Assembly (NCBI GenBank): GCA_035717985.1
Contig: DASTHW010000014.1
Span: 17,691-81,690 of the forward strand
Source of the DNA: Candidatus Saccharimonadales bacterium
GTDB taxonomy: Bacteria; Patescibacteriota; Saccharimonadia; Saccharimonadales; UBA10212
Direction: 5' to 3'
Length of the DNA stretch: 64,000 nucleotides
Shown: piece after piece, positions 1-64,000 of the stretch
Position numbering within the stretch: position 1 is the first letter of the stretch
How the letters are laid out: each line of letters begins with the position of its first letter
Notes under the pieces: generated by a model
Database searches by the model: none
What the model was told of the DNA's origin: nothing
Seen by the model: the letters and a program-made list of their open reading frames with translations, nothing else
Made by a program: the position numbers and the translations under genes

Positions 1-1
1 A

Positions 2-724
2 ATTGCCAACTATCCGTTCACTACTCTGCGGCCAAACCTAGGTATGGCCGACATTGACAGCGCTAGCCTTCTGATTGCCGACATCCCCGGATTGATAGAG
101 GGCGCCCACAAAGGCAAGGGTCTAGGCGACGATTTTTTGCGCCATATAGAGCGCACCAGTGTACTCCTGCATCTAATTGATATCTATAATGACGACCCGG
201 TAAAGGCCTACCAGACCATTACCGGCGAGCTCAAAAATTACAAGATTGACCTATCTAAAAAACCGCAAATCGTGGCTCTAACTAAAATCGAGGGTATAGC
301 TAAAGATGATTTATCAGCCAAAGTTAAAGAGTTAAAAAAAGCCGCCGGCCGAGGTACGCCGGTGTTGGCATTGTCCAGCCAGAGCGGCCAAGGTATAAAA
401 CCAGCCCTGCGTGAGCTTAAAAAACAGGCCGATAAGTCTAGGGCGGCTAGGTCTAAGGCGGCTGATGCCAGTCTGCCGGTGATTGGCCTAAAGCCGGACA
501 TAAATACCTGGAAGCTAGAGAGGCAAGGCGATAACTTCTTAGTCACTGGCTCCAAAATCGAGCGTTTTGCCCGGCGGACTGATTTTGCTGACTTTCACGG
601 CCAGGAGCGCCTGCGCGACATTATGCGTAAAATGGGTATCTTTAAGGAGTTAAATCGGCAGGGCGCCAAGTCCGATCAAGCGTTAATTATCGGCCAGCCG
701 GAAATCGGCCGGCTAACCTACTAA
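2..724 (+). CDS. obg: GTPase Obg/CgtA, C-terminal part (5' end lies upstream of the window)
   Basis: Frame is open from nt 2 (IANYPFTTLRPNLG precedes the listed Met). Obg G-domain strings DIPGLIEGAHKGKGLG and LLHLID are followed by an Obg-type C-terminal domain. Confidence 0.9.
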   Translation: MANYPFTTLRPNLGMADIDSASLLIADIPGLIEGAHKGKGLGDDFLRHIERTSVLLHLIDIYNDDPVKAYQTITGELKNYKIDLSKKPQIVALTKIEGIAKDDLSAKVKELKKAAGRGTPVLALSSQSGQGIKPALRELKKQADKSRAARSKAADASLPVIGLKPDINTWKLERQGDNFLVTGSKIERFARRTDFADFHGQERLRDIMRKMGIFKELNRQGAKSDQALIIGQPEIGRLTY

Positions 725-788
725 AAAATATTGACGTTACCTTAAAAAAGGTTAAGCTTAAAGAAGGTAATTTAAAAAGAAAAACAAA

Positions 789-2576
789 ATGGATATCAAT
801 TTAAAAGATTGGTCTTATGTCGGGACCGACCCGCACGGCAATTTTATTTATCGAAATGGAGCTTTAGGTAACCCCAGCACTCGTCAGTTTTACATGAATC
901 CCAAAACCGGCACGGGGCCAGTTTATCAAGGCAGTAATAACGTTATTGGTCAGGGCAAGGCAGAGGGTTTTTCAGCCGCTGGTTCGGGCGGTAGCGACCC
1001 TCAAGACGGCGCGGCGATAGCCGCGGTAAAGAAAAAGCGCTCACTGGTTGATAGGGTTTTAGGCCGGAGGAAAGATGACGGGCCCAAGCTAGCCGTATCT
1101 GCCGGCAATGATTTTACGGATATTGGTAACCCAAAAACCTATTACGGTTCTGACGGCAAGGCTCACCAAGGCCAAGTGGTTTTAATAAACTCAGGTCCGG
1201 ATTCTGGCAAATTCGGTGTTATACCGCAGAGCGGCGGCAGTACTGTACTGTTTGCTGGTGACTCTAGAGAAGCCGCCGATAATTGGCTATCTGCCCGGTC
1301 TCACCCCGATGGCTATAATCCAGGCGCCAACTCGATCCGCCCCATTGGTACGACTACGCAAAGCGGCAATCAATCGTCATCTTTGCCGCAAACCGAGCGC
1401 GATAATCATCGCCCTGGTTTAGGTGCCGGGGCTGAAGCCACCCAAAGGCGCCAAGATGAGGGTCCCGCCCCGCAGACCCCCCCTACCCCTGCGACAGTAG
1501 CTACTGCACCACAGAGCGCACCAACGCCATCTGCGCCAGCTAAGCCGGCCAGCCCGCCAGAGTTTAAGTATGGTAAGAACGGTGATTTACTAGAAAAATC
1601 TTCTGGCGGCGGTAATTGGTACGTGGCCAAGTCAGCCGAAAAAGTAGCGGCCAGCGGATTAGTGTCTGAGCACGGCGGCGGCATGGGGTCAAGTGCGCCC
1701 CCAGCTCCGGATAAACCTACGCCGGTGGCGCCGTTTTATACTGATACCAGTTCTTCAGCTCAATCGTCTCACCAGACAGCCCCAGCGGCGCTTGCCGCTA
1801 CCCCGGAGTGGAAGTCTTCCGGTTTTGATCCTAGCCTCGGTGGCTTGGGCGGCTCCGATTTGTCGAGTCACGGTACAGCTTTAGCGGTCAGAGACAGTAA
1901 GGACGGCTCCAGCATAATTGCCCAGATGAGTGATGGCTCTTATGAGTCTATAAATAAAGTAACCGGTTCTGTCTCTGGCGCCGGCACCTGGGGCGATAGT
2001 AAAGGCGGCGGTACGGCACCGAACGGTATTGGCCCCGGGTCTGTGCCGGCTAGCGGCTCACTAACCGACCAAACTCAGGGCAGTACACCTACACCGCCGG
2101 TTCAAACCGCACCAACACCGGCCGCGCCGGCGGATCAGACACCTACTACTCCATCTGTCACTATGCCGGCCGTCCCGGCTGGCCAAGCTCTGGCTCCGCC
2201 GGTAGTGCCCTCTGTTTCCGCACCGGCTCCTGCCCCTGCTCCGGCTCCTGCTCCGCCAGCCCCGTCTCAACCCGCACCCACCACCCCGTCTTTCTATACA
2301 GATACCAGCTCTTCAGCCCAACCAGCTAAACCGGCACCGGCCTATACTGGCGGCGCCGCACCTGTCAAAGTAGAACACCTTAAAAACGGTGCCACCCTTA
2401 CCACCACAGCCTCCGGTGCCGAGATCGAGCAGATGCCCGGCCATAGTGCCTACCAGGTAAAGGCGCCGGTCATAATTGGCCCGCGGGCCCTGGATGACTC
2501 CAGCTCAGCTAACGCCGGTGCTGTAGTAGCGCCGCCCCGTCAAATACACTACGGCGGCCGAATGTTAGAAGAATAA
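789..2576 (+). CDS. Hypothetical low-complexity Pro/Ala/Ser/Gly/Thr-rich protein (595 aa)
   Basis: Long uninterrupted ORF with an (AP)n run and a duplicated FYTDTSSSAQ block. No catalytic motif recognised. Confidence 0.6.
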   Translation: MDINLKDWSYVGTDPHGNFIYRNGALGNPSTRQFYMNPKTGTGPVYQGSNNVIGQGKAEGFSAAGSGGSDPQDGAAIAAVKKKRSLVDRVLGRRKDDGPKLAVSAGNDFTDIGNPKTYYGSDGKAHQGQVVLINSGPDSGKFGVIPQSGGSTVLFAGDSREAADNWLSARSHPDGYNPGANSIRPIGTTTQSGNQSSSLPQTERDNHRPGLGAGAEATQRRQDEGPAPQTPPTPATVATAPQSAPTPSAPAKPASPPEFKYGKNGDLLEKSSGGGNWYVAKSAEKVAASGLVSEHGGGMGSSAPPAPDKPTPVAPFYTDTSSSAQSSHQTAPAALAATPEWKSSGFDPSLGGLGGSDLSSHGTALAVRDSKDGSSIIAQMSDGSYESINKVTGSVSGAGTWGDSKGGGTAPNGIGPGSVPASGSLTDQTQGSTPTPPVQTAPTPAAPADQTPTTPSVTMPAVPAGQALAPPVVPSVSAPAPAPAPAPAPPAPSQPAPTTPSFYTDTSSSAQPAKPAPAYTGGAAPVKVEHLKNGATLTTTASGAEIEQMPGHSAYQVKAPVIIGPRALDDSSSANAGAVVAPPRQIHYGGRMLEE

Positions 2577-2580
2577 AAAT

Positions 2581-4644
2581 CTAGTGATTGATGTAAACGG
2601 TGCCGTCTTCGGCCGGCTTGCTAGATTTTAGGGATTGTTCCAGCCGGGCGTTCTCGGTTTCTAGTTGAGCCAGCCTTTGTTTCTGGCGGGCCAGCAGTTC
2701 TTCTTCGGCCTGCTGGGCTTGTTTTTTAGCGCTGTTTAACGCCGCATCCTCGCCGCTATTGATGGTGGCCAGGTAGGCGTCTATGCCGCCCAAGGAGTTA
2801 ACATCAATCAAATGGCCGCCGTCGAGTACATAAATGACATCCATCAAGCTAAGCAGGGCTTTGCGGTGCGTCACCATCAGCACGGTTTTGCCGGCAATCA
2901 GCTGACCGATTGAGTCTCTGATAAAGTTCTCGCTTTTACTATCCAGCGCGGCGGTTGGCTCGTCCATGCAGATAATCTTGGAATTTTTAATCAGCCCGCG
3001 GGCGATGGCAATCCGCTGGCGCTGGCCGCCGGATAGGGCGCTACCGCCTTCGCCTACACCGGTTTGCAGGCCTAGCGGTAATCGATCGGTAAACTCTTTA
3101 ACGTTGGCTACAGCAATAACCGATTCGATTTCCGGCATGGTAATTTGCCTATAAACGTCGCCGTCCAGCAGATTATCCAGCACTGTGCCGGAGAATAACT
3201 GCGGCGTTTGGCTTATCCAAGCGATATTTTGCCTTAGCTCCTTTAGAGATACCGACTGAACATCAACATTATCAATTAATACCCGCCCGGCCGTAGGCTC
3301 TATGAATAAAGGCAGTAGCTCTAAAATTGTGCTTTTGCCGGCGCCGCTGGGGCCAATGATGGCCGCTTTTTGGCCGGGCTCGATAACTAGGTTTACATTG
3401 CTCAACACCATGGTGTCACCATAGCTATAGCTGACATTTTGAAATTCTATCCGGCCAGAGGTTATCGGCAGATGATTTTCGCCGCGCAGTTCTTCCACAC
3501 CCTCGTGGTCGCTTAAAACTTCGTAAACCCGGCTGACGTCAACCAGTTTTTGATTGCGGGCGGCGATTTCGGTAGCCAGTGTCTCTACGGGCCCTAGAAG
3601 GTAGCCCATATAAGTCATAAAAATTAGTAGCTGGCCCAAGGTCATTTCAGCGTTTAAGGCCGCTGAACCGCCCAGGTACATAACGGCTGAAGTGCCTAAG
3701 ATAATCAGTAGGCTGTTGGTAGATTGGTAAAAATGGCTCAGCACCATACCTTTGCGCGTTAGCCAATAGCTTTTCCACCACAGCTGGTTAACCTTCTCCA
3801 TCTGTTTCTCTTCCAGATTAAAAGACTGTACGGTTTCAGCGTTATCAACCGACTCGGTGATGCTAGCCGAGGTTTTGGTATTAACCTGCGAAATCTGTTG
3901 GGCTAGCCGGCCCAGCGGCGGGCCAAAGACCCTTATCAAAAGAAATAAAAACGGAATGACAATGACGCTGATAATAGTCAGACCAAAATTAAAGGTCATC
4001 ATTATAGCTATAATTCCCAAAATCATGACTATTGATTGGATGATGCTGGAAGTGGTATCCAGCACCAGGCCGCCCAGGCTGTTAGTTAAGATATTCTGGC
4101 GGTAAATGTAGTCGCCCTTAGCCAACCGCTCTTGGTGGTGGAGCGGCAAATGCAGGATGTGCCGAAATGACTCGGCTTTGATGTCCCGGTTTAGCCAAAA
4201 GCTGAGCCTAAGAACCACGAAGTCGTGAAGTAGGCCAAAAACGGCACTCAAAATGAAGATTAAAATCGTCAGCAGGGATGTGATTAAGATTAGCTTGGGG
4301 GTGTGAGTATACTGCGCTAACGGCCCTGGAGCCTTGATATTGCCGAAGGCAGAGTCCACCATGATTTTAGTCGGCCAAGGTTTAAGCAGGGTAGTGGCTG
4401 ATAAAACTACGCCCATCGCCGAGACGGCCACTACCGCCGGCAATGCTTTATGGCGGTAACGGGCCAGCCACTGTTTAAAATCGGTTTTCTTTTGCAGGCG
4501 GCCGTGGGCGTTTAGCCAGGCGTTTAAGGCCTCGTTGACTAAAGTTTCCGGCCAGCCGGCCCGTTGGAGGGAAGCCGCAATATACTGCGGCGGCGTGCCG
4601 CTGGCGATAGCACGCTCAATGGCCTCGTAGATTTGGGGCATCAT
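2581..4644 (-). CDS. ABC exporter, fused permease/ATPase, with extra N-terminal soluble region and C-terminal coiled-coil tail
   Basis: Walker A GPSGAGKST, signature LSGGQRQR, Walker B IICMDEPTAALD, multi-TM N-half. Tail reads QQAEEELLARQKQRLAQLETENARLEQ. Confidence 0.9.
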   Translation of the reverse strand: MMPQIYEAIERAIASGTPPQYIAASLQRAGWPETLVNEALNAWLNAHGRLQKKTDFKQWLARYRHKALPAVVAVSAMGVVLSATTLLKPWPTKIMVDSAFGNIKAPGPLAQYTHTPKLILITSLLTILIFILSAVFGLLHDFVVLRLSFWLNRDIKAESFRHILHLPLHHQERLAKGDYIYRQNILTNSLGGLVLDTTSSIIQSIVMILGIIAIMMTFNFGLTIISVIVIPFLFLLIRVFGPPLGRLAQQISQVNTKTSASITESVDNAETVQSFNLEEKQMEKVNQLWWKSYWLTRKGMVLSHFYQSTNSLLIILGTSAVMYLGGSAALNAEMTLGQLLIFMTYMGYLLGPVETLATEIAARNQKLVDVSRVYEVLSDHEGVEELRGENHLPITSGRIEFQNVSYSYGDTMVLSNVNLVIEPGQKAAIIGPSGAGKSTILELLPLFIEPTAGRVLIDNVDVQSVSLKELRQNIAWISQTPQLFSGTVLDNLLDGDVYRQITMPEIESVIAVANVKEFTDRLPLGLQTGVGEGGSALSGGQRQRIAIARGLIKNSKIICMDEPTAALDSKSENFIRDSIGQLIAGKTVLMVTHRKALLSLMDVIYVLDGGHLIDVNSLGGIDAYLATINSGEDAALNSAKKQAQQAEEELLARQKQRLAQLETENARLEQSLKSSKPAEDGTVYINH

Positions 4645-4730
4645 GGGCGGAAGGTCCCTCTTAGCATTAGCGTTATTATATCTGAAGACAGGCCGCTAAA
4701 GAATGCCCAAATTAGCTAGTAGTGCGGAGA

Positions 4731-5468
4731 CTAAATCTCAAATTCAGCCAAAATCGGCAAATGGTCGGAAAATTTGGTCGAAATAATCTGGCTGGATAAA
4801 ACTTTGATATCCGGCGTAGTGAAAATATAGTCGACCCGCCAATCCAGCCCCTTAACGTCGAAACCGAGAAATGAAAACGGGATGGTGCTAAAGCTGGGCT
4901 CGGTCTCATCCGGTCCGGCCGAGACAAAACGGCTCTTCAGCTCTTTTATAATTTTGGTGTCTTTGGTGGAGTTAAAATCGCCGGTTATGACGAAGCGGGA
5001 CTTCTGGGTGCCTACGGCGGTCATTAACTTTTGCAGTTGGGCCAGCCTATCGGGCGTGTCGGCAAAATTAGGCGCGAAGGATAGGTGCGTAGTGCCGACG
5101 GTAAGCGGCCGGCCTTCAATGTTAACTACTGCTTCTACGTAGATTCGCTGTTCGCTCTTATTATTGGACGTTGGGTTAGGGCCGCTCCATAATTCAACTT
5201 TTTTCTTGGCCGTCATGGGGAAGTTAGAAAATATGCCGTTACCTAGGTTTAGTTCCTCGCCGGAGGCGCCCAGTATGTTAGCCGGCTCAAAATAATGCTC
5301 AGCAAACATTTGCGCCAATTGGGTAAGTGCATGATTGGAGTGCGCGCCCTCACCGCCAAGCTCTTGAACGCAGAGGATGTCGGGCTTAATTTCTTTAACT
5401 AGCGAGGCAATATTCTCGGCCTTTTCTTCGTACAAAATGTTCCAGTGTAGTAAGCTTACAGTTTTCAT
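4731..5468 (-). CDS. Endonuclease/exonuclease/phosphatase (EEP) family protein
   Basis: N-terminal WNILYE...LCVQE and C-terminal SDHLPI strings are typical of the EEP fold. Confidence 0.8.
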   Translation of the reverse strand: MKTVSLLHWNILYEEKAENIASLVKEIKPDILCVQELGGEGAHSNHALTQLAQMFAEHYFEPANILGASGEELNLGNGIFSNFPMTAKKKVELWSGPNPTSNNKSEQRIYVEAVVNIEGRPLTVGTTHLSFAPNFADTPDRLAQLQKLMTAVGTQKSRFVITGDFNSTKDTKIIKELKSRFVSAGPDETEPSFSTIPFSFLGFDVKGLDWRVDYIFTTPDIKVLSSQIISTKFSDHLPILAEFEI

Positions 5469-5490
5469 AGCTGGTATTATAACCTTTGAT

Positions 5491-6954
5491 GTGAGCAGTT
5501 TTTATTTTTATGATTTAGAGACTAGCGGTGTGAGTCCGCGCCGCGACCGCGTTATGCAGTTTGCCGGCCAGCGCACCAACCGCGACTTAAAGCCCATCGG
5601 CCAGCCGGATAATTTCTTAATTAAGCTGACGGCGGATATTTTGCCGGACCCGTACGCTGTTTTAATTACCGGTATAACACCTCAGCAAACTTTGGCTAGC
5701 GGCATAACCGAGGCCCAATTTCTCCGCCACTTTACAGATAAAATTGCCACGTCCGACACTATCATCCTGGGCTTTAACAATGTGCGGTTTGATGATGAGT
5801 TTATGCGCTTTATGCTGTGGCGCAATTTTTACGATGCCTACGAGTGGCAATGGAAAGATGGCTGTTCGCGCTGGGACTTGCTGGATTTAGTGCGCATGAC
5901 GCGGGCCCTACGCCCCGACGGCATCAAGTGGCCGTACGCGCCCGATGGCAAGCCTACCAACCGCCTGGAATTTCTAAGCGCCGTCAATAAACTGACGCAC
6001 ATCAACCCGCATGACGCACTTAGCGATGTGATGGCCGCCATTGATGTGGCCCGGCTGATTAAAGCTAAACAGCCTAAACTGTTTGATTACCTGCTTAATG
6101 TAAGAGGCAAACAAAAAGCCGCGGCCCTAGTGGGCCGCGGCGAGCCATTAATCTATACCAGCGGCAAATATTCTTCTGAACATGCACACACCACGCTGGC
6201 CGTAAAGATAGCCGACCACCCGGACCGGAGCGCGGCCATTGTCTACGACCTTCGCATTGATCCGAAAGACTTTGCTGAATTATCGCCAAAAGAGCTAGCC
6301 GAAAAATGGAGCGCCTACGGCAAAGACGCACCGTACTTCCCAGCCAAGGTCCTAGCTTATAATAGGTGTCCGGCTGTGGCGCCGGCTAACGTGCTGGATG
6401 CTAAAAGCGCCAAACGCCTGGATTTGTCAGAGGCTAAAATCGCCAAACACTTAAAGGCCTTGCCGGAGGATTTTGGTGATAAATTAGTGCGGGCGTTGGA
6501 ACTTATAAATAAAGAGCGCCAGACCGAGATGGTGGTTGACCCGGCCAAAGTCGATGAACAGCTGTATGACGGTTTTGTGAATGGTGCTGACAAGCTAAAA
6601 ATGAGTGCCGTCCGGGCGGCTAGTGCCGAAGCGATTGACGGTCTTCACATTGATTTTAATGATGATAGGTTAAATGCGCTTCTGCCGCTCTATAAAGCCA
6701 GAAACTTCCCAGCCAGTCTTCAGCCGGATGAAAAGGCGGCCTGGGATAAATTTAAAACACAAAAACTAACTGGCGGTAAAGTTGACTTGCTGGCGCAATA
6801 TTTCAAAAAACTGGATGAACTTAGTAGTAGGCCCGCTCTAGCGGACGCCGAAAAATTCGTTCTTGAGGAACTTCGGCAATACGGGGGGTCGGTGAAACCA
6901 GCCAGCTGGCGCCCAGCCGCCCCAGCCGCCACCAAGCGCGGTGGCGCAAAATAA
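5491..6954 (+). CDS. sbcB: Exodeoxyribonuclease I
   Basis: DEDDh exonuclease motifs FYFYDLETSG, GFNNVRFDDEF and HDALSDV with an ExoI-like length. The listed start 5377 overlaps the divergent EEP gene. An in-frame GTG at 5491 sits just before the conserved N-terminus; start uncertain. Confidence 0.85.
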   Translation: MSSFYFYDLETSGVSPRRDRVMQFAGQRTNRDLKPIGQPDNFLIKLTADILPDPYAVLITGITPQQTLASGITEAQFLRHFTDKIATSDTIILGFNNVRFDDEFMRFMLWRNFYDAYEWQWKDGCSRWDLLDLVRMTRALRPDGIKWPYAPDGKPTNRLEFLSAVNKLTHINPHDALSDVMAAIDVARLIKAKQPKLFDYLLNVRGKQKAAALVGRGEPLIYTSGKYSSEHAHTTLAVKIADHPDRSAAIVYDLRIDPKDFAELSPKELAEKWSAYGKDAPYFPAKVLAYNRCPAVAPANVLDAKSAKRLDLSEAKIAKHLKALPEDFGDKLVRALELINKERQTEMVVDPAKVDEQLYDGFVNGADKLKMSAVRAASAEAIDGLHIDFNDDRLNALLPLYKARNFPASLQPDEKAAWDKFKTQKLTGGKVDLLAQYFKKLDELSSRPALADAEKFVLEELRQYGGSVKPASWRPAAPAATKRGGAK

Positions 6955-7108
6955 TCAGCCCATATGGTGCGTGAGTTATCCTAAAAACCAGGTGCCGGCG
7001 CCGAATAATTATCAGGCAAAAAGCTAGCAGGACCAGCAAAATTTCCGAGAAACTTAAGGTTAGATTAGTGTCCGGAACCTGACCTAAAACCAGCAAATAC
7101 TCCAGCAC
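6821..7108 (-). CDS. Small membrane-anchored protein, N-terminal paralog of the upstream Arg-rich protein
   Basis: GTG start at 7108 with GGGAGG 5 nt upstream. N-terminus MLEYLLVLGQVPDTNLTLSFSEILLVLLAF aligns with MLDFLLILGRVPGTGFYLTFDELMLVFLAI of 7065..7649. The 3' part is antisense to the sbcB end. Confidence 0.5.
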   Translation of the reverse strand: MLEYLLVLGQVPDTNLTLSFSEILLVLLAFCLIIIRRRHLVFRITHAPYGLIILRHRAWWRLGRLGASWLVSPTPRIAEVPQERIFRRPLERAYY

Positions 7109-7649
7109 GGAGGCCTCCCAGGCTGACGCCCAGCCGTTTATTGAGCCGATTTAATTTACGATTAGCCCGTCGCCTGGCCCGCAGAATATTCTCCTGGCGG
7201 CGTCTGACACTGCGGCGGATAAGCATCTTAGCTCGGCGGTATTTACGCCTCGGCAAGATATAGACAGCGAATATGACTGCCCGCCGGGCACGGCGGATTC
7301 GAAATAGGGTTCGGCGCTTAAACCGCCTAAGCGCCAGGCAGGCGGCAATGACTGTGCCCCGGTAAGCCCTCTTTATAGCCATACGGATGTGGCGTTTTTG
7401 GCGGCGCTCCCAGACGGCCAGGCGGTAACGGCGAAGTTTGATAAAGGTGCGGGTTATCCGGCGGTACCGGCGGTAGTTGACACCGGCCCGGCGGCGGGCC
7501 CACTTTAGCCAGCGTACAATCTGGCGGTGACGGATTTTCTCTTCTTGGTACAAAGCAATGGCCAGAAAAACCAGCATTAACTCATCAAAGGTGAGGTAAA
7601 AACCGGTGCCGGGTACCCGGCCCAATATCAATAGAAAGTCCAGCATCAC
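7065..7649 (-). CDS. Membrane-anchored, extremely Arg/Lys-rich protein (194 aa)
   Basis: One N-terminal hydrophobic helix followed by about 150 aa dominated by R/K (RRRAGVNYRRYRR..., RRARR..., RRSVRRRQ...). No known family recognised. Confidence 0.6.
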   Translation of the reverse strand: MMLDFLLILGRVPGTGFYLTFDELMLVFLAIALYQEEKIRHRQIVRWLKWARRRAGVNYRRYRRITRTFIKLRRYRLAVWERRQKRHIRMAIKRAYRGTVIAACLALRRFKRRTLFRIRRARRAVIFAVYILPRRKYRRAKMLIRRSVRRRQENILRARRRANRKLNRLNKRLGVSLGGLRAGVFAGFRSGSGH

Positions 7650-7805
7650 TCCTCCTTTATCCGCTTAGATTATTTGACGGATAAGCTGGCTATTACTTTT
7701 TAGCGCCCATGCTTTAATAGGATTTTAACACTTAGTTGCTCTTTTTTCAATATTAATATCTGGCTAAGACGCTTATTGTTTTTGATTTCACTTGTGGATA
7801 AAGCT

Positions 7806-7834
7806 TTGACAGGGGTGGTTAAGTTAGAGATAAT
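7806..7834 (+). promoter_or_regulatory. Sigma70-type promoter TTGACA-N17-GATAAT
   Basis: TTGACA at 7806-7811, a 17-nt spacer, GATAAT at 7829-7834. It implies the downstream gene starts at 7872, not 7776. Confidence 0.6.
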
Positions 7835-7871
7835 CATGCTAAAGCTAAAAAAACAAAAAGAGGAAAACAAA

Positions 7872-9650
7872 ATGGCCGATGAAAAAGATCCTAACCAAGC
7901 TCCGCCACCTAACGAACTGTTAACACCGGCCGAACCCCCACAGGCTCAGCCAGGGGAGGTTGTTGGCCCCCAGCAGTATGCTGGCGAAGATGAGGTTCAA
8001 GCCGCCCAGCCCGATCCTTACCAGGGCAACGATGAGCATTCTATGCAGGCCGCCCGAGACGGCATGCCCGGCTTCGAGGCTGTACCAGGGGATATGGGCA
8101 CCACAGCCCAAGGTCTGGGTAATGTTGCCGCCAGTGGCGCCACCAAGATTCCCGTCACAGACGGAAATGTCTTGCCGCCCCAGCCTACAGCCGAGCAACA
8201 ACAGACTTGGGATGAAGGACGCGCCCAAAACCAGCAGGAATGGGAAAAAATCGCCGAAGAGCGTAATAAATCCAGGGGCCTAATTGGTAGGCATCGCGAC
8301 GGTGCGCCCACGGCCATGGACGTAGCACATGAAGAGGCGCTGAAGCTAGATGATGGTATAGATTCAAGACTGATGACCGGGCGTGAGCAGAAGTTCGACA
8401 CTGATGTGCCTTACGATGAACGAGAGCCTATCACCACCAGGCAAGAAATGGTCAATACCCTTGAATCTGAAAAGAGGCTGGGCTCTGTATTCAATCCAAA
8501 AAGGAATTACGATATTTGGGACAAAAATCGAAACTGGGCCAGAAACCAAGAGAGACTTGATACTAAAATGGCACCCATCATTCAAGAAATAAGCTCGGCG
8601 CTTGCGAACGGAGAATTTGATGCGGCAGGGGAGGCTTACTTGCCTTACACATTCGAACTGAGAGATTATATCGAGCGAAAAATCAGCCCACAGTTATCTG
8701 AACTGGCCAGCCGGCTAATAATAGAAGGTAATTCACCTAAACTTGCAGAATTGCTACAGACACCTTTCGGATTAATGCTGTTTCGAGAAAATCTAAAGGT
8801 AAGTGACGAGCAGTTAAGGGCTCCGGAGATAATTAAAGTTGTAACTAATAGAGCCGCGGAGTTCATTAAAAACACGTTTGATCGTAATGACCCCGAGCGC
8901 GCCGGTGGGACAGGCATGATATTCAGATTGGAAAATCGGCTTAAAGCTTTATCTAATATCGGCGCGATGAATCTGGGCGAGATCCTGGAAGCGCCGCAGA
9001 CCAGGTTAGCTGCGGTCGATGCCGTCGTGGACTGGGGCATATTATACGACCGAGGCAAGCCAGCTCCCCCTGAAGGCTGGTGGCCGGTGGAACAGTTTGC
9101 CAAGTTAGGGCTTACATCACCAGAGGAAATTGCAAACTCTCACCAATACAAAGAAGTCGTAAAACAGGAAGTCCTAAAGCAGGTAAGCAGCGCTAACCCA
9201 CAGAATGAAAGATATGGACGCGAGCCAAGCGTCCATAAATTCAAAAGTGTTTTTGTCAAAATAGATAAGTGGGGGGTAAACGCCAAGGAGGTGGCAAGCT
9301 GGTCGGAAACCAAAGAGGCGGTAGAAAAGTTTTTTGCCTCTGCTACCGAAGAGATGGCTGGCATTAGGGAGAACTGGGGAATTGAATACAGTGAAAATGC
9401 CTTTAACGGATACTTAGAGAAACTCAAGACGTTAGAACAGGCGGGATTGGTAACCCAAGAAGACATATTGGCGCACAGTGAATTCGTAAAAGCAATGCAA
9501 GCCAGGCTCACTGCGATAAGAGAAAATGCCGAAGCCAGGAAAGAAGCCTCACTTGAACAGAGCAGGCGGCTTAGAGAAAACGCGGACAAGCCCGTCAAGA
9601 AATACGAAATGATGGCTGAAGCCGGCAGAGAGATTGGCCTAGCCGCCTAG
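7872..9650 (+). CDS. Hypothetical protein (acidic/Pro-rich N-terminus, helical C-terminal two-thirds)
   Basis: ATG at 7872 is preceded by AAAGAGGAAAACAAA and lies downstream of the predicted promoter. Long ORF with no recognisable family. Confidence 0.65.
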   Translation: MADEKDPNQAPPPNELLTPAEPPQAQPGEVVGPQQYAGEDEVQAAQPDPYQGNDEHSMQAARDGMPGFEAVPGDMGTTAQGLGNVAASGATKIPVTDGNVLPPQPTAEQQQTWDEGRAQNQQEWEKIAEERNKSRGLIGRHRDGAPTAMDVAHEEALKLDDGIDSRLMTGREQKFDTDVPYDEREPITTRQEMVNTLESEKRLGSVFNPKRNYDIWDKNRNWARNQERLDTKMAPIIQEISSALANGEFDAAGEAYLPYTFELRDYIERKISPQLSELASRLIIEGNSPKLAELLQTPFGLMLFRENLKVSDEQLRAPEIIKVVTNRAAEFIKNTFDRNDPERAGGTGMIFRLENRLKALSNIGAMNLGEILEAPQTRLAAVDAVVDWGILYDRGKPAPPEGWWPVEQFAKLGLTSPEEIANSHQYKEVVKQEVLKQVSSANPQNERYGREPSVHKFKSVFVKIDKWGVNAKEVASWSETKEAVEKFFASATEEMAGIRENWGIEYSENAFNGYLEKLKTLEQAGLVTQEDILAHSEFVKAMQARLTAIRENAEARKEASLEQSRRLRENADKPVKKYEMMAEAGREIGLAA

Positions 9651-9814
9651 GTCTTCAAAAAGTCTTTATTTTCAGGTATAATAATTGGCCGCAGTGGCTG
9701 AGTTTATATCTATTAAAGGTGCGCGTGAGCACCCCGACACCAAGAGCTTGAAACTCTGTAATCTGGTTGCAGACTACTGCGCTCAGGTTTTGGTGTGGGG
9801 CAGGTAACCATAAG

Positions 9815-12655
9815 ATGAATGATTTCATATCTATTCGCGGGGCCCGCGAACACAACTTGAAGAATATTGACGTGGAGATTCCGCGCGGCAAGCTGGTGGT
9901 CATTACCGGCCTGTCCGGCTCGGGCAAATCTTCTCTTGCTTTCGACACCATTTATGCCGAGGGCCAGCGCCGCTATGTAGAATCTCTCTCCGCTTATGCC
10001 CGGCAGTTTTTGGGCTTGATGGAAAAGCCGGATGTAGACCAGATAGATGGTCTTAGCCCGGCCATCAGCATTGATCAAAAATCTACCAGCCGTAACCCGC
10101 GTAGTACCGTAGCTACCGTGACTGAAATCTATGATTACCTGCGCCTACTGTTTGCCAGAACCGGCACACCGCATTGCCCGGTCTGCGGCAAACCGGTTAC
10201 CCGCCAAACCTCTCAGGGTGTAATCGATGTGATAGGACAGTCCTCTCACAAAGGGGGCAGGATGATGATTTTGGCGCCGGTGGTTATCGACAAAAAAGGC
10301 GAATTTCAGCACATCCCCGAGCAGTATATGCGGGCCGGCTTTGCGCGTGCCCGGGTGGACGGCGTAATTTATGCGCTAGATGAATTCCCGGTCCTGGATA
10401 AAAAATATAAGCACAACATCGAGATAGTGGTAGACCGGCTGGTAAATGATGAGGATAGCCGGAGCCGGCTGGCCCAAAGCATTGAGCAGGCTTTTGATAT
10501 CAGCGACGGCCTTCTGATAATCAATGACGCCGATCAAAAGAGTGATGCACTTTATTCACTAAAGTACGCCTGTGTTGATCACCCTGACGTAGCCATTCCC
10601 GAACTCGAACCCAGAACCTTTAGCTTTAACAATCCGCACGGCGCTTGCCCGGTCTGCACTGGCCTAGGTAGCCGGCTAGAAGTTGACCCAGAGCTGGTGA
10701 TACCAAATGGGCGATTAACCATTGCCGAGGGCGCCATCCGCCCCTTTAACCGCATAACCGTGGATGCTTGGTATATGAAAAAACTGCAGGCGGTAGCGGA
10801 GCGCTATGGCTTTTCTTTGCACGAGCCAACGGCTGAATTATCAGAGGAGCAAATGCGGATAATAATGTACGGCAGTGGCAATGAGACTTACCGCATAAAG
10901 CTAGCACCGGGGCGGAGTTTTGAAACTACTTATGAGGGTGTGGTGCCCAGCCTGGAGCGTCGGCACCGTGAGACCGAGAGCGATTTTGTCCGCCGCGACA
11001 TAGAGCGATTTATGCAGGAAAAGCCCTGCCATGCTTGCCTTGGCCGGCGGCTTAAGCCGGAAGTTCTGGCCGTAACTATAGGGAAGCAAGGCGGCGCCGG
11101 GCAAAGGGGCTGGTCGATTATGGATATTTGTGAACTTAGCATCGATGAAGCTCTGGAATTTTTCAAAAACTTAAAACTAAATCCAGCTCAGGAATCTATC
11201 GCCAAACAAATCTTAAAAGAGATAAATGCCCGGCTTAAATTTATGGTAGATGTGGGGCTCAATTATTTAACGCTAGCCCGGAGCGCCGTTAGCCTGTCCG
11301 GCGGCGAGGCCCAACGCATCCGTCTGGCTACCCAAATCGGCTCCGGCCTGCAGGGTGTTTTATATGTGCTGGACGAGCCCAGTATTGGTCTGCACCAGCG
11401 TGATAACGACCGCCTGCTTAAAACGCTGGAGCGCCTGCGCGATATCGGGAACAGCGTGGTAGTGGTAGAGCACGATGAAGAAACAATCCGCCGGGCCGAC
11501 TATGTAATAGATGTGGGTCCCGGAGCCGGCATCCACGGCGGAAAGGTAGTGGCTACTGGCACGCCGGCGGCGCTGGCTAAAGCCAAAGCCAGTGTGACGG
11601 CTGAGTTTATAAGCGGCAAGCGGGCGATTGCACACCCTAAAAAACGCCGGACAGGTAACGGCAAACAGCTGGTTATTAAAGGCGCCCGCGAAAATAATCT
11701 GAAAAATATTAATGTCGCTATTCCGCTTGGCATGCTGGTGGCGGTCAGTGGTGTGTCTGGCTCCGGCAAATCCAGCCTAATAAATGACATCTTAGCTAAA
11801 GAACTATCGGCTAGACTAATGCGGGCGCAGACGGTGCCCGGCCGGCACGATGATATTGAGGGCATTAAACAATTAGATAAAGCTATAGTCATAGACCAAT
11901 CACCGATCGGCCGCACACCGCGGTCTAACCCGGCCACCTACACGGGCGTATTTACGCCTATCCGCGAACTGTTTGCCGGCATGCCGGAAGCTCGTCTGCG
12001 CGGCTATAGCCCAGGGCGCTTTAGCTTCAATGTCAAGGGCGGACGATGTGAAAACTGCGCCGGTGACGGTGTGATTAAAATTGAAATGCACTTTTTGCCG
12101 GATGTCTATGTGCCGTGCGAGGTCTGCCACGGCCAGCGCTATAACCGCGAGGCGCTGGAGATTCACTATAAAGGCAAAACCATTGCCGATGTGCTGGCTA
12201 TGACCTGCGAGCAAGCCCTCCAGTTTTTTGAAAACATCCCGGCTATCGCCAGAAAACTGCAAACGCTGGTGGATGTTGGCCTTGGCTATATTACTCTCGG
12301 CCAGCCAGCCACAACTTTGTCCGGCGGCGAGGCTCAAAGGATTAAGCTAGCCAGTGAGCTGTCTCGCCGGCCCACCGGGCGGACACTTTATATCTTAGAC
12401 GAGCCGACCACCGGCCTGCATATGGCTGATGTTGAGAAGCTCCTGCATGTTTTGCATGCTCTGGCTGATGCGGGCAATAGCTTAATTGTCATCGAGCATA
12501 ACCTAGATGTGCTGAAAAATGCCGACCATATTATAGATATGGGCCCGGAAGGCGGCGAGGCCGGCGGCCAGGTGGTAGCCGAGGGCACACCGGAACAAGT
12601 CGCCAAAAATCCAAAGAGCTTTACCGGCCAGTTCCTTGGGCGCTTGCTAAATTAA
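9815..12655 (+). CDS. uvrA: Excinuclease ABC subunit A
   Basis: [19 protein letters not shown]-terminus, two ABC ATPase modules ([27 protein letters not shown]), LSGGEAQR twice, zinc-finger CxxC pairs. Confidence 0.97.
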
Positions 12656-12662
12656 GCAAAAT

Positions 12663-12869
12663 CTACATATTTTTTTTCAGGGAACGGGTTAAAGATAGAA
12701 GATATTCTTCTAGTTGTTCCTCGGTCACCCTATGGGCTTTTTTCAGACGTCTCTTCGCATATTTGCTCTGGCACTGACTGCACATGGCGAAACTACCATC
12801 TTGGTGTACTGAGCATTTCGCACATAATTTCACCGCAAAACGAAAATTTTCAATTTCTAGTGGACTCAT
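12663..12869 (-). CDS. Small zinc-ribbon-like protein (68 aa)
   Basis: CAKC-x12-CSQC cysteine pairs and AAGGAG 7 nt upstream of the ATG. Confidence 0.6.
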   Translation of the reverse strand: MSPLEIENFRFAVKLCAKCSVHQDGSFAMCSQCQSKYAKRRLKKAHRVTEEQLEEYLLSLTRSLKKNM

Positions 12870-12894
12870 TTCTTCTCCTTATTTAAGTTCCATC

Positions 12895-12924
12895 CAACAA
12901 AAAAGCCCTTGCTTTCGCAAGGAC
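12895..12924 (-). terminator. Rho-independent terminator downstream of the DedA gene
   Basis: Minus strand reads CCTTGC-GAAA-GCAAGG followed by GCTTTTTTG. Confidence 0.6.
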
Positions 12925-12971
12925 TGATTAGTCGCTGAATTATATTATACACCAACGCTAACAAGAATCCG

Positions 12972-13631
12972 TTAAGAACGATCTTTGCTTTTGCGTCTAA
13001 ATAGAATGCTTAACTCTTCTTTTAGGGCGGCGCCGATCTCAGCCCGGTGAGAACGATTTTTAACAAGCTCAAAAATTACACTGCCAAAAGTCAGTACCAG
13101 CGCTATCAGCACCAAATATTTTATATAAGAATCCAAGCTGGGTACTTTCTGGCCAATCCAATAGCTAAGCAAAACTAGGCCGGCGCCCCACAGCACCCCG
13201 CCAATAATATTGAAAAACATAAAGGTGCGGGCCTGCATTTTGCCAATGCCGGCAATTAGCGGCACTACGGTACGGACCACGGCGATAAAGCGGGCAAACA
13301 GTACCGTGCGCCAGCCGTGTTTTTTAAAGAAACCCTCGGTTTTAAACATATAATCTTCCCGGAATAAAAGGCCCTTTTTCTGCTTAAAAATGCGCGGGCC
13401 GGCAGTGCGGCCAATATAATAGCCAACTTGATAACCCAGCAAGGTGGCGATAATTACAGAGAAAATCAGCCAGCCCAAGGGCAGTTTATGCTGGCTGGCA
13501 AAAACGCCTCCGGCTATCAGCAGAGTGTCACCAGGCAGAAGCAGACCAAGCAGAAAGGCACTTTCAGCAAAAATAACTAAAGCAATAATAATTAAACTGC
13601 CGGCTTCAAGAATGCTGTGTACGTCTAACAC
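12972..13631 (-). CDS. DedA/SNARE-associated family membrane protein
   Basis: LLPGDTLLIAGGVFA motif, multi-TM, typical length. Confidence 0.85.
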   Translation of the reverse strand: MLDVHSILEAGSLIIIALVIFAESAFLLGLLLPGDTLLIAGGVFASQHKLPLGWLIFSVIIATLLGYQVGYYIGRTAGPRIFKQKKGLLFREDYMFKTEGFFKKHGWRTVLFARFIAVVRTVVPLIAGIGKMQARTFMFFNIIGGVLWGAGLVLLSYWIGQKVPSLDSYIKYLVLIALVLTFGSVIFELVKNRSHRAEIGAALKEELSILFRRKSKDRS

Positions 13632-13704
13632 TTAATTAATTGTAAAATAAACACCTAAAATCTGATATAATATCATCAGATTAAGAACAGAGGTTCATTT
13701 TTTT

Positions 13705-14415
13705 ATGCCCAGTGTTGACGATCCGGTAAAGCTCAAAGAGCGCGAAATTTTAGGCAAGGGCCTGGCTAAAGTCCGTAAAGAAGGCCTGGTGCCAGCGGTT
13801 ATTCATAACCACGGCCAAGAGTCAGTTCACGTTATGGCGCCGGAGACCGAGCTAACCAAAATCTACCTAGCCGCCGGTAAGCACCACCCCCTGGAACTGC
13901 ATGTGGGCTCAAAGCACTTTTTGGCCCTAATTAAAGATGCCCATTTTCATCCTGTAAAGCGGCGTCTTCAGCATGTTGTTTTTCAGGCAATCCGGCGTGA
14001 CGAAAAGGTTGAAGCTGAGGTGCCGATTCGCTTAGACGGCGAAATCCCGGCCGAGAAGATTGGCCTAATGATTCTGCATCAGTTAGATAGCGTACAAGTG
14101 GAGGCTTTGCCGCAAGACTTGCCGGATGTATTAACAGTTAATGCCGAGGCACTGGCCGAACTGCACGATAAAATCACTGTAGCCGATCTTAAAGTGCCAT
14201 CAGGGGTAACTATTTTAACGGAAACAGATTATCCTATTGCCACCGTCGTTGAAACCAAGGCTCAAATTTCTGAAGAAGCTGAAGAGGGTGAACTGACACC
14301 TGAAGAAGCCGCCGCTGAAGCCGAGAAGGCTGAAGGCGGGCAAGGCGACACCGGCAACGCTCCGGCGGGGGCTGAAAAAGAAGCCGCCGGCCAGCAAGCG
14401 CCTGACAGTAAATAG
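13705..14415 (+). CDS. rplY: 50S ribosomal protein L25/general stress protein Ctc, with acidic C-terminal tail
   Basis: KGLAKVRKEGLVPAVIHNHG...HPLEL...LALIKDAHFHPVKRRLQHVVF pattern of the long-form L25/Ctc. Confidence 0.85.
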   Translation: MPSVDDPVKLKEREILGKGLAKVRKEGLVPAVIHNHGQESVHVMAPETELTKIYLAAGKHHPLELHVGSKHFLALIKDAHFHPVKRRLQHVVFQAIRRDEKVEAEVPIRLDGEIPAEKIGLMILHQLDSVQVEALPQDLPDVLTVNAEALAELHDKITVADLKVPSGVTILTETDYPIATVVETKAQISEEAEEGELTPEEAAAEAEKAEGGQGDTGNAPAGAEKEAAGQQAPDSK

Positions 14416-14442
14416 TTCTTTTGCTAAGAACCAAAACCTATT

Positions 14443-14898
14443 GTTACTTTGGGCCGCCAAAGTAACCAAAGCTCTCGGCCTGCTTCAAAAACTTGATGCT
14501 CACTAAAGCTAGAAAATAGCTTGCCTAAAGAGCGCCTCCTAAAGATTGCCACCGGCAATCTTTAGTCGTTAAACATGCTTTATGCACCCAAGGGCGCTAT
14601 TTTCTTAGCCTAGCTCACTTCAGGTATTTGAAGGTGGCCGACCTTGACTCAAAATGCCGACATAAAACATATTCGACCTTTCGATTTTCGTTGTGTTCAA
14701 AAGTCGGGCATGCGAAGCTGACTTGACCGGATGAGTGTAAAACAGTCTGGGCTTGGCCTCCTGAAGATGTTTGACGAATAAATTAGCCAGCGGCTAATTT
14801 ATGAGGAGTTCTTCAGGCGAAGACTGCTTTTACTATCAGCCGCAAGTTCAGCGGAGCCCGCCCGAGAGCTTTACCCAACTTTGGCGGTCCAAAGTTGG
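14443..14898. repeat. 455-nt structured intergenic element (E1) bounded by about 36-nt inverted repeats
   Basis: GTTACTTTGGGCCGCCAAAGTAACCAAAGCTCTCGG (14443-14478) is an imperfect inverted copy of CCGAGAGCTTTACCCAACTTTGGCGGTCCAAAGTTGG (14862-14898). Interior contains perfect hairpins at 14539-14565 and 14780-14800. No ORF. Confidence 0.65.
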
Positions 14899-14907
14899 AA
14901 GTGATAT

Positions 14908-16692
14908 CTACTCTTCCAGGAAGCCGCCGGACTGGTGGCTCCATAGGCGGGCGTAAACACCTTTTTTAGCGAGTAGCTCTTTGTGGCTACCCTGCTCGGC
15001 GATCTCGCCATCCTCTAAAACGATAATCCTATCCATTTTTTGGATAGTGCTTAGCCGGTGGGCAATGATGATGGTAGTTTTATCTTCCATCAATTTCCAA
15101 AGAGCGTCTTGAATCAGTAGCTCGCTCTCACTGTCCAGCTGGCTAGTAGCCTCATCCAGCACTAAAATCGGTGCGTTTTTAAGCATGGCCCGGGCAATGG
15201 CAACGCGCTGTCTTTGGCCGCCGGACAGTTTTACGCCGCGCTCGCCAACCAACGTGCCGTAACCGTTGGTCAAGATACGGATAAACTCGTCGGCGTGCGC
15301 CAGGCTAGCCGCTTTTTCAATTTCAGATTGGTTGGCGCCAGGCTTACCATAGGCAATGTTTTCAGCTAAAGAGCGGTGAAACAGCAAAGGTTCCTGCGGC
15401 ACATAGGCTACTTCCCGGCGTAAATCATCCTGCGTAATTTCAGCTATATTTTGGCCATCTATTAATATTTGGCCGCTGTCAATGTCGGAAAATCTTAGTA
15501 GAATTCTAGTTAGCGTAGTTTTGCCGGAGCCGGAATGGCCGACTAAGCCAACTTTCTCGCCGCCGGCGATTGCCAGATTAAAGTTGGCAAAAATAGCATC
15601 ACCGGCGCCCTCATGAGTAAAGCTAACATTTTTAAATTCAATCCTGCCTTTTTTAACACGTAGCGGCTTAGGCTCGGCCGGGTCTTTGACTTCCGCTGGT
15701 ATGTCTAGGATAGCTACCATGTCGCGGGCGTCGCCCAGGGAGCGGTTGTAGTTACGCAGGGCGCTGTTACTGAATTGAAACAGTTGTGAGGTAATGCCGG
15801 CGGTGTAGTTCAAGATTAGAAAAACGGTACCGATATTGGCGCCAAAATTTACTACGCCAATTACCGCTACGGCAAAAGACAGAGCTGAAATCACACTAAC
15901 TACAGCCGAAAAGTAGCTTTGTTGTTTTTGGTGACCGCGCATCAGCGCCAGCAGGCCGTCGTGGGTGGTGGACGTAATTTTGGCAAAAGCCTTATTTTCG
16001 TATCCTTGGCCGGCAAAGCTTTTAACGTTCATGACATTGGTTACAACGTCGGCCAGGTAGCCGGTTTGGGCGCTCTCATCGGCGGCGTGCTTAGCACTCA
16101 ATCGTCGTACGGCGCGGGTTACAAAAATAGCGCTAATCACATACAAAATTGAAAAGAATAGCAGAAGCACCACAAACAGCGGTGCTCGGCCGGCTAAAAT
16201 TATGGCCGCAAAAATTAGGCTAACAGCTAGAGGCAAAACCTGAAAGATAGTAGTATCGGCCAGGCGGATGTAGGAGCCCATCAATTTGTTAGTCTGGCTC
16301 ACCAGCGAGCCGGAAAAGCGGTTAGCATGGAAGCCCATGCTCATACTCATTAGGTGATCAAATACCCGCCGGGCAATATCCTGCTCAACTTTACCCTCCA
16401 GCGTCCAGGCAAAGCGGTCAACAATCCGCCAGGCCACCACACCGCCAAACAGTACCAGAGCGGCATAAGCGATAATGTCGCCGCCAAAACTGCTCCAAAC
16501 ATGGTTACGAACATAGTCGTGCGTGCTTAGGCGGTTTAAAACCTCAGCCAAAATCAGTGGAGGCAAGAACTGGTTAACCAACACCGTCAGCGGCACAGTA
16601 ACTAGCAAGCCCACCAGCTGACGGCGCCAGCGGGTTACACAGTGCCAGTAAAAGGACACAATACGGCTTGTCTCGTTTTTGTCGACTTGCAA
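14908..16692 (-). CDS. ABC exporter, fused permease/ATPase
   Basis: GHSGSGKTT Walker A, LSGGQRQR, LVLDEATSQLD. TTG start with AGGAGG 9 nt upstream. Confidence 0.9.
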   Translation of the reverse strand: MQVDKNETSRIVSFYWHCVTRWRRQLVGLLVTVPLTVLVNQFLPPLILAEVLNRLSTHDYVRNHVWSSFGGDIIAYAALVLFGGVVAWRIVDRFAWTLEGKVEQDIARRVFDHLMSMSMGFHANRFSGSLVSQTNKLMGSYIRLADTTIFQVLPLAVSLIFAAIILAGRAPLFVVLLLFFSILYVISAIFVTRAVRRLSAKHAADESAQTGYLADVVTNVMNVKSFAGQGYENKAFAKITSTTHDGLLALMRGHQKQQSYFSAVVSVISALSFAVAVIGVVNFGANIGTVFLILNYTAGITSQLFQFSNSALRNYNRSLGDARDMVAILDIPAEVKDPAEPKPLRVKKGRIEFKNVSFTHEGAGDAIFANFNLAIAGGEKVGLVGHSGSGKTTLTRILLRFSDIDSGQILIDGQNIAEITQDDLRREVAYVPQEPLLFHRSLAENIAYGKPGANQSEIEKAASLAHADEFIRILTNGYGTLVGERGVKLSGGQRQRVAIARAMLKNAPILVLDEATSQLDSESELLIQDALWKLMEDKTTIIIAHRLSTIQKMDRIIVLEDGEIAEQGSHKELLAKKGVYARLWSHQSGGFLEE

Positions 16693-16934
16693 GGATAGCG
16701 GCCTCCTGCCGCGTTCATTATCGGCTAATTTTTAAATTAATTTTTTAGGGAAGAGTTAAAGGCCAGCTTTAGAGCGGCCTATAAAATTTGAGATTGTGTT
16801 TAACATTTGGCCGCTCCTTTCTAGCGCTTGATTAGTAATTATCAAAAAGTATAACAGCTTATTGTTAAAAGAAAAAGCGGATGATTAGAATACTTAACAA
16901 GTCAAGTATTTGCCGGTAGCGCTATAATATAAGA

Positions 16935-18446
16935 GTGAACAAACTCGAGGAAAAGTTAAAGACGCTTCCCGTTGGACCGGGGGTCTATTTTCATAAGGAC
17001 ACCGGCGGCGAGATTATTTATATTGGCAAGGCCGCCAGTCTTAGAAATAGAGTTCGCCAATATTTTCAGGCTAGCCGCGCCCGCGACCCTAAAACTGACA
17101 TTCTGATTAGCGAAATCGCCGATACGGAGTGGCGCGAGGTGGCTACCGAGGCCGACGCTCTATTTTTGGAAGCCGAGCTGGTGCGGCGCTACCAGCCAAG
17201 ATTTAACATTTTACTCAGGGATGATAAAAGCCTGCAGTTCATCAGGATTGATTATAAAAGTGACTATCCCACGGTCAGGCTGGTGCGCCGGCCATTGGAT
17301 GATGGGGCTGAGTATTTTGGCCCCTATGTCAACGGCCTGGCGGTAAAAAAGGCCCTGCGTTATCTAAGGCGGGCCTTTCCGTATGCCATCAGCCGGCCAA
17401 ACGGTCAAAAAAGAGCTAACCTTTATTATCACTTGGGCCTAGACCCGGGACTAGAAGAAGGCAAGACCAGCCTAGCAGATTACCGGGCGGACCTGCGTAA
17501 ATTAATGCAGTACCTGCGGGGCGAGCGGGTGGCGCTGACCCGCCAAATTGAGCGCGATATGAAAAAGGCCGCCCGGGCCCGCGACTTTGAAGCGGCCGTA
17601 GGCCTGCGCAACCGCCTGTTCTGTCTGCAGGCCCTGAACCGGCAAATTTTATTTAGCGACAAAGAAAATGCTGAGCTGGAGCGCGACCATGCCCTCATCC
17701 AGCTGGCACAGCTTTTAGGTAGCGAGGGTCCGCTGAGGCGAGTGGAGGGTTTTGATATAAGCCACATGCAGGGGTCTGATACGGTAGCCAGTATGGTGGT
17801 ATTTATTGGCGGCGTGCCGGATAAGGCCAGTTACCGCAAGTTTAAAATGCGCCTGCCTGGTAATGATGATTTTGCTCACATGGCCGAGACTATCCGCCGC
17901 CGCCTGCGTGAAGAAAATGTTAAAAAATGGCCCCTGCCGGATCTAGTTTTAATTGACGGCGGTAAAGGCCAGCTGTCAGCGGCCATAGCCACCCGCGACG
18001 AGGCGGAACTAGCTAAACTGCCGTTTATTGGGCTGGCTAAAAGGGAAGAAGAAATAATTATTAACCGCCAGGCCAGCCTGCCGGAACTCGACGTTGAGCA
18101 AATTCAAAAACAGACTCAGTCGCTAGGCGGCTGGTGTCAGGTAGAGCCGGATTACCTAACCATCTCTTTGCCAGTCAACTCGCCGGTGGTTAAACTGCTC
18201 CAGCGCATCCGCGATGAAAGCCACCGCTTTGCCGTTAGTTACCACAGCACGCTTAAGCGCGGCCGGATGACCACCAGTCTGCTGGAAGAAATCCCCGGCA
18301 TCGGCCCGGCCAGCCGCAAAAAATTGATAAGAAAATTTGGCTCAATGCGTGGTGTCAGCACAGCCAGTCCGGCCGAGATTGGTGCAGTTATCGGCCCGGC
18401 CAAGGCTAAGACTGTAGCCAGTTGGCTATCAGCCCGAAAAGTTTAA
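16935..18446 (+). CDS. uvrC: Excinuclease ABC subunit C (short form)
   Basis: GIY-YIG N-terminus (GVYFHKD...IIYIGKA), central UvrBC/endonuclease region, C-terminal (HhH)2 GIGPASRKKLIRKFGS. GTG start lies 6 nt after a TATAAT box. Confidence 0.92.
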   Translation: MNKLEEKLKTLPVGPGVYFHKDTGGEIIYIGKAASLRNRVRQYFQASRARDPKTDILISEIADTEWREVATEADALFLEAELVRRYQPRFNILLRDDKSLQFIRIDYKSDYPTVRLVRRPLDDGAEYFGPYVNGLAVKKALRYLRRAFPYAISRPNGQKRANLYYHLGLDPGLEEGKTSLADYRADLRKLMQYLRGERVALTRQIERDMKKAARARDFEAAVGLRNRLFCLQALNRQILFSDKENAELERDHALIQLAQLLGSEGPLRRVEGFDISHMQGSDTVASMVVFIGGVPDKASYRKFKMRLPGNDDFAHMAETIRRRLREENVKKWPLPDLVLIDGGKGQLSAAIATRDEAELAKLPFIGLAKREEEIIINRQASLPELDVEQIQKQTQSLGGWCQVEPDYLTISLPVNSPVVKLLQRIRDESHRFAVSYHSTLKRGRMTTSLLEEIPGIGPASRKKLIRKFGSMRGVSTASPAEIGAVIGPAKAKTVASWLSARKV

Positions 18447-18469
18447 AACCAAGCTGTTAAAATAAGCAT

Positions 18470-18826
18470 ATGCTGTTTCGTTTTTTAGTGCGCTGGCTGG
18501 TTTGCATTTTAGGTTTATATATTGCCGCCGGCCTGCTGGGCCATAATCATTTGAGTCTAGGCGACAGCTGGCTAGACGCCGTGGGCGCCGGTTTTGTGCT
18601 GGCCATAGTTAACATGGTGGTGAAGCCGGTTTTAGTTATCTTGTCCATTCCGGCACTGGTGCTGAGCCTGGGTCTGTTTCTAATTATCATTAACGGCGTG
18701 GTGATATTAATTGCCAGCTGGCTGGACCAGGCCCTGTTTGTTGAAAATTTTGGTGTGGCGATTCTAGCCGGTCTAATCATGGGCTTAGTAAATTTCTTAG
18801 CAGGCCTTATACTGGAGAGTATATAA
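18470..18826 (+). CDS. Phage-holin-4/DUF360 family membrane protein
   Basis: 118 aa, 4 TM, with the IVNMVVKPVLVILSIPALVLSLGLFLIIINGVVI pattern typical of this family. Confidence 0.7.
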   Translation: MLFRFLVRWLVCILGLYIAAGLLGHNHLSLGDSWLDAVGAGFVLAIVNMVVKPVLVILSIPALVLSLGLFLIIINGVVILIASWLDQALFVENFGVAILAGLIMGLVNFLAGLILESI

Positions 18827-19042
18827 ATGAGTATTTGGAACTACATTACAATCGTTAGCTCTGTCCTGCTGGCTATTTTGATTTTGATTCAGACCAGGGG
18901 CGCTAGCCTGGGCGCCGGCCTGGGCGGCTCCGGCGAGATTAATACTGTCCGCCGCGGTTCTGACAAAAGCCTGCATCAATTAACCATTATTTTGGTGCTA
19001 ATTTTTGCGGCCAGCATCATTGTGGGTATAAAGGTTCAATAA
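18827..19042 (+). CDS. secG: Preprotein translocase subunit SecG
   Basis: 71 aa, two TM helices with a Gly-rich linker QTRGASLGAGLGGSGE. Confidence 0.75.
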   Translation: MSIWNYITIVSSVLLAILILIQTRGASLGAGLGGSGEINTVRRGSDKSLHQLTIILVLIFAASIIVGIKVQ

Positions 19043-19054
19043 TTTTAAGAGACA

Positions 19055-20854
19055 TTGGCGGTGGTTGATAGTCAAACAAGGCGGCGCCTGACCAGAAAGT
19101 TCCGACGGCGCCAAAAAACAGCTACCGAGGCGGCTCAGCAGATGGGCCAGCAGGCCGATGACAGCATCGAGCGCCTGCTGATTAGGCGGTTTGGCCGGCT
19201 GGCGGCCGTGCGGCGGTTTGTGACCTTATGGATTTTACTTTTTGTACTTCTAGCTTTTGCTACTTATTTTCAAATGAGGAGCCTGACCGGCTATTACCAG
19301 GTGCTAAAGCCCACGCCGGGCGGGATTTATAACGAGGGTTTAATCGGTACTTTCACTAACGCCGACCCGCTTTATGCTACCGGCACGGCCGATGCCGCCG
19401 TTAGCCGGCTGGTTTTCTCCGGCCTATTTAAATATGACGACCACAACCAGCTAACCGGCGATTTGGCGCAGAGTTGGAGTACCAGCGCCAATGCTGATCA
19501 ATACACTGTTAAGCTACGCCCCGGCGTCCGCTGGCAAGACGGCAAGCCGTTTACGGCCGATGACGTGGTGTTTACCTATAAAACCATTCAGGATATTAAT
19601 GCTCAGTCGCCACTGTTCTCCAGCTGGCAGGGAATTACCGTTAGCAAAATAGATAATTTCACCGTTAAATTTGTTTTGCCCAACCCCTTAAGCTCTTTTC
19701 CGTACTCGCTGACTAACGGTATTGTGCCCCAGCATTTGCTGGCTAAAATTCCGCCGGAAGAACTGCGCAGTGCTGGTTTTAACTCGGCGCCAATTGGCAC
19801 TGGGCCGTTTGAGTGGAAATTTGTAGATGTTAGCGGCACCAGCTCAACCGACCGCGAGCAACGCATAACCCTGGCGGCTTACCGTAACTATTATGCTGGA
19901 CCGCCCAAGCTGGACGGCTTTAACTTGATAACTTTTAGTGACGATAAACAAATGCTTTCGGCTTTTGAGAAAAAGCAGTTGAACGCTATGAGCGGGCTAG
20001 AATCTCTGCCGGCAGATTTGTCTGGTGATAATTCGGTAGAGACGTACGTAACGCCGCTAACCAGCGCTGTGATGGCCTTTTTCAATAACTCGCAAACTGC
20101 GCTTAGCGACCCGGCCGTCCGCCAGGCGCTGGTCAGCGGCGTCAACCGCTCCCAGATTTCCCAGCTGGGCACTTATCCGCTGAGACTAGTCAATAGTCCA
20201 TTACTAAAAAACCAATTGGGCTATGACTCATCTATTACCGAACTGCCATTTAATGCGGCTTATGCCAATCAGCAGTTAGATAAAGCCGGCTGGGCCCGCG
20301 GCGCCGGCGGTATTCGCTATAAAAACGGCCAGCCGCTGGCGCTGTCTATGGTCACGCAGGATACGGCCGAGTATTCAAGGATAGCCGGTTATCTGCAAAA
20401 GCAATGGCAAGCGCTGGGGGTTAAAGTATCGGTACAGTATTACAGCAGTGACGATTTGCAGAGCCAGGCCATTGCCGGCCACAACTATGACATTTTGCTT
20501 TACGGCATCAGTATTGGTGTAGATCCGGACGTTTATGCTTACTGGGACAGCTCGCAGGCCAGCCTTACCAGCCAGGGACACTTAAACCTTAGCGAGTATA
20601 AATCCTCGGCGGCTGACCAAGCGCTGGAGTTTGGCCGCACTAAAGCTGACCCAGCCCTTAGAGCCGCAAAGTATAAAGCTTTTCTTACCGCCTGGAAAAA
20701 TGACGCGCCGGCACTAGCGCTTTACCAGCCCAATTACCTTTATATAACCCGTGGGCCGGTCTTTAATTTTCAGCGCCAAGCGGATAATGCCTCAACCGAT
20801 AGATTTTATAACGTCAACGAGTGGATGGTCCGCCAAAAACTCCAAGACATCTAG
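19055..20854 (+). CDS. ABC transporter substrate-binding protein, family 5 (peptide/nickel type), membrane-anchored
   Basis: N-terminal TM anchor then an SBP_bac_5-like sequence (LVFSGLFKYD..., VKLRPGVRWQDGKPFTADDVVFTY). TTG start is uncertain. Confidence 0.8.
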   Translation: MAVVDSQTRRRLTRKFRRRQKTATEAAQQMGQQADDSIERLLIRRFGRLAAVRRFVTLWILLFVLLAFATYFQMRSLTGYYQVLKPTPGGIYNEGLIGTFTNADPLYATGTADAAVSRLVFSGLFKYDDHNQLTGDLAQSWSTSANADQYTVKLRPGVRWQDGKPFTADDVVFTYKTIQDINAQSPLFSSWQGITVSKIDNFTVKFVLPNPLSSFPYSLTNGIVPQHLLAKIPPEELRSAGFNSAPIGTGPFEWKFVDVSGTSSTDREQRITLAAYRNYYAGPPKLDGFNLITFSDDKQMLSAFEKKQLNAMSGLESLPADLSGDNSVETYVTPLTSAVMAFFNNSQTALSDPAVRQALVSGVNRSQISQLGTYPLRLVNSPLLKNQLGYDSSITELPFNAAYANQQLDKAGWARGAGGIRYKNGQPLALSMVTQDTAEYSRIAGYLQKQWQALGVKVSVQYYSSDDLQSQAIAGHNYDILLYGISIGVDPDVYAYWDSSQASLTSQGHLNLSEYKSSAADQALEFGRTKADPALRAAKYKAFLTAWKNDAPALALYQPNYLYITRGPVFNFQRQADNASTDRFYNVNEWMVRQKLQDI

Positions 20855-20869
20855 TTAACTCAGTATATT

Positions 20870-20957
20870 TGGTGGGCGAAAGAGGACTTGAACCTCCACG
20901 AGCTTAAAGCTCACTAGCTCCTGAAGCTAGCGCGTCTACCAATTCCGCCACTCGCCC
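20870..20957 (-). tRNA. tRNA-Leu (CAG)
   Basis: Reverse complement folds as a type II cloverleaf. Anticodon loop TTCAGGA, long variable arm, encoded CCA. Confidence 0.9.
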
Positions 20958-21056
20958 TGATTACCAAATAATTGTACTGATAGAGAGGTGCCTCCGGCAA
21001 GCCCGCCGGCTTAAATACCGAAAGCATAAATGCTATGATTAGACCGACGATAAAAT

Positions 21057-22688
21057 ATGTCTAAAATAGCCCAATACTTGCAGGAACATCTGATGGGGGA
21101 GGTGTCCGCCAGCCCGGAAGTACGCCGGCACTTTGCCCATGACGCCAGTATTTTAAGCCTGGCGCCGCAGGTAGTGGTTTACCCCAGAAACGAGAGTGAT
21201 GTGCGCAAAACCGCCAGCTTTTGCTGGCAGTTGGCTGAGCGTGGCCGGCCCGTACCGCTAACTGCCCGCGGCGGCGGTAGTGACACCTCCGGTGCGGCGC
21301 TAAGCGCCGGCATAATGCTGGTCTTTCCGGCCCACATGAACAAAATCCTAGAGCTAGATCCTAAAAAAGAGCAGATTATCGTTGAGCCGGGCGCTACTTA
21401 TGACAAGCTAGAGCAAACGCTTTTTACCCATGGTCTGTTTTTGCCGCCGTACCCGGCCAGCCAGCTGTACGCTACGGTTGGCGGCGGCATTGCCAATAAT
21501 GCTATCGGCGAGAAGTCGGTCAAATACGGTGCCACCGGCGACTACGTAGAGCGGCTCCGTGTAGTGCTGGCTAACGGCGAGATTATCGAGACCGGCAAGC
21601 TAAGCAAGCGGGAGCTAAATAAAAAGCTTGGCTTATCTAGTTTTGAGGGCGAAGTTTACCGCGGCGTTGATAAGCTGATTGAAGAGAATGCTGAGCTAAT
21701 CCGCCAGCAGGCCGGCCTAAGCCGGGCCGCCCACAACTCTATTGGTTATAATCTCTCGTCCGTAAAAACCAAACACGGCTTTGACCTGACACCGCTGTTT
21801 GTTGGCTCCCAGGGTACGCTGGGCATTGTTACGGAGGCTACGTTAAAAGTAGTTGTCCATAATCCGCTGACTAAATTGATTTTAGTTAGCTTTGAAAGAC
21901 TGGAAGACATGCAGGACGCCCTGCCTAAAATCCTGGCTCTCAAGCCCAGCGTTTGCGATATGATTACCAATTCCGCCATTAAGGAGGTTCTGCGTATCAA
22001 CCCGCATCAGCTGGATAATTTACTTCCCATGCCCAACGCCGAAATTCACCTGCTGGTAGAATTTGACGATTTTAAAAACTCCGATCAAAAAGGCTCGCTG
22101 AAGAAACTGGGTAAGATTACTGACCGGGCCGGCGCCTACAGCCTGGTGGCAGAGGCGCTAGATGACCAAGAAAAGCTAAGAAAAGTCCGTGAAAGTGTGG
22201 CCACGATTCTAAACGAGCCCAGCGGCCAGACTAAAGCCGTGCCGGTGGCCGAAGATATAGCCGTGCCGATAGAAAACTTGGCTGATTTTCTAAAGCAGGC
22301 CGCCAAAATTTATGAATCGCTAAATATCCGGCCGGCGGCCTGGGGGCAGGCCGGTGAGGGCGTGGTGCGCATGCACCCAATGTTTGATTTAGCACAAACC
22401 GGCGACCGCCAGCGCCTTTTCAAACTGTCCGATGCGCTTTATGCCACAGCCCTAAAACTGGGCGGCACCCTCTCAGCCGCTCACGGCGAGGGCCGGGTGC
22501 GGGCGCCATACTCTATATATATGTACGGCGAGGAACTTCAAAAGCTTATGCGGCAAGTTAAACAAGTATTTGACCCGCGCGGTATCTTAAACCCAGGCGT
22601 CAAGACGGCGACGGCCGATGATGTTAAAGCTATAATGCGCGGCGCCTATGATCAGGCCCACCGGCATGAGCACTTACCTCGTAGCTAA
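21057..22688 (+). CDS. FAD-binding oxidoreductase (GlcD/FAD_binding_4 family)
   Basis: VVYPRNESDV...RGGGSDTSG FAD-binding signature and a C-terminal FAD-oxidase domain (HGEGRVRAP). Confidence 0.8.
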   Translation: MSKIAQYLQEHLMGEVSASPEVRRHFAHDASILSLAPQVVVYPRNESDVRKTASFCWQLAERGRPVPLTARGGGSDTSGAALSAGIMLVFPAHMNKILELDPKKEQIIVEPGATYDKLEQTLFTHGLFLPPYPASQLYATVGGGIANNAIGEKSVKYGATGDYVERLRVVLANGEIIETGKLSKRELNKKLGLSSFEGEVYRGVDKLIEENAELIRQQAGLSRAAHNSIGYNLSSVKTKHGFDLTPLFVGSQGTLGIVTEATLKVVVHNPLTKLILVSFERLEDMQDALPKILALKPSVCDMITNSAIKEVLRINPHQLDNLLPMPNAEIHLLVEFDDFKNSDQKGSLKKLGKITDRAGAYSLVAEALDDQEKLRKVRESVATILNEPSGQTKAVPVAEDIAVPIENLADFLKQAAKIYESLNIRPAAWGQAGEGVVRMHPMFDLAQTGDRQRLFKLSDALYATALKLGGTLSAAHGEGRVRAPYSIYMYGEELQKLMRQVKQVFDPRGILNPGVKTATADDVKAIMRGAYDQAHRHEHLPRS

Positions 22689-22738
22689 CGCAGTAATTAT
22701 AAGTTTATATGAACCGCTAGCGTATAATTACTCGAGTA

Positions 22739-23650
22739 GTGATTAAAGCTCAAAATCTCACCAAAAAATACCGCGACAAAACGGCCGTTGATAACTTATC
22801 TTTTGAAGTTGATACCGGCAAAGTGACTGGCTTTTTGGGGCCCAACGGTGCCGGCAAGTCTACCACCATGCGCCTAATGCTGGGCCTCGATAGCGGCCAC
22901 GGGCATACCAGCTGGGACGGCAAGCCGCTGAAACATTATGAGCATCCATCGCGGGTAGTTGGCGTTTTGCTGGAGGCAAAAGCTTTTCATCCCACCCGCA
23001 CAGCCCGCCGGCACTTAATAGTCTTAGCCGCCGCCGGCAATATCCCCAAAAGCCGGGTAGACGAGGTTTTATCACTTGTTGGTTTGAGCGATGTAGCCGG
23101 CGACAAGCCCGGCAAATTTTCTCTAGGCATGAGCCAGCGCCTGGGCATTGCCGCCGCTATTTTGGGTGAACCCAAGTATCTAATTTTAGACGAGCCGGCC
23201 AACGGTCTAGACCCGGAGGGTATTGCCTGGCTGAGACAATTTTTGCGTGATTATGCAGGCAGAGACCGCGGCGTGCTGGTGTCTAGCCACCTCTTAAGTG
23301 AAATGAGCTTAATGGCTGACAACGTAGTGGTTATCGGCAAAGGTAAATTAATAGCCGACACTTCTATGAAGAAATTAGTCACAGGCGCCGGAAGTCGGGT
23401 GTTCGTCCGCGCAAGCGACCTGCCGGCTTTTCAAAAGGCCTTAACTGCCGCCGGCTTTAAATACCAAAAAGAGGATGGCGGCTTAATGATAGACTCAGCC
23501 GGCACAGATGAAATTGGCAAGCTGGCCCACGCCGCTAAGGTTACTTTACTAGAGCTGACTGCCCGCACTGCCTCACTAGAGCAGGCCTTCTTAGAACTGA
23601 CTGAGGGCGCCGCCGAGTATGAGGCCTATGCCAAAAAGGAGAAACAATGA
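22739..23650 (+). CDS. ABC transporter ATP-binding protein (ABC-2 type)
   Basis: GPNGAGKSTT, FSLGMSQRLGIA, LILDEPANGLD. GTG start. 4-nt overlap with the downstream permease gene. Confidence 0.9.
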   Translation: MIKAQNLTKKYRDKTAVDNLSFEVDTGKVTGFLGPNGAGKSTTMRLMLGLDSGHGHTSWDGKPLKHYEHPSRVVGVLLEAKAFHPTRTARRHLIVLAAAGNIPKSRVDEVLSLVGLSDVAGDKPGKFSLGMSQRLGIAAAILGEPKYLILDEPANGLDPEGIAWLRQFLRDYAGRDRGVLVSSHLLSEMSLMADNVVVIGKGKLIADTSMKKLVTGAGSRVFVRASDLPAFQKALTAAGFKYQKEDGGLMIDSAGTDEIGKLAHAAKVTLLELTARTASLEQAFLELTEGAAEYEAYAKKEKQ

Positions 23651-24468
23651 CCTCTGCGCTCAAAGCCGAATTCAAAAAACTGCTAAGCGTGCGCTCCACC
23701 TATGTGCTAATGCTGGTATTTTTGCTATTAAGTGCTTTCTTTGCCTTTTACGTTCATGGCTATAAAGATTCGCAGGCCCAGCACTTGATTCTTACCGGAC
23801 AATCACCAAAGGATCTGGCCGGCGCGGCTTTATTTGCGTCTTCTTCTATCACCCAAGTAGCCAACGTTATATCTGTCGCCGGAGCCATAATTGCCTTACT
23901 CTTGTTGGCCCATGAATATCGTTATAACACCATTATTTATACGCTAACCGCCAGCAATAGCCGCAGTAGGGTTCTGGCCGCCAAAATTGTGGCCGTACTT
24001 TGTGTAATCTTTGTTTACTGCCTGGTAGCCACAGCTATTTCGCTGGCTCTGGTCTGGGCCGGCGCCTCAGCGGCCGGCTACCCCCTGCCTCACCAGGACA
24101 TCAATTTTGTGACCTTTTTTGCCAAATGTCTCTTTTACTGCGAGGCTTTTGCCATGGCCGGGCTGGTTTTTATAACCGTTATCCGAAATCAAATCGGAGC
24201 CATAGTCGCCCTGCTGGTTTTACCCAACACTCTAGAAGGCCTGCTGAGTTTATTGCTTAAGCAAAATTCCGTCTATATGCCGTTTACCGCTTTGTCTCAA
24301 GTCATCCAAGGCCCCACCATAAGGATTGCGCATGCGCCGGCCCACCCGGCTAGGGATATGGCTACCGGTAGTCTGACGCCTGGCAAGGGCGCCCTGGTTT
24401 ACATGGCCTATTTAGTAGCCGCTTGGATTATCGCTTGGTATTTATTCCTGCGCCGCGACGCCACCTAG
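23647..24468 (+). CDS. ABC-2 type transporter permease
   Basis: Six predicted TM segments and translational coupling (ATGA) to the ATPase gene. Confidence 0.8.
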   Translation: MTSALKAEFKKLLSVRSTYVLMLVFLLLSAFFAFYVHGYKDSQAQHLILTGQSPKDLAGAALFASSSITQVANVISVAGAIIALLLLAHEYRYNTIIYTLTASNSRSRVLAAKIVAVLCVIFVYCLVATAISLALVWAGASAAGYPLPHQDINFVTFFAKCLFYCEAFAMAGLVFITVIRNQIGAIVALLVLPNTLEGLLSLLLKQNSVYMPFTALSQVIQGPTIRIAHAPAHPARDMATGSLTPGKGALVYMAYLVAAWIIAWYLFLRRDAT

Positions 24469-24525
24469 CTAGTTTGGCAGTTAGACATGCTAATGTAGTT
24501 CAGTAATAATATTACCAGCGTAAGT

Positions 24526-24599
24526 GGCGCGTTGGCCGAGGAGTTAGGCAAGGGTCTGCAAAACCCTGTACACGAGTGCGAATCTCGTACGCGCCTCCA
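24526..24599 (+). tRNA. tRNA-Cys (GCA)
   Basis: Cloverleaf with anticodon loop CTGCAAA, 3-bp D stem, encoded CCA. Confidence 0.85.
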
Positions 24600-24611
24600 G
24601 AACACAATGAA

Positions 24612-24697
24612 GGGCGAGTGGCGGAACTGGTATACGCGACGGACTTAAAATCCGTTGCCGATAAGGCTTGAGGGTTCGAGTCCCTCCTCGCCCACCA
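24612..24697 (+). tRNA. tRNA-Leu (UAA)
   Basis: Type II cloverleaf with anticodon loop CTTAAAA, long variable arm, encoded CCA. Confidence 0.9.
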
Positions 24698-24698
24698 T

Positions 24699-24730
24699 AA
24701 AAAGACCAACTCTTGCAGTTAGGTCTTTTT
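24699..24730 (+). terminator. Rho-independent terminator after the tRNA pair
   Basis: AAAAGACC...GGTCTTTTT hairpin with a T-run. Confidence 0.7.
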
Positions 24731-24786
24731 ATGTCGGCTTCTCTTTAGGAATATATTTAGGGCTGATATATAGTTAGAACTAAGTC

Positions 24787-25647
24787 ATGCTTACGCTTAT
24801 AAGTGTGTTTTTATTTGTGGCGTCCAGCGGCCTTTTGGTCTGGTATTTTTTAAAGAAAGACGGCGGCGCCAAAGAGCCAAAGGGAGCCCTGCTGGCGGCT
24901 GTCGGGTTTGGCGTTTTAGCCTCGGCGGCGGCGGCCTGGGCCGAGCTGTTTCTGCCTAAAACCAACGGCCCAGCCATAACTTTAGCCAGTCTGGCTCTAG
25001 TCAGTCTTGGTGTTGGCATAATTGAAGAGTGCGCTAAAAGTGTGCCGCTAGCACTTTTTACCAGAGGTAAAAGCTACTTCAACGAGCATACCGACGGAGT
25101 AATTTATTTTGGCATTGCCGGCTTGACCTTTGGCTTGATAGAAAATCTAGTTTACGTTTTTTTGTACCGAAACCGGCTAGGTGCCAGCGAAATGCTAGGC
25201 ATTTTGCGCCTGGTCATTTTATTTTTCTTTCATGCGGCCTCAGCCGGAATAGTGGGGTACTACTTTGCTAAGGCTAAAATCCAAAAGCAAACTCTGCTAA
25301 AACCAATTACCGCCCTGGGGATTATGGCTATAGTGCATGGGCTTTATGACTTTTTGTTTTTGTACGGCGCCTTTGCCTATCAAAAAGGCGGTTTAACATC
25401 AGATACAAGCTCGGCCTTAGTGGTCTTAGCGCTGGTGGGCGGCCTGATAATTTCGGCCCTGCTTAATACATTTTTGTTTCTATATTTTATGCGGGCTCGG
25501 CAGTGGGATGCCAGCATTGGGTTGGCGGTTGATCCTAAGCTACCGGCTCTCCAGTCTCCGCAGGCAATGCTTACTGCCCAGCCGCCAGCAGTGCAGGCTG
25601 GCTGGGCCGGCTCGGCGCCGGTGATTGTCAGTCCGGATAGGCGATAG
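24787..25647 (+). CDS. PrsW-family intramembrane protease-like protein
   Basis: Multi-TM with GIIEECAKSVPL (EExxK) and HGLYDF motifs. Confidence 0.7.
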   Translation: MLTLISVFLFVASSGLLVWYFLKKDGGAKEPKGALLAAVGFGVLASAAAAWAELFLPKTNGPAITLASLALVSLGVGIIEECAKSVPLALFTRGKSYFNEHTDGVIYFGIAGLTFGLIENLVYVFLYRNRLGASEMLGILRLVILFFFHAASAGIVGYYFAKAKIQKQTLLKPITALGIMAIVHGLYDFLFLYGAFAYQKGGLTSDTSSALVVLALVGGLIISALLNTFLFLYFMRARQWDASIGLAVDPKLPALQSPQAMLTAQPPAVQAGWAGSAPVIVSPDRR

Positions 25648-25715
25648 TGCAAAAGTCTTGGTAAAAAAAGAAATTTCGCTGATAATAAGCTTAAGCTAAA
25701 TAGAAAAGAGTTAAT

Positions 25716-26651
25716 ATGCCTCCTCAGACTCCGCCAATTTATCCCTCGGCTCAAGCGCCGCAGGTTGGTCCCCAGCCCGCCCCGGCTATGCCGCCGCCCT
25801 CGCCTGTTCCGTCACCGGCTCCGCCCGGACCAGAGCCAAGCCCAACCCCGCCTGGAGCCGCTCCAACACCAGCCCAGCCTGGACTGCCGGGCAGTCAGCC
25901 TATGCAGTTAAATCCGGCTTACGGCCACACCGGCCTAGCTACCGCCAGCCTGGTATTGGGAATTGTATCTTTGCCAGCTTCTATTTTAAGCCTGTTCACC
26001 TTGCCGATTCCGGTAACTGCTATCGTCCTGGGTTGCATTAGTTTAAAACGCAAAAAAGGTTTTGCGCTGGCCGGAATTATTTTAGGCGTAATCGGCATAA
26101 TTTTGTCCGGCGTGGTGCTGGCTGTTGGCCTTAATCTGGAAAAACAAAAGACCAATCGAACTTCGCTGAATTCTAGTACTACCGCAAACGTTAGCAGTGC
26201 CGGCATTAGCTCTACTTGCTATAGTTTTGCGCTACCGGCAGGGTTCACAAGCGGCGACGTTACCAAAAACAGCGACTGCGTCACCGTCCTGCAAAAGCAA
26301 GACGGCACCAACGACCTGGCCATTACCTCTACTAACTTGACCCAAAATGTATCTACGGCCGATCAAGACGCCTATCTTAAAGCTGTAATTGACAGCCTGC
26401 AGTCTCAAGAGCAGGGCAAACTTACCCTTAGTAATAGAAAGTACATTAATCTAGATGGCGTGCGGGCCTACGAGGCTACCGGCGCCGAAAGTCAGGGTAA
26501 ATATACTTACGGCGGGATCATTGCCGCCCTAGCGCCTAAAGACTACATGTCTGTTTCCGGTTTAAAGTTACGGGCCTTTCTAATTGCTTTTGATTCATCT
26601 ACCAACCAAGATACACTTGATAAAGTTGCCAGCTCATGGCATTGGCAGTAG
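25716..26651 (+). CDS. Hypothetical membrane protein (Pro-rich N-terminus, DUF4190-like TM pair, extracytoplasmic domain)
   Basis: PPxP-rich first 70 aa, two TM helices with a GIILGVIGIILSG pattern, about 170-aa C-terminal domain. Confidence 0.6.
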   Translation: MPPQTPPIYPSAQAPQVGPQPAPAMPPPSPVPSPAPPGPEPSPTPPGAAPTPAQPGLPGSQPMQLNPAYGHTGLATASLVLGIVSLPASILSLFTLPIPVTAIVLGCISLKRKKGFALAGIILGVIGIILSGVVLAVGLNLEKQKTNRTSLNSSTTANVSSAGISSTCYSFALPAGFTSGDVTKNSDCVTVLQKQDGTNDLAITSTNLTQNVSTADQDAYLKAVIDSLQSQEQGKLTLSNRKYINLDGVRAYEATGAESQGKYTYGGIIAALAPKDYMSVSGLKLRAFLIAFDSSTNQDTLDKVASSWHWQ

Positions 26652-26660
26652 AGTAGCAAT

Positions 26661-26954
26661 ATGGACGATTCCCACCCGCATGTAGTTCAGGCCCACCATC
26701 ACGGGCTAGTGGCCGGTACAATTATTGGCTCGGTAGCCGTAACTCTTTTTTTGGCTGTTGCCGCCGTGGTAGCCAGACCAAATTTGCTGACTCATCCGCT
26801 CGATTTAACCTCTGATATTTCAGTTAAATCATCGAGTAATTCAAACCAGGCTTTAGGGTCGGCCGCCAGTGCCAGCCAGAGCCAATTTACTGGCGGACGA
26901 GGTCTGGCCGCCGGCTCTGCCGCTCAAAGCGCCGTGGTATTTTCCGGCCGCTAA
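26661..26954 (+). CDS. Hypothetical small membrane protein
   Basis: 97 aa with one TM helix. Immediately follows the previous gene. Confidence 0.45.
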   Translation: MDDSHPHVVQAHHHGLVAGTIIGSVAVTLFLAVAAVVARPNLLTHPLDLTSDISVKSSSNSNQALGSAASASQSQFTGGRGLAAGSAAQSAVVFSGR

Positions 26955-26968
26955 TTAATCTCTGTATT

Positions 26969-27706
26969 TTAAGCCGCCAGAGTTTGCTTGGCGGTAACTG
27001 GGTCGTCGGTAAAGATACGGTCTACGCCGATTTCGGCCATCCGGCGGACATCTTCCGGCGCGTTGACCGTATAAACATTAACTTCAAAACCATTATCATG
27101 AGCCGATTTAACCAATTCTGGCGAGGCAAATTTTAGATCAGGATTAATGGCCACGGCGCCCAGGCGGCGGCCTAGATCTACGGCCGGCTGAGGGCCGCCT
27201 AGCTCTTGCCACTGCTGGCCGTCCAGCAAAACGGCAATGTCAAGTTCAGGCATTATCTGCTTAAACTTCTCAAGCTCATCGTGCCTAAAAGAAGAAACTA
27301 TAAAATCAGCTGGCCGCCAGCCGCTAGCTAGGTATCTTTTAACAATTGTGCTTACCGGCTCAGCTGTATTGGCGCCTTTTAACTCAATATTTACTTTGGT
27401 GCGCTGGCCGTCTTTACTGTGTCGATCTACTAAATCTAAAACTTCTTCCAGCGTCGGGATTTGGTAAAACTTGCCGTCAGTAAAGCCGTCGTGAACGTTA
27501 AAGGTGAAACTATTGACCAAGCCGTGGGCCGCCCCGCGGGTAATTTGATCTAGCTCATCATCATGAAAAATTATTACTTCGCCGGTTTTAGCAAGCTCAG
27601 TATCAAACTCAATCATCGGCACCTTATTATTTAGCGCCAACTCAAAAGAAGGTAGTGTGTTCTGGGGTAGTAAGGCTCTAGCGCCGCGGTGGCCGATTAT
27701 TTCCAT
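26969..27706 (-). CDS. Glycerophosphodiester phosphodiesterase
   Basis: IIGHRGA...PQNTLPSFE...EFD GDPD motifs. ATG at 27706 is preferred over the upstream TTG at 27730. Confidence 0.85.
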   Translation of the reverse strand: MEIIGHRGARALLPQNTLPSFELALNNKVPMIEFDTELAKTGEVIIFHDDELDQITRGAAHGLVNSFTFNVHDGFTDGKFYQIPTLEEVLDLVDRHSKDGQRTKVNIELKGANTAEPVSTIVKRYLASGWRPADFIVSSFRHDELEKFKQIMPELDIAVLLDGQQWQELGGPQPAVDLGRRLGAVAINPDLKFASPELVKSAHDNGFEVNVYTVNAPEDVRRMAEIGVDRIFTDDPVTAKQTLAA

Positions 27707-27793
27707 AAAATTTGCTTTTTTAACTTGCAAGCATATTGTATAAAAGCTACTCTATAAAAGTAAAATAAAAGCGGTGGGCTATAGGAGGGACCA

Positions 27794-27949
27794 ATGAGTT
27801 GGAGCTGGAGCTCACCAATTGCTTTGGGGTTATTCTTACTGATGTGCGGAGGTACGGCAGTGCTAGTCGGAATTGGTATTTCGGCCGCCGCTTCCAGCGC
27901 AAGATGGGTAGCTGAACTGCCGGTTGTCGGTAGCCGCCGCCGGCGCTAA
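27794..27949 (+). CDS. Small membrane protein (51 aa), absent from the ORF track
   Basis: ATG preceded by ATAGGAGGGACCA (strong SD), one TM helix, RRRR C-terminus. Followed by a clean terminator. Confidence 0.55.
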   Translation: MSWSWSSPIALGLFLLMCGGTAVLVGIGISAAASSARWVAELPVVGSRRRR

Positions 27950-27973
27950 GCCTTAAAATCAAAATAAAAATTT

Positions 27974-28001
27974 CCCCGGCCCATGAGCCGGGGATTTTTT
28001 T
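27974..28001 (+). terminator. Rho-independent terminator
   Basis: CCCCGGC-CCATGA-GCCGGGG followed by ATTTTTTT. Confidence 0.75.
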
Positions 28002-28088
28002 ATTGCATATCAGATGGTGGTGTAAAACATCTAACTGCTCTTATCTTGCCGCCGAATATAAATTATTTAAACAAAGGGGGATTTTGAA

Positions 28089-28961
28089 ATGGTAAAACAG
28101 GCAATGGGTAGAACCGAGATAAAGCAGTCTGAGCAGTTAAGTACTAGGCCGGGTAAGCAGGTAGAGATGAACTCTAAGCCGGCCTCAAAAGGTAAAAATT
28201 ATAAACCAGCCGGCAAGCTGAAGGGCAAAGTGGCCATAATCACCGGCGGCGATAGCGGCATTGGCCGGGCGGTGGCCATAGCCTTTGCTCAAGAAGGCGC
28301 CGATGTGACGATTATTTTTCTAAATGAAGAAAAAGATGCCGCCATTGCTAAAAGCATGGTGGAGAATGAGGGCGCTAGGTGCCTTGCCATAAAAGGCGAT
28401 ATCGGCGATAAAGATTTTTGCCAAATAGCCGTCAATAAAACAGTTAATGAATTTGGCAGGCTGGATATTTTGGTCAATAACGCCGGCGAACAGCACCCCA
28501 AAGGCAAGCCGGAAGATATCAGTGCCGAGCAGTTAGAACGGACTTTTAGAACTAATGTTTTTGGTATGTTTTATCTGACGCAGGCGGCCCTAAAGCATAT
28601 CGGCAAGGGCGGCGCGGTTATTAACACCACATCCGTGACTGCTTATAAGGGCCACCCCACTTTGCTAGATTACTCTTCAAGTAAAGGCGCGATTTTAGCC
28701 TATAGCCGCACACTGTCGCAAATGCTGGCTGAGCGGGGGATAAGGGTCAACGCTGTGGCGCCTGGGCCCATTTGGACACCGCTAATCCCGTCAACCTTTC
28801 CTAAAGACGAGGTAAAAGATTTTGGTAAAAACACGGCCCTTGGCCGGCCCGGCCAACCGGAAGAGCTGGCGCCGGCTTATGTCTTTTTGGCTAGTGATGA
28901 TTCCAGCTATATGACCGGCCAAACTATGCATATAAACGGCGGCACGATAGTCAACGGCTAG
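28089..28961 (+). CDS. SDR-family oxidoreductase (YghA/YdaD general-stress type)
   Basis: TGGDSGIGRA cofactor motif, NNAG, and YxxxK (YSSSKGA). Confidence 0.85.
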   Translation: MVKQAMGRTEIKQSEQLSTRPGKQVEMNSKPASKGKNYKPAGKLKGKVAIITGGDSGIGRAVAIAFAQEGADVTIIFLNEEKDAAIAKSMVENEGARCLAIKGDIGDKDFCQIAVNKTVNEFGRLDILVNNAGEQHPKGKPEDISAEQLERTFRTNVFGMFYLTQAALKHIGKGGAVINTTSVTAYKGHPTLLDYSSSKGAILAYSRTLSQMLAERGIRVNAVAPGPIWTPLIPSTFPKDEVKDFGKNTALGRPGQPEELAPAYVFLASDDSSYMTGQTMHINGGTIVNG

Positions 28962-28970
28962 ATATAAAAA

Positions 28971-29047
28971 TGGTGGGATTGGAGGGACTCGAACCCCCGA
29001 CTTTCTCGGTGTAAACGAGACGCTCTAGCCAACTGAGCTACAATCCC
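28971..29047 (-). tRNA. tRNA-Val (UAC)
   Basis: Reverse complement gives a cloverleaf with anticodon loop TTTACAC and encoded CCA. Confidence 0.9.
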
Positions 29048-29073
29048 GACAGAGGGAAATTATACCATAATAA

Positions 29074-29775
29074 ATGGTATACTATATACGCATGAGGTAT
29101 AAAACGGCAAATCACAAACCCATAGTCTGGTCACCGGAATTTTCATACTGTATCGGTCTCATTGCTACAGACGGCTGTCTGTCCAGCGACAATCGTCACA
29201 TAGACTTTACTTCGAAGGACTATGAGCTTGCTGAAATATTCCGGAATATCATTAAGCCGAGTGCGATTATCGGCAAAAAAAGAAATGGCCAGGGCGCCTT
29301 TGCATATCGAGTGCAATTTAGTGATGTTTCTCTGTACGATTTTCTTTTAAAGTTGGGTTTGACCCCCAGAAAGAGTAAAACCTTGGGGCGCTTGTTGGTT
29401 CCCGATGAATTTTATGCTGATTTTTTACGAGGATGCTGGGACGGTGACGGGTCAAGTAATGGTTACTGGGATAGGCGTTGGCGATCAAGCTTTATGTATT
29501 ATATGTCCCTAGCTTCAGCTAGCACCGCTTTTCTTGAGTGGATTAGATATAAAAATACTGAATTAATTGAAATTTCTGCCCCCGCCATCAAGGAGTATCT
29601 TAAGAACGATAGAACGTATTATGTTTTAAGTTACGCCAAGAAAGATTCTCGAAAACTTTTTGAGTTTATTTATTATGCCGAGGGATTACCATTTTTAAAG
29701 AGAAAGCATAATAAAATGCTAAAATTTTTTATGACAGATCCAGCTTCTGCGAGGGTGAGTGGTGAAATTAGGTAA
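29074..29775 (+). CDS. LAGLIDADG-family homing endonuclease (double-motif)
   Basis: Two LAGLIDADG-type motifs: YCIGLIATDGCL and DFLRGCWDGDGSS. AT-rich. The last 23 nt overlap tRNA-Leu(GAG). Confidence 0.8.
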   Translation: MVYYIRMRYKTANHKPIVWSPEFSYCIGLIATDGCLSSDNRHIDFTSKDYELAEIFRNIIKPSAIIGKKRNGQGAFAYRVQFSDVSLYDFLLKLGLTPRKSKTLGRLLVPDEFYADFLRGCWDGDGSSNGYWDRRWRSSFMYYMSLASASTAFLEWIRYKNTELIEISAPAIKEYLKNDRTYYVLSYAKKDSRKLFEFIYYAEGLPFLKRKHNKMLKFFMTDPASARVSGEIR

Positions 29776-29838
29776 ACACGCCAGATTGAGGTTCTGGTGC
29801 CGCAAGGCTTGGAGGTTCAAGTCCTCTCTCACCCACCA
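29753..29838 (+). tRNA. tRNA-Leu (GAG)
   Basis: Type II cloverleaf with acceptor GGGTGAG/CTCACCC, anticodon loop TTGAGGT, encoded CCA. Confidence 0.85.
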
Positions 29839-29844
29839 ATTAAT

Positions 29845-30279
29845 ATGAATTTGTCTGAATTAAAAGATTTGCCCAGCCCGTTTTACCGGGTTACCGCCAA
29901 GGCGGTTATTTTTGACGATCAAGACCAGCTGTTGGTCGGCAAGGGCGAAGAGGCTGATGATAGCTGGGAAATGCCGGGCGGCGGCCTGGAGCACGATGAG
30001 TCAATTGAGGACTGCATTAGGCGCGAGCTGGCCGAGGAGTTGGGTGCGCAGGTAGCCGAAGTGGGTGAGCTTATGTTTGTTTACCGCGGCCGGAGCGTGC
30101 ATGGCTGGATGATTTGCCGGCTGGCCTTTGCGGTAAAGCTCAAAAATTTTGATTTTAAGTTCGGCGACATGAAAGAAGCCAAGTTTGTAACACGCGAAGA
30201 ATTTATGGCTCTAGATTTTGCCGCCGACGAAGGCACTGTCAAAACCAAAGTCGACCAGCTTTGGCCCGCCACAGCTTGA
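29845..30279 (+). CDS. NUDIX hydrolase
   Basis: Nudix box GGGLEHDESIEDCIRRELAEELG. The listed start 29797 lies inside the tRNA, so ATG 29845 is used. Confidence 0.85.
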   Translation: MNLSELKDLPSPFYRVTAKAVIFDDQDQLLVGKGEEADDSWEMPGGGLEHDESIEDCIRRELAEELGAQVAEVGELMFVYRGRSVHGWMICRLAFAVKLKNFDFKFGDMKEAKFVTREEFMALDFAADEGTVKTKVDQLWPATA

Positions 30280-30318
30280 ACAAACAGATGTAATCTCGTA
30301 AAATAAGAGACTGCTGTT

Positions 30319-30394
30319 GGCGCTTTAGCTCAGCTGGTAGAGCAGAGGCCTGAAGAGCCTTGTGTCCCCAGTTCGAGTCTGGGAGGCGCCACCA
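30319..30394 (+). tRNA. tRNA-Phe (GAA)
   Basis: Canonical cloverleaf with anticodon loop CTGAAGA and encoded CCA. Confidence 0.92.
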
Positions 30395-30593
30395 CGCAAG
30401 ACCTAATTTCGGCCCCGCCCGAAATTTCGGCAATCAAGTGGCCAAACTTTTGCAGGGCCTAGCATTGTTCTTGCTTACCAATTTTATAAAAATCCGCTTT
30501 GCAAATTTTTGTAAAATTGAGAGGAGGAGCATAGCATCAAGGTGAAGCTTTTGCTGACGAGGCAAAACGAACTAGATGCGTAGGCTCCGACGA

Positions 30594-30619
30594 GCGGGTG
30601 TAGCTCAGTTGTTTAGAGT
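30594..30619 (+). pseudogene. Orphan 5' fragment of tRNA-Gly (acceptor 5' strand plus D arm)
   Basis: 25 of 26 nt identical to 30771-30796 of the intact tRNA-Gly. No matching 3' half follows. Confidence 0.7.
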
Positions 30620-30770
30620 GAAAAATGCCGGTGGCATTTTGCAAGGGAATCTTCCGATGGCAACTGGTTGCCAGTCGTGAAGTTCCGGGGTCGCGGAACG
30701 TGACCTTACTTGCCAGGCCAAGGAAGCGCTACCCAAAATTGAAAGGTAACCTTTACAATCAGAATATTAT

Positions 30771-30847
30771 GCGGGTGTAGCTCAGTTGTTTAGAGCGCTT
30801 CCTTGCCAAGGAAGAGGCCGTGAGTTAGAGTCTCATCACCCGCACCA
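30771..30847 (+). tRNA. tRNA-Gly (GCC) with atypical D and T loops
   Basis: Cloverleaf with anticodon loop TTGCCAA and encoded CCA. D loop AGTTGTTTA lacks GG; T loop is TTAGAGT (A instead of C56). Confidence 0.8.
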
Positions 30848-30899
30848 ACCAAAGAGTCCGGCTTGCCCGGGCTTTTTGGTTGGTATGTTGAATGACTAG

Positions 30900-30988
30900 T
30901 AACTCACGGCCTCTTCAAAATAAAACAATCTGGCCATGCGCCCATGACCCGCCAGGGTCATGGGCTTTGAGTCTCATCACCCGCACCA
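30900..30988. repeat. Rearranged shards of the tRNA-Gly 3' half
   Basis: 30900-30916 is the exact reverse complement of tRNA positions 30811-30827 (17 nt). 30969-30988 is an exact direct copy of the last 20 nt (30828-30847). Confidence 0.75.
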
Positions 30989-31005
30989 AGATGACACCAA
31001 TGATT

Positions 31006-31033
31006 GCTCCCTATCAAGGGAGCTTTTATTTTT
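31006..31033 (+). terminator. Rho-independent terminator
   Basis: GCTCCCT-ATCA-AGGGAGC followed by TTTTATTTTT. Confidence 0.7.
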
Positions 31034-31166
31034 CTTGATTGAGCCGTCGGTTTCCAACCTGCGTCCCGTGAAGTTGACCTCACGAGACAAAATCTCCCAT
31101 TTTACAGATTGAAAATACGGTTTCAACTCTCAAAAATTTGACTCAGCAAATGCTATAGTACAAAAG

Positions 31167-32537
31167 ATGATTCCTTATGTTGATTTCAGTTTTAATAAGC
31201 GACCGTTTGCCTCAAAAAATCCTTTTGAAATGCATGACGAGCCACTGACTATATTCATTGACCGTGCAAGCTTTAAGGGCACGCCTAAAAAATTAAAGGT
31301 GCTTTTAATGCAGGCTAGCGAAAATCTTAATATCGTCAGTCCGAAGAAAGAAGGAAGTGCACACCTAGAATACATGGACAGAGATGATGATGTGCTGGGG
31401 TTTACAGTAACCCAGCTTGACAGCACAAGTATAGGCCACCACGGCATACCTTCTATAAGCCAGTACGATAGACTGTCTAAAGTACCTGACTTTACCAGGT
31501 GGGCTACAAGCGGTGAAATTTACAGAGCCTTTATTGCCGCCCGTACAGCCGAAGCACTAGGCGCAATATTAATAACCCAAGATAAGTTCCTTCTGGAGCA
31601 TAAGGCCATTGGCATAATCGGCGATGCCTATCCTCTAACAATTGATGAGGGCATGGCCTTAATTGGCCTGGTGCAACGCCGCCGTAATAACTTTGAAATA
31701 GTCACTAGGGTTGGTGTGCCCAAGTATACCTATAACTACTCTCGCTGGCTATATTTTTGGTATGCCTCACGTGATTTATTACCCTCGGGCTGGCGTCTGG
31801 TTACTGGCAGCGCCCAAGTGCCCGATGACTATAAATGTCGTGACCTAAGCCTTACGGTTATAGCCAGGCTTTCCAGTGTGCTAAAGTGCCGTGACCATAT
31901 ACACGAGCAGCTATACCTTGAGCAAACTAACAGCAGTACCGAAGACGCAATATTTTACCTAGACTATTACATGGTGTCATTGGTCGCTGCTTTTGATGTG
32001 CTAGCAAGGGTAGCACACGCCATATATCAACCCAGTACACGGGCTACGGTAACTTGGCGAGGAAGTGCCCATGGCCGTAGCTGGTTGTCAGCACTGACCA
32101 CCCAAGATGCTAGCCTGGCAAGCTTGATGCAGCCCACTGCGTTTTGCAGAGATGTACTAGATTTTGTAGCTATTCTTAGGAACTTTATACATGCCGAAGG
32201 TTTGCAAGGAGCTACGCATACCAAAAATGGTAAACGTGCACCTACCTTGTTACATGTACCAGAGGGTGAAGTTACTAGGATATTTGACATCATACAACGG
32301 CTTGGCCCCACTAATTGGAACATAGACAGGCCCCGACCAAACGTTATGTTCCTAGAGATCGGTAACCTAGTAGAAAACATAACGCCACTGGCGGCAGAAG
32401 CTTTGGAAACGATTATGAAGAATATTGACGTTACCAGGGTGCCAGGGTACGACCCTACCAAGGTGCAAACTAGACCGCCTTCGAAGTGGGCCACTAAAGA
32501 CGACCTGGCAATGATACGTGCTTTTCTAGGCCTTTAG
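31167..32537 (+). CDS. Hypothetical protein (456 aa), possible PIN-like N-terminal region; AT-rich island gene
   Basis: Long ORF with no SD; TATAGT lies 7 nt upstream of the ATG. IFIDRASF and AARTAEALGAILITQDKFL resemble PIN-domain strands by eye only. C-terminal LRNFIHAEG is near but not equal to the HEPN Rx4-6H motif. Confidence 0.6.
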   Translation: MIPYVDFSFNKRPFASKNPFEMHDEPLTIFIDRASFKGTPKKLKVLLMQASENLNIVSPKKEGSAHLEYMDRDDDVLGFTVTQLDSTSIGHHGIPSISQYDRLSKVPDFTRWATSGEIYRAFIAARTAEALGAILITQDKFLLEHKAIGIIGDAYPLTIDEGMALIGLVQRRRNNFEIVTRVGVPKYTYNYSRWLYFWYASRDLLPSGWRLVTGSAQVPDDYKCRDLSLTVIARLSSVLKCRDHIHEQLYLEQTNSSTEDAIFYLDYYMVSLVAAFDVLARVAHAIYQPSTRATVTWRGSAHGRSWLSALTTQDASLASLMQPTAFCRDVLDFVAILRNFIHAEGLQGATHTKNGKRAPTLLHVPEGEVTRIFDIIQRLGPTNWNIDRPRPNVMFLEIGNLVENITPLAAEALETIMKNIDVTRVPGYDPTKVQTRPPSKWATKDDLAMIRAFLGL

Positions 32538-34138
32538 TTAGGATCGCTTTCAAACTCTTTAACGACTTTTACGATTTTTTCGTAGTTCTTCTTGGTGTTG
32601 TTTATATAAATATTAATCAGCTTGGCCAGGTCTTCTTTTTTCAGCACACCCTTGGCATACATGAGCCTTTTAAGCTCATTGGTTCGCTTATGGTCCTTAA
32701 AGGCCTGCTTGGTATATTCAATTTTCTTGGCACGGCTAGCCGTGTAGTATGGCTTGTTAGCCATAGCTACGCCGTAGTCAAAGTCAAACATGATTTTTAT
32801 GGCACGCAGCGTAAGCCGCCGTATGGTAGCCACATCATCTTCCTTAACGTTTTCCAGCTGGGTCTTGATAGCCTCAAGCCTTTCGATGTAGCCCTCATTA
32901 AGCAATATGCATAGAGCAGACCCTGGCCTAGGAAAATCCTTTTCCTTTAAGTCCAGTGCCTTTCCGTGTATCAGCACGCCGTCTGACCAACAAATAAATC
33001 GATCTTTCTTGTGCCTTTTCGACATAAAAGCCTCTTCGTCTATTGCTATTACTTGAAGCGGGAATTCGTTCATTTCCCATTCAATCTTGCGGTGTGTGAT
33101 CAGGTAAAAGTTAAAATCGGAAATGCCAGGCTCAAACTCACCACGGGGCAAGCTACCAACCAGGTAAACGGCTACGAGCTCACCCGATATATCTTTATTA
33201 GCCAGGGACATGTCAATCAGCTGCTGTACGGCTTTCTTTTGCGGATCGTCTAGTTTATCCAGACTAGCCTCGTTTTTAACCTTGAAAGAACCCAGGAAGT
33301 CAGAGTAATCTGCAAACACCTTGGCTATTTCAGCCATATCAGTGGGAACTGAAAAGCCTTCAATAAGGTGGCTAGCTATAGATTCAACCGATTTATTAAT
33401 CTCTTCAAGCACCTGGCCGTGATTTTCCAGAACTTCGCTCTTAAACTTTTCAAATGACTTGGTTCCTAGATCTTCCATATACTGTTTCCCGTAGGGGGAT
33501 AGCTGCTGAAAAGCCGTGGGGCTAAGCATTAACCTCGAAGTTTTTATATCTTGGAATTCTTTTTTCAGCTCCAGTTTTGCCAGATAGTGGTGGTGCATGG
33601 TCCGCCGTTTTAGCGTCTTACCAATCGGGCCGTCAACTTCCTCCGTCCATCGTTGGAACTCCTCGGTTAAGCCCAGCTGCTCTAATTTTGCTTTGTTTTC
33701 CTCTCTTCTAAAAAACGCTTTAAGAGCCCTAGGCCCTGGATCCCTGTTTGGGTTTGGTGGGGTTTCTTCAAGCATCATAAGCCTGGTAAGCTGACGTATT
33801 TTATCTTTTAGTTGGTGCACTAAGTCAAAGAAAGCACCAAGGTGATAATTGATTAGTTGCTCAGGGGTAAATTCGCTGTCAGACGCTTCAAACTCAACCT
33901 TACTAATTAGCTGGCTATTAATCCGCAGCTCACGCAGTAACCGCTCAATATCACCGCTATAACTTCGTCTGCGGTTTACCAGCACCAGGTCGAAGCTTTC
34001 TCGATCAATAACATAGTAATGCGGCTCGTCTATTTGCCGCTGAAAGCTAAGAGCTAGCAAACCTTGCACTAGCTGCTCAAGCTGGCTTTTACTGTCGGGG
34101 CTTTTCTCTTTTGCCATGCGCTTATTATAGGGGAGCAA
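32534..34138 (-). CDS. Nucleotidyltransferase-fold (Pol-beta/MNT-like) domain protein with about 300-aa unknown N-terminal region
   Basis: VYLVGSLPRGEFEPGISDFNFYLI fits hG[GS]x9-13Dh[DE]h except that the second carboxylate is Asn. Helical C-terminal domain, AT-rich. Its stop overlaps the stop of 31167..32537. Confidence 0.65.
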   Translation of the reverse strand: MLPYNKRMAKEKSPDSKSQLEQLVQGLLALSFQRQIDEPHYYVIDRESFDLVLVNRRRSYSGDIERLLRELRINSQLISKVEFEASDSEFTPEQLINYHLGAFFDLVHQLKDKIRQLTRLMMLEETPPNPNRDPGPRALKAFFRREENKAKLEQLGLTEEFQRWTEEVDGPIGKTLKRRTMHHHYLAKLELKKEFQDIKTSRLMLSPTAFQQLSPYGKQYMEDLGTKSFEKFKSEVLENHGQVLEEINKSVESIASHLIEGFSVPTDMAEIAKVFADYSDFLGSFKVKNEASLDKLDDPQKKAVQQLIDMSLANKDISGELVAVYLVGSLPRGEFEPGISDFNFYLITHRKIEWEMNEFPLQVIAIDEEAFMSKRHKKDRFICWSDGVLIHGKALDLKEKDFPRPGSALCILLNEGYIERLEAIKTQLENVKEDDVATIRRLTLRAIKIMFDFDYGVAMANKPYYTASRAKKIEYTKQAFKDHKRTNELKRLMYAKGVLKKEDLAKLINIYINNTKKNYEKIVKVVKEFESDPN

Positions 34139-34337
34139 CAGCAGTTACGATACTAGTACGCTCTAGCTCGGCAGAAGAGTTCCAGATAGCTTCAACAAAA
34201 GCCCGGCAAACCGTTACAACTATATAAATATTGCCCAGCATTTGTCGGCTAAAACCTTATGCTGCACCTCTGAGAAAAGTTACACTTTCACAAATTGTGT
34301 TGCACCATATACATGTAACATTAAAGTCTAAGGGTAG

Positions 34338-34364
34338 TTAGCACTCTTGACATACGAGTGCCAA
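34338..34364 (+). promoter_or_regulatory. CIRCE operator (HrcA-binding inverted repeat)
   Basis: TTAGCACTC-N9-GAGTGCCAA versus consensus TTAGCACTC-N9-GAGTGCTAA. Located upstream of hsp20. Confidence 0.8.
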
Positions 34365-34535
34365 TTTTTTAAAATGAAATAGGTGGGGGTCCACCAAACC
34401 GGATTAACAATTTAATGTTTATCACTTCTCCGCTAGCCACACGTTAACGGGGTTGGGAGTTGCATTAATTATCAAACACCCAGAAGCAACACCCTTTTAG
34501 CAGCGGCACATGCGGCGAAGAAAAGGAGGTTAGCT

Positions 34536-35021
34536 ATGTTTGATTTAATCCGCCGACCAAACGACACGCTTGGCCTCTCTACATTTGAAGAGATGGACAA
34601 GCTATTCGACAATTTATGGCGTTCTGCTGGACTGCCAACAAGCCAGTTTGCTATGCCCTCGGTAGATATTTACAGTACTGACGACAGCCATATGGTTGTT
34701 GAGATGCAAGCTCCTGGCTTCGACACAGAGGACATTGAATTAAATGTTCGAAACGGCGTTCTCGAAATACGAGGCGAGAAACAAGAAAGGGACGAACAGA
34801 AAGAAGGTAAGCGTAGCTATCTAGTACGTGAACGCAACGCCAGCTTTGCCCGTCGTGTCGTGCTACCTGAAGGCGCAGACGCGGACAATATCTCGGCTGA
34901 ACTGGACAAAGGTTTGCTCAAAGTAACGGTTCCAGTACATCGACCTGAAGCAAAGCGCATACAGATTACAACTGGGTCAGGCGGCAAAGCCAAGAAGTTG
35001 TCATCAAGTGCTGAAAAGTAA
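34536..35021 (+). CDS. Hsp20/alpha-crystallin family small heat-shock protein
   Basis: ACD pattern PSVDIYSTDDSHMVVEMQAPGF...LEIRGEK...SFARRVVLPEG...GLLKVTVP, with SD AAGGAGG. Confidence 0.9.
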   Translation: MFDLIRRPNDTLGLSTFEEMDKLFDNLWRSAGLPTSQFAMPSVDIYSTDDSHMVVEMQAPGFDTEDIELNVRNGVLEIRGEKQERDEQKEGKRSYLVRERNASFARRVVLPEGADADNISAELDKGLLKVTVPVHRPEAKRIQITTGSGGKAKKLSSSAEK

Positions 35022-35036
35022 GTAGCTTGTAGTGAT

Positions 35037-35069
35037 AAAAGGCCCTGCATTAAAGCGGGGTCTTTTATT
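35037..35069 (+). terminator. Rho-independent terminator after hsp20
   Basis: AAAAGGCCCTGC-ATTAAA-GCGGGGTCTTTT hairpin (with G-U pairs) plus a T-rich tail. Confidence 0.6.
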
Positions 35070-35219
35070 TATGGTGTAAAAAGTTATAACCTTCTCGGCT
35101 CATGTTGTAGTCGATACTATAACAAAGCAGAATAACTTCTAAGCGCAGTTACACTTTCACGAATAATGCTACACCATATTTGTAAACTTCTTTAAGGAGT
35201 TTTTTGTTACGATAAATAT

Positions 35220-35765
35220 ATGAGAAAACTTATTATGTGGAATGTGATTTCGCTGGACGGCTACTTTGAGGGCGAAAAGGCGTGGGATTTGGACTTTCAC
35301 CAGACTGTTTGGGGCGACGATCTTGGGGAGTACACTATTAAACAGCTCAAAACTGCCGACATGCTGGTATTTGGCGGCAAAACATACAAAGGAATGGCCG
35401 AGTATTGGGCCACAGCAGATGGCGAAACGGCCAAGTTCATGAATAAACTGCCGAAAATTGCTTGCTCGACCACGCTAAAAACCGCTGACTGGAATAATTC
35501 GCAGGTTGTAAAAGACGCAGTAGCTAAAATACCTAAATTAAAACAAGATGGCGATGGTAACATGTTTGTTTTTGGGAGCGGTAATTTGAGCGCATCGCTT
35601 ATGAAAGCTGAGCTATTTGATGAATATCGTCTGTGCTTAGCGCCTGTATTTTTAGGCAAGGGAAAACGCTTGTTTCAGAGCGGCTTACCGTATCAAAAAC
35701 TAAAACTTTTGCAGGAACAGCGCTTGCAAAGCGGCGGCGTTATCTTAATGTACGCCGCAAAGTGA
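35220..35765 (+). CDS. Dihydrofolate reductase-like protein (RibD C-terminal domain family)
   Basis: ISLDGYFEG...LVFGGKTY...FVFGSGNL...LAPVFLGKGKRLF pattern. Confidence 0.75.
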   Translation: MRKLIMWNVISLDGYFEGEKAWDLDFHQTVWGDDLGEYTIKQLKTADMLVFGGKTYKGMAEYWATADGETAKFMNKLPKIACSTTLKTADWNNSQVVKDAVAKIPKLKQDGDGNMFVFGSGNLSASLMKAELFDEYRLCLAPVFLGKGKRLFQSGLPYQKLKLLQEQRLQSGGVILMYAAK

Positions 35766-35773
35766 CCCGGATT

Positions 35774-36229
35774 ATGTCAGATAAAATTGGTGCTAAGGCA
35801 CTTAAGCCCAACCCGGCTCTTCAGCTGTTTGAGCCTTTAGTCGGGGAGTGGCGAACCACCGGACATCATCCTTATTTTCCAGACACTGAACTGCATGGAC
35901 GGGCCGTCTTTGAGTGGATTTGCGGCGGCGCGTTTTTAATAATGCGCGCAGAACTTGATCACCCCAAATTCCCTGATGGTATTGCGATTTTTGGCAGTGA
36001 TGACCAAGCGGGAACATACTATGCGATTTATTTTGACGAGCGCGGTATTTCAAGAAAGCAAAACGTATCGATAACAAAGAGTCAGCTTAAATGGTGGCGC
36101 GACGACCCTCACTTTTCTCAGCGCTATGTTATAGACATAACTAAGAATAAGCTAGTCGCTTACGGCGAAATGTCTCGGGATGGCGGCGAGTGGGAAAAAG
36201 ACCTGTCGCTGACTTACGAAAAACTATAA
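35774..36229 (+). CDS. Hypothetical protein (151 aa)
   Basis: ATG 35774 lies just after the preceding stop. The listed start 35633 overlaps the upstream gene. No family assigned with confidence. Confidence 0.55.
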   Translation: MSDKIGAKALKPNPALQLFEPLVGEWRTTGHHPYFPDTELHGRAVFEWICGGAFLIMRAELDHPKFPDGIAIFGSDDQAGTYYAIYFDERGISRKQNVSITKSQLKWWRDDPHFSQRYVIDITKNKLVAYGEMSRDGGEWEKDLSLTYEKL

Positions 36230-36357
36230 CTTTAAGAGCAATTTGCTGATCATTTCTTGCAGTAGCTCAGGCGTACAGACCGCCAAAACATATCTGGCAA
36301 ATTATAAAACCCGTTTTTCTTACTGCTATTTTGTAAAATTGGTAGATAATTACTGCT

Positions 36358-36960
36358 ATGAGGAAAATAGTCGTTATATCGATGATTAGCCTGGACGGTG
36401 TGATGCAGGCGCCGGGCGGGCCGGGGGAAGATACATCGGGCGGCTTTAAATACGGCGGCTGGACTTGGCCGTACGCCGATGAATTTTCTAATAAAATCTA
36501 TGGCGAAGAATTCAGCGGCGAGTATGACCTTTTGATGGGTAGAAAGACCTACGATATATGGCGCGATTATTGGCCTAAGCAGGAAGGCGCAATAGCAAAT
36601 CCGTTTAATAAAGCCACAAAATACGTTGTTTCGCACCACGACCAAGACTTAACTTGGCAAAAAACAGTGCTGATTGATGGTGACGTGGCCGCCAAGCTAA
36701 AAGAGCTGAAACAGGCAGACGGGCCGATGTTATCCGTGCAGGGTAGCGGCAATATGATCCAGACTTTACTGAAGAATGATTTGGTTGACGAGTTCCACTT
36801 GCGAATATTCCCGGTAACGCTCGGCAAGGGCAAGAGCCTATTTGCTGAAGGCTCAATCCCGGCGGCATTTAAGCTGACGGACTCTAAAACATCGCCAAAA
36901 GGTGTTATTTTTGCTTACTACAAAAGGGCTGGCGAGGTTAAAACCGGCTCATTTGCTTAG
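36358..36960 (+). CDS. Dihydrofolate reductase-like protein (RibD C-terminal domain family), paralog of 35220..35765
   Basis: ISLDGVMQAPGG...LLMGRKTYD...SVQGSGNM...IFPVTLGKGKSLF. Confidence 0.75.
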   Translation: MRKIVVISMISLDGVMQAPGGPGEDTSGGFKYGGWTWPYADEFSNKIYGEEFSGEYDLLMGRKTYDIWRDYWPKQEGAIANPFNKATKYVVSHHDQDLTWQKTVLIDGDVAAKLKELKQADGPMLSVQGSGNMIQTLLKNDLVDEFHLRIFPVTLGKGKSLFAEGSIPAAFKLTDSKTSPKGVIFAYYKRAGEVKTGSFA

Positions 36961-37013
36961 CAATTGCTAATTTCTTCACAGAACTGAAGGCCATTGTTAG
37001 GTAGTCTAGCTAA

Positions 37014-37232
37014 ATGGCAAGAACAGAAACTATACCGGTTACTAGGGCAAGTAGTCCGTATGCGTCATTCATGCTGACGCTGGCGGTGATACTATTGGCG
37101 GCCATTTTGGCGCTAATGATTTATGGGGCGATCAGGGTTAGAAATGCCTCGCACACCGTGGATAATAAAATTGATAACCTAACTGCCCAAATTCAAAAGA
37201 TAAACAATAGCATAAACCGCTTCAACCCTTAG
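37014..37232 (+). CDS. Hypothetical small membrane protein
   Basis: 72 aa with a single TM helix. Confidence 0.45.
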   Translation: MARTETIPVTRASSPYASFMLTLAVILLAAILALMIYGAIRVRNASHTVDNKIDNLTAQIQKINNSINRFNP

Positions 37233-37271
37233 CTTTTATCGGTCGAACGACTCTTTTGTTATAGTTAGCTC

Positions 37272-37610
37272 ATGGTTGAGATTACCGATGAATTTATGAA
37301 TGATATGCGGGCTAAAGCCAAGAATTATACTGTCGCTATTCTTAAAAAAGGCCCTAATTACCAGCAGGATAGTGAAAAGAAAATTATTTTTGAGCACGGC
37401 CGGCGCAACTACCAGCTGAGGGCTGACGGTGTACTGTCGATTGTCTGCCCGATTTTAGATAACGGCGATTTTGCCGGTATAGGCGTGTTTAATTGCTCGG
37501 TAGATGAAGCCTCGAAAATATTGCAAGACGATCCTGCCATTAAAGCCGGAATACTATCCTACAGCGTCCACCCAAGCCGGAGCTTTCCCGGCGACTCCTT
37601 ACCAGGCTAG
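37272..37610 (+). CDS. Hypothetical protein, possibly YciI-like
   Basis: 112 aa. Size and the AILKKGPNY...HGRRNYQLRADGVL pattern loosely resemble YciI-like proteins; weak assignment. Confidence 0.45.
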   Translation: MVEITDEFMNDMRAKAKNYTVAILKKGPNYQQDSEKKIIFEHGRRNYQLRADGVLSIVCPILDNGDFAGIGVFNCSVDEASKILQDDPAIKAGILSYSVHPSRSFPGDSLPG

Positions 37611-37653
37611 GTTAACGATCTAGCCTATACAAAAGTAAGTATTTTATAGATTT

Positions 37654-39318
37654 TTATATAGCCGCAAATTCAAAAGAGCAAAGACGCATTGCTGATTTGC
37701 CGATTAAATATGCACTAGCGGCGGCCCGCTTAATATTATTGACAACTTTTAAAAGCTTTTTGATAAACTCGTGGGTGCCTTTGTCTTGCAGGCGGGTCAT
37801 CACTTCTTCCTTCGTTTTTGCTTTGCCGGCTGGACGGTTCAGCCGGCTATTAAAGGATAGGCGCACAAAGGATTCTAGTAGCTCAGGGGTATACTCGAGC
37901 TGAACTTCCTTGAAAAGCTGAATAAATAGTTCTTCCAGATTCTCTTGAGTCGCCTCTTGGCCGGTCAATGTTTCTGAATTATCGACTGGAAGCTTGACCG
38001 GAGCCTGCAGAGCCTCCTCCAGCAGTCGGCGTACAGAAGCATTGTCTTCTTCCATTGGTGGATTTTCTAGGGCGACAACTATTTGCTCAAGCGCCGACTC
38101 TACTTCCTCGATTGGTACGCCTAGCTCCACCAGGCTTTTGTCAAAACTTTGGTCTGCCGGGTCTAGGTTTTCCGGGCTGGCTAGCTCTTCGGCCGAGCCG
38201 GAAAACAAAGGCTCAGCCGGGTCTGGACCATCAATATTTTTGGCTTCATCATATACATCCAAATCCAAACCTTCTTGAAGTAAATCCGGACTCTCCTGAG
38301 AATCAGAAGCATAATCTACTTCAATCTCAACAGCCTTGTCTTCGGGGAATTCAGATATACCCTGCCCAAAAGCATCAGTATCCAGAGGGCTTAAGGCTGT
38401 AGGTTCTACTGACTCAAGGTGATTGTCTATTTTAGCCTTAGGCCTTGGTTTGATCTCCGTTGTCGCGGCGGGGAGATCTTCAATTAAAATATCAGGTTCA
38501 TATCTATCATCGAGAGTAGATATCTTTGGAGCTTCGATTTTATCTGTTTCTAAAGGGGCTGGCTTGTCTTTGGGTTTAAAGTCACCTTTCCGCGTATCTG
38601 CAGGAATCTTTGGTTTAAGTGCAGGGCTGGATGACTTTACGGGCGTGATGGGTTCTGGCGATTTTTTTATAGCTGGAGCCGAACTTTCCAGGGGGCGGGC
38701 CGATTCGGCGCGTGGAGAGGGGGCCGGGCTGTTTACATCTCTGACTATGTCAGAAACAGGGGGCGAAAAGGCCGTTTGCTCGATAGCCGGCGCTGGGTCT
38801 GGGGTCTTTTGAATTTCTACGGCACCTTTAGGCTTAGGCCTAGCCTCGGGCTTGGCGGCCTCGGCAGAAAGTAGCTCCGCCGGCTGATTGGCCTCTACGG
38901 CCGGCAGGCGTTTTTTGCTGGCGGCCGGAGCTAATTTCCCGGCCGGCTCTTTAGATTCGATTTCCGCTGGAGCCTGCTCATCACTTAAATCTTCAACTTC
39001 ATCTTCAACCTCAAGCTCCAGGTCACCATTTTTTTTCTCTTGGGCCTTTGCCTTAGCAAGTAATAACAGTGAGATGGCCTCTGCATAGAACCTATCAACA
39101 TTCTCCTCGGTAACGGCGCCGCCGCACATAGCCATCAAAGCGCCAAAAGGCATTTCCACACCCGGCAAGCGGGGGCTTTCAACTATTACATCGGCATTTT
39201 CAGCTACAAAAGACCAAAATTCGGCTACTCTATTGCCACTGGCGTCGCTTGCCTCTGGGCCGTCGTCTAAAACAGCCTGATCCTCTTCCGGCAAAAGAAC
39301 CGTAGTCTCCGCACCCAT
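37654..39318 (-). CDS. Hypothetical acidic, Pro/Glu/Ala-rich protein (554 aa)
   Basis: Long ORF. Its N-terminal about 90 aa shares a PFGxLM...C motif with the upstream 83-aa gene. Long disordered middle, helical C-terminus. Confidence 0.6.
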   Translation of the reverse strand: MGAETTVLLPEEDQAVLDDGPEASDASGNRVAEFWSFVAENADVIVESPRLPGVEMPFGALMAMCGGAVTEENVDRFYAEAISLLLLAKAKAQEKKNGDLELEVEDEVEDLSDEQAPAEIESKEPAGKLAPAASKKRLPAVEANQPAELLSAEAAKPEARPKPKGAVEIQKTPDPAPAIEQTAFSPPVSDIVRDVNSPAPSPRAESARPLESSAPAIKKSPEPITPVKSSSPALKPKIPADTRKGDFKPKDKPAPLETDKIEAPKISTLDDRYEPDILIEDLPAATTEIKPRPKAKIDNHLESVEPTALSPLDTDAFGQGISEFPEDKAVEIEVDYASDSQESPDLLQEGLDLDVYDEAKNIDGPDPAEPLFSGSAEELASPENLDPADQSFDKSLVELGVPIEEVESALEQIVVALENPPMEEDNASVRRLLEEALQAPVKLPVDNSETLTGQEATQENLEELFIQLFKEVQLEYTPELLESFVRLSFNSRLNRPAGKAKTKEEVMTRLQDKGTHEFIKKLLKVVNNIKRAAASAYLIGKSAMRLCSFEFAAI

Positions 39319-39362
39319 TCTCTAATAATAAACGTAAGCCGTTTAATAACCTAGTTTAAGAA

Positions 39363-39614
39363 CTAGGTAGATGATCTGCCGTGGCCCCTTCCGGATAAGA
39401 TATCCTCGGCGGTCTTTCTGTATTCGTCAGGCGGAATGGTGGCAGGGTCTTCGGGGCAAAAAGCCCGCATTAACTGACCAAATGGTAAAGTAGTAGTCTT
39501 TCTGCCATCAGGTGTATCGTATTCGTACTTTATAGGGATATTATCTATGCCGCCGTATTGGCGTATCAGCTCGTCTATATCTAGCGATTGCTCGCCGGTT
39601 TTCCTAGATTCCAA
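39363..39614 (-). CDS. Hypothetical small protein (83 aa) sharing a domain with 37654..39318
   Basis: LPFGQLMRAFCP...DEYRKTAEDIL parallels MPFGALMAMCGG...DRFYAEAISLL. Confidence 0.5.
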   Translation of the reverse strand: MESRKTGEQSLDIDELIRQYGGIDNIPIKYEYDTPDGRKTTTLPFGQLMRAFCPEDPATIPPDEYRKTAEDILSGRGHGRSST

Positions 39615-39719
39615 AACTGTACCTTCTAGTTACTACTTTATTATGACACGCCGTATTGCACTAACCAATTGACGCCGGAGTAGCGTAAGCATAAGCTAGA
39701 TATGTAAATAAAGGCTTTT

Positions 39720-40364
39720 ATGCTAGAACACCTATATAAATTTAAACTAGATTTTAAGCTACTAGCCCCAGCGCTTTTTGTACTAGCAATTAGTGGCTCT
39801 ACGGCCCTAGCTTTGCCGGCGCATGCTAGCACGCTAGCCCAAACTAACCCGCAAACAACAGCCAATAATTATCCGAGTCCGCCAGCTGGCCAAATGGGTG
39901 GCGGTACTGAAGGAAGAGCCAATGCTCAGACTCGCCTGGAGGCCGCCAAACTTAAGGCCTGCCAAAACCGTGAAAAGGCCATAGATAATATAATGGCGCG
40001 GATTTCTGACCGCGGCCAGAAACAGTTAAATCTTTTCACCACCATTGCCACTCGGGTAGAAAACTTCTATACCAAGCAAGGCAAAACCTTAAGTAACTAC
40101 GACACGCTTGTCTCGGCTGTTAACAACCAAAAAGCCGCCGCCCAAACCGAGGTAGATACAATTAAATCCGACAGCGTTAGCTTCAAGTGCGACGGCAGTG
40201 ACCCCAGAGGCGTCGCACAATCTTTTAAGGGTGACCTCAAATCAGTGATATCGGCTCTGCAGGCTTACCGCACAGCTGTAAAGAACTTAATCGTCGGGGT
40301 AGCTGGAGTTCAAAGTACAACCAGCCCGTCGAGCAATACTGGCACACAGGGGAGTCAACAATGA
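39720..40364 (+). CDS. Secreted helical protein (214 aa)
   Basis: Signal peptide LLAPALFVLAISGSTALALPAHAS. 4-nt overlap with the downstream pilin-like gene. Confidence 0.6.
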   Translation: MLEHLYKFKLDFKLLAPALFVLAISGSTALALPAHASTLAQTNPQTTANNYPSPPAGQMGGGTEGRANAQTRLEAAKLKACQNREKAIDNIMARISDRGQKQLNLFTTIATRVENFYTKQGKTLSNYDTLVSAVNNQKAAAQTEVDTIKSDSVSFKCDGSDPRGVAQSFKGDLKSVISALQAYRTAVKNLIVGVAGVQSTTSPSSNTGTQGSQQ

Positions 40365-40666
40365 CCATGAAGAACAATCAAAACGGTTTTTCGGCATTTG
40401 AGTTGATTATTGTAGTTTTGGTAATAGCTATCATCGGGGTAGCCGGCTACTGGGTCTATAACAAGGACCATACTGCCACACCTGGCACGCCGCAAACAGT
40501 GGCTAACACCAGTTCGCCAGCCAAAGCTACAGATGTATCTTCGGCCCCCGCCATAAATACACCCAGCGACCTGACCAAGGCTGAGCAGATCCTTGATCAA
40601 AACGATCCATCTACGGCAAATAACTCCGACAGCACCCAGTTGGACAGTCAGCTATCCGCCTTCTAA
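40361..40666 (+). CDS. Prepilin-type N-terminal cleavage/methylation domain protein (type IV pilin-like)
   Basis: QNG|FSAFELIIVVLVIAIIGV: Gly cleavage site, Phe+1, Glu+5, hydrophobic helix. Confidence 0.75.
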   Translation: MTMKNNQNGFSAFELIIVVLVIAIIGVAGYWVYNKDHTATPGTPQTVANTSSPAKATDVSSAPAINTPSDLTKAEQILDQNDPSTANNSDSTQLDSQLSAF

Positions 40667-40753
40667 CACAACTGTAGCCACGCTATTAGCTAATGGCATT
40701 GCTTGTTTATAAAACTTATGGTATAATTTGCCAAGGTTTATTTAGGAGCAAGA

Positions 40754-41350
40754 ATGGCTGGAGAGAAACTTTTAGGCGCTAAGAGCAGAGCCGAACAACG
40801 GACTCTAGAGATGGCTATGGATACCGCTAATCGGGCGGCCGCCGTTACCCGCGAAGTTGTGGACAGGCATGTTGATCTGCTTGGGGAAGATTTAGCAGAG
40901 TTAATGGTCCATAGAGATTATGAAGCCGCTTATCAAGAAATAGTTAGAAAGCGAGAAGCTGGCGAACTGAACAATGAGGCCAGCCAGGCCCCCGGCCTAA
41001 CTGCTTATTTGACAGAAGAGGGCGCATCGACCCTTAAAGATATTCCAGGGATAAGTGACTACGCCGAGGGACTGGAGATGGCACCAGGTATGTTGGGTAG
41101 CTGGCGCTTGCGCATTAATGAGGGGATATATTCTACCGGTTGGGGTAATATTCAATTTCACGGTAGGGGCGCAGTCGAGCCGGACGGAAACTTTAGCCTA
41201 CAAGAGGATCCATTTTTCTTAGGCTATGGCTATGTTGTTAGGGTTGAGGGCGATAATGGTGAACTTTGGCAGAACAGGAACTACAACCCAGACGGCTCGT
41301 CAAAAGAGGTGAAAGCGCAGGGTCTATGGCCGCACGCAAACCAGCTATAG
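40754..41350 (+). CDS. Hypothetical protein (198 aa)
   Basis: ORF with AGGAGCAAGA upstream. No family recognised. Confidence 0.5.
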   Translation: MAGEKLLGAKSRAEQRTLEMAMDTANRAAAVTREVVDRHVDLLGEDLAELMVHRDYEAAYQEIVRKREAGELNNEASQAPGLTAYLTEEGASTLKDIPGISDYAEGLEMAPGMLGSWRLRINEGIYSTGWGNIQFHGRGAVEPDGNFSLQEDPFFLGYGYVVRVEGDNGELWQNRNYNPDGSSKEVKAQGLWPHANQL

Positions 41351-41371
41351 CTGACACTTCAAGGAAAGACT

Positions 41372-42160
41372 CTAATATTTAGCGGTCTCAGCGCGTCTTT
41401 CGCCGCGATTGAACGACATATATAAGACGCATAAAATAATCAGGCTCGTTAGCACTATACTAACGCCCCCATCACCCAGCCCTAAACCGCCAACGCTGTG
41501 AGATTTGCCAAACCAGTCGGCAAATGAAGCCCCAAGTGGGCGCGTTATTATATAGGCGAACCAAAAACTTAAAATTTCATTGAGGCCAAACAGCCAGAAG
41601 CCGATGGCCGGAATCAAAATTACAGCAGTGAAAAGAAGTCCCGCAGAAAAATAGCCTAGGCCCAAGCTTATTGCCGCCCAATCTCCGGCGGCGGTACCCA
41701 GGGCAAAGGTGGCGAAAACTGCTACCCAATAAAAAATCTCCCTGCGTGGGTTATTGACGGTGTGAATAGACAGCGTTTTCTCGCTCCCTCGCCAAACTAT
41801 AAAAACCAAGGCTAAAATTACGGCAAAAAATATAGTCGACGCTATATACGGTACGCCCAGCTGAATGTGAAGCACATCAGCGGCCATCGTACCAAAAACC
41901 GCCACCATCGTAACCGCGAACCAATATATCCAGGGCACATATTTTTTAGCAGAAAATTGAATCTTTAGAGCTATGGCAAATACAATGCCCCCAAGAATGA
42001 CGGCGGCGTAGGGGTTGATTCTAAAAACGAAAAAATCAGAAGTTGACTCACCCATGGCAGTTGACAATAACTTTGCCAACCAGAAGATGGCCGTAATTTC
42101 CGGAACTTTTCGAGCAATTGGTCGCCGCTGGTTCAGGCTCACATATAAATTATAAAGCAC
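41372..42160 (-). CDS. Integral membrane protein (COG4705-like)
   Basis: 262 aa with about 7 TM segments. The ITAIFWLAKLLSTAMGESTSDF N-terminus resembles the uncharacterised membrane-anchored protein family; weak. Confidence 0.55.
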   Translation of the reverse strand: MLYNLYVSLNQRRPIARKVPEITAIFWLAKLLSTAMGESTSDFFVFRINPYAAVILGGIVFAIALKIQFSAKKYVPWIYWFAVTMVAVFGTMAADVLHIQLGVPYIASTIFFAVILALVFIVWRGSEKTLSIHTVNNPRREIFYWVAVFATFALGTAAGDWAAISLGLGYFSAGLLFTAVILIPAIGFWLFGLNEILSFWFAYIITRPLGASFADWFGKSHSVGGLGLGDGGVSIVLTSLIILCVLYMSFNRGERRAETAKY

Positions 42161-42264
42161 GCTTATTAGCGAAGTCGTAGCGTAACTAAATTAATACTGC
42201 AAATTTTTGCTAGAGTATATATAAGCGTTATGTAAATATAGCCGGCCAGGTATCTAGAACAAAG

Positions 42265-42564
42265 ATGTCGCTTAAAAGCCACCACAAACTTAAAAAACAT
42301 ACCACGGCTCCGAATAAACAGCTGGAGCGGCTAATACTGATTGTAGCCATCGTTGAACCGCTAACTACCATTCCGCAAATACTACAGATTTATGTTTCGC
42401 GTAGTACCGGTTCTTCTATCGTTACCTGGGCTCTCTACCTTGCCGCTTCGGTGGTCTGGCTAGTCTACGGTATAAAAACCCGCAATTTGCCGATTATTGT
42501 GACCGATATCTTATGGGTATTGGTTGAGGCCATGGTGGTGGTTGGCCTGCTGGTGGTCCGTTAG
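42265..42564 (+). CDS. PQ-loop/SemiSWEET-like 3-TM transporter
   Basis: 99 aa, three TM helices, PQ motif (TTIPQILQIY). Confidence 0.65.
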   Translation: MSLKSHHKLKKHTTAPNKQLERLILIVAIVEPLTTIPQILQIYVSRSTGSSIVTWALYLAASVVWLVYGIKTRNLPIIVTDILWVLVEAMVVVGLLVVR

Positions 42565-42571
42565 GCCAGCC

Positions 42572-43777
42572 TTATAGGTGGCGACGGTAAAGACGCCACT
42601 GCCAGGCCGGGCCGGGCACATTATCGTCCGCTACCACATCGACATTATTTTTTTTGCCCCAGACTACGGCTGAGATAGTACCGACCTTTTGGCCGCGCTT
42701 AACAGTTACCATTTTATTACTGATATCTAGCTTAGAGCTGACTTGGCGGGTCTGCCAGGTAACAACATTTACATCATTTTTAGCTACCAGATTTACCACC
42801 GAGCCCCAGCTGGCGGCGTAGATGCCTAAAATCTCATTCTTCTTAGCCACCGTTACCTTAGTAAAGCCGTTATCGACAGAAAGCAGTAAGTCACGGCTGT
42901 CACTCATGGCGGCCGTTAGGTTGTCTGCACCCATGACGGCGCCGACGACCAGTATTTTTTGACCGTCAATATCCCGGCTAGCCGAAAATAGATAACAGCC
43001 GCCGGCCTGCTCGGTATTACCGGTTTTAATGCCGTTAATGCCGTTTGAGCCTAACAGCCAATTGGTATTTTTCACCGTGCCTGCCACCGGCAAGTCAGCC
43101 GAAGACTGACCAACTATGCCGCTCAGTACCGGATTACTCATAACGATTAAACCAAGGCTAGTAAGATCGGAGGCGGTACTGACAGATTGCGGCGAAAAGC
43201 CGCTGGCATCGGCTACGTGAGTATTTTTCAGCCCCAGCTGGCCCAGGTATTTATTGGCGTAGTTAACGTAACTATTCATCGAGCCCCAGCCCCAGCGCGC
43301 CAGGGTAAAGGCCATGTTGTTGGCCGAGGGCAAAAGCATAGCCTGCAGGGCCTGGTACTCACTTAACTGCTCGCCGGCGCTGACCGCTACTACCGAGCCG
43401 TCTTGGGCTACGTAGTTGTTATAGGCTGATACATCATCACTGGTTATGGTAATAGTTGGGCCTTGGTTGCCGGCAGACAGGGGGTGCTTTTTAAGTACGG
43501 CAAGAGCCGTAATCATCTTGGTACAGCTGGCAATCGGCTGGGCCACTTGGGCGCCGTGGCTATCTAAAAGGCCGTAGCCCTCGGCACCAACGGCGGCCTC
43601 GCCGTAAGAGGGCCAGTCTAAATTAACGGGTTGGGGCCGGCTTTTATAACTATAGCTGGTCTGGGCTTTTAGCGCCGGCAGGGGCAAGATCCAGGCAATT
43701 ATCAATATGGCTAAAATCACTAGAACACTCACCGGTAAAGGTGACCGGCGCTCAGGCTTTTTTTCTACCGTATTCAT
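42572..43777 (-). CDS. D-alanyl-D-alanine carboxypeptidase (S11, PBP5-like)
   Basis: SxxK (ASCTKM), SxN (LPSANN) and KTG (IKTGNT) motifs with an N-terminal anchor. Confidence 0.88.
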   Translation of the reverse strand: MNTVEKKPERRSPLPVSVLVILAILIIAWILPLPALKAQTSYSYKSRPQPVNLDWPSYGEAAVGAEGYGLLDSHGAQVAQPIASCTKMITALAVLKKHPLSAGNQGPTITITSDDVSAYNNYVAQDGSVVAVSAGEQLSEYQALQAMLLPSANNMAFTLARWGWGSMNSYVNYANKYLGQLGLKNTHVADASGFSPQSVSTASDLTSLGLIVMSNPVLSGIVGQSSADLPVAGTVKNTNWLLGSNGINGIKTGNTEQAGGCYLFSASRDIDGQKILVVGAVMGADNLTAAMSDSRDLLLSVDNGFTKVTVAKKNEILGIYAASWGSVVNLVAKNDVNVVTWQTRQVSSKLDISNKMVTVKRGQKVGTISAVVWGKKNNVDVVADDNVPGPAWQWRLYRRHL

Positions 43778-43857
43778 CTTAAGCTTTATAATAGCACCTC
43801 ATTACAGTTTTACCCCTGCAGAACTCATGTATAATGGCATATGAATAAGGAGAAAAA

Positions 43858-44451
43858 ATGCTGTTAATAATCGTGGGCATTATCATCGTCATCGCGTTAA
43901 TTCTGGCTCTTATATATAACAGCCTAGTCCGGGCAAAGGTGCGCGCAGACGAAGCCTGGAGCGACATTACCGTCCAGCTAAAGCGCCGCTATGATTTAAT
44001 CCCTAACCTGGTTAATACTGTGCAGGGTTATGCCGCCCATGAAAAAACCGTTTTTGAAGAGGTGACCGAGGCCCGAGCCCAGGCGCTGAACGCCCAAACT
44101 GTTACCGAGGCCGCCAAAGCCGACAACCAATTTCAGTCAGCCCTAAAAAGCCTATTTGCTGTAGCTGAAGCCTATCCGGATTTAAAGGCCAACCAAGGCT
44201 TCCAGCAATTACAGGCGGAGCTGGTTGATACAGAGGATAAAATCCAGGCCGCCCGCCGCTTTTATAACGGCGCGGTGCGCGACTTTAATATCAAGATCCA
44301 GACTCTGCCGACCAGTATTTTTGCCCAAATGCTGGGCTTTAAAAAGCGCGATTTCTTTGGTGTAGACGGAGCTGAGGGCGAGGCTATTGCCGAGCCGGTA
44401 AAAGTTGATTTTAATTCTTCTTCATCCAGCACTGCTGGGGATAAAAAATAA
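43858..44451 (+). CDS. LemA family protein
   Basis: N-terminal TM plus YNSLVRAKVRADEAWSDITVQLKRRYDLIPNLV and RRFYNGAVRDFN motifs. Confidence 0.88.
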   Translation: MLLIIVGIIIVIALILALIYNSLVRAKVRADEAWSDITVQLKRRYDLIPNLVNTVQGYAAHEKTVFEEVTEARAQALNAQTVTEAAKADNQFQSALKSLFAVAEAYPDLKANQGFQQLQAELVDTEDKIQAARRFYNGAVRDFNIKIQTLPTSIFAQMLGFKKRDFFGVDGAEGEAIAEPVKVDFNSSSSSTAGDKK

Positions 44452-44466
44452 CCAGAAGAGGTTAAT

Positions 44467-45333
44467 TTGTACGAACAAATTTCTGCCAACAAGCGGCGCA
44501 CCTGGTTTTTGATGCTGGCATTCGTGGTGGTGGCCTGGGCGCTAGCCTTCATAATTGGCAAGGCTCTGGGTAGTATCGATTTTCTATTCATAGTTGGGAT
44601 TTTGTCTTTGGTTTACGCCGGCTATAGCTATTTTGCCGGGGCTAAGATGGCACTGGCACTAAACGGGGCCAAAGAGATTCAAAAAGCCGACGATCCGCGG
44701 CTATGGCGGACAGTTGAAAATCTATCAATCACCGACGGTCTACCTATGCCCAAGGTCTATATAATGGACGACCCGGCACCTAACGCTTTTGCTACCGGCC
44801 GTGACCAGAACCATTCCGCCGTCTGTGCTACCACCGGCCTGCTAAGAATAATGGATGATACCGAACTTCAGGGAGTGATTGCCCACGAACTGGGGCATGT
44901 CAAAAATTATGACATTAAAGTTAATACTCTCGCCTTTGCCCTGGTAGGCATTATTTCGCTAATTGCTGATTTCTTTTTGCGGTTTGCTTTCTTCGGCGGC
45001 GAGCGGGAGGAACGCAACCAGCAATTAGCTATTTTAGCCCTAGTGGCGGCCATTTTGGCGCCAATTGCCGCCAGCCTACTACAGCTGGCTATTAGCCGCC
45101 GGCGGGAATATCTGGCTGATGCTACAGGTGCTTTGACGACCCGCTACCCCGAAGGCCTAGCCAGTGCCCTGGAAAAGCTGGAAGATGTCAGCACGGCTAC
45201 TAGAAAGCAAAATACCTCAACGGCCCATATGTTTTTTGCCAGCCCACTTCGCGGCCACAGCCTGCTTAATTTATTTAGCACCCACCCGCCGCTGGAAGCC
45301 CGCGTCAAGGCCCTCCGAGAGATGAAACTATAA
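44467..45333 (+). CDS. htpX: Zinc metalloprotease HtpX (M48)
   Basis: HELGHV zinc motif, 4 TM topology, TTG start. Confidence 0.88.
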   Translation: MYEQISANKRRTWFLMLAFVVVAWALAFIIGKALGSIDFLFIVGILSLVYAGYSYFAGAKMALALNGAKEIQKADDPRLWRTVENLSITDGLPMPKVYIMDDPAPNAFATGRDQNHSAVCATTGLLRIMDDTELQGVIAHELGHVKNYDIKVNTLAFALVGIISLIADFFLRFAFFGGEREERNQQLAILALVAAILAPIAASLLQLAISRRREYLADATGALTTRYPEGLASALEKLEDVSTATRKQNTSTAHMFFASPLRGHSLLNLFSTHPPLEARVKALREMKL

Positions 45334-45394
45334 CCTTTCATACTTTTGTACGACAAAGCAATGCTTTTTTCTTTTCCAAAGAAACAAATTCTTT

Positions 45395-45523
45395 GCCACC
45401 TTTTGCCGAAAAGGTGGCGCCAAACTCTCAGCGGCTGAAAAACTAAGAGCATCATAGCTTACCCAAAAAGCGGGCCAAGCCGAACGCCCTCGCTGACGCT
45501 CGGTTAAACATGCGTTTGGCGTC
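45395..45523. repeat. Structured intergenic element (E2) of the GCGCCAAA/TTTGGCGC family
   Basis: GGCGCCAAAC (45416-45425) pairs with GTTTGGCGTC (45514-45523). There is a 10-bp hairpin GCCACCTTTT-GCCG-AAAAGGTGGC. It shares the 11-mer GTTAAACATGC with E1. Confidence 0.55.
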
Positions 45524-45601
45524 TGCTTTTTAAGTGTCGCTAGGCCTTCTGTTTTTCAGATGCTGAAGGTTAAAACGGATGATTTTCGATATAATATAGC
45601 T

Positions 45602-46555
45602 ATGGCAAATGCGGCGGTAAAAAAGCGGCCAGAACCGGTTTTTAGACCCGGTCGTACCCGCAGACTCAATAAAAAGCAGGCTAAGACCAAAGCTAAGGCC
45701 GAAGCTAGAGCCAATACTCCGGTGCCGAACAGCTTTCGGTTGACCGCTCAGGTGGCTGGTATTTTCAAGAAAAATTGGAAGATTCTGCTGGGCATCGTAG
45801 TTGTCTATCTGATTTTAAATATCATTTTTGCCAGCGGCCTATCGGGGCTAGGTAATGCTGTTTCAACCATCAAAGTTGATCTAAAAAATGCCAACGGCGG
45901 CGGCCAAGCCCTAGCTAAAGGCATCAGCGGCTTTGGCTCTTTGGTGGGTAGCGCCGGGGCTTCTGGATCGGCCAGCGCTGGGATTTTGCAAAGCGTGCTG
46001 TTTGTGTTGGAGAGTCTGGTGATTATTTGGTCACTGCGCCAACTGCTGGCCGGCAAGACAATTGGCGTTAAGGAGGCTTATTACCACTCAATGTTTCCGT
46101 TGATACCATTTCTTTTAGTGCTGGCTGTAATTATTATTCAGCTTTTGCCAATAACCATTGGCGCGGCTGTGCTTAGCGCCGTACTGACTAGTACGGTCTC
46201 CAGCCTGACGCTGGCTAGCTGGCTATCTTGGATTTTCTTTATTTTGCTGGCCGGCTGGTCTTTTTATATGGTCAGCGGTTCGATTTTTGCCGCCTATATT
46301 GTCACCCTGCCGGATATGGCACCGCGGGACGCTCTACGCTCTGCCCGCAACTTAGTTCGCTTTCGACGCTGGCAGATTTTGCCTAAAATCTTGTACCTGC
46401 CGGTTTTTATTTTGATCGTTATGGCCATTATCATCGTGCCGCTAATTATTTTTGCTTCCTTTTTGGTGGCGCCGGTTTTTTATGTGCTTAGCATGCTGGC
46501 GATTTTGTTTGTTCACTCCTATTTATATAGTCTGTATCGAGGCTTACTGGAATGA
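45602..46555 (+). CDS. Hypothetical polytopic membrane protein
   Basis: ATG 45602 lies 6 nt after TATAAT (45590-45595). Lys-rich N-terminus then about 6 TM helices. Confidence 0.6.
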   Translation: MANAAVKKRPEPVFRPGRTRRLNKKQAKTKAKAEARANTPVPNSFRLTAQVAGIFKKNWKILLGIVVVYLILNIIFASGLSGLGNAVSTIKVDLKNANGGGQALAKGISGFGSLVGSAGASGSASAGILQSVLFVLESLVIIWSLRQLLAGKTIGVKEAYYHSMFPLIPFLLVLAVIIIQLLPITIGAAVLSAVLTSTVSSLTLASWLSWIFFILLAGWSFYMVSGSIFAAYIVTLPDMAPRDALRSARNLVRFRRWQILPKILYLPVFILIVMAIIIVPLIIFASFLVAPVFYVLSMLAILFVHSYLYSLYRGLLE

Positions 46556-48564
46556 CCGATACGCCGGCTGAGCGGGCCGCGCGCTTGCGCGAGCTTATTA
46601 ACGATTACCGTTATAACTATCATGTCCTGAATAAATCAATCATGAGCGAGGCGGCGGCCGACAGCCTAAAGCACGAGCTTAGTCAGATTGAAGCCGAGTA
46701 CCCGGAGCTAATTACGCCGGATAGCCCCACCCAGCGGGTGGCCGGCGAGCCCCTGCCAGGTTTTAGCCAGATCCGCCACTCGGCTAGGATGCTGTCGCTT
46801 AACGACGTTTTTAATGAAGAAGAGTTTAGGGCCTGGGTGGCGCGCATAACTAAACTAGCCGGTACGGATAAGTTCGACTATTTTGTAGATTTAAAGATGG
46901 ACGGCCTAGCCTGTGCACTGGTTTATCAAGACGGCGTGCTGGCCCAAGGCATAACCCGGGGCGACGGCTTTACCGGCGAGGATGTGACCGCCAATATCCG
47001 GACTATTGAATCGGTGCCTCTCCGGCTACGCAGGGCTAAAGGCTATGAGGAATTTCTATCCGGCCGGACAGAAATTCGGGGTGAGATCATTATGTATAAA
47101 GACCAATTTGCCAGGCTGAATGAAGCGCGTGAGAAGCAGGGTCTACCCAAATTTGCCAACCCGCGTAATCTAGCGGCTGGCACCATCCGCCAGTTAGACC
47201 CCAGGCTGGTAGCCGCCCGGCCACTGCAGTTCCATGCCTATGATTTACTGCGGGAAGACCTGGCCGAGACGCCAACTAATGAATTTATATATAAAGCCCT
47301 GCGCGAGCTGGGTCTAATTGCTAATAGCCAAGCTAAAAGAATTGAAAGCGTAGCCGGTGTGCTGGATTTTGCCCGGCAATGGGAAGATAAGCGTAAAAAT
47401 CTAGCCTTTAATACGGACGGCCTGGTGGTAAAGGTAAATGACCGGCGAGCGCAGGCCCGGCTAGGCGTAGTCGGCAAAGCACCGCGCGGCGCCGTAGCTT
47501 ACAAATATCCGGCAGAGCAGGCTACAACTAAAGTTAAGGATATTTTTGTCAGCATTGGCCGCACCGGCTCGGCTACGCCAGTAGCTATGCTGGAACCGGT
47601 GGTTGTAGCCGGCAGTACCGTACAAATGGCCACGCTTCACAACGAGAGCGAAGTTCACCGCAAAGACATCCGCGTTGGCGATACGGTGATAGTCCAAAAA
47701 GCCGGCGATATTATCCCCGAGGTGGTTGAACCCCTGGTTAAGCTACGTGATGGCTCGGAAAAAAAATTTGTGATGCCGGCTCATTGTCCGGACTGCGGGA
47801 CTAAGTTAGTTAAAGCCAAAGCCGAAGAGGCGGTATGGAGGTGCCCGAATAATGCCTGCCCATCAAGGAGCTGGAAGCAAATCCAGCATTATGCCAGCAA
47901 GGAAGCACTGGATATAGACGGCTTGGGCGAAAAGAATGTCATTGCCTTACTAGCCGCCGGGCTAGTAAATGACAGCGCCGATTTATACAAACTTAAAAAA
48001 GAGGATGCGCTAAAGCTAGAGCGCTTTGCCGAAATTAGCGCCGGCAAATTAGTGGCGGCCATCCAGGCTAAGCGTCGGCCCACACTAGCTCGGTTCCTTT
48101 ATGGGCTGGGCATCCGGCATATCGGCGTACAGACGGCTATAGATTTAGCTAGTCATTTCCACTCTATAGATAAACTGGCGAAGGCTACCATTGACGAATT
48201 ATCAGAGGTAGAAGGCATTGGCGAGGTGGTGGCTGAGGCGGTGGTAGAATGGTTTGCCGAGCCGGCTAACCAAAAGTTGTTAGAAAAATTTGGCAGATAT
48301 GGTGTAGAGCCGGAGAAGGCGGAAGCTATTAGCGGGCCGCTGGCCGGCAAAAATTTTGTGGTTACCGGTTCACTGGAATCCATGAGCCGGGAGCAGGCGG
48401 CTGAGCGCATCCGGAATCGAGGCGGCACCTTTCAGTCCAGTGTCGGCAAAGAGACCGATTATTTAGTGGTGGGCGCTAACGTAGGTGCTGGTAAATTGGT
48501 CAAAGCCCAAAAGTTAGGCACCAAGCGGATTACAGAGGCAGAGCTGATAAAACTGCTGGATTAA
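46552..48564 (+). CDS. ligA: NAD-dependent DNA ligase
   Basis: Adenylation motif KMDGLA, OB fold, Cys4 zinc finger (CPDCGTKL...CPNNACP), HhH repeats, C-terminal BRCT. Confidence 0.97.
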   Translation: MTDTPAERAARLRELINDYRYNYHVLNKSIMSEAAADSLKHELSQIEAEYPELITPDSPTQRVAGEPLPGFSQIRHSARMLSLNDVFNEEEFRAWVARITKLAGTDKFDYFVDLKMDGLACALVYQDGVLAQGITRGDGFTGEDVTANIRTIESVPLRLRRAKGYEEFLSGRTEIRGEIIMYKDQFARLNEAREKQGLPKFANPRNLAAGTIRQLDPRLVAARPLQFHAYDLLREDLAETPTNEFIYKALRELGLIANSQAKRIESVAGVLDFARQWEDKRKNLAFNTDGLVVKVNDRRAQARLGVVGKAPRGAVAYKYPAEQATTKVKDIFVSIGRTGSATPVAMLEPVVVAGSTVQMATLHNESEVHRKDIRVGDTVIVQKAGDIIPEVVEPLVKLRDGSEKKFVMPAHCPDCGTKLVKAKAEEAVWRCPNNACPSRSWKQIQHYASKEALDIDGLGEKNVIALLAAGLVNDSADLYKLKKEDALKLERFAEISAGKLVAAIQAKRRPTLARFLYGLGIRHIGVQTAIDLASHFHSIDKLAKATIDELSEVEGIGEVVAEAVVEWFAEPANQKLLEKFGRYGVEPEKAEAISGPLAGKNFVVTGSLESMSREQAAERIRNRGGTFQSSVGKETDYLVVGANVGAGKLVKAQKLGTKRITEAELIKLLD

Positions 48565-48565
48565 T

Positions 48566-49222
48566 ATGAATAAGAAACAGATAATCGCAAAAACCAAAGA
48601 CTATGTGGAGCAAAAGTTTGCTAGCGACAGCAGTGGCCATGATTGGTGGCATATCTACCGGGTTTGGCGTCTGGCCAAGCATATTGCCGCTCAAGAAAAG
48701 AGCGCCGATCTTTTTATTGTCGAGCTAGCGGCTCTACTTCATGACATTGCGGACTGGAAATTTGCAGACGGAGATTTAGAAACCGGCCCAAAAGCGGCTA
48801 GGGCCTGGCTAGCTAGCCTTGAAGTAAACGAAAAAGTAATAACGGCCGTTGAAGATATCATCCGGAACGTGTCGTTTAAAGGTGCCAATGTTAAGAGCGA
48901 CTTGAAGACCATCGAAGGTCAAATTGTCCATGACGCCGACAAGCTGGACGCTATCGGCGCCATCGGTATCGCCAGATGTTTTGCCTTTGGCGGATCGGTG
49001 GGTAATAAAATGTATGACCCAGCCCAAAAACCGGTTCTTCATAGCTCCTTTGATGAATATAAAAAAATGGGATCTTCGTCTATAACCCACTTTTATGAAA
49101 AATTACTACTGCTAAAAGACCGGATGTTTACTGAAACCGGCCGGCAAATGGCCGTTAGCCGCCACGAATTTATGGAAAAATATCTGGAAGAATTCTACGG
49201 CGAGTGGGACGGCAAAATATGA
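48566..49222 (+). CDS. HD-domain phosphohydrolase
   Basis: H...HD (LLHDIADW) ... D (HDADKLDAIG) metal-binding pattern. Confidence 0.8.
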   Translation: MNKKQIIAKTKDYVEQKFASDSSGHDWWHIYRVWRLAKHIAAQEKSADLFIVELAALLHDIADWKFADGDLETGPKAARAWLASLEVNEKVITAVEDIIRNVSFKGANVKSDLKTIEGQIVHDADKLDAIGAIGIARCFAFGGSVGNKMYDPAQKPVLHSSFDEYKKMGSSSITHFYEKLLLLKDRMFTETGRQMAVSRHEFMEKYLEEFYGEWDGKI

Positions 49223-49300
49223 ATCCCGTTAGAACTAAGTATTTTATTAAAAATAAAATCTGCCGCTTTACTGTTTGCAGTAAAGCGGAGTTCTAACGGG

Positions 49301-49855
49301 ATGAACGTAACATTTATAACCGGTAATCCCAAGAAAGCAGAATTTTTGAAAAAGTATCTTGGCGTAGAGCTAAGTCATCAAAAGCTGGATTTGGATGAGC
49401 TCCAGTCATTATCTTTGCGCGAAATAACGGAGCATAAAGTTAAGCAAGCTTTTGAGCTTGTGCAGGGGCCAGTGCTGATAGAAGACATCGGCTTTTCAAT
49501 CATGGCCATGAGGAGGTTACCGGGACCGTTTATCAAATGGTTTATTGGCGAGATTGGCTTTGAGAAACTTTGCCGTCTAGCAGACGCCGACCCCTCGCGC
49601 CTGGCTGAAACATCAGTCTGCTATGCCTACTTTGACGGCGCTAGGCTGGAATTTTTTGAGGGAAGCCAAAAAGGCATCTTGCCAGACCACCCAAGAGGAG
49701 ACGATGGTTTTGGCTGGAATGGAATTTTTATACCAGAGGGTCAAGGGAAGACGATTGCCGAGATGGATGAGACGGAGATGGAGAAGTATTCTCTACGTAC
49801 CACCACAGTTTATCCGCAGATTAAAAAATTCCTGGCCACACTTGACAATAGCTGA
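49301..49855 (+). CDS. Non-canonical purine NTP pyrophosphatase (HAM1/RdgB family)
   Basis: FITGNPKKAEF N-terminus and DDGFGWNGIFIP near the C-terminus. Confidence 0.8.
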   Translation: MNVTFITGNPKKAEFLKKYLGVELSHQKLDLDELQSLSLREITEHKVKQAFELVQGPVLIEDIGFSIMAMRRLPGPFIKWFIGEIGFEKLCRLADADPSRLAETSVCYAYFDGARLEFFEGSQKGILPDHPRGDDGFGWNGIFIPEGQGKTIAEMDETEMEKYSLRTTTVYPQIKKFLATLDNS

Positions 49856-49879
49856 GCATAAGCGTGTAATAAGCATAAG

Positions 49880-50009
49880 CTTCGCGCACCAAGGAGCCCT
49901 TGAAATGCGCTAGCAAAAATAAAAACGCCCACCGTCTAAGGTTCGTCATATCGGATTTTGGATGCGAAAATAAAGCTTGCCCGGGCTCCTATGGGTGGGC
50001 TGCGCGAAG
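49880..50009. repeat. Structured intergenic element (E3) of the same inverted-repeat family
   Basis: CTTCGCGCACCAAGGAGCCC (49880-49899) pairs with GGGCTCCTATGGGTGGGCTGCGCGAAG (49983-50009). Confidence 0.55.
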
Positions 50010-50013
50010 AAGC

Positions 50014-50041
50014 AAAAGCTCGTCAAACTAGACGAGTTTTT
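50014..50041. terminator. Bidirectional rho-independent terminator
   Basis: AAAAGCTCGTC-AAACTA-GACGAGTTTTT has U-runs on both strands. It lies between a + strand gene and the - strand tRNA-Ala. Confidence 0.7.
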
Positions 50042-50074
50042 GTGATTTTAACGGGGCCGATATTAGTTCTGGAG

Positions 50075-50151
50075 TGGTGGAGATGGGGGGAGTTGAACCC
50101 CCGACCTCCGCAATGCGAATGCGGCGCTCTAGCCAACTGAGCTACATCCCC
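50075..50151 (-). tRNA. tRNA-Ala (CGC)
   Basis: Cloverleaf with anticodon loop TTCGCAT, G3:U70 identity pair, encoded CCA. Confidence 0.9.
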
Positions 50152-50198
50152 AACCTGTTAAATATATACCATGAACTTTATGTAGGATACCCTTACGT

Positions 50199-50215
50199 AT
50201 ACCCCACTGGGGTAT
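50199..50215 (+). promoter_or_regulatory. CsoR-type operator palindrome
   Basis: ATACCCC-ACT-GGGGTAT lies 15 nt upstream of the csoR-like start. Matches the GC-tract inverted repeats bound by CsoR-family repressors. Confidence 0.65.
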
Positions 50216-50229
50216 GTTAAAATATATTT

Positions 50230-50526
50230 ATGAATCAACGTTATGGGTACATAAAACATAAAAAGGATCTGCTAAGAAGGTTGGCCCGTATCGAGGGTCA
50301 GGTAAAGGGGGTAGCCCGAATGGTTGGTGAAGAACGCTACTGCATCGATATACTTACTCAAATTAGTGCTATCGAAATCGCGCTCCGGCCCGTAGGGCTT
50401 AAGGTTTTGGATGAACATATTAGAAGTTGTGTAACTGAAGCCCTTTCAGTCGACGATTCAAAAAAAGCCGAAATAAAAACAGAAGAACTGTTAAGGGCTG
50501 TTGAAAGGTTTGCCAAGATTAAGTGA
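50230..50526 (+). CDS. csoR: CsoR/RcnR-family metal-sensing transcriptional repressor
   Basis: RLARIEGQVKGVARMV...RYCIDILTQ...HIRSCV (x-C-H-C ligand pattern typical of Cu-sensing CsoR). Confidence 0.85.
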   Translation: MNQRYGYIKHKKDLLRRLARIEGQVKGVARMVGEERYCIDILTQISAIEIALRPVGLKVLDEHIRSCVTEALSVDDSKKAEIKTEELLRAVERFAKIK

Positions 50527-50960
50527 TTATGTTCAGCCTTGATACTCTTACCCGCCACGCCATAACCCATACTAGACATTGTCTGACGGGTTGCGGCATT
50601 GGCGAGGTTGCCGGTATGGCCATTGGTCAAAATTTATCAAACATCGTGCAAACTATCCTAGCTGTGGTATTGGCCTTTTTAGTTGGCTATGGCCTAACTT
50701 TTCGGGGTGCCAAGAAAAATCAAATGAGCACTAAAGATGCTGTGAAACTGGCTCTAGCCGTAGATACCGTCTCTATTGTCTCGATGGAAATTATTGATAA
50801 TGTTAGCGAGTGGCTAATCCCCGGTGCTATTAATGCCCGGCTTAGCCAAGCTTTATTTTGGTGGAGTTTGGCCGTTAGTCTGGCTATCGCCTTTATTGTT
50901 ACCGTGCCGGTTAACCGGTTTGTAATGAGTAAAGGGATTGGCCATCACGCCCACCACTAG
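50523..50960 (+). CDS. DUF4396-like membrane protein
   Basis: HCLTGCGIGEV N-terminal motif, 3-4 TM, His-rich C-terminus. 4-nt overlap with csoR. Confidence 0.7.
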   Translation: MIMFSLDTLTRHAITHTRHCLTGCGIGEVAGMAIGQNLSNIVQTILAVVLAFLVGYGLTFRGAKKNQMSTKDAVKLALAVDTVSIVSMEIIDNVSEWLIPGAINARLSQALFWWSLAVSLAIAFIVTVPVNRFVMSKGIGHHAHH

Positions 50961-51081
50961 ATTAACAGATGAAATTTGAGTATAATTTTTATCTGTCACT
51001 ATAACCAAACCTCAAAACTAGGCAGGTTGTTTGAAGTTTTGAGAGCTACGTCGTAGCCTTTAACAATTTTGATTCTGATAC

Positions 51082-51158
<77 letters not shown>

Positions 51159-51248
51159 TTTATTATTTTGACAACACTTTTAAACATATGATCTTTGTTT
51201 TTGCCTCGACAATTGTGCTATAGTCGACAGAGATCCTCTAACACATAC

Positions 51249-51446
51249 ATGCAGAATTTCATTTTAATCGGCTCGGCTATCTTTTGCTTCTTGCACAGTT
51301 ACCGTGATTGGCTTCATTCTAAGAAGAATTTTAATAGCTGGTTTACCAGAGTCGGCCACTATTGGGACGCGCCCCAGTATGAGATTCATGGTATGATTTT
51401 CTTTTTCATTGCCGGCTGTATCCTACTGGCCGTAGCTATTAGCTGA
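51249..51446 (+). CDS. Hypothetical small membrane protein
   Basis: Two hydrophobic helices. Start ambiguous (TTG 51195 or ATG 51249). Confidence 0.4.
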   Translation: MQNFILIGSAIFCFLHSYRDWLHSKKNFNSWFTRVGHYWDAPQYEIHGMIFFFIAGCILLAVAIS

Positions 51447-51460
51447 TATATTAATTTTAA

Positions 51461-52141
51461 ATGAGACTAAACGCCTATTTGGCCAGGGCGGGGTTGGCGT
51501 CGCGCCGCGGCGCCGACGCTTTAATTAAAGCCGGCAAGGTGACAGTTAATGGCCACCAAGGCCAACTTAACGATCAAGTAACCGACGATGATGAGATTAA
51601 GATAGACGGACGACTGGTTCAGGAGCAAAAGCCGCGCTATATACTGCTTTATAAACCGGCTGGCTATGTAAGCACGCTGGCCGATCCGCAGGGCAGGCCC
51701 AAGGTAACCGACTTAATTGATATATCTGAGCGGGTGGCGCCGGTAGGGCGGCTGGACTTTAATACCACCGGGGCACTGCTCTTAACTAACGACGGTCAGC
51801 TGGCCCACAAACTAGCGCACCCCAGCTTTGAAATTGACAAGGTTTATGAAGCCAAAGTGCGCGGTAAAATTACTCCAGAAATACTTAACAAGTTAAGTAT
51901 CGGTGTAGAGTTTGACGGCAGAGTGTCGGCGCCGGCCAAAGCTAAAGCCCTACCTGACAATGTAGTAGAGCTGACTATTCATGAAGGCAAAAAGCATCAG
52001 GTCAAAAAAATGCTAGCGGCTGTGGGTCTACCGGTAGTAAAACTGCGCCGCACCAAATACGGCCCGCTAACACTAGCTGGCTTAAAGCCGGGGCAGTGGC
52101 GAGAGCTGTCGCCCGGTGAAATCTCTAACCTGCTACAATAA
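51461..52141 (+). CDS. Pseudouridine synthase, RsuA/RluB family
   Basis: N-terminal S4 domain (RLNAYLARAGLASRRGAD) and catalytic GRLDFNTTG motif. Confidence 0.9.
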   Translation: MRLNAYLARAGLASRRGADALIKAGKVTVNGHQGQLNDQVTDDDEIKIDGRLVQEQKPRYILLYKPAGYVSTLADPQGRPKVTDLIDISERVAPVGRLDFNTTGALLLTNDGQLAHKLAHPSFEIDKVYEAKVRGKITPEILNKLSIGVEFDGRVSAPAKAKALPDNVVELTIHEGKKHQVKKMLAAVGLPVVKLRRTKYGPLTLAGLKPGQWRELSPGEISNLLQ

Positions 52142-52147
52142 CCGGTA

Positions 52148-53110
52148 ATGGCAAAAAAACCTAAAGCCGTCACGCCCAGCCGGAGGCCGGCTAGGGCCGG
52201 CAGTCTTACGCCGGCCTCGGAGAAACTACAGATAACTGTGCGTCAGCGGTTGTTAACCAAAAAGCTTTTTATGATCGGCGGAATCTTTGCGGCCGTATTG
52301 GTTATTTGTCTAGTCGCCGTCTTTTTATTCTATAAAGTTTATGCTGACCCGCAGACCGTCTTTTGGAGTATGATTAGGAATAACCTTACCACCAATGGGG
52401 TGACCAGAGAGTCAATCACCAAAAGCCAGGGAGTGACCACTGATGAGATCCTGCAAACCGTCTACTCACCGGATATTAAACTGCGCGATATCAAAACCGT
52501 CGCCAACAGCTCTCAGCACACTTCGCTAACGCTAGAGACTATCGGCACCGAAAATGGCGACTACCAGCACTACCGCCAAATTAAAAAGCCCGGCGGTGAC
52601 AATGCCAAATACCAAAAAATCTACAGCCTATGGTTAAAAAACGGCGGGGCGGGCGGTGTACCGCAGTCGGTTAATGACTCACTGTTCGGCGCTGTTTTAT
52701 TTGGCAATCTCGACGAGGCCCAGCGGACAAAGCTAATGCCGCTTTTAAAAAATTCTTACAAGGTTAACTTTGCCGGAGTAGATACGGCGCATGCCGGCTC
52801 AAGAAGAGTTTATATCTACCGCGCAGTCTTATCTTTGAAAAAATACGCACTCGCGGCCCAGGCCTATGCTAAAGCCGAAGGTCTAGGCGCCGCCAGCCTT
52901 ATCAACCCAGCTGACTACGGCGACAATGACCAGTTAAACATCACCTTGACCGTAGATGTGCTGAGCCGGCAGGTTAGACGGATAGATTATCCGGCACGAG
53001 GCTTGAGCCAAAAATATAGCGGCTATGGCCTTCAGGCCAATATCCAGCCGCCGGCTCATACCGTAAATGCTGGGCAGTTTGAAAACGTGGTTAACTCTGT
53101 CCTTCGGTAG
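52148..53110 (+). CDS. Hypothetical membrane-anchored protein
   Basis: Basic N-terminus, one TM helix, about 250-aa extracytoplasmic domain. Confidence 0.55.
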   Translation: MAKKPKAVTPSRRPARAGSLTPASEKLQITVRQRLLTKKLFMIGGIFAAVLVICLVAVFLFYKVYADPQTVFWSMIRNNLTTNGVTRESITKSQGVTTDEILQTVYSPDIKLRDIKTVANSSQHTSLTLETIGTENGDYQHYRQIKKPGGDNAKYQKIYSLWLKNGGAGGVPQSVNDSLFGAVLFGNLDEAQRTKLMPLLKNSYKVNFAGVDTAHAGSRRVYIYRAVLSLKKYALAAQAYAKAEGLGAASLINPADYGDNDQLNITLTVDVLSRQVRRIDYPARGLSQKYSGYGLQANIQPPAHTVNAGQFENVVNSVLR

Positions 53111-53135
53111 TTTTTCCTTGTATATTTAGCTATAA

Positions 53136-54410
53136 GTGAAGACTTTTGCTAAGCAATTTATAGCCGCTATCCTTGGTTGGCAGATACGCCGCTTACGGGC
53201 CCGCCATAATTTTAAAGTTGTGGCTGTAGCTGGCAGTGTGGGCAAGACCAGCACCAAGCTGGCCATAGCTAGCGTACTAGCTAAATCGCGGCCGGTCCGT
53301 TATCAATTCGGCAATTACAACGATATTGTCAGCGTACCCTTAATCTTTTTTGGTGAGCAATTACCTAATATTTTTAATCCTTTGGCCTGGCTGGCAATTT
53401 TCGCCAAAAACGAGATCAAAATCCGGCGACGCTATCCGTACGAAATTGTAGTTATCGAGGTTGGCACGGACGGCCCCGGCCAAATTGAGCAGTTTAAAAA
53501 ATATCTTCACATCGATATCGGTGTAATTACGGCCATTACGCCCGAGCACATGCAGTTTTTTGCCGACATGACAGCCGTAGCCCAAGAGGAACTGGCTTTA
53601 GCCGGCTTTGCCGGCCAGCTTCTCATTAATGCCGACCTAACAGACGGTAAATATTTAAAGCAGGTGCCAAAGGCGGTTACCTACGGCGTTAATCAGCCGG
53701 CTGATTATCGTTTAAATTCGGTCAGCTTCAAAGGCGATTCGGCTAGTTTTAGCATTTTGCGGCAGGGACGGCCCTTACTGCATTCGTCTCATCAAAAAAT
53801 TAGCGAGCCCCAGCTTTATTCAGTTTTAGCCGCCGCGGCCGTGGCTGATGAGCTTGGAGCTAACGCTGGCTCCATTGATGAGGGAATTAGAAATATCCCG
53901 CCGGTCAGCGGCCGCATGCAGTTTTTAGAAGGGCTGAATGATTCGACGATAATTGACGACACTTATAACGCCAGCCCCGAGGCTATGCGGGCGGCGCTGG
54001 ATAGCCTTTACCGTATGGACGCCAGCCAAAAAATTGCCATTTTGGGCAATATGAATGAGCTAGGTCACTTTTCCGTGCCAGAGCACCGGGCGGTTGGCGA
54101 ATACTGCGACCCGGGCAAGCTGGATCTGGTTATCACTATCGGGCCGGAGGCTAATAAATACTTGGCCTCGGCGGCCGGCGGCAAAGGCTGTGAGGTTAAA
54201 ACTTTCACCGACCCCTACTCAGCCGGTCAGTTTGTTAAAACCAAGCTTAAGCCCGGCACGTTAGTGCTGGCTAAAGGCTCGCAAAACAAAGTTTTTGCCG
54301 AGGAGGCCGTAAAACTTTTACTGAAAGACCCAGCCGACGCCGCTAAATTAGTCCGCCAAAGCCCCAGCTGGCTGAAAACCAAACGTCGGGCTTTCTCTGT
54401 TAAAATATAG
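53136..54410 (+). CDS. murF: UDP-N-acetylmuramoyl-tripeptide--D-alanyl-D-alanine ligase
   Basis: Mur ligase P-loop AGSVGKTSTK, DDTYNASP motif, MurF-like C-terminal domain. GTG start. Confidence 0.85.
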   Translation: MKTFAKQFIAAILGWQIRRLRARHNFKVVAVAGSVGKTSTKLAIASVLAKSRPVRYQFGNYNDIVSVPLIFFGEQLPNIFNPLAWLAIFAKNEIKIRRRYPYEIVVIEVGTDGPGQIEQFKKYLHIDIGVITAITPEHMQFFADMTAVAQEELALAGFAGQLLINADLTDGKYLKQVPKAVTYGVNQPADYRLNSVSFKGDSASFSILRQGRPLLHSSHQKISEPQLYSVLAAAAVADELGANAGSIDEGIRNIPPVSGRMQFLEGLNDSTIIDDTYNASPEAMRAALDSLYRMDASQKIAILGNMNELGHFSVPEHRAVGEYCDPGKLDLVITIGPEANKYLASAAGGKGCEVKTFTDPYSAGQFVKTKLKPGTLVLAKGSQNKVFAEEAVKLLLKDPADAAKLVRQSPSWLKTKRRAFSVKI

Positions 54411-54414
54411 TTTA

Positions 54415-57400
54415 ATGAAACGTTATAATCCGCAGGAGCTTGAGCCCAAGTGGCAAAAAATTTGGGCAGAGTCGGGCATTTATAAGACTGACATGAGCCG
54501 GGTATCAGATAAGTTTTATACCATCCCGATGCTACCGTACCCGTCTGGTGATCTGCATATCGGCCACTGGTATAACTATGTTGGCGCTGACAGTGTAGCC
54601 CGCTGGCGGCGCCTGCTAGGCCAAAATGTTTTTACGGCTTTAGGGTTTGATGCTTTTGGTCTGCCGGCAGAAAACGCCGCCATTAAGCGCGGCCTCCAGC
54701 CGGCTAAATGGACGAGAGGCAATATTAAATCAATGAAAGAGCAGATTGCTAAAATTGGCGCCAGCTATGACTGGGACCACAGCTTAATTACCTGCGACCC
54801 CGAATATTACCGCTGGAACCAATGGCTATTTTTAAAACTATATGAAAAAGGTCTGGCCTACCGCAAGAAGGCGATGGTCAACTGGTGCCCTAAAGACCAG
54901 ACTGTGCTGGCTAACGAGCAGGTGGTTGGCGAAAACAATGTTTGCGAGCGCTGCGGTACGCCGGTTATCCAAAAAACGCTACCGCAGTGGTTCTTCAAAA
55001 TTACCGACTATGCCGACCGCCTACTGGACGACCTGGATGAAGTTAATTGGCCTCAGCGGGTTAAGACCATGCAGGAGAACTGGATTGGGCGAAGCCGCGG
55101 GGCACTTATTAAATTTGCAGTAGAAGACTCAAAAGAGAATTTTATTGAGGTATTCACTACTCGGCCAGATACTATTTATGGTGCCACCTTCATGGTCGTA
55201 GCGCCTGAGCACAAAATACTTAACAAGTTAAGTATCTCCAAGGAAGTTGAAAAATATATTGAGCAGGCCAAGCGAAAAACCGAGCTGGAGCGCAAAGCCG
55301 GCGAGAAGGATAAAACTGGCGTCTTTAGCGGCCTTTATGCCATCAACCCGGCTAACAAAAAGAAAATTCCAATCTGGGTAGCCGATTATGTACTGATGAG
55401 CTACGGCACTGGCGCCATCATGGCCGTACCGGCCCACGACGAGCGTGATCACGAATTTGCTACGAAATTTGACCTGCCGATTGAGCCGGTTATCATTCAG
55501 GATTTTGGCGAACCTTTGCCCGATGAGCATTATGTTGAAGGAGTAGTGGTTATTCCTTATGACCCCAAGACCAAAAAATACCTGGCTCTGGGCGGCTGGA
55601 ATCAGGGTATTGGTTTGGTCGGCGGCGGCCGTGAGAGTGCGGAAAACCTAAAGCAGTGCGCCGCCCGTGAACTTGAAGAAGAGGCCGGCATTGCCAGCTA
55701 TGAGGCATTAATATCGCTGGGAGACCCAGTTTATTCTCATTACCATAACGATTTAAAGAAAATTAACCGCCGCTCGCTGGGGCAGGGTTACTTGGTAGTT
55801 ACCGATAGCCAAGCTAAAACTAAGAAACCGGCGCTGGAAGCCCACGAGAAGTTTAAGGCCGAGTGGATGGATATGGCCGATATCCGGGCCGGCATTACCA
55901 AACTTGGCGGCGGCACCCAGCACTGGTTAGAGATGACTGAGCGAGCTGAACGAGCCGCGGCCGATTATGAGGCAGGGCGTATTTACCAGCCGGCGCCCTA
56001 CAGCGGCGAGGGCGTTTTGATTAATTCTGATAAGTATGACGGCTTAAGTTCGGCAGAGGCTCGGGAAAAAATTGTCACTGATTTGTCCGGCGCTGGAGAT
56101 GATGAGCCGGTATTTGAACAGACCACTGGCTCCAGTGCGGTGAAAAAGGGTCAGCCGTTTGTGGAGCGCCAAGCTATTACAGCTATTGTTAAACACTGGT
56201 CCGAGGACAAGTACATCGGCCTGAAATGGAAAACGGTGGACTGGGAAACGTTGATTACCGGCGGTATCGAGAAAGGTCAAACGGCCGAGCAGGCGGCCAT
56301 TGCCGAAATTCGCGAGGAAACCGGCTACCAGAACCCTAAGCTGGTCAGAGTGCTTGGCAAAAACCATGCCAAATTCTTTCATGTGCCCAAAAATGAAAAT
56401 AGATTTGCGCACTTTACTTGCCTTTTGTTTGAGCTGGCTGACGGCGAGCGCGAGCAGGTAAGCGCTAAGGAACAAAAAAACCACGAGGTGGTCTGGCTGA
56501 CGCCGGCTCAGATGGAAAAGTTCGATTTGCCACAGTCGCACCGTCATATTTGGGACCAAATAAGGAAAGGCTCTGGCGGCCTGGCCCGCGCTCAAACCAA
56601 TTACCGTCTGCGCGACTGGCTGATTAGCCGCCAACGATATTGGGGTACACCTATCCCCATAATTTACTGCGATAAATGCGGCATCCAGCCGGTAAGCGAA
56701 AGCGACCTGCCGGTGATACTGCCTGAAGATGTGGAGTTTGAGCTATCTGGCCAGTCGCCGCTTGTCAACCGGCCGGATTTTGTTAATACTAAATGCCCCA
56801 ACTGTGGCGGGCCAGCAAAGCGCGAGACCGACACCATGGACACTTTCATGGATTCCAGCTGGTATTTCCTGCGCTATATCGACAATAAGAATGATAAAGC
56901 GGCTTTTGATACCAAGCTTATCAACCAGTGGGCGCCGGTCGATCACTATCTAGGCGGTATTGAGCACGCCATCTTGCATCTACTTTATGCCCGCTTTATG
57001 GTTAAGTTTCTGCATGATTATCACGGTCTAACTTTTACCGAGCCGTTTAAAAGACTGACCAACCAAGGCATTATTTTAGGCCCAGACGGCCAAAAGATGA
57101 GCAAGTCCCGCGGCAATGTTGTCAGCCCCGATGAGCAGGTAAAGAGCTACGGCGCTGACAGCTTGAGACTCTACATGCTGTTTATGGGTCCGTATGACCA
57201 AGGCGGTCCTTATAGTCTTGGCGGCATAGCCGGAACGCGCCGGTTTTTGGATAGAGTTTGGACACTTTTAGGGGAATACTTAGAGTCACCGGCGGAACCT
57301 ATAGCCGATATGGACGAGGTAGCTATAACGGCGGCGGTCCACCGGGCTATCAAGAAAGTGACCAATGATATCGAGGCACTTAACTTTAATACGGCTATTG

Positions 57401-57807
57401 CCGGCTTGATGAGCCTGACAAATGAGCTATACAAATTTAAAGTTAAACCAGGGCTGGCGCAGACACCGGCTTGGCGGTTTGCCTTTGACAGCCTGGTCCA
57501 GTTACTCGCGCCTATGGCGCCGCACATCACCGAGGAACTGTGGCAGGCCCTGGGCCATGAAAGCTCAGTCCATATCTCGGAGTGGCCGGCCTGGGATGAG
57601 GCGCTAGTAAGTGACGAGATGGTAACCATCGCCGTCCAGGTAAATGGCAAAGTCCGAGGCGAGATAGTGATTTCTAAATCTGCTGAAGCTGGTGAAGTGA
57701 TTGCTATGGCTAAAGAGGACGATAAAGTCGCCAAACAGCTGGCCGGTAAAAAAATCAAAAAAGAAATCTACGTTCCCGGACGGCTGGTTAGCCTAGTTGT
57801 TGGCTAA
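54415..57807 (+). CDS. leuS: Leucine--tRNA ligase with two inserted NUDIX domains (1130 aa)
   Basis: PSGDLHIGH, TTRPDTIYGATFMVVAPEH, GTGAIMAVPAHDERDHEF, YRLRDWLISRQRYWGTPIP and KMSKS in canonical order. Two extra blocks carry Nudix boxes (see findings). Confidence 0.95.
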   Translation: MKRYNPQELEPKWQKIWAESGIYKTDMSRVSDKFYTIPMLPYPSGDLHIGHWYNYVGADSVARWRRLLGQNVFTALGFDAFGLPAENAAIKRGLQPAKWTRGNIKSMKEQIAKIGASYDWDHSLITCDPEYYRWNQWLFLKLYEKGLAYRKKAMVNWCPKDQTVLANEQVVGENNVCERCGTPVIQKTLPQWFFKITDYADRLLDDLDEVNWPQRVKTMQENWIGRSRGALIKFAVEDSKENFIEVFTTRPDTIYGATFMVVAPEHKILNKLSISKEVEKYIEQAKRKTELERKAGEKDKTGVFSGLYAINPANKKKIPIWVADYVLMSYGTGAIMAVPAHDERDHEFATKFDLPIEPVIIQDFGEPLPDEHYVEGVVVIPYDPKTKKYLALGGWNQGIGLVGGGRESAENLKQCAARELEEEAGIASYEALISLGDPVYSHYHNDLKKINRRSLGQGYLVVTDSQAKTKKPALEAHEKFKAEWMDMADIRAGITKLGGGTQHWLEMTERAERAAADYEAGRIYQPAPYSGEGVLINSDKYDGLSSAEAREKIVTDLSGAGDDEPVFEQTTGSSAVKKGQPFVERQAITAIVKHWSEDKYIGLKWKTVDWETLITGGIEKGQTAEQAAIAEIREETGYQNPKLVRVLGKNHAKFFHVPKNENRFAHFTCLLFELADGEREQVSAKEQKNHEVVWLTPAQMEKFDLPQSHRHIWDQIRKGSGGLARAQTNYRLRDWLISRQRYWGTPIPIIYCDKCGIQPVSESDLPVILPEDVEFELSGQSPLVNRPDFVNTKCPNCGGPAKRETDTMDTFMDSSWYFLRYIDNKNDKAAFDTKLINQWAPVDHYLGGIEHAILHLLYARFMVKFLHDYHGLTFTEPFKRLTNQGIILGPDGQKMSKSRGNVVSPDEQVKSYGADSLRLYMLFMGPYDQGGPYSLGGIAGTRRFLDRVWTLLGEYLESPAEPIADMDEVAITAAVHRAIKKVTNDIEALNFNTAIAGLMSLTNELYKFKVKPGLAQTPAWRFAFDSLVQLLAPMAPHITEELWQALGHESSVHISEWPAWDEALVSDEMVTIAVQVNGKVRGEIVISKSAEAGEVIAMAKEDDKVAKQLAGKKIKKEIYVPGRLVSLVVG

Positions 57808-57892
57808 ACTTGTCTTTCAGAGGTGTTTTTTGCTAAAATTAAGCCAAGTTAGCAGGTATTAACTCTAGCAGTAAAAGGAGTAAATAAGCCAA

Positions 57893-58036
57893 GTGGGCAA
57901 GCCCAAGAAACGAACTAGTTCCCGGCGCAGTGGTATGCGCAGAAGTCACCAGCTAGCCAAGCTAGCCCGGCGTGTTAATGCATTGAGCCCGGTTAAGGTT
58001 GGCGCCAAAAAGGCTAAAACCGGCCCCAGCGCTTAA
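57893..58036 (+). CDS. rpmF: 50S ribosomal protein L32 (47 aa), absent from the ORF track
   Basis: GTG start with AAAGGAG 13 nt upstream. VGKPKKRTSSRRSGMRRSH matches the L32 PKxRxSxxRRxxRRxH signature. Confidence 0.8.
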   Translation: MGKPKKRTSSRRSGMRRSHQLAKLARRVNALSPVKVGAKKAKTGPSA

Positions 58037-58187
58037 ATTTTTAGTATCGTCCGCCTACTACCGGCGGAGTATACTTTAAAGCAGTAGCTAACCCTCAAAT
58101 ACAAAGGACTTAACAATATGGCTAAAGTTTGCGTTAGTAGATTAGCAAAACCGGCAAGCAGTAGCATGCCAGCCGGGAGGGAAGAAT

Positions 58188-58688
58188 ATGGCCAGTAACC
58201 GCCATCTTGGCCGGATTGTGGCCCTGCAGACGCTGTACGAGCAGGATTTTAGGCAGGAACTAGCCGATAACGGCTTTGATCTAGAGGAAGTTCTAGCCCG
58301 CAATATTGCCCGTTATGCCGACACCATCGACGATAAAGAGTTCATTACCAAGCTGGTGCACGGCGTCGACAGCCACACCAAAGAAGTTGACGATCTAATC
58401 CGGCCGGTCGCCCCAGAGTGGCCAATCGAGCAAATTGCCCGCATGGACCGCATTATCCTGCGCATTGGTGCTTACGAGCTAATTTGGGACAAAACGGTGC
58501 CGCCCAAAGTTGTCATCAACGAGGCGGTCGAGCTAGCAAAGGCTTTTGGCGGCGAGAATTCTTCTAAATTCATTAACGGCGTGCTTGGCACTATCTTGCG
58601 GGCCCAAGAAGCCTCGGCCGCCAAACCAGCTAAAGCCAAACCGTCCGCTAAAAGTGCCAAGAAGGCTAAAGATCTTAAGGAAGACTAG
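58188..58688 (+). CDS. nusB: Transcription antitermination factor NusB, with Lys/Ala-rich tail
   Basis: [13 protein letters not shown]...[25 protein letters not shown] pattern. Confidence 0.88.
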
Positions 58689-59195
58689 ATGAAACGACCC
58701 AAACCGATACGCGGTTTTAGAAAATTTGTCAGCGAGCACCGCCCGGCAATTGCCGAAGTGGTCCGCGAGCCAACTGCCGGCGGCATTATATTTAGGCGGG
58801 GTAAGGCCGGCGTTGAGATTTTACTTATAGCCGATTCCAAGCACCGCTGGACTATCCCTAAAGGTCACATCGAAGAGGGCGAGACACCCCGCCAAACCGC
58901 CCAGCGCGAAATTGAAGAGGAGACCGGCCTAGCCGAAATGAAAATGATGGATTGGCTGGGTAAAATTAATTTTCGCTACCGCCGCGACAACACCCTAGTG
59001 CTAATGACCACCGAGATTTTTTTGGTGGAGGCCCGTGGTGACACTAATAAAATCAAACCGCAGGAATGGATGGCCGACATTGCCTGGCTAGCCGCCAAAG
59101 ACGCCTTAGATAAAATTGAGTATGAAGACATTGGCAAACTAATCTTGCTGGCACTGAAGAAAATCAGAGAATCAGCTGTAGAAAAAAGAGGATAA
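58689..59195 (+). CDS. NUDIX hydrolase
   Basis: Nudix box KGHIEEGETPRQTAQREIEEETGL. Confidence 0.88.
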   Translation: MKRPKPIRGFRKFVSEHRPAIAEVVREPTAGGIIFRRGKAGVEILLIADSKHRWTIPKGHIEEGETPRQTAQREIEEETGLAEMKMMDWLGKINFRYRRDNTLVLMTTEIFLVEARGDTNKIKPQEWMADIAWLAAKDALDKIEYEDIGKLILLALKKIRESAVEKRG

Positions 59196-59208
59196 TTAGA
59201 AAAAATTT

Positions 59209-59916
59209 ATGGATGTATCAAAGTATCAGACTTTTGCTGACCAGCATTTTGGCGGCTTTAGTGATATTGGTCTTTTAATCACCGCCTTTACTCACCGAAG
59301 CTATATTAATGAGCATAAAAAAACGGCCTCTGAACATAATGAGCGCTTAGAATTTTTAGGCGACGCCGTTTTGGAGTTGGTGGTGACTGAGCATCTTTAT
59401 AACAACTATAAAGAGCCAGAAGGCGTTTTAACTAACTGGCGAAGTGCGCTGGTGCGGACGGAAAGCATCAGTGCCGCTGCCGATAGAGAAGGTTTTGAAT
59501 CTCTTCTTAGGCTGTCGCGTGGTGAGCGGCGGGCGGCCTCACCGCGGGCCCGCGAACAAATTTTAGCCAACTCTTACGAGGCGGTGATTGGCGCTCTTTA
59601 TTTAGACAAAGGTTATGAGGCCGCCCGGGAGTTTATTAGCCGGACGCTTCTGCCGGTCTTGCCGCAAATTTTAGAAACCGGAGCCTGGCTGGATCCTAAA
59701 TCCCGCCTGCAGGAGCTGGTTCAAAGCCATGAAGATGCTACACCGGTCTATAAAGTATTGAGCGAGGAAGGGCCGGACCATGACAAAACCTTTGTGGTCG
59801 GCGTTTTTGTAAGCAATGATTTGAAGGGGGAGGGGTCGGGGCCGAGTAAGCAGGCCGCGCAGGTCGCCGCCGCCTCTACCGCCCTCCAAGCTTACGTGAC
59901 GCACCAACCAAACTAA
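59209..59916 (+). CDS. rnc: Ribonuclease III
   Basis: Signature ERLEFLGDAVL and a C-terminal dsRBD (GPDHDKTFVVGV...GSGPSKQAAQVAAA). Confidence 0.95.
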   Translation: MDVSKYQTFADQHFGGFSDIGLLITAFTHRSYINEHKKTASEHNERLEFLGDAVLELVVTEHLYNNYKEPEGVLTNWRSALVRTESISAAADREGFESLLRLSRGERRAASPRAREQILANSYEAVIGALYLDKGYEAAREFISRTLLPVLPQILETGAWLDPKSRLQELVQSHEDATPVYKVLSEEGPDHDKTFVVGVFVSNDLKGEGSGPSKQAAQVAAASTALQAYVTHQPN

Positions 59917-60051
59917 GCAAAAGCTTAGCTTTGGGCTGGTGCTTTTGGGATATTACTGCGTCAGAACCTCAAGCTACTCGCTCCCAGTATTCCCATACAG
60001 CTCGCTCTTAGCTCGGCTCTTCCTGGTACTACCCTAAAACACGTAAGCTTG
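59887..60051. repeat. Structured intergenic element (E4), homologous to E5
   Basis: 12-bp perfect outer stem CAAGCTTACGTG (59887-59898) / CACGTAAGCTTG (60040-60051). Inner hairpin GCACCAACCAAA...TTTGGGCTGGTGC followed by TTTT. Core is about 70% identical to E5 by eye. Confidence 0.6.
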
Positions 60052-60164
60052 AAGTTAGAGATTGCTCGCTTTCTCCTTGCGCTACCTTCAAACGGTGTAT
60101 TTCGGGGACCCACACCTGCCTTAGTTGACAACAGGGGTGCTTATCTGTAAAATTACTTAGACCT

Positions 60165-60665
60165 ATGTTAGCTATCCGTATGCAAAGAACCGGCCGCAAG
60201 GGCCATGCCCAATACCGCTTGATAGTTCAAGACAGCCGCTTTAGCCCGACGAGCGGGCGAGTCGTGGCTTATGTGGGCAGTTATAATCCTCATACCAAAG
60301 CCGTAAATTTAGATAAATCTAAAATTGAGTCGTATTTAAGTAATGGTACTCAACCTTCTCTGGCCGCCGTTCGTTTATTGAAAAAAGAAGGCGTCAAACT
60401 ACCAGCTTGGGTTAACGAACCTTCTGATAAAAAACGCTCCATTAGGAATCCTGAAAAATTGCGCCGAAACCGACCTGCCGGCGAGACTGAGGCCGCCGCT
60501 GAATCCCCGGCCGCTGAAGAATCGGCTGAGACTCCTGAGTCCTCTACGCCTGCCGCCGAAGGCGACCAGCCAGCCGATGAGACTCCAGCTGAGCCGGCCA
60601 CCGAAGAGCCAGCTAGTAAAGAGGCGGCCGCTGAAGAACCGTCTAGCGGCGACCAAGCGGCTTAA
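60165..60665 (+). CDS. rpsP: 30S ribosomal protein S16 with acidic Ala/Glu/Pro-rich C-terminal extension
   Basis: MLAIRMQRTGRKGHAQYRLIVQDSR N-terminus typical of S16. About 80-aa low-complexity tail. Confidence 0.92.
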   Translation: MLAIRMQRTGRKGHAQYRLIVQDSRFSPTSGRVVAYVGSYNPHTKAVNLDKSKIESYLSNGTQPSLAAVRLLKKEGVKLPAWVNEPSDKKRSIRNPEKLRRNRPAGETEAAAESPAAEESAETPESSTPAAEGDQPADETPAEPATEEPASKEAAAEEPSSGDQAA

Positions 60666-60727
60666 TTAGCCGGACAACAAAGCTGATATACTAGAATCAG
60701 AAACTTGATTTTTAGGAGGTACGACCT

Positions 60728-61207
60728 ATGGCTGTCAGCATAGACCAGCAATTCATTGAATATATCGTAAAATCCCTCGTCAGTGAGCCCGACGCCGTCA
60801 AAATTGAGCGGCGCATAGATGAAAAAGGCGTGCTGTTAGAGCTAACGGTTGCGCCGGAAGACCTAGGTCGAGTAATCGGTAAGCGTGGTGCTACCGCTCA
60901 GAGCTTGCGCACTCTGCTTAGGGCATTAGGTACTAAAAACGACGCTAGGTACAACCTCAAGATTATAGACGTTGGCGGCCCCCGCCCAGCCCGCTCTACG
61001 GACAATTCTGCGCCGGCTCAGGCGGATGATTCAAAGCCAGCCAGCCAGCCAGAGCCGGCCGATGAGCCAGCCGACGATGACGCCAGCGAGCCCCAGGATG
61101 TTGGCCAGGCTACCAAAGACGACACACCTGCTAGCAGTGACGACAAAAAAACCCTAGCCGAAAAGACTAGGGCTGAACTGGCTGAGCTAGACGACTTAGA
61201 CGTCTGA
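60728..61207 (+). CDS. KH-domain RNA-binding protein (YlqC-like) with acidic C-terminal extension
   Basis: VKIERRIDEKGVLLELTVAPEDLGRVIGKRGATAQSLRTLL (GxxG KH motif), SD AGGAGG, usual position after rpsP. Confidence 0.85.
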   Translation: MAVSIDQQFIEYIVKSLVSEPDAVKIERRIDEKGVLLELTVAPEDLGRVIGKRGATAQSLRTLLRALGTKNDARYNLKIIDVGGPRPARSTDNSAPAQADDSKPASQPEPADEPADDDASEPQDVGQATKDDTPASSDDKKTLAEKTRAELAELDDLDV

Positions 61208-61210
61208 CAA

Positions 61211-61364
61211 CTTCAGGCCGCGCCAAAGTAAGCCAAGCAAAGCTCGTCTTGCTTTAGTGCTTCTGGCGCCTTACGGCGTCAGCGGCTCCAGTGCTCCCTC
61301 ACAGTATTTCGATACTGCTCAGTCCGCGCTTTGCCGCTTCCTTGTAATGCAATCAAACCTGAAG
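61211..61364. repeat. Structured intergenic element (E5), homologous to E4
   Basis: Outer stem CTTCAGG (61211-61217) / CCTGAAG (61358-61364). Inner stem GCGCCAAAG (61220-61228) / CTTCTGGCGC (61260-61269). It shares TTAC[TG]GCGTCAG and CAGTATT cores with E4. Confidence 0.6.
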
Positions 61365-61396
61365 CTGTCAGCTTGGAGGGCAGGGAGATTAAAATT

Positions 61397-61654
61397 TTAG
61401 TATTTCCAGCCGTTGGTAGATAACAGGCCGCGGGCCAGAGCTTTCTCATACTCGGGGAACCAGCGGTCCTGCAGTAAAGCTCTTAGGCCATCTACTACCA
61501 ATTTATTCTCCCAAGGCGATAGCTGAAACGGTACTTCGCGGCTATCTACATCTCTTGATAAATCAAATTTGCCCAACCGCCGAAGGGCAAACGAGCTTAA
61601 AGACAAAGCCGGCTCATCTTTAACTGTAATTTCGCTCTTTTCGGCACCAGCCAT
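61397..61654 (-). CDS. Hypothetical protein (85 aa)
   Basis: Only ORF in the KH-trmD gap. No SD or family recognised. Confidence 0.4.
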   Translation of the reverse strand: MAGAEKSEITVKDEPALSLSSFALRRLGKFDLSRDVDSREVPFQLSPWENKLVVDGLRALLQDRWFPEYEKALARGLLSTNGWKY

Positions 61655-61745
61655 AATAACTATATAATATCACCGTCAAGCATAAAAAGCGAATTTATGA
61701 TAAGGATAGTGCAGTATCGCCAGCTTTTGCTAAGATAGTACTTGA

Positions 61746-62387
61746 ATGAAGATTCAAATTATCACCTTATTTCCTGAGATGTTTGACGGCGTGCTGGGTT
61801 CAAGCATGCTCTGGAAGGCTCAAAAAGATAATTTGGTTGAATACGGCCTCATTAATCTGCGAGGCTACGGCATTGGCCCCAGAAAGCAGGTTGATGATAC
61901 GCCTTACGGCGGCGGCGACGGCATGGTGCTGAAGCCCGAGCCGCTATTTCTAGCCGTTGAGCAGGCTAAAAGAAATGACCCCAGCGCCCAGGTGCTATTA
62001 ATGACGCCGCGCGGCGACTTATTTACCCAAAAAGTGGCCCGTGAATTTGCGGCTACCGAGGCCGGCCTAGTAATTATCTGCGGCCGCTATGAGGGCTATG
62101 ACGAGCGAATTACAACAGTGGTCGATAAGCAAATTCGTGTCGGCGACTATATTCTGACTGGCGGCGAACTGCCGGCCATGATTATTACCGACAGCGTAAC
62201 CCGCCTAATCCCGGGGGTGCTGGGCGGCGAGACCAGTGCCGAGCTGGAAAGCTTTAGTACGCCGGGGGCGATTGAGCATCCGCACTATACTAGGCCGGAA
62301 GAATTTCGGGGCCTACGTGTGCCGGAAGTACTGCTGTCCGGCAATCATAGCGAAATTGAAGCTTGGCGCGCTAAAAATTCAAAGTGA
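61746..62387 (+). CDS. trmD: tRNA (guanine37-N1)-methyltransferase
   Basis: ITLFPEMF..., GRYEGYDERI and GGELPAM motifs. Confidence 0.95.
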   Translation: MKIQIITLFPEMFDGVLGSSMLWKAQKDNLVEYGLINLRGYGIGPRKQVDDTPYGGGDGMVLKPEPLFLAVEQAKRNDPSAQVLLMTPRGDLFTQKVAREFAATEAGLVIICGRYEGYDERITTVVDKQIRVGDYILTGGELPAMIITDSVTRLIPGVLGGETSAELESFSTPGAIEHPHYTRPEEFRGLRVPEVLLSGNHSEIEAWRAKNSK

Positions 62388-62458
62388 CAAGGGCGAGAAA
62401 TCTAACAGTAAAGCCGGCGTGCAGTGTATTATAAATTTAGATAGACAAAGGATAAAAA

Positions 62459-62992
62459 ATGGCGCGAACTAACGAAAAATTCTCTTGGCCGGTAAAAGCA
62501 GTTGACCCGCCAAACCTAAGCTACGGGCAGTGGCAGTGGATGGCTGTGATTGGTTGCCTATTTTTACTAATGGGCATTTTGCAGTTAATTAGCTTTGCCG
62601 ATTTTAGCAATAATTTCGCGGCTATAGGCACAGGTTCACATAAATGGTGGGGTGCTTTAGTGATCTTAGCCGAGCTTTGGGCCACGGCTAGCTTTTTTAA
62701 ACTGCGGCTTAGCCCAGGTTTTAGAGCGGTTAGCCGGTTTTGGGCACTAGCCGTGAGTCTTTTTTGGTTTTATAACGACGTACGCCAGCTTAGCGAGGGC
62801 AGTGACTTGCCTTATTTCGCCGGCGGCCAGGTTCACGCGGCTAGCGCTAATTATTTTGGCGGTTTTCTATCTCAACAGCCCGGCTGGTGGACGGTGATTG
62901 AAGCTATTTTGTTTTTATCGGCTGTTATTTATGGACTGAATATTTCGGTAAGTGGATTAAGGCTTAAAGTAACTAAACGATTGGAGGGATAA
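62459..62992 (+). CDS. Hypothetical integral membrane protein
   Basis: 177 aa with 4 TM helices. No secure family call. Confidence 0.5.
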
Positions 62993-62993
62993 A

Positions 62994-63587
62994 ATGTTTA
63001 AACTACCAGATTTGGGCTACGGCTTCACTGCCCTTGAGCCTTATATCGACGCACAAACTATGGAAATCCACCACGACAAGCACCACGGTACTTATGTGGA
63101 AAAATTAAATGCGGCTCTAGCTAACGCACCGGATTGGCAAAATAAAAGCATTGAAGAAATTCTTGGCAGTATTGATAAACTGCCGGAAGATATTCGCTCG
63201 GCTGTTCGTAATAACGGCGGCGGCCACGCCAATCACAGCCTGTTTTGGGTAATCATGAAGCCGGGTGGATCTCGCGAGCCGGCCGGCCAACTGGCTGAGA
63301 TTATAAATTCCCAGTTTGGCAATTTTGACCAGTTCAAGACTAAATTTGCTGAGGCGGCTACCGGCCGGTTTGGCTCCGGCTGGGCCTGGCTGGTACGCGC
63401 CGGTGATAAATATGAAATTTGTTCTACTGCCAACCAGGACAGCCCACTAATGGAGGGCAAGACGCCGATTCTGGGCTTAGACGTCTGGGAACACGCTTAC
63501 TACCTCAAGTATCAGAACAAACGTCCGGACTATATTGAGGCCTGGTGGAACGTAGTAAACTGGGACGAGGTAGCGAAAAAGGTTTAA
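62994..63587 (+). CDS. sodA: Superoxide dismutase (Fe/Mn family)
   Basis: LPDLGY...MEIHHDKHH...[11 protein letters not shown]...[16 protein letters not shown] metal-ligand pattern. Confidence 0.95.
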
Positions 63588-63592
63588 GGAAA

Positions 63593-63862
63593 ATGCCGAG
63601 CTTGGAACAATTGAGAGAAAATGCCGGTTTGCCGGGACTGTTAGCTGGTGCCGGTGCTCTTATCGCTGGTAACTTTATTACGCAGTTCACGGAAGATATG
63701 CCTCAGAGCAATCTTCATGAAGTAATTGGTGACGGCGTTTCGGCGCTGACAGCGCTAGTTGTAGTTGGCCTCGTAGGCGCCGTCCGGCTCCGCCGTCAAA
63801 ATCTATCGGTCCCGCTAGCCGAGAGTATTGACAGCGCGGATAGTAACCAGCGCGATTGTTAA
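63593..63862 (+). CDS. Hypothetical small membrane protein
   Basis: ATG 63593 lies after the sodA stop with AAGGAAA upstream. The listed start 63545 overlaps sodA. Two hydrophobic segments. Confidence 0.45.
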   Translation: MPSLEQLRENAGLPGLLAGAGALIAGNFITQFTEDMPQSNLHEVIGDGVSALTALVVVGLVGAVRLRRQNLSVPLAESIDSADSNQRDC

Positions 63863-64000
63863 AAGCTAAATCAAAGCTTGGAAGCTCCTAATAGCTTAGT
63901 GAAGTCGAGCATTGAAATATCACTAAAAAGTGATATAAAATTGTAAATTATGATAGGTGAAGGCTCCTGGGAACAGGCAGACACTACCGAGCAAGCCGCC

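Follow-up and report, generated by a model that had tools for sequence, protein, structure and literature searches.

A leucyl-tRNA synthetase (LeuRS) of a Candidatus Saccharimonadales (Patescibacteria/CPR) bacterium, encoded within a 64,000-nucleotide stretch of DNA that we call the window, is a complete bacterial-type enzyme whose CP1 editing domain has received, in surface loops of its C-terminal end, two in-frame insertions, the autonomous Nudix-fold modules I1 and I2. From the conservation of the Nudix box and the constraint on the modules, we consider it probable that both are active Nudix pyrophosphohydrolases tethered to the synthetase, which would cleave a nucleotide-diphosphate-X compound in its vicinity. 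The insertion of small hydrolase domains into LeuRS is common across Patescibacteria, and the enzyme of the window is a rare double version.

Host enzyme and insertion points

The leuS reading frame has no stop or frameshift in its translation, and its product scores 1027 bits against TIGR00396 (leuS_bact, cut-off 548) with the inserts in place; the top PDB match is the T. thermophilus (Tth) LeuRS 1h3n (E=2.9e-251). PF00133 and positions 1-144 of the PF13603 profile cover residues 1-360, and the PF13603 editing-domain match to the full protein amounts to 220 bits. In the alignment to Tth LeuRS, no part of the protein corresponds to the leucine-specific domain (Tth 582-636). On the practical side, the sole NCBI annotation of this product is 'class I tRNA ligase family protein'. 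The first-pass annotation of this DNA had described a 1130-aa frame, the LeuRS landmarks, all found where it had placed them, and a first block with a perfect Nudix box, and these observations stand; the box of I1 agrees with GX5EX7REUXEEXGU at every consensus position (G404, E410, R418, E419, E422, E423 and G425).

Table 1. Features of leuS and of its Nudix neighbour; nucleotides are numbered along the window, residues along the leuS product
Feature	Nucleotides	Residues	Strand	Basis or remark
leuS ORF, stop codon included	54415..57807	1130 aa, intact	+	product HET9850541.1
N-terminal catalytic half and CP1 editing-domain core	54415..55494	1-360	+	aligns to Tth LeuRS 1-372
HIGH	54556-54567	48-51		
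TTRPDT, editing-site threonine-rich motif	55156-55173	248-253		
PAHDERD, with conserved editing Asp	55429-55449	339-345		
KFDLPIEPVI		351-360		
I1, divergent-subtype Nudix domain at the ancestral site 1	55495..55998	361-528	+	PF00293, AF2 model
I1 Nudix box GGRESAENLKQCAARELEEEAGI	55624-55692			
G segment YSGEGVLINSDKYDGLSSAEAREKIVTDLSG, last strand-helix unit of CP1	55999..56091	529-559	+	aligns to Tth LeuRS 377-405
GEGVLINSDKYDGL		531-544		
REKIVTDLSG		550-559		
I2, majority Q-type Nudix domain at the rare site 2	56092..56574	560-720	+	PF00293, AF2, anchor distances
I2 Nudix box GGIEKGQTAEQAAIAEIREETGY	56260-56328			
C-terminal catalytic half, anticodon-binding domain and C-terminal domain	56575..57804	721-1130	+	aligns to Tth LeuRS 408-581 and 637-876; PF08264
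RDWLISRQRYWG	56611-56646			
TNYRLRDWLISRQRYWG		728-744		
KMSKS	57094-57108	894-898		
Free-standing Nudix gene of the conserved leuS-nusB-nudix-rnc-rpsP block	58689..59195	168 aa	+	PF00293, E=1.6e-18

Against PF00293 the whole protein gives two separate stretches (E=1.2e-25), and each insert alone is significant, I1 with 43.2 bits (E=4.8e-11) and I2 with 55.9 bits (E=6e-15) against a gathering score of 21.1, a match far beyond chance. Alignment to Tth LeuRS places the two blocks, which the first-pass annotation had taken for Nudix insertions, as additions at Tth 372/377 and 405/408 and not as ordinary segments of the synthetase. When I1 and I2, together 329 extra residues, are removed in silico, a protein of 801 aa is left, which matches TIGR00396 in one stretch (1-842 of 843, 1048 bits) and PF13603 contiguously (positions 1-184 of 185). 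Because what remains after excision matches bacterial LeuRS over its whole length, both are clean insertions; because it restores the contiguous PF13603 match, I1 lies within CP1 and I2 at its C-terminal edge, at the boundary with the linker that returns to the catalytic core. I2 ends 6 aa upstream of RDWLISRQRYWG. Isolated between the two modules is the G segment, whose GEGVLINS...DLSG stretch is the final part of the editing domain, so that CP1 does not end at KFDLPIEPVI as had been supposed.

Autonomy of the two Nudix folds, a question raised at the first pass, is supported by AlphaFold modelling. In the full-length model I2 has Nudix topology, with pLDDT of 92-97 and the box helix at 624-636. 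I1, which ends in a pair of helices, reached pLDDT of just 27-51 in the first full-length model, made from a shallow alignment; the alignment and not disorder is responsible for these values, since modelling of I1 alone from a curated module alignment gave pLDDT of 92.9 and pTM of 0.88. Foldseek comparison of I1 with PDB yielded 527 matches at E<=1e-3, and all of the 50 listed are Nudix proteins.

Mis-assembly of the double-insert gene is unlikely, because a Logan assembly of SRR25158356, produced with a second assembler, is identical over 9393 nt (100% identity), and because each junction recurs in other organisms, N-I1-G in P0001 and P0003, and G-I2-C in L082 (55% identity), which has no I1 and is the only other place where the rare site-2 location was seen. 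It is hardly credible that the gene is an artefact at all, whether a pseudogene, a chimera assembled from the leuS genes of two strains, or a gene invaded by an intein or mobile element, even though the protein clusters alone and no second protein with the full I1-G-I2 (site 2) arrangement was found among 160 related loci and the best 150 of 333 library representatives. A chimera would require two in-frame joins at non-homologous points; moreover, the ORF is unbroken, all LeuRS motifs are intact, and both inserts have confident predicted folds. Hint, intein or endonuclease Pfam families do not match this LeuRS even at E<=1, in agreement with the first-pass remark that intein features are lacking; I1 starts with IQDF and is followed by Y, and I2 starts with AGDD and is followed by G. 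At the DNA level, the only flanking repeats at the inserts are short and at chance level, and there is no clear shift in composition. An intein or a mobile element was rejected, having neither domains, nor flanking repeats, nor mobility genes to support it.

The module family and its distribution

I1 and I2 represent two subtypes within a single Nudix family associated with LeuRS and are 17% identical in the module alignment; recent tandem duplication of one Nudix domain was rejected, as BLASTP detects no similarity between them (E=2.9). The family has signatures of its own (KHWSEDKY, K..NR and W), and conservation at its particular K..NR, E and W positions is complete or reaches at least 90%. 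The I1 subtype is found at the same site in P0001, P0003, P0018, P0019 and P0114.

The count of box conservation covers 193 modules embedded in LeuRS, in an alignment to the family HMM. E16 and E20 are present in every one of these modules, G22 in 192 and E19 in 175 (91%); the residues most important for catalysis in MutT, E53 and E57, are equivalent to box positions 16 and 20. The box of I2 keeps G616, E631, E634, E635 and G637 and departs from the consensus at Q622 and A630. The first-pass annotation had located this box correctly, with Q at position 7 and without R at position 15, but had called it degenerate, whereas it is the commonest form in the family: Q occupies position 7 in 112 of the modules (58%) and R occupies position 15 in 73, being missing in 62%, so the I2 box is not a decayed copy. 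Substitutions at these two positions, in I2 and in most of the family, could signify altered chemistry or a binding-only role. They favor a view of the modules as non-catalytic, either nucleotide sensors or regulators (responding, for instance, to ppGpp, ADP-ribose or Ap4A), or additions with a structural or tRNA-binding role that would adjust aminoacylation or editing and might make up for the missing leucine-specific domain; the location of the inserts in mobile CP1, beside hinge strands, would suit such roles too. We find this unlikely in view of the conservation of E16, E19 and E20, the perfect catalytic box of I1, the existence of free-standing members that have no partner to regulate, and the fact that close relatives function without any insert.

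Complete free-standing homologues, proteins of about 160-190 aa, were found in L128 (positions 3986-4474), P0085, P0091, P0095, P0099, P0123 and P0126, and their contexts, in those examined, are unrelated. The strongest relatives of the family are solely LeuRS-embedded or free-standing, with no fusions to other proteins, and the same is true of all strong relatives of I2 that were checked. The free-standing Nudix gene downstream of leuS in the window belongs, judging by its sequence, to another Nudix family: its product is 27% identical to I2, and its counterparts in related genomes score 36-45 bits on the insert-family HMM. Insert-free leuS genes sit in the same synteny, this neighbour included, and copying of the inserts from it is not supported on these grounds. 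Nor was there a trace of fusion or fission, as no free-standing family member was found adjoining an insert-free leuS in the loci examined.

A related module is encoded in at least 245 species-level genomes of Patescibacteria. All 80 loci examined are LeuRS with one to three modules at fixed sites, and all long matches checked contain PF13603; LeuRS proteins of at least 1050 aa with Nudix modules, a size class pointed to in the first-pass annotation, are found in other CPR genomes. Sites were assigned by anchor distances, with architectures read from genomic loci, and number four or more (site 0, site 1, site 2 and the CP2/Zn region). Site-1 modules of relatives begin exactly 18 aa past PxHD, ahead of the last strand-helix unit of CP1, and this site is kept across Saccharimonadia, Paceibacteria and Berkelbacteria. 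Some CPR LeuRS also contain alpha/beta-hydrolase or HAD inserts. The homologues retrieved from the protein database were fragments of 702 aa or less, many entries being fragmentary or labelled partial.

Among close LeuRS bodies, P0003 has I1 only, P0002 and P0004 have I2 at site 1, L082 has I2 at site 2 only, and P0063, with a body 72% identical to that of the window, has no insert. Lineages that are closely related have thus gained, lost and duplicated modules and moved them among four or more sites of LeuRS, which means that LeuRS itself can do without them, and their quick loss in close relatives shows that module function is not essential. Such behavior could also be expected of neutral or selfish accretion, in which the tolerant loops of CPR LeuRS would receive domains, spread by leuS recombination and intragenic duplication, with no LeuRS-tied benefit or with just the co-expression of a housekeeping enzyme. 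Presence, absence and position of the modules do vary among LeuRS proteins 53-75% identical; the divergence of module and body is nearly uncorrelated (r=0.21); I2 shares 77% identity with the module that L001 has at site 1, exceeding the 66-69% of the respective LeuRS bodies; and the alpha/beta-hydrolase and HAD domains inserted in CPR LeuRS are unrelated to Nudix. We nonetheless regard accretion as very unlikely. Over 250 orthologue pairs the mean identity is 0.49 for the module and 0.535 for the LeuRS body, which indicates that the modules are under purifying selection of the strength that acts on an essential enzyme; the catalytic glutamates are invariant, site 1 is preserved in all three groups named above, the inserts come without flanking repeats, intein motifs or mobility genes, and none of the top family relatives is fused elsewhere. 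Repeated intragenic duplication could be the source of the specificity for LeuRS without functional coupling.

Predicted activity and candidate substrates

Clean insertion, confident folds, invariant box glutamates, free-standing homologues and constraint as on LeuRS all point towards activity of the modules, and we infer catalysis chiefly because E16 and E20 are invariant and the sequence is constrained. I1 and I2 would then be Mg2+/Mn2+-dependent Nudix pyrophosphohydrolases, with independent active sites tethered to LeuRS; if so, LeuRS is a three- or four-site enzyme, in which one or two Nudix sites join the synthetic and the editing site. The weakest step in this proposal is the role that the modules would most likely have, the hydrolysis of a nucleotide-diphosphate-X compound near the synthetase. 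Synthetases form Ap4A/Np4N as side products, and these dinucleoside polyphosphates or related nucleotide by-products would be the leading candidates, though Ap4A as such, a link already offered as speculation at the first pass, is still a guess; being of different subtypes, I1 and I2 may differ in substrate.

ApnA hydrolases have as a signature a tyrosine that follows the Nudix box at a distance of 16-18 residues. At +17 after the box, 84 of 167 modules have F and 77 have Y (161 aromatic), and the corresponding residues are Y443 (+17) in I1 and F654/F655 (+16/+17) in I2. Among characterised structures, those that come closest by profile and by fold are RppH, with the Ap4A-bound 7sp3 among its entries, the Ap4A hydrolases 1f3y, 3i7u, 1kt9 and 4ijx, Dcp2/AvrM14, and NudB. 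Together with the aromatic residue, this likeness gives a weak hint as to substrate; the PDB likenesses of I1 are generic (TM 0.5-0.65, identity 12-20%) and have no power to tell substrates apart. Neither insert reaches the cut-off of any curated NCBIfam Nudix equivalog, those for RppH, MutT, NudB and NudE included, and I1 alone matches no NCBIfam model at E<=1e-3.

Resemblance to RppH and to decapping enzymes also brings up an RNA-directed Nudix of the RppH/Dcp2/NudC kind, for which LeuRS, a tRNA-binding protein, would be a tRNA platform, and which would remove a 5'-pyrophosphate or an NAD/Np4A cap from tRNA-Leu or other RNAs. E. coli RppH prevails in the Foldseek list of I1 (TMq up to 0.63) after the uncharacterised 2azw, the top match (1.9e-8), and 2b0v; the family profile matches Dcp2, the AvrM14 decapping effector and NUDT12; and the weak, below-cut-off NCBIfam matches of I2 are RppH models. 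We hold this explanation to be quite unlikely. The best RppH-model scores of the inserts, 19-26 bits, are far under cut-offs of 116-259, the free-standing members have no RNA-binding partner domain, and RppH also hydrolyses Ap4A (7sp3), so that the likeness fits hydrolysis of nucleotides by tethered modules equally well. In LeuRS structures, furthermore, CP1 contacts the 3' CCA end of tRNA and not its 5' end.

A closer tie between modules and synthetase seems doubtful to us, one in which the modules would be functionally coupled to LeuRS, destroying a product of its own chemistry or acting on bound RNA, and would define a new class of multi-hydrolase LeuRS. Their substrates would in that case be Ap4A/Np4N made from Leu-AMP and NTP, or an RNA 5' end or cap; next to the synthetic site and the editing site of CP1, the enzyme would possess between one and three Nudix sites, joined in certain lineages by alpha/beta-hydrolase or HAD sites, and the specificities of I1 and I2 would be distinct.

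Few enzymes have been studied as thoroughly as the aminoacyl-tRNA synthetases, in which an additional domain is usually the sign of a new function. In a large bacterial radiation (Saccharimonadia, Paceibacteria and Berkelbacteria), conserved and apparently catalytic Nudix domains are found in the editing domain of LeuRS. If the modules are indeed active, a new enzymatic activity has been added to LeuRS, which would offer a direct handle on the way in which organisms of minimal metabolism keep house with nucleotides or with dinucleotides of the Ap4A type. The LeuRS of the window has both subtypes in one chain and is a convenient single construct for the two of them; the insertion sites, being clean and movable, also reveal permissive CP1 loops that could be of use in protein engineering.

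Comparison with known systems

With the inserts excised, the protein is a full-length member of the family of canonical LeuRS (T. thermophilus 1h3n/2byt, E. coli 4aq7), from which the intact protein differs by 329 more residues, which form two putative catalytic domains in CP1, and by the lack of the leucine-specific domain. The inserts themselves have the Nudix box and the alpha/beta/alpha sandwich in common with RppH/NudH and Ap4A hydrolases, and the aromatic residue about 17 positions after the box may be a further, weak likeness, but identity to these proteins is 12-20%, their equivalog cut-offs are not reached, and the family signatures of the inserts are their own.

Enzymes with comparable second catalytic domains have been described. 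NadM-Nudix, mentioned in PMC7824862, is a bifunctional enzyme that unites a Nudix domain with a nucleotidyltransferase of the HIGH superfamily and is, like LeuRS of the window, a HIGH-class Rossmann enzyme with a second catalytic domain; its Nudix domain, however, is fused onto an NMN adenylyltransferase and not inserted into the editing domain of a synthetase, so that both partner and chemistry are different. IleRS with a GNAT domain (NCBIfam NF040702) is likewise a class Ia synthetase with a second catalytic domain of different chemistry. Closer to the present case is IleRS of SR1, interrupted by Nudix and other small hydrolase/phosphatase-type domains (Kantor et al. 2013, mBio, PMC3812714), and LeuRS of the window fits the same pattern, a CPR class Ia synthetase interrupted in frame by a Nudix domain. 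CPR LeuRS proteins that combine Nudix with alpha/beta-hydrolase or HAD inserts resemble it as well. The SR1 protein is IleRS and not LeuRS, and in the paper it takes up one sentence, which does not analyse sites, family, conservation or function. Apart from that sentence, we found no description of a Nudix-bearing synthetase of this kind, LeuRS included, in the literature searched. At the first pass no described LeuRS architecture of this kind was known; the sentence of 2013 is a precedent in an IleRS, and single-insert LeuRS are widespread in Patescibacteria.

These single-module enzymes, exemplified by HSX17785.1 (P0082, 964 aa) and by L001 from a Candidatus Saccharimonadales MAG, are the nearest counterparts of LeuRS of the window. 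No paper describing them was found, although the proteins are present in public databases. Host enzyme, Nudix family and CP1 region are the same, and their loci have the neighbours leuS-nusB-nudix-rnc, as in the window. Single-module LeuRS, however, has its one module at site 1, whereas LeuRS of the window has the divergent I1 at site 1 and, in addition, the common subtype at site 2.

A LeuRS with two Nudix inserts

The leuS product of the window scores 1027 bits on TIGR00396, the bacterial LeuRS equivalog (cut-off 548), and its closest solved structure is T. thermophilus LeuRS (Tth; E=2.9e-251). The protein keeps HIGH, KMSKS, PAHDERD and the TTRPDT motif of the editing site intact. Unlike the Thermus enzyme, the window LeuRS lacks the leucine-specific domain (Tth 582-636); aa 891-894 (region aa ~891-898, nt 57085-57110) join Tth 581 and 637 directly, just before KMSKS.

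Two blocks interrupt this body, insert 1 (I1, aa 361-528) and insert 2 (I2, aa 560-720), separated by the G segment (aa 529-559). The peptide landmarks and Nudix boxes of the first-pass annotation lie where it had placed them, and its assignment of both blocks to NUDIX holds: PF00293 matches the whole protein in two stretches (E=1.2e-25), and the blocks scanned alone give E=4.8e-11 (I1) and E=6e-15 (I2), both exceeding the gathering score of 21.1 bits. The presence of two Nudix blocks, far beyond chance, is confirmed. When aa 361-528 and 560-720 were deleted in silico, the 801-aa remainder gave one unbroken match to TIGR00396 (1-842 of 843, 1048 bits) and another to PF13603, the profile of the editing domain (1-184 of 185). 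These contiguous matches and the Tth alignment indicate that I1 splits the editing domain, CP1, before its last strand-helix unit, which is the G segment. I2 lies at the C-terminal border of CP1 and ends 6 aa ahead of RDWLISRQRYWG. The earlier wording, which put the blocks at the 'end of CP1' and around a 'post-CP1 linker', is corrected by the same alignment and excision. The view that the blocks are not inteins agrees with the Pfam scan of the protein, which shows no intein, Hint or endonuclease domain; the window DNA has no meaningful flanking repeats or composition breaks at the inserts.

In the AlphaFold2 model of full-length LeuRS, body included (mean pLDDT 82.9, pTM 0.72), I2 adopts the classic Nudix topology (aa 563-720, pLDDT 92-97), and I1 reaches a pLDDT of only 27-51, because few alignment rows contain its subtype. 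When I1 is modelled alone from trimmed modules in a curated alignment, it attains pLDDT 92.9 and pTM 0.88, and forms a Nudix sandwich plus two C-terminal helices, so that each block can be modelled as an autonomous fold.

Mis-assembly had been raised as a doubt, and it is very unlikely to account for the double-insert gene. A chimera would require two in-frame joins at points without shared homology, and every junction is found again in a different organism: with N and C as the LeuRS parts before and after the inserted region, the N-I1-G-C arrangement recurs in the related proteins P0001 and P0003, and N-G-I2-C in the related locus L082, to which window LeuRS aa 525-1130 can be aligned without a break (55% identity). 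Two contigs encode exactly this protein of 1130 aa; one of them, assembled by Logan from run SRR25158356, agrees with the window at 100% identity across 9393 nt. Domain matches, excision, folds and recurring junctions together establish that the architecture proposed in the first pass is real and correct.

Within the window, leuS belongs to a conserved gene block, leuS-nusB-nudix-rnc-rpsP-khpA. The free-standing Nudix gene of this block is, judged by sequence, of another Nudix family than the inserts. Insert-free leuS genes (loci L163 and L164) adjoin the same block, Nudix gene included, so this gene and the LeuRS inserts are independent of each other.

Features of the window, of its LeuRS, and of related loci (L) and proteins (P)
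Feature	Location or handle	Strand	Description
leuS ORF	window 54415..57807	+	1130 aa, uninterrupted
Nudix box, I1	window 55624-55692
Nudix box, I2	window 56260-56328
nusB	window 58188-58688
Free-standing Nudix gene	window 58689-59195	+	168 aa, separate from LeuRS inserts
rnc	window 59209-59916
Nine tRNA genes	window 20873-30844 and 50078-51155		loose cluster at 28.9-30.8 kb
LeuRS segment	aa 1-371		Tth 1-372 (structure-match alignment)
LeuRS segment	aa 529-557		Tth 377-405 (structure-match alignment)
LeuRS segment	aa 721-891		Tth 408-581 (structure-match alignment)
LeuRS segment	aa 894-1129		Tth 637-876 (structure-match alignment)
Related LeuRS	P0002, P0004		body identity 75%; I2-type at site 1
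Related LeuRS	P0063		body identity 72%; no insert
Related LeuRS	P0003		body identity 71%; I1 only
Related LeuRS	L001		body identity 66%; I2-type at site 1
Related LeuRS	P0001		body identity 62%; I1 only
Related LeuRS	L082		body identity ~53%; I2-type at site 2 only
Modules at site 0 (between catalytic core and CP1)	L018, L028, P0079, P0080		one or two further modules, up to three Nudix in total
Tandem modules at site 1	P0160
Module in CP2/Zn region	P0114, P0172, P0187
Alpha/beta serine-hydrolase (PF06821/PF00561) or HAD (PF13419)	L018:1170-5753, L028:5110-9783, L016:5302-9279, L078:4420-7794, L064:4252-8013, L056:4957-8397; P0121		in frame, alongside 1-3 Nudix modules
Free-standing family members	L128:3986-4474	+	complete, 160-190 aa
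Free-standing family members	P0085, P0091, P0095, P0099, P0123, P0126; L162:5001-5483		complete, 160-190 aa
Broken-up leuS calls	P0061		473 aa; 1,226,308-nt Candidatus Saccharibacteria contig
Broken-up leuS calls	L164:7202-9662; L040:4960-7834; L038:686-4491; L031:5205-8787

One Nudix family with two subtypes

BLASTP finds no similarity between I1 and I2; both align within one family that is marked by signatures of its own: K..NR, a Glu downstream of it and a Trp that never varies. When 193 modules embedded in LeuRS are aligned by HMM, E16 and E20 of the Nudix box are present in 193/193 each, G22 in 192/193 and E19 in 175/193; at position 7, 112 modules have Q and 72 have E, and only 73 have R at position 15. 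The box of I2 had been called degenerate; its Q7 and non-R15 differences stand, yet by these counts it is the majority type of the family, and the perfect box of I1 represents the less common, canonical type. The subtype of I1, recognized by GGGR..., S.Y.N.LK..NR[RK]S and GG..HW[LF]E helices, is rare (seen in P0001, P0003, P0018, P0019 and P0114).

An exhaustive phmmer search of 1.84 billion cluster representatives with I2 yielded no more than 333 matches at E<=1e-3. Of the best 150 of these 333, ~100 show LeuRS features, and ~40 are short (<230 aa) and have none; all seven long matches scanned with Pfam (7/7) are LeuRS. Several short relatives are confirmed as complete free-standing proteins, with up to 57% identity to I2 among the members tabulated (P0085). 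Their genes lie in unrelated neighbourhoods, for example with gyrA, which the L128 gene adjoins, and a methyltransferase, or with hypothetical genes. These proteins may be donors of the LeuRS inserts or may be derived from them.

Spread, loss and movement of the modules in Patescibacteria

Scanning one genome per GTDB species, we found at least 245 loci that encode relatives of the module, and 80/80 loci kept are Patescibacteria-type (Saccharimonadia, many Paceibacteria/Parcubacteria groups, Berkelbacteria). The search for other long LeuRS was productive: leuS ORFs at related loci are intact and encode 914-1559 aa. A single module of ~165 aa at site 1 is the usual arrangement. Site 1 is the ancestral position inside CP1, held by I1 in the window; I2 occupies site 2, a rare position at the CP1/linker boundary. 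The site-1 module starts exactly 18 aa past PxHD in every case with the motif found, and ends 35-45 aa, mostly 35 or 39, ahead of RDW..SRQRYWG, and the PxHD-to-RDW spacing is ~221 aa in single-module LeuRS versus 77-79 aa in insert-free LeuRS. Some CPR LeuRS also hold inserted alpha/beta serine-hydrolase (PF06821) or HAD (PF13419) domains, and, with Nudix inserts added, reach 1528-1558 aa. LeuRS looks like a hot spot for insertion of small hydrolase domains.

Loci L003, L026, L055, L056 and L061 carry typical Patescibacteria-type Nudix-LeuRS under the record title 'uncultured Gammaproteobacteria bacterium', a single 1.34-Mb contig included; the taxon named in these titles is probably wrong. 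In several Saccharibacteria/CPR, leuS is called as 2-3 consecutive or overlapping ORFs, or as the N-terminal half only, which could be due to frameshift errors in long-read MAGs or to truly split LeuRS. The LeuRS of Aquifex is split.

The LeuRS bodies closest to that of the window show every possible insert state. I2 is 77% identical to the L001 module, above the identity between the two bodies. Over 250 pairs of single-module LeuRS, module identity is 0.49 versus 0.535 for the bodies, and the two are barely correlated (r=0.21); such close means with so low a correlation may be read as the outcome of strong purifying selection acting on the module, together with its exchange, loss and relocation among leuS alleles. 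The combination of I1, G segment and I2 at site 2 is unique to the window among all sequences examined, including the best 150 of the 333 I2 matches. The simplest origin would be the gain of an L001-like or L082-like module at site 2 by a P0003-type gene, or the gain of I1 by an L082-type gene.

Putative function and relation to known synthetases

The window gene encodes an intact LeuRS and two autonomous Nudix folds with conserved metal-binding glutamates, under constraint. I1 and I2 are probably both active Nudix pyrophosphohydrolases tethered to CP1, and are presumably unnecessary for aminoacylation, because close relatives exist without them. In a Foldseek search of PDB with I1, Nudix proteins make up 50/50 matches listed, in the order 2azw (uncharacterised; E=1.9e-8, TMq 0.65), 2b0v, then E. 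coli RppH, NUDT15, Dcp2, NudB and Ap4A hydrolases; the family profile run against PDB sequences gives a similar list (2azw, AvrM14, lupin Ap4A hydrolase, NudB, Dcp2). RppH and Ap4A hydrolases are the nearest characterised relatives of the modules, and both I1 and I2 score below the cut-offs of all NCBIfam Nudix equivalogs. Ap4A-type dinucleotides are made by synthetases. Taken with these relatives and with an aromatic residue 17 residues past the Nudix box (Y443 in I1), this is compatible with dinucleoside polyphosphates as a candidate substrate. This is the weakest step of the argument, as the evidence does not discriminate between substrates, and the modules might instead, though less probably, be RNA-end-directed enzymes. 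A role as a non-catalytic sensor or structural add-on is also unlikely, as is neutral accretion of the inserts; the constraint on the glutamates counts against both readings, and the existence of close relatives without inserts against the first of them. Functional coupling of the modules to LeuRS, as an additional catalytic site, seems to us rather unlikely.

Nudix-LeuRS sequences are public but under-annotated. The NCBI entry for the window protein, HET9850541.1, is named only 'class I tRNA ligase family protein [Candidatus Saccharimonadales bacterium]' despite its LeuRS equivalog score, and the entries of many relatives read 'partial' or 'hypothetical'; automatic naming seems to suffer from the inserts. 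For IleRS bearing a GNAT domain, NCBIfam offers an exception model (NF040702); it offers none for a LeuRS that bears Nudix. The full-text literature open without subscription yielded no description of such a LeuRS, and the sole precedent found there is one sentence in Kantor et al. 2013 (PMC3812714) on an SR1 IleRS interrupted by Nudix and by further small domains of hydrolase or phosphatase type. The LeuRS-Nudix association in Patescibacteria is widespread, conserved and essentially unstudied, and the window LeuRS is not a unique oddity but a rare double-subtype example of it. Accessory catalytic domains on synthetases, and CPR class Ia synthetases interrupted by hydrolase domains, are already-known kinds of arrangement; of both, the window LeuRS is a new variant.

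Follow-up and report, generated by a model that had tools for sequence, protein, structure and literature searches.

A dispersed family of structured elements in Saccharibacteria, with two copies antisense to the genes around rpsP

Two similar segments of DNA, each about 165 nt long, lie on either side of the rpsP and KH genes of a Candidatus Saccharimonadales bacterium, within the 64,000-nt stretch that was analysed here (hereafter the window), and no rimM gene is found between KH and trmD. This arrangement raises the question of whether the two segments act together on the rpsP operon, perhaps in connection with the missing rimM, as could be read from the initial annotation, or whether they have another origin. 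The genomes of Saccharibacteria and other members of the CPR are very small and densely packed, and to our knowledge their noncoding RNAs are hardly characterised. We found no described RNA of this kind in the literature on Saccharibacteria and CPR RNAs.

The fold of E4 and E5 and its strand

The gene calls made earlier in this region, namely rnc, rpsP, a KH gene of the KhpA type, trmD and an 85-aa minus-strand ORF, are correct, and the similar segments and both closing stems that had been quoted are present in the sequence. The two elements, designated E4 (59884–60054) and E5 (61205–61370), are indeed homologous, with 67.3% identity over 147 nt (blastn E = 3e-12; nhmmer of E4 against E5, E = 3.7e-9), and a second comparison of these two window copies gave 66% identity. 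A covariance-model search with the filters off returned only E4 and E5 in the 64-kb window, the other matches being generic hairpins below 20 bits. E4 was matched at 59886–60052 on the minus strand with 110–130 bits (E = 1e-26 to 1e-28), and E5, also on the minus strand, with 153–180 bits (E = 1e-37 to 1e-40). Both elements fold with energies far below those of shuffled sequences (z = −4.6 to −6.4), and the minus-strand fold of E4 reaches −80.9 kcal/mol (z = −6.4).

A secondary structure shared by E4 and E5, with covarying outer stems, had been proposed from the two copies alone; with 102 distinct homologs the support for it is overwhelming. The structure as a whole is a three-way junction in which bases outside the helices are also conserved. 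A helix (P1) of about 13–16 bp closes it; this helix is nearly constant in length across copies (15–16 bp), has a sequence specific to the locus and often uses the stop codon or last codons of the neighbouring gene as one arm. The outer 6–11 bp of this helix are wholly different between copies, and the inner 4–9 bp are semi-conserved in a large subfamily (e.g. CTTCGCAT / ATGCGAAG). Within the closing helix stand H1, a long and strongly conserved hairpin in which short helices are separated by G-A-rich loops and a K-turn-like AAG-GA / CUGA motif, and H2, a second hairpin that is variable and dispensable. In the K-turn-like motif the AAG bulge, the tandem GA/GA and the box D-like CUGA are all conserved, an A.G pair covaries to C.A, and on the opposite strand four additional bases (CRCN) separate the G.A pairs from the helix that follows.

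In E4 the 5′ strand of P1 (CUUCAAGCUUACGUG, 60054–60040) pairs with the 3′ strand (CACGUAAGCUUGGAG, 59898–59884), and the helix reaches 15–16 bp. Column mapping and pair counts place H1, with its G-A-rich internal loops, at 59949–60033, its K-turn-like part at 60019–60028 with 59954–59964 and its terminal stem-loop at 59984–60001; H2 occupies 59901–59942. The element overlaps the final 10–11 codons of rnc (stop codon at 59914–59916), so that the 3′ strand of P1 is the antisense of the rnc codons L-Q-A-Y-V and the base of H2 includes the rnc codons ACG CAC. An ortholog of E4 is found at the same rnc/rpsP site in the related locus L121 (L121:7694–7862). There, 7 of the 15 positions in the rnc codons under P1 are changed, and each change is matched in the partner strand.

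The E5 closing helix, which likewise reaches 15–16 bp, is formed by 61370–61356 and 61219–61205, as judged from the fold and column mapping; its 5′ strand comprises 13 nt followed by UUU, which pairs with AGA at 61262–61264. By column mapping, H1 of E5 lies at 61267–61351 (K-turn-like part at 61337–61346 with 61272–61282, terminal stem-loop at 61301–61318) and H2 at 61220–61260. The element ends in UCA, complementary to the stop codon of KH (TGA), and L001, L085 and L121 have E5 orthologs at this stop codon of KH.

Across the family, 93.2–93.6% of paired cells are able to pair, compared with 67–68% in shuffles and 22–45% in slid controls, and changes on both sides of the helix are seen at 50–53 of 57–60 pairs; since the alignments were fitted to the model, these pair counts are biased. 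Two results are independent of the fitting. One is an extra helix of 3 bp, formed in E5 by the UUU and AGA named above and 98% paired, that emerged from mutual information and had not been built into the model; covarying G.A/A.G pairs, also absent from the model, were recovered in the same way. The other is a test of strand, in which all 70 full-length relatives fold better on the element strand (mean difference −13.9 kcal/mol). The plus strands of E4 and E5 give good folds as well (−61 and −65 kcal/mol, respectively). In the pair counts, G-U and U-G pairs number 337 against 57 for A-C and C-A, and the conserved G-U pairs would become A-C mismatches on the plus strand, which disfavours a plus-strand fold. 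The structure under selection is thus that of the minus strand, which runs antisense to the rnc, rpsP, KH and trmD genes.

Relation to the rpsP operon and to rimM

E4 had been assigned to the 5′ leader of rpsP. It lies outside this leader, because the rpsP promoter (TTGACA-17-TAAAAT, 60125–60153 on the plus strand, 11 of 12 matches) sits between E4 and the rpsP ATG at 60165, and the fold is on the opposite strand. The same promoter is found directly after rnc in L001, L085 and many other loci. In L001, the nearest relative, 12 nt separate the rnc stop codon from the rpsP promoter and E4 is absent, while E5 is kept; L085 also lacks E4. Counting these two, an rnc–rpsP junction that carries no element was seen at L001, L085 and 77 other loci. 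A copy adjoining rpsP occurs only in the window and in L121, and these are also the only two cases with copies at both the rnc/rpsP and the KH sites. The view of E5 as a 3′ UTR of the KH gene did not survive either, its selected fold being antisense to KH.

The statement that the KH–trmD gap holds no rimM-like ORF was confirmed, and applies equally to the other Saccharibacteria loci examined. In 69 such loci the gap is variable, ranging from 15 to 4275 nt and containing mostly minus-strand ORFs, and no RimM-like plus-strand ORF or match was found in it. A tblastn search with an E. coli RimM sequence, which serves as a lead only, found nothing in the window and nothing in about 1.5 Mb of related loci. 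Absence of rimM is a trait of the whole lineage, unrelated to E5, and the supposed tie between the two falls away. That E5 might be a decayed rimM is ruled out because it has more than 100 structured homologs elsewhere. These copies stand beside unrelated genes, so that the apparent bracketing of the rpsP–KH operon is not upheld. E4 and E5 do not act as leader and trailer in the control of the rpsP operon, which removes, for the window, a tempting story of a paired rpsP–KH leader and trailer linked to loss of rimM.

Copies elsewhere and their surroundings

Judged from the sequences collected, the family is a dispersed module of about 165 nt that belongs to a clade of (mostly soil) Saccharibacteria and is absent from Rfam. 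At least 112 distinct copies were found in metagenome contigs and in 3 of 80 Saccharibacteria genomes, the element being present at only 3 of 80 trmD loci; covariance-model searches of metagenome and genome loci returned 92, 37 and 106 matches. The homologs were gathered by means of a sequence pattern that lies within H1, so that the conservation seen along this stretch is inflated. No Rfam 15 family matched E4 or E5 at gathering thresholds and nothing exceeded 22 bits at E values up to 10; a scan of 20 related loci returned tRNA, tmRNA and RNase P RNA only. BLAST searches of phage and plasmid collections and a pattern scan of viral contigs gave no matches to the element. Many copies are intergenic, and they occur in either orientation, with up to three in 6 kb (L177); their density is probably tens per Mb. 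At least 30 copies per Mb in a reduced genome, together with gain and loss between relatives and transfer of the core, are equally compatible with a selfish element and with a host RNA gene.

The neighbouring genes are diverse and unrelated (EF-G, alaS, murJ, tmRNA, tRNAs, RNR and others), and no functional association emerges. Between co-directional genes the element is antisense in 38 cases and sense in 11 (p = 1.4e-4). Its 3′ end falls at the convergent stop codon (median −2 nt), 71% of copies lying within 12 nt, whereas the 5′ spacer has a median of about 55 nt, a distance that is retained where the upstream neighbour runs in the same direction as the element and so points its 3′ end towards it. 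Some third of the copies stand in divergent or convergent gaps or form 5′ leaders abutting tmRNA, tRNA, murJ or rpmA. In four contigs (L111, L157, L150 and L120), an extended −10 type promoter, TGGTATAAT, is followed by the element and then, after 0–2 nt, by the 5′ end of tmRNA, an order that, read from the sequence, places the element inside the predicted tmRNA primary transcript. In L152 the element directly abuts tRNA-Gln. In these contigs the element has the orientation of the selected fold, which agrees with the strand assignment and, together with the G-U asymmetry, offers indirect evidence that it is transcribed in this direction.

Signals for transcription were sought around the copies. 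The proximal 25 nt or so of the 5′ flank are AT-rich, and a fixed-distance promoter as a part of the element showed no significant enrichment across the family. In the window, a −10-like hexamer, TAAAAT, is located 23 nt upstream of E5 (61394–61399, minus strand), overlapping the stop codon of the 85-aa ORF, and could possibly serve as the E5 promoter; the L001 ortholog of E5 has TATAAT 24 nt upstream, and E4 has no good −10 of its own. The 85-aa ORF (orf85, 61397–61654) is on the same strand as E5 and ends 26 nt upstream of it. It is an orphan, since it has no Pfam match and tblastn against about 1.5 Mb of related DNA returned nothing, and it is uncertain whether it is a real gene. On the other side, 30 nt downstream of E5 and within the KH coding tail, a terminator-like hairpin with a 10-bp stem followed by TTTTTTTG (61150–61174, minus strand) is possibly the 3′ end of an orf85–E5 or E5 transcript; it is not conserved in E5 orthologs. 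Terminators are not enriched around the copies (12, 8, 6 and 8 of 74 in the four combinations of flank and strand), and the closing helix is followed by no U tract. We rejected E4 and E5 as intrinsic terminators or 3′ UTR hairpins of the upstream gene, there being no plus-strand T run after either closing helix. Neither was a pre-existing hairpin found at the KH stop codon of genomes lacking E5, where a different conserved motif is present, nor did H2 give any signal as a guide complementary to the flanks.

The cores of L104 and L124 are 92–93% identical, and those of L132 and L089 94–95% identical, in both cases including H2, whereas no relation is seen between their outer helices or their flanks. 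Breaks of contigs inside cores that are 100% identical were seen in the Ga0105238 population. Near-identical cores between unrelated closing helices indicate that the core moves, or is replaced, between loci. The rnc/rpsP copies of the window and L121, which are orthologous in position, share 65% core identity; with the compensated changes in the overlapped rnc codons, this speaks for selection on individual old copies. Core identity does not track orthology of the locus and the closing helices do, so we dropped the explanation that the copies are ancient paralogs diverging in place. Direct repeats at the borders gave no sign of target-site duplication (mean longest repeat 3.57 nt, against 3.43 ± 0.09 when flanks were re-paired between copies). 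Among the immediate neighbours recurring at more than one copy, no transposase, reverse transcriptase (RT), integrase or Y1 protein was noticed.

Explanations for the family and comparison with known systems

A structured RNA family of more than 100 copies would be a significant unexplained component of Saccharibacteria genomes. The element would be one of two things: an abundant RNA or RNP that serves a housekeeping or regulatory purpose, or a mobile element of unusual type that makes its closing helix out of host sequence. The practical consequences concern annotation, since the element overlaps the ends of genes, the leaders of tmRNA and tRNA and certain 5′ UTRs (murJ, rpmA), and assemblies break at it.

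Our best guess, with a probability of roughly 0.6, is that E4 and E5 are paralogous copies of a processed, stable RNA module with mobile-element behaviour, a reading that includes no specific regulatory tie to rpsP–KH or rimM. Transcription would start from promoter activity in the AT-rich spacer 5′ of the module; the E5 transcript might come from the TAAAAT at 61399–61394 or from read-through of orf85, and that of E4 from divergent activity of the rpsP promoter region. The transcript would then be cut or trimmed to the base of the closing helix, by RNase P where the element abuts tmRNA or tRNA and by RNase III or exonucleases elsewhere, the terminator-like hairpin downstream perhaps contributing in the case of E5. 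The lasting product would be a small, stable RNA with a putative protein partner bound to the conserved H1 core, and the family would spread or homogenise by transfer of the core, with the inner 4–8 bp of the helix, between loci.

The same observations could be accommodated by a purely selfish, non-autonomous mobile element, similar to MITEs or Rickettsia palindromic elements or moving via RNA or single-stranded DNA, in which the fold serves only a transposase or RT encoded elsewhere and the host gains no function. The many intergenic copies in either orientation, their variable presence among relatives (3 of 80 trmD loci; E4 missing from L001 and L085), the near-identical cores at unrelated loci, the assembly breaks inside the element and the semi-conserved inner helix bases, which resemble short terminal inverted repeats, would all be expected of it. 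Decaying selfish copies would not be expected to keep their pairing and loops, however, and old, diverged copies (55–67% core identity) retain 93% pairing and the conserved loop bases, one of them co-evolving with the rnc codons that it overlaps. The outermost ends are hypervariable rather than conserved, and target-site duplications, a transposase or RT among the recurring neighbours, and matches in phage, plasmid or viral collections all failed to appear. We therefore regard a purely selfish origin as possible yet doubtful.

A related proposal sees in the element a mobile structured RNA of a new kind, the processed core of which (H1, H2 and the inner helix base pairs) is copied between loci, perhaps via an RNA intermediate, and becomes embedded between locus-specific inverted repeats of the target sequence, such as stop codons, last codons, Shine-Dalgarno sites or tmRNA 5′ ends. 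Such an element would leave no direct target duplication and would need no adjacent protein gene. We consider this unlikely.

The bias towards the antisense orientation could instead reflect a cis-acting module at transcript boundaries. Made from the (bidirectional) promoter region of the downstream gene, the antisense RNA would stop RNA polymerase or mark RNA for cleavage ahead of the upstream gene, or would form a duplex with sense RNA from read-through and so give RNase III a site, thereby insulating genes in a compact genome. The 38 to 11 excess of antisense copies, the 3′ end at the stop codon of the upstream gene, the 5′ end facing the promoter of the next gene and the nearly constant 15–16 bp of closing helix, suggestive of a measured processing site, are all in keeping with such a role. 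Against this, insulation or duplex formation would not need conserved loops, non-canonical covariation or a strand-specific fold; the helix is followed by no U tract and terminators are not enriched; and the third of copies in divergent or convergent gaps or in leader positions do not fit. A boundary function of this type thus seems decidedly unlikely.

Joint control of rpsP–KH by plus-strand cis-regulatory RNAs, with E4 as rpsP leader and E5 as KH 3′ UTR, has in its favour the plus-strand folds and the flanking arrangement in the window and L121, and is highly improbable given the downstream rpsP promoter, the strand preference of all 70 copies, the more than 100 copies beside unrelated genes, the retention of E5 in L001 where E4 is missing, and the general absence of rimM in Saccharibacteria. 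Equally improbable is an element acting as DNA, either a single-stranded hairpin or a recombination site (attC-like, REP/RAYT-like or a single-strand origin): G-T pairs in a folded DNA strand could give the same asymmetry and covariation, and the variable helix over a conserved structure starting at stop codons recalls integron attC sites, but conserved terminal core sites (RYYYAAC / GTTRRRY) are lacking, and the hypervariable ends and conserved interior reverse the attC pattern. The flanks are core housekeeping genes and not cassettes, and among the immediate neighbours that recur we noticed neither an integrase nor a Y1 transposase. The element appears to lie inside the tmRNA primary transcript in four contigs, and, if genes are co-oriented with replication, the strand that folds in the commonest arrangement would be the leading-strand template, which is not exposed. 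We rejected attC itself on the same pattern of ends, interior and flanks.

Among known systems, Rickettsia palindromic elements were reportedly described by Ogata and colleagues in 2000. Like these and like ERIC, BOX and Correia repeats and MITEs, the element is 100–170 nt long, occurs in many copies in a reduced, compact genome, forms long hairpins, lies in either orientation at or over gene ends and RNA genes, includes old diverged copies and varies in presence among relatives. Dispersed copies, some with cores 93–100% identical at different loci, are likewise as in MITEs. Unlike those repeats, it has no inverted repeats conserved at its very ends, although the inner helix bases are semi-conserved in a large subfamily, and no target duplications; its three-way junction is selected on one strand, and a locus-specific outer helix surrounds a common core. 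The small intergenic repeats of bacteria are reviewed elsewhere (PMC3184786). REP/REPIN sequences with their RAYT (palindromes of 20–40 nt and a Y1 transposase) were rejected: the element is a three-way junction of about 165 nt, the window copies are 66% identical, and no transposase was noticed among recurring immediate neighbours. Retron msr-msd RNA was also rejected; a closing inverted repeat is present, but the flanks are rnc, rpsP, KH, orf85 and trmD, and no RT was noticed among recurring neighbours.

Orphan structured RNA motifs have been identified by comparative genomics, including a set of 224 motifs (PMC5737381). As with raiA, HEARO and GOLLD/ROOL, the element is defined by covariation and conserved loop bases, is restricted to a lineage and sometimes stands beside tRNA genes; it differs in matching no Rfam 15 model, in having far more copies per genome and in its inconstant context. 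It resembles Y RNA/YrlA, 6S RNA and 4.5S RNA in that a sequence-variable terminal helix closes a conserved core, which in those RNAs binds protein, and in that paralogs can occur. Unlike them, it has no neighbouring rsr and no central bubble, leaves the Rfam Y RNA, 6S and SRP models unmatched, and is present in tens of copies rather than one to few.

The intervening sequences of rRNA are excised by RNase III. They share with the element the sporadic insertion of an extended stem-loop that leaves the flanking functional RNA intact, the long basal helix being the processing site in the rRNA case; the element differs in being absent from the rRNA genes sampled here and in its highly conserved, complex interior. 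Finally, the motif in H1 is similar to kink-turn and box C/D motifs, with URC-AAG-GA-AG on the 5′ strand and CUGA (box D) on the 3′ strand placed for tandem sheared G.A pairs beside a 3-nt bulge, and departs in sequence from the canonical K-turn by the CRCN insertion on the non-bulged strand.

Homology of E4 and E5 and the strand of the fold

The two structured elements E4 (59884–60054) and E5 (61205–61370) are homologous, as the initial annotation had proposed. They share 67% identity over 147 nt in blastn (E 3e-12) and are aligned by nhmmer with E 3.7e-9. The stems previously quoted for both are found in the sequence, and each element folds far more strongly than its dinucleotide shuffles; taken together, these results exclude chance as the source of the similarity. 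A family covariance model run with filters off detected no third copy in the 64 kb window.

The fold is stronger on the minus strand, with energies of −80.9 vs −61.2 kcal/mol on the plus strand for E4, and −71.6 vs −65.0 kcal/mol for E5. Here the closing helix (P1) extends over 15–16 bp, 60054–60040 pairing with 59898–59884 in E4 and 61370–61356 with 61219–61205 in E5. Plus-strand A-C mismatches become G-U pairs on the minus strand, a pattern repeated throughout the family: the homolog alignment contains 337 G-U/U-G cells vs 57 A-C/C-A cells, and some positions conserve U-G (one pair in 82 of 102). Independently of the alignment, each of the 70 full-length copies is more stable when folded on the modelled strand, by a mean of 13.9 kcal/mol.

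Gene context and distribution

ORF listing and Pfam identified nudix (58689–59195), rnc (59209–59916), rpsP (60165–60665), a KhpA-type KH gene (60728–61207) and trmD (61746–62387) around the elements. E4 had been assigned to the rpsP 5′ leader. A near-consensus promoter (TTGACA-17-TAAAAT, 60125–60153, plus strand) is located between E4 and the rpsP ATG, however, which places E4 upstream of the promoter and leaves a leader of only a few nucleotides; moreover, the selected fold is on the opposite strand. The rpsP promoter directly follows rnc in the related loci L001 and L085 and in many other Saccharibacteria, and in several relatives the rnc stop codon and the −35 box overlap. Since 11 nt separate the promoter from the ATG and no Shine-Dalgarno sequence is present, the rpsP mRNA is probably almost leaderless.

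The 85-aa antisense ORF reported between the KH gene and trmD appears in the ORF listing (orf85, minus strand, 61397–61654). This orphan matched nothing in Pfam, nor did ~1.5 Mb of DNA from related Saccharibacteria yield a homolog; at the same position, other genomes carry unrelated small ORFs, mostly minus-strand. The gap indeed lacks rimM, but this is not special to the window: an E. coli RimM sequence, used as a lead only, matched nothing in about 1.5 Mb, and the KH–trmD gap in 69 Saccharibacteria loci varies from 15 to 4275 nt, with variable content consisting mostly of minus-strand ORFs. Saccharibacteria without E5 have a different pair of small hairpins, also conserved, within 70 nt of the KH stop codon, AGTTCA...TGAACTGCGAG ... 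GCTCnnnGCGAGC (L006, L010–L019, L023, L024, L038, L049, L053 and others), which might act for trmD as a leader or terminator motif in its own right. Two further features of the window were recorded. LeuRS (54415–57807, plus strand, 1130 aa) contains two NUDIX-domain stretches between its editing and anticodon-binding parts (Pfam PF00293, E 1e-25), an unusual fusion among aminoacyl-tRNA synthetases, in addition to the separate NUDIX gene at 58689–59195. A 25-nt exact direct repeat (30594–30618 and 30771–30795) copies the 5′ part of a tRNA gene (30771–30844) 177 nt upstream of it, and may be the remnant of a duplication or integration event.

A TrmD-based scan assigned the window to Saccharibacteria. 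Of the 80 syntenic loci that it yielded, from different species, only three contain the element: the ortholog of E5 at the KH stop codon of L001, the closest genome; a short form lying between the nudix and rnc genes of L019; and a degenerate copy in L031. E4 is missing from L001, where 12 nt separate the rnc stop from the rpsP promoter, and this speaks against the proposed pairing. The conserved-hairpin pattern matched 114 metagenome stretches and no viral contigs, and covariance-model searches of the collected loci gave 92, 37 and 106 matches, amounting to 112 distinct copies. Some copies are clustered, with several contigs holding two or three in a span of a few kb; in L177 there are three in 6 kb, and murJ lies between two of these. 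L121, like the window, has both the rnc|rpsP copy and the KH copy. Taxonomic origin was checked individually for a minority of the metagenome contigs; L121 and L085, which share the window's rnc-rpsP-KH synteny, encode clear homologues of its rnc, S16 and KH proteins. Genes adjoining the copies include EF-G, alaS/ftsA, murJ, RNR, frr, mnmA, a sigma factor, an RRM protein, tmRNA and tRNAs. These unrelated neighbours argue against a pair dedicated to the rpsP-KH operon, as does their orientation: between co-directional genes, 38 copies are antisense and 11 sense (p = 1.4e-4). No Rfam 15 family matched, even at E up to 10, and a literature search found no description of such an RNA.

Covariation, architecture and proposed core transfer

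The covariation predicted for the two elements was borne out in 102 distinct sequences. Standard pairs occupy 93.2–93.5% of cells, vs 67–68% in column shuffles and 22–43% with slid partners. Two-sided changes occur at 50 of 57 pairs, or 53 of 60 once the structure is refined; such cells number 1511–1653 vs about 410–455 expected, and all four Watson-Crick combinations are sampled at every position of the closing helix. Mutual information revealed a 3-bp helix absent from the model (columns 17–19 with 128–130 of alignment A5), which is 98% paired and exchanges U-A for C-G, as well as non-canonical pairs that covary (G.A to A.G; A.G to C.A). The apparent junction strands UGGR and CCARRA therefore pair, and the long conserved hairpin H1 abuts the closing helix directly. 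P1 comprises about 13–16 bp and differs in sequence at each locus. H1 (about 86 nt) consists of 2–7 bp helices split by GA/GGA loops and includes a K-turn-like part, URC-AAG-GA-AG opposite CUGA-CRCN-GYA; conservation in its 3′ half is inflated by the pattern used to collect homologs, which leaves conservation elsewhere and the pairing statistics unaffected. The second hairpin, H2 (about 40–45 nt), is hypervariable and missing from about 15 short copies.

The last rnc codons, read in antisense, supply the 3′ strand of E4 P1 and also the base of H2. This RNase III C-terminus (AAL-x-x-Y...) is an ancestral trait among Saccharibacteria, with or without the element. Between L121 and the window the overlapped codons differ at 7 of 15 bases (L-K-T-F-A vs L-Q-A-Y-V), and the far-side partner strand is altered to match, both helices being fully paired. 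Such matched changes are strong evidence for selection on pairing in individual old copies.

Median core identity (the interior without outer P1) is 67%, yet the cores of L104/L124 (92–93%) and L132/L089 (94–95%) are nearly identical, including the hypervariable H2 and the inner 4–6 bases of P1, while outer P1 and flanks are unrelated. In one rhizosphere population (L085, L141 and L156, contigs ending inside the element, and the chimeric contig L149) the cores of a KH-site and an RNR-site copy are 100% identical, the differences being confined to the outer 6 bp of P1. Locus orthology is tracked by P1, not by core identity. Copies show no direct target duplication, and H2 has no relation to the flanks. 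Near-identical cores at unrelated loci would suit a purely selfish MITE- or RPE-like element, a reading we consider unlikely given the lack of target duplications and the selection on old copies.

Transcription, packing and interpretation

In L111, L157, L150 and L120 the 3′ end of the element abuts or overlaps by 0–2 nt the mature tmRNA 5′ end in the same orientation, with TGGTATAAT or a TATAAT box 27–61 nt upstream. Given this arrangement, the element is probably part of the tmRNA primary transcript, from which RNase P cleavage would release it. It abuts tRNA-Gln likewise in L152, and both orientations agree with the strand deduced from G-U pairs. In L111:4858-5054, L157:1245-1441 and L150:9976-10170 the leader before the element shows complementarity to the initial ~12 nt of tmRNA (AAAUU.. 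with ..GAAUUU), and the closing helix is thereby lengthened to about 27–28 bp, with a few mismatches.

E5 has TAAAAT 23 nt upstream (61399–61394) and its L001 ortholog TATAAT 24 nt upstream; orf85, on the same strand, ends 26 nt upstream of E5. On the other side, 30 nt downstream and within the KH coding tail, is a strong hairpin resembling a terminator (61174–61150). E4 itself lacks a good −10, and divergent activity of the rpsP promoter region is the sole candidate we can name for its transcription.

The 3′ end is closely packed: its median distance from a convergent stop codon is −2 nt (71% within 12 nt), with 0 nt to tmRNA or tRNA and −1 nt to the murJ ATG. At the 5′ end the spacer has a median of about 55 nt, even where only the 3′ end of a same-strand gene faces it, and the nearest ~25 nt are AT-rich, perhaps leaving room for promoter activity. 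Where two copies flank murJ (L154:2074-3995, L177:827-2746), the upstream one is sense, ends at the A of the ATG and holds a GGAGG Shine-Dalgarno inside its closing helix, and the downstream one is convergent, overlapping the stop codon. A short form without H2 lies 7–11 nt upstream of a ribosomal protein L27-like gene (rpmA, N-terminus assigned by eye; L093:3996-4114, L103:161-280, L088:2001-2114, L182:1440-1563), with AAGGA in the 3′ strand of the closing helix as Shine-Dalgarno. Family-wide we found no terminator enrichment and no fixed-distance promoter. An antisense transcript-boundary or insulator module would suit the antisense bias and convergent packing; we regard such a module as rather improbable. 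A DNA-level structure, with which the strand preference of the fold would be compatible, is very doubtful. The sense-strand leader and trailer of the initial annotation, similarly remote, is contradicted by promoter position, fold strand, unrelated neighbours and L001.

Overall, the data support well the view that E4 and E5 belong to a new, dispersed family of structured RNAs, encoded on the minus strand in the window and without a specific tie to rpsP-KH, for which we found neither an Rfam model nor a published description. We favour a stable small RNA or RNP module whose processing would cut or trim it back to the closing helix, and which may spread or homogenise through core transfer. A shared core with a locus-specific helix partly built from neighbouring genes is a combination we did not meet in the descriptions found. 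In this the family joins features of orphan structured RNAs with those of small intergenic repeats.
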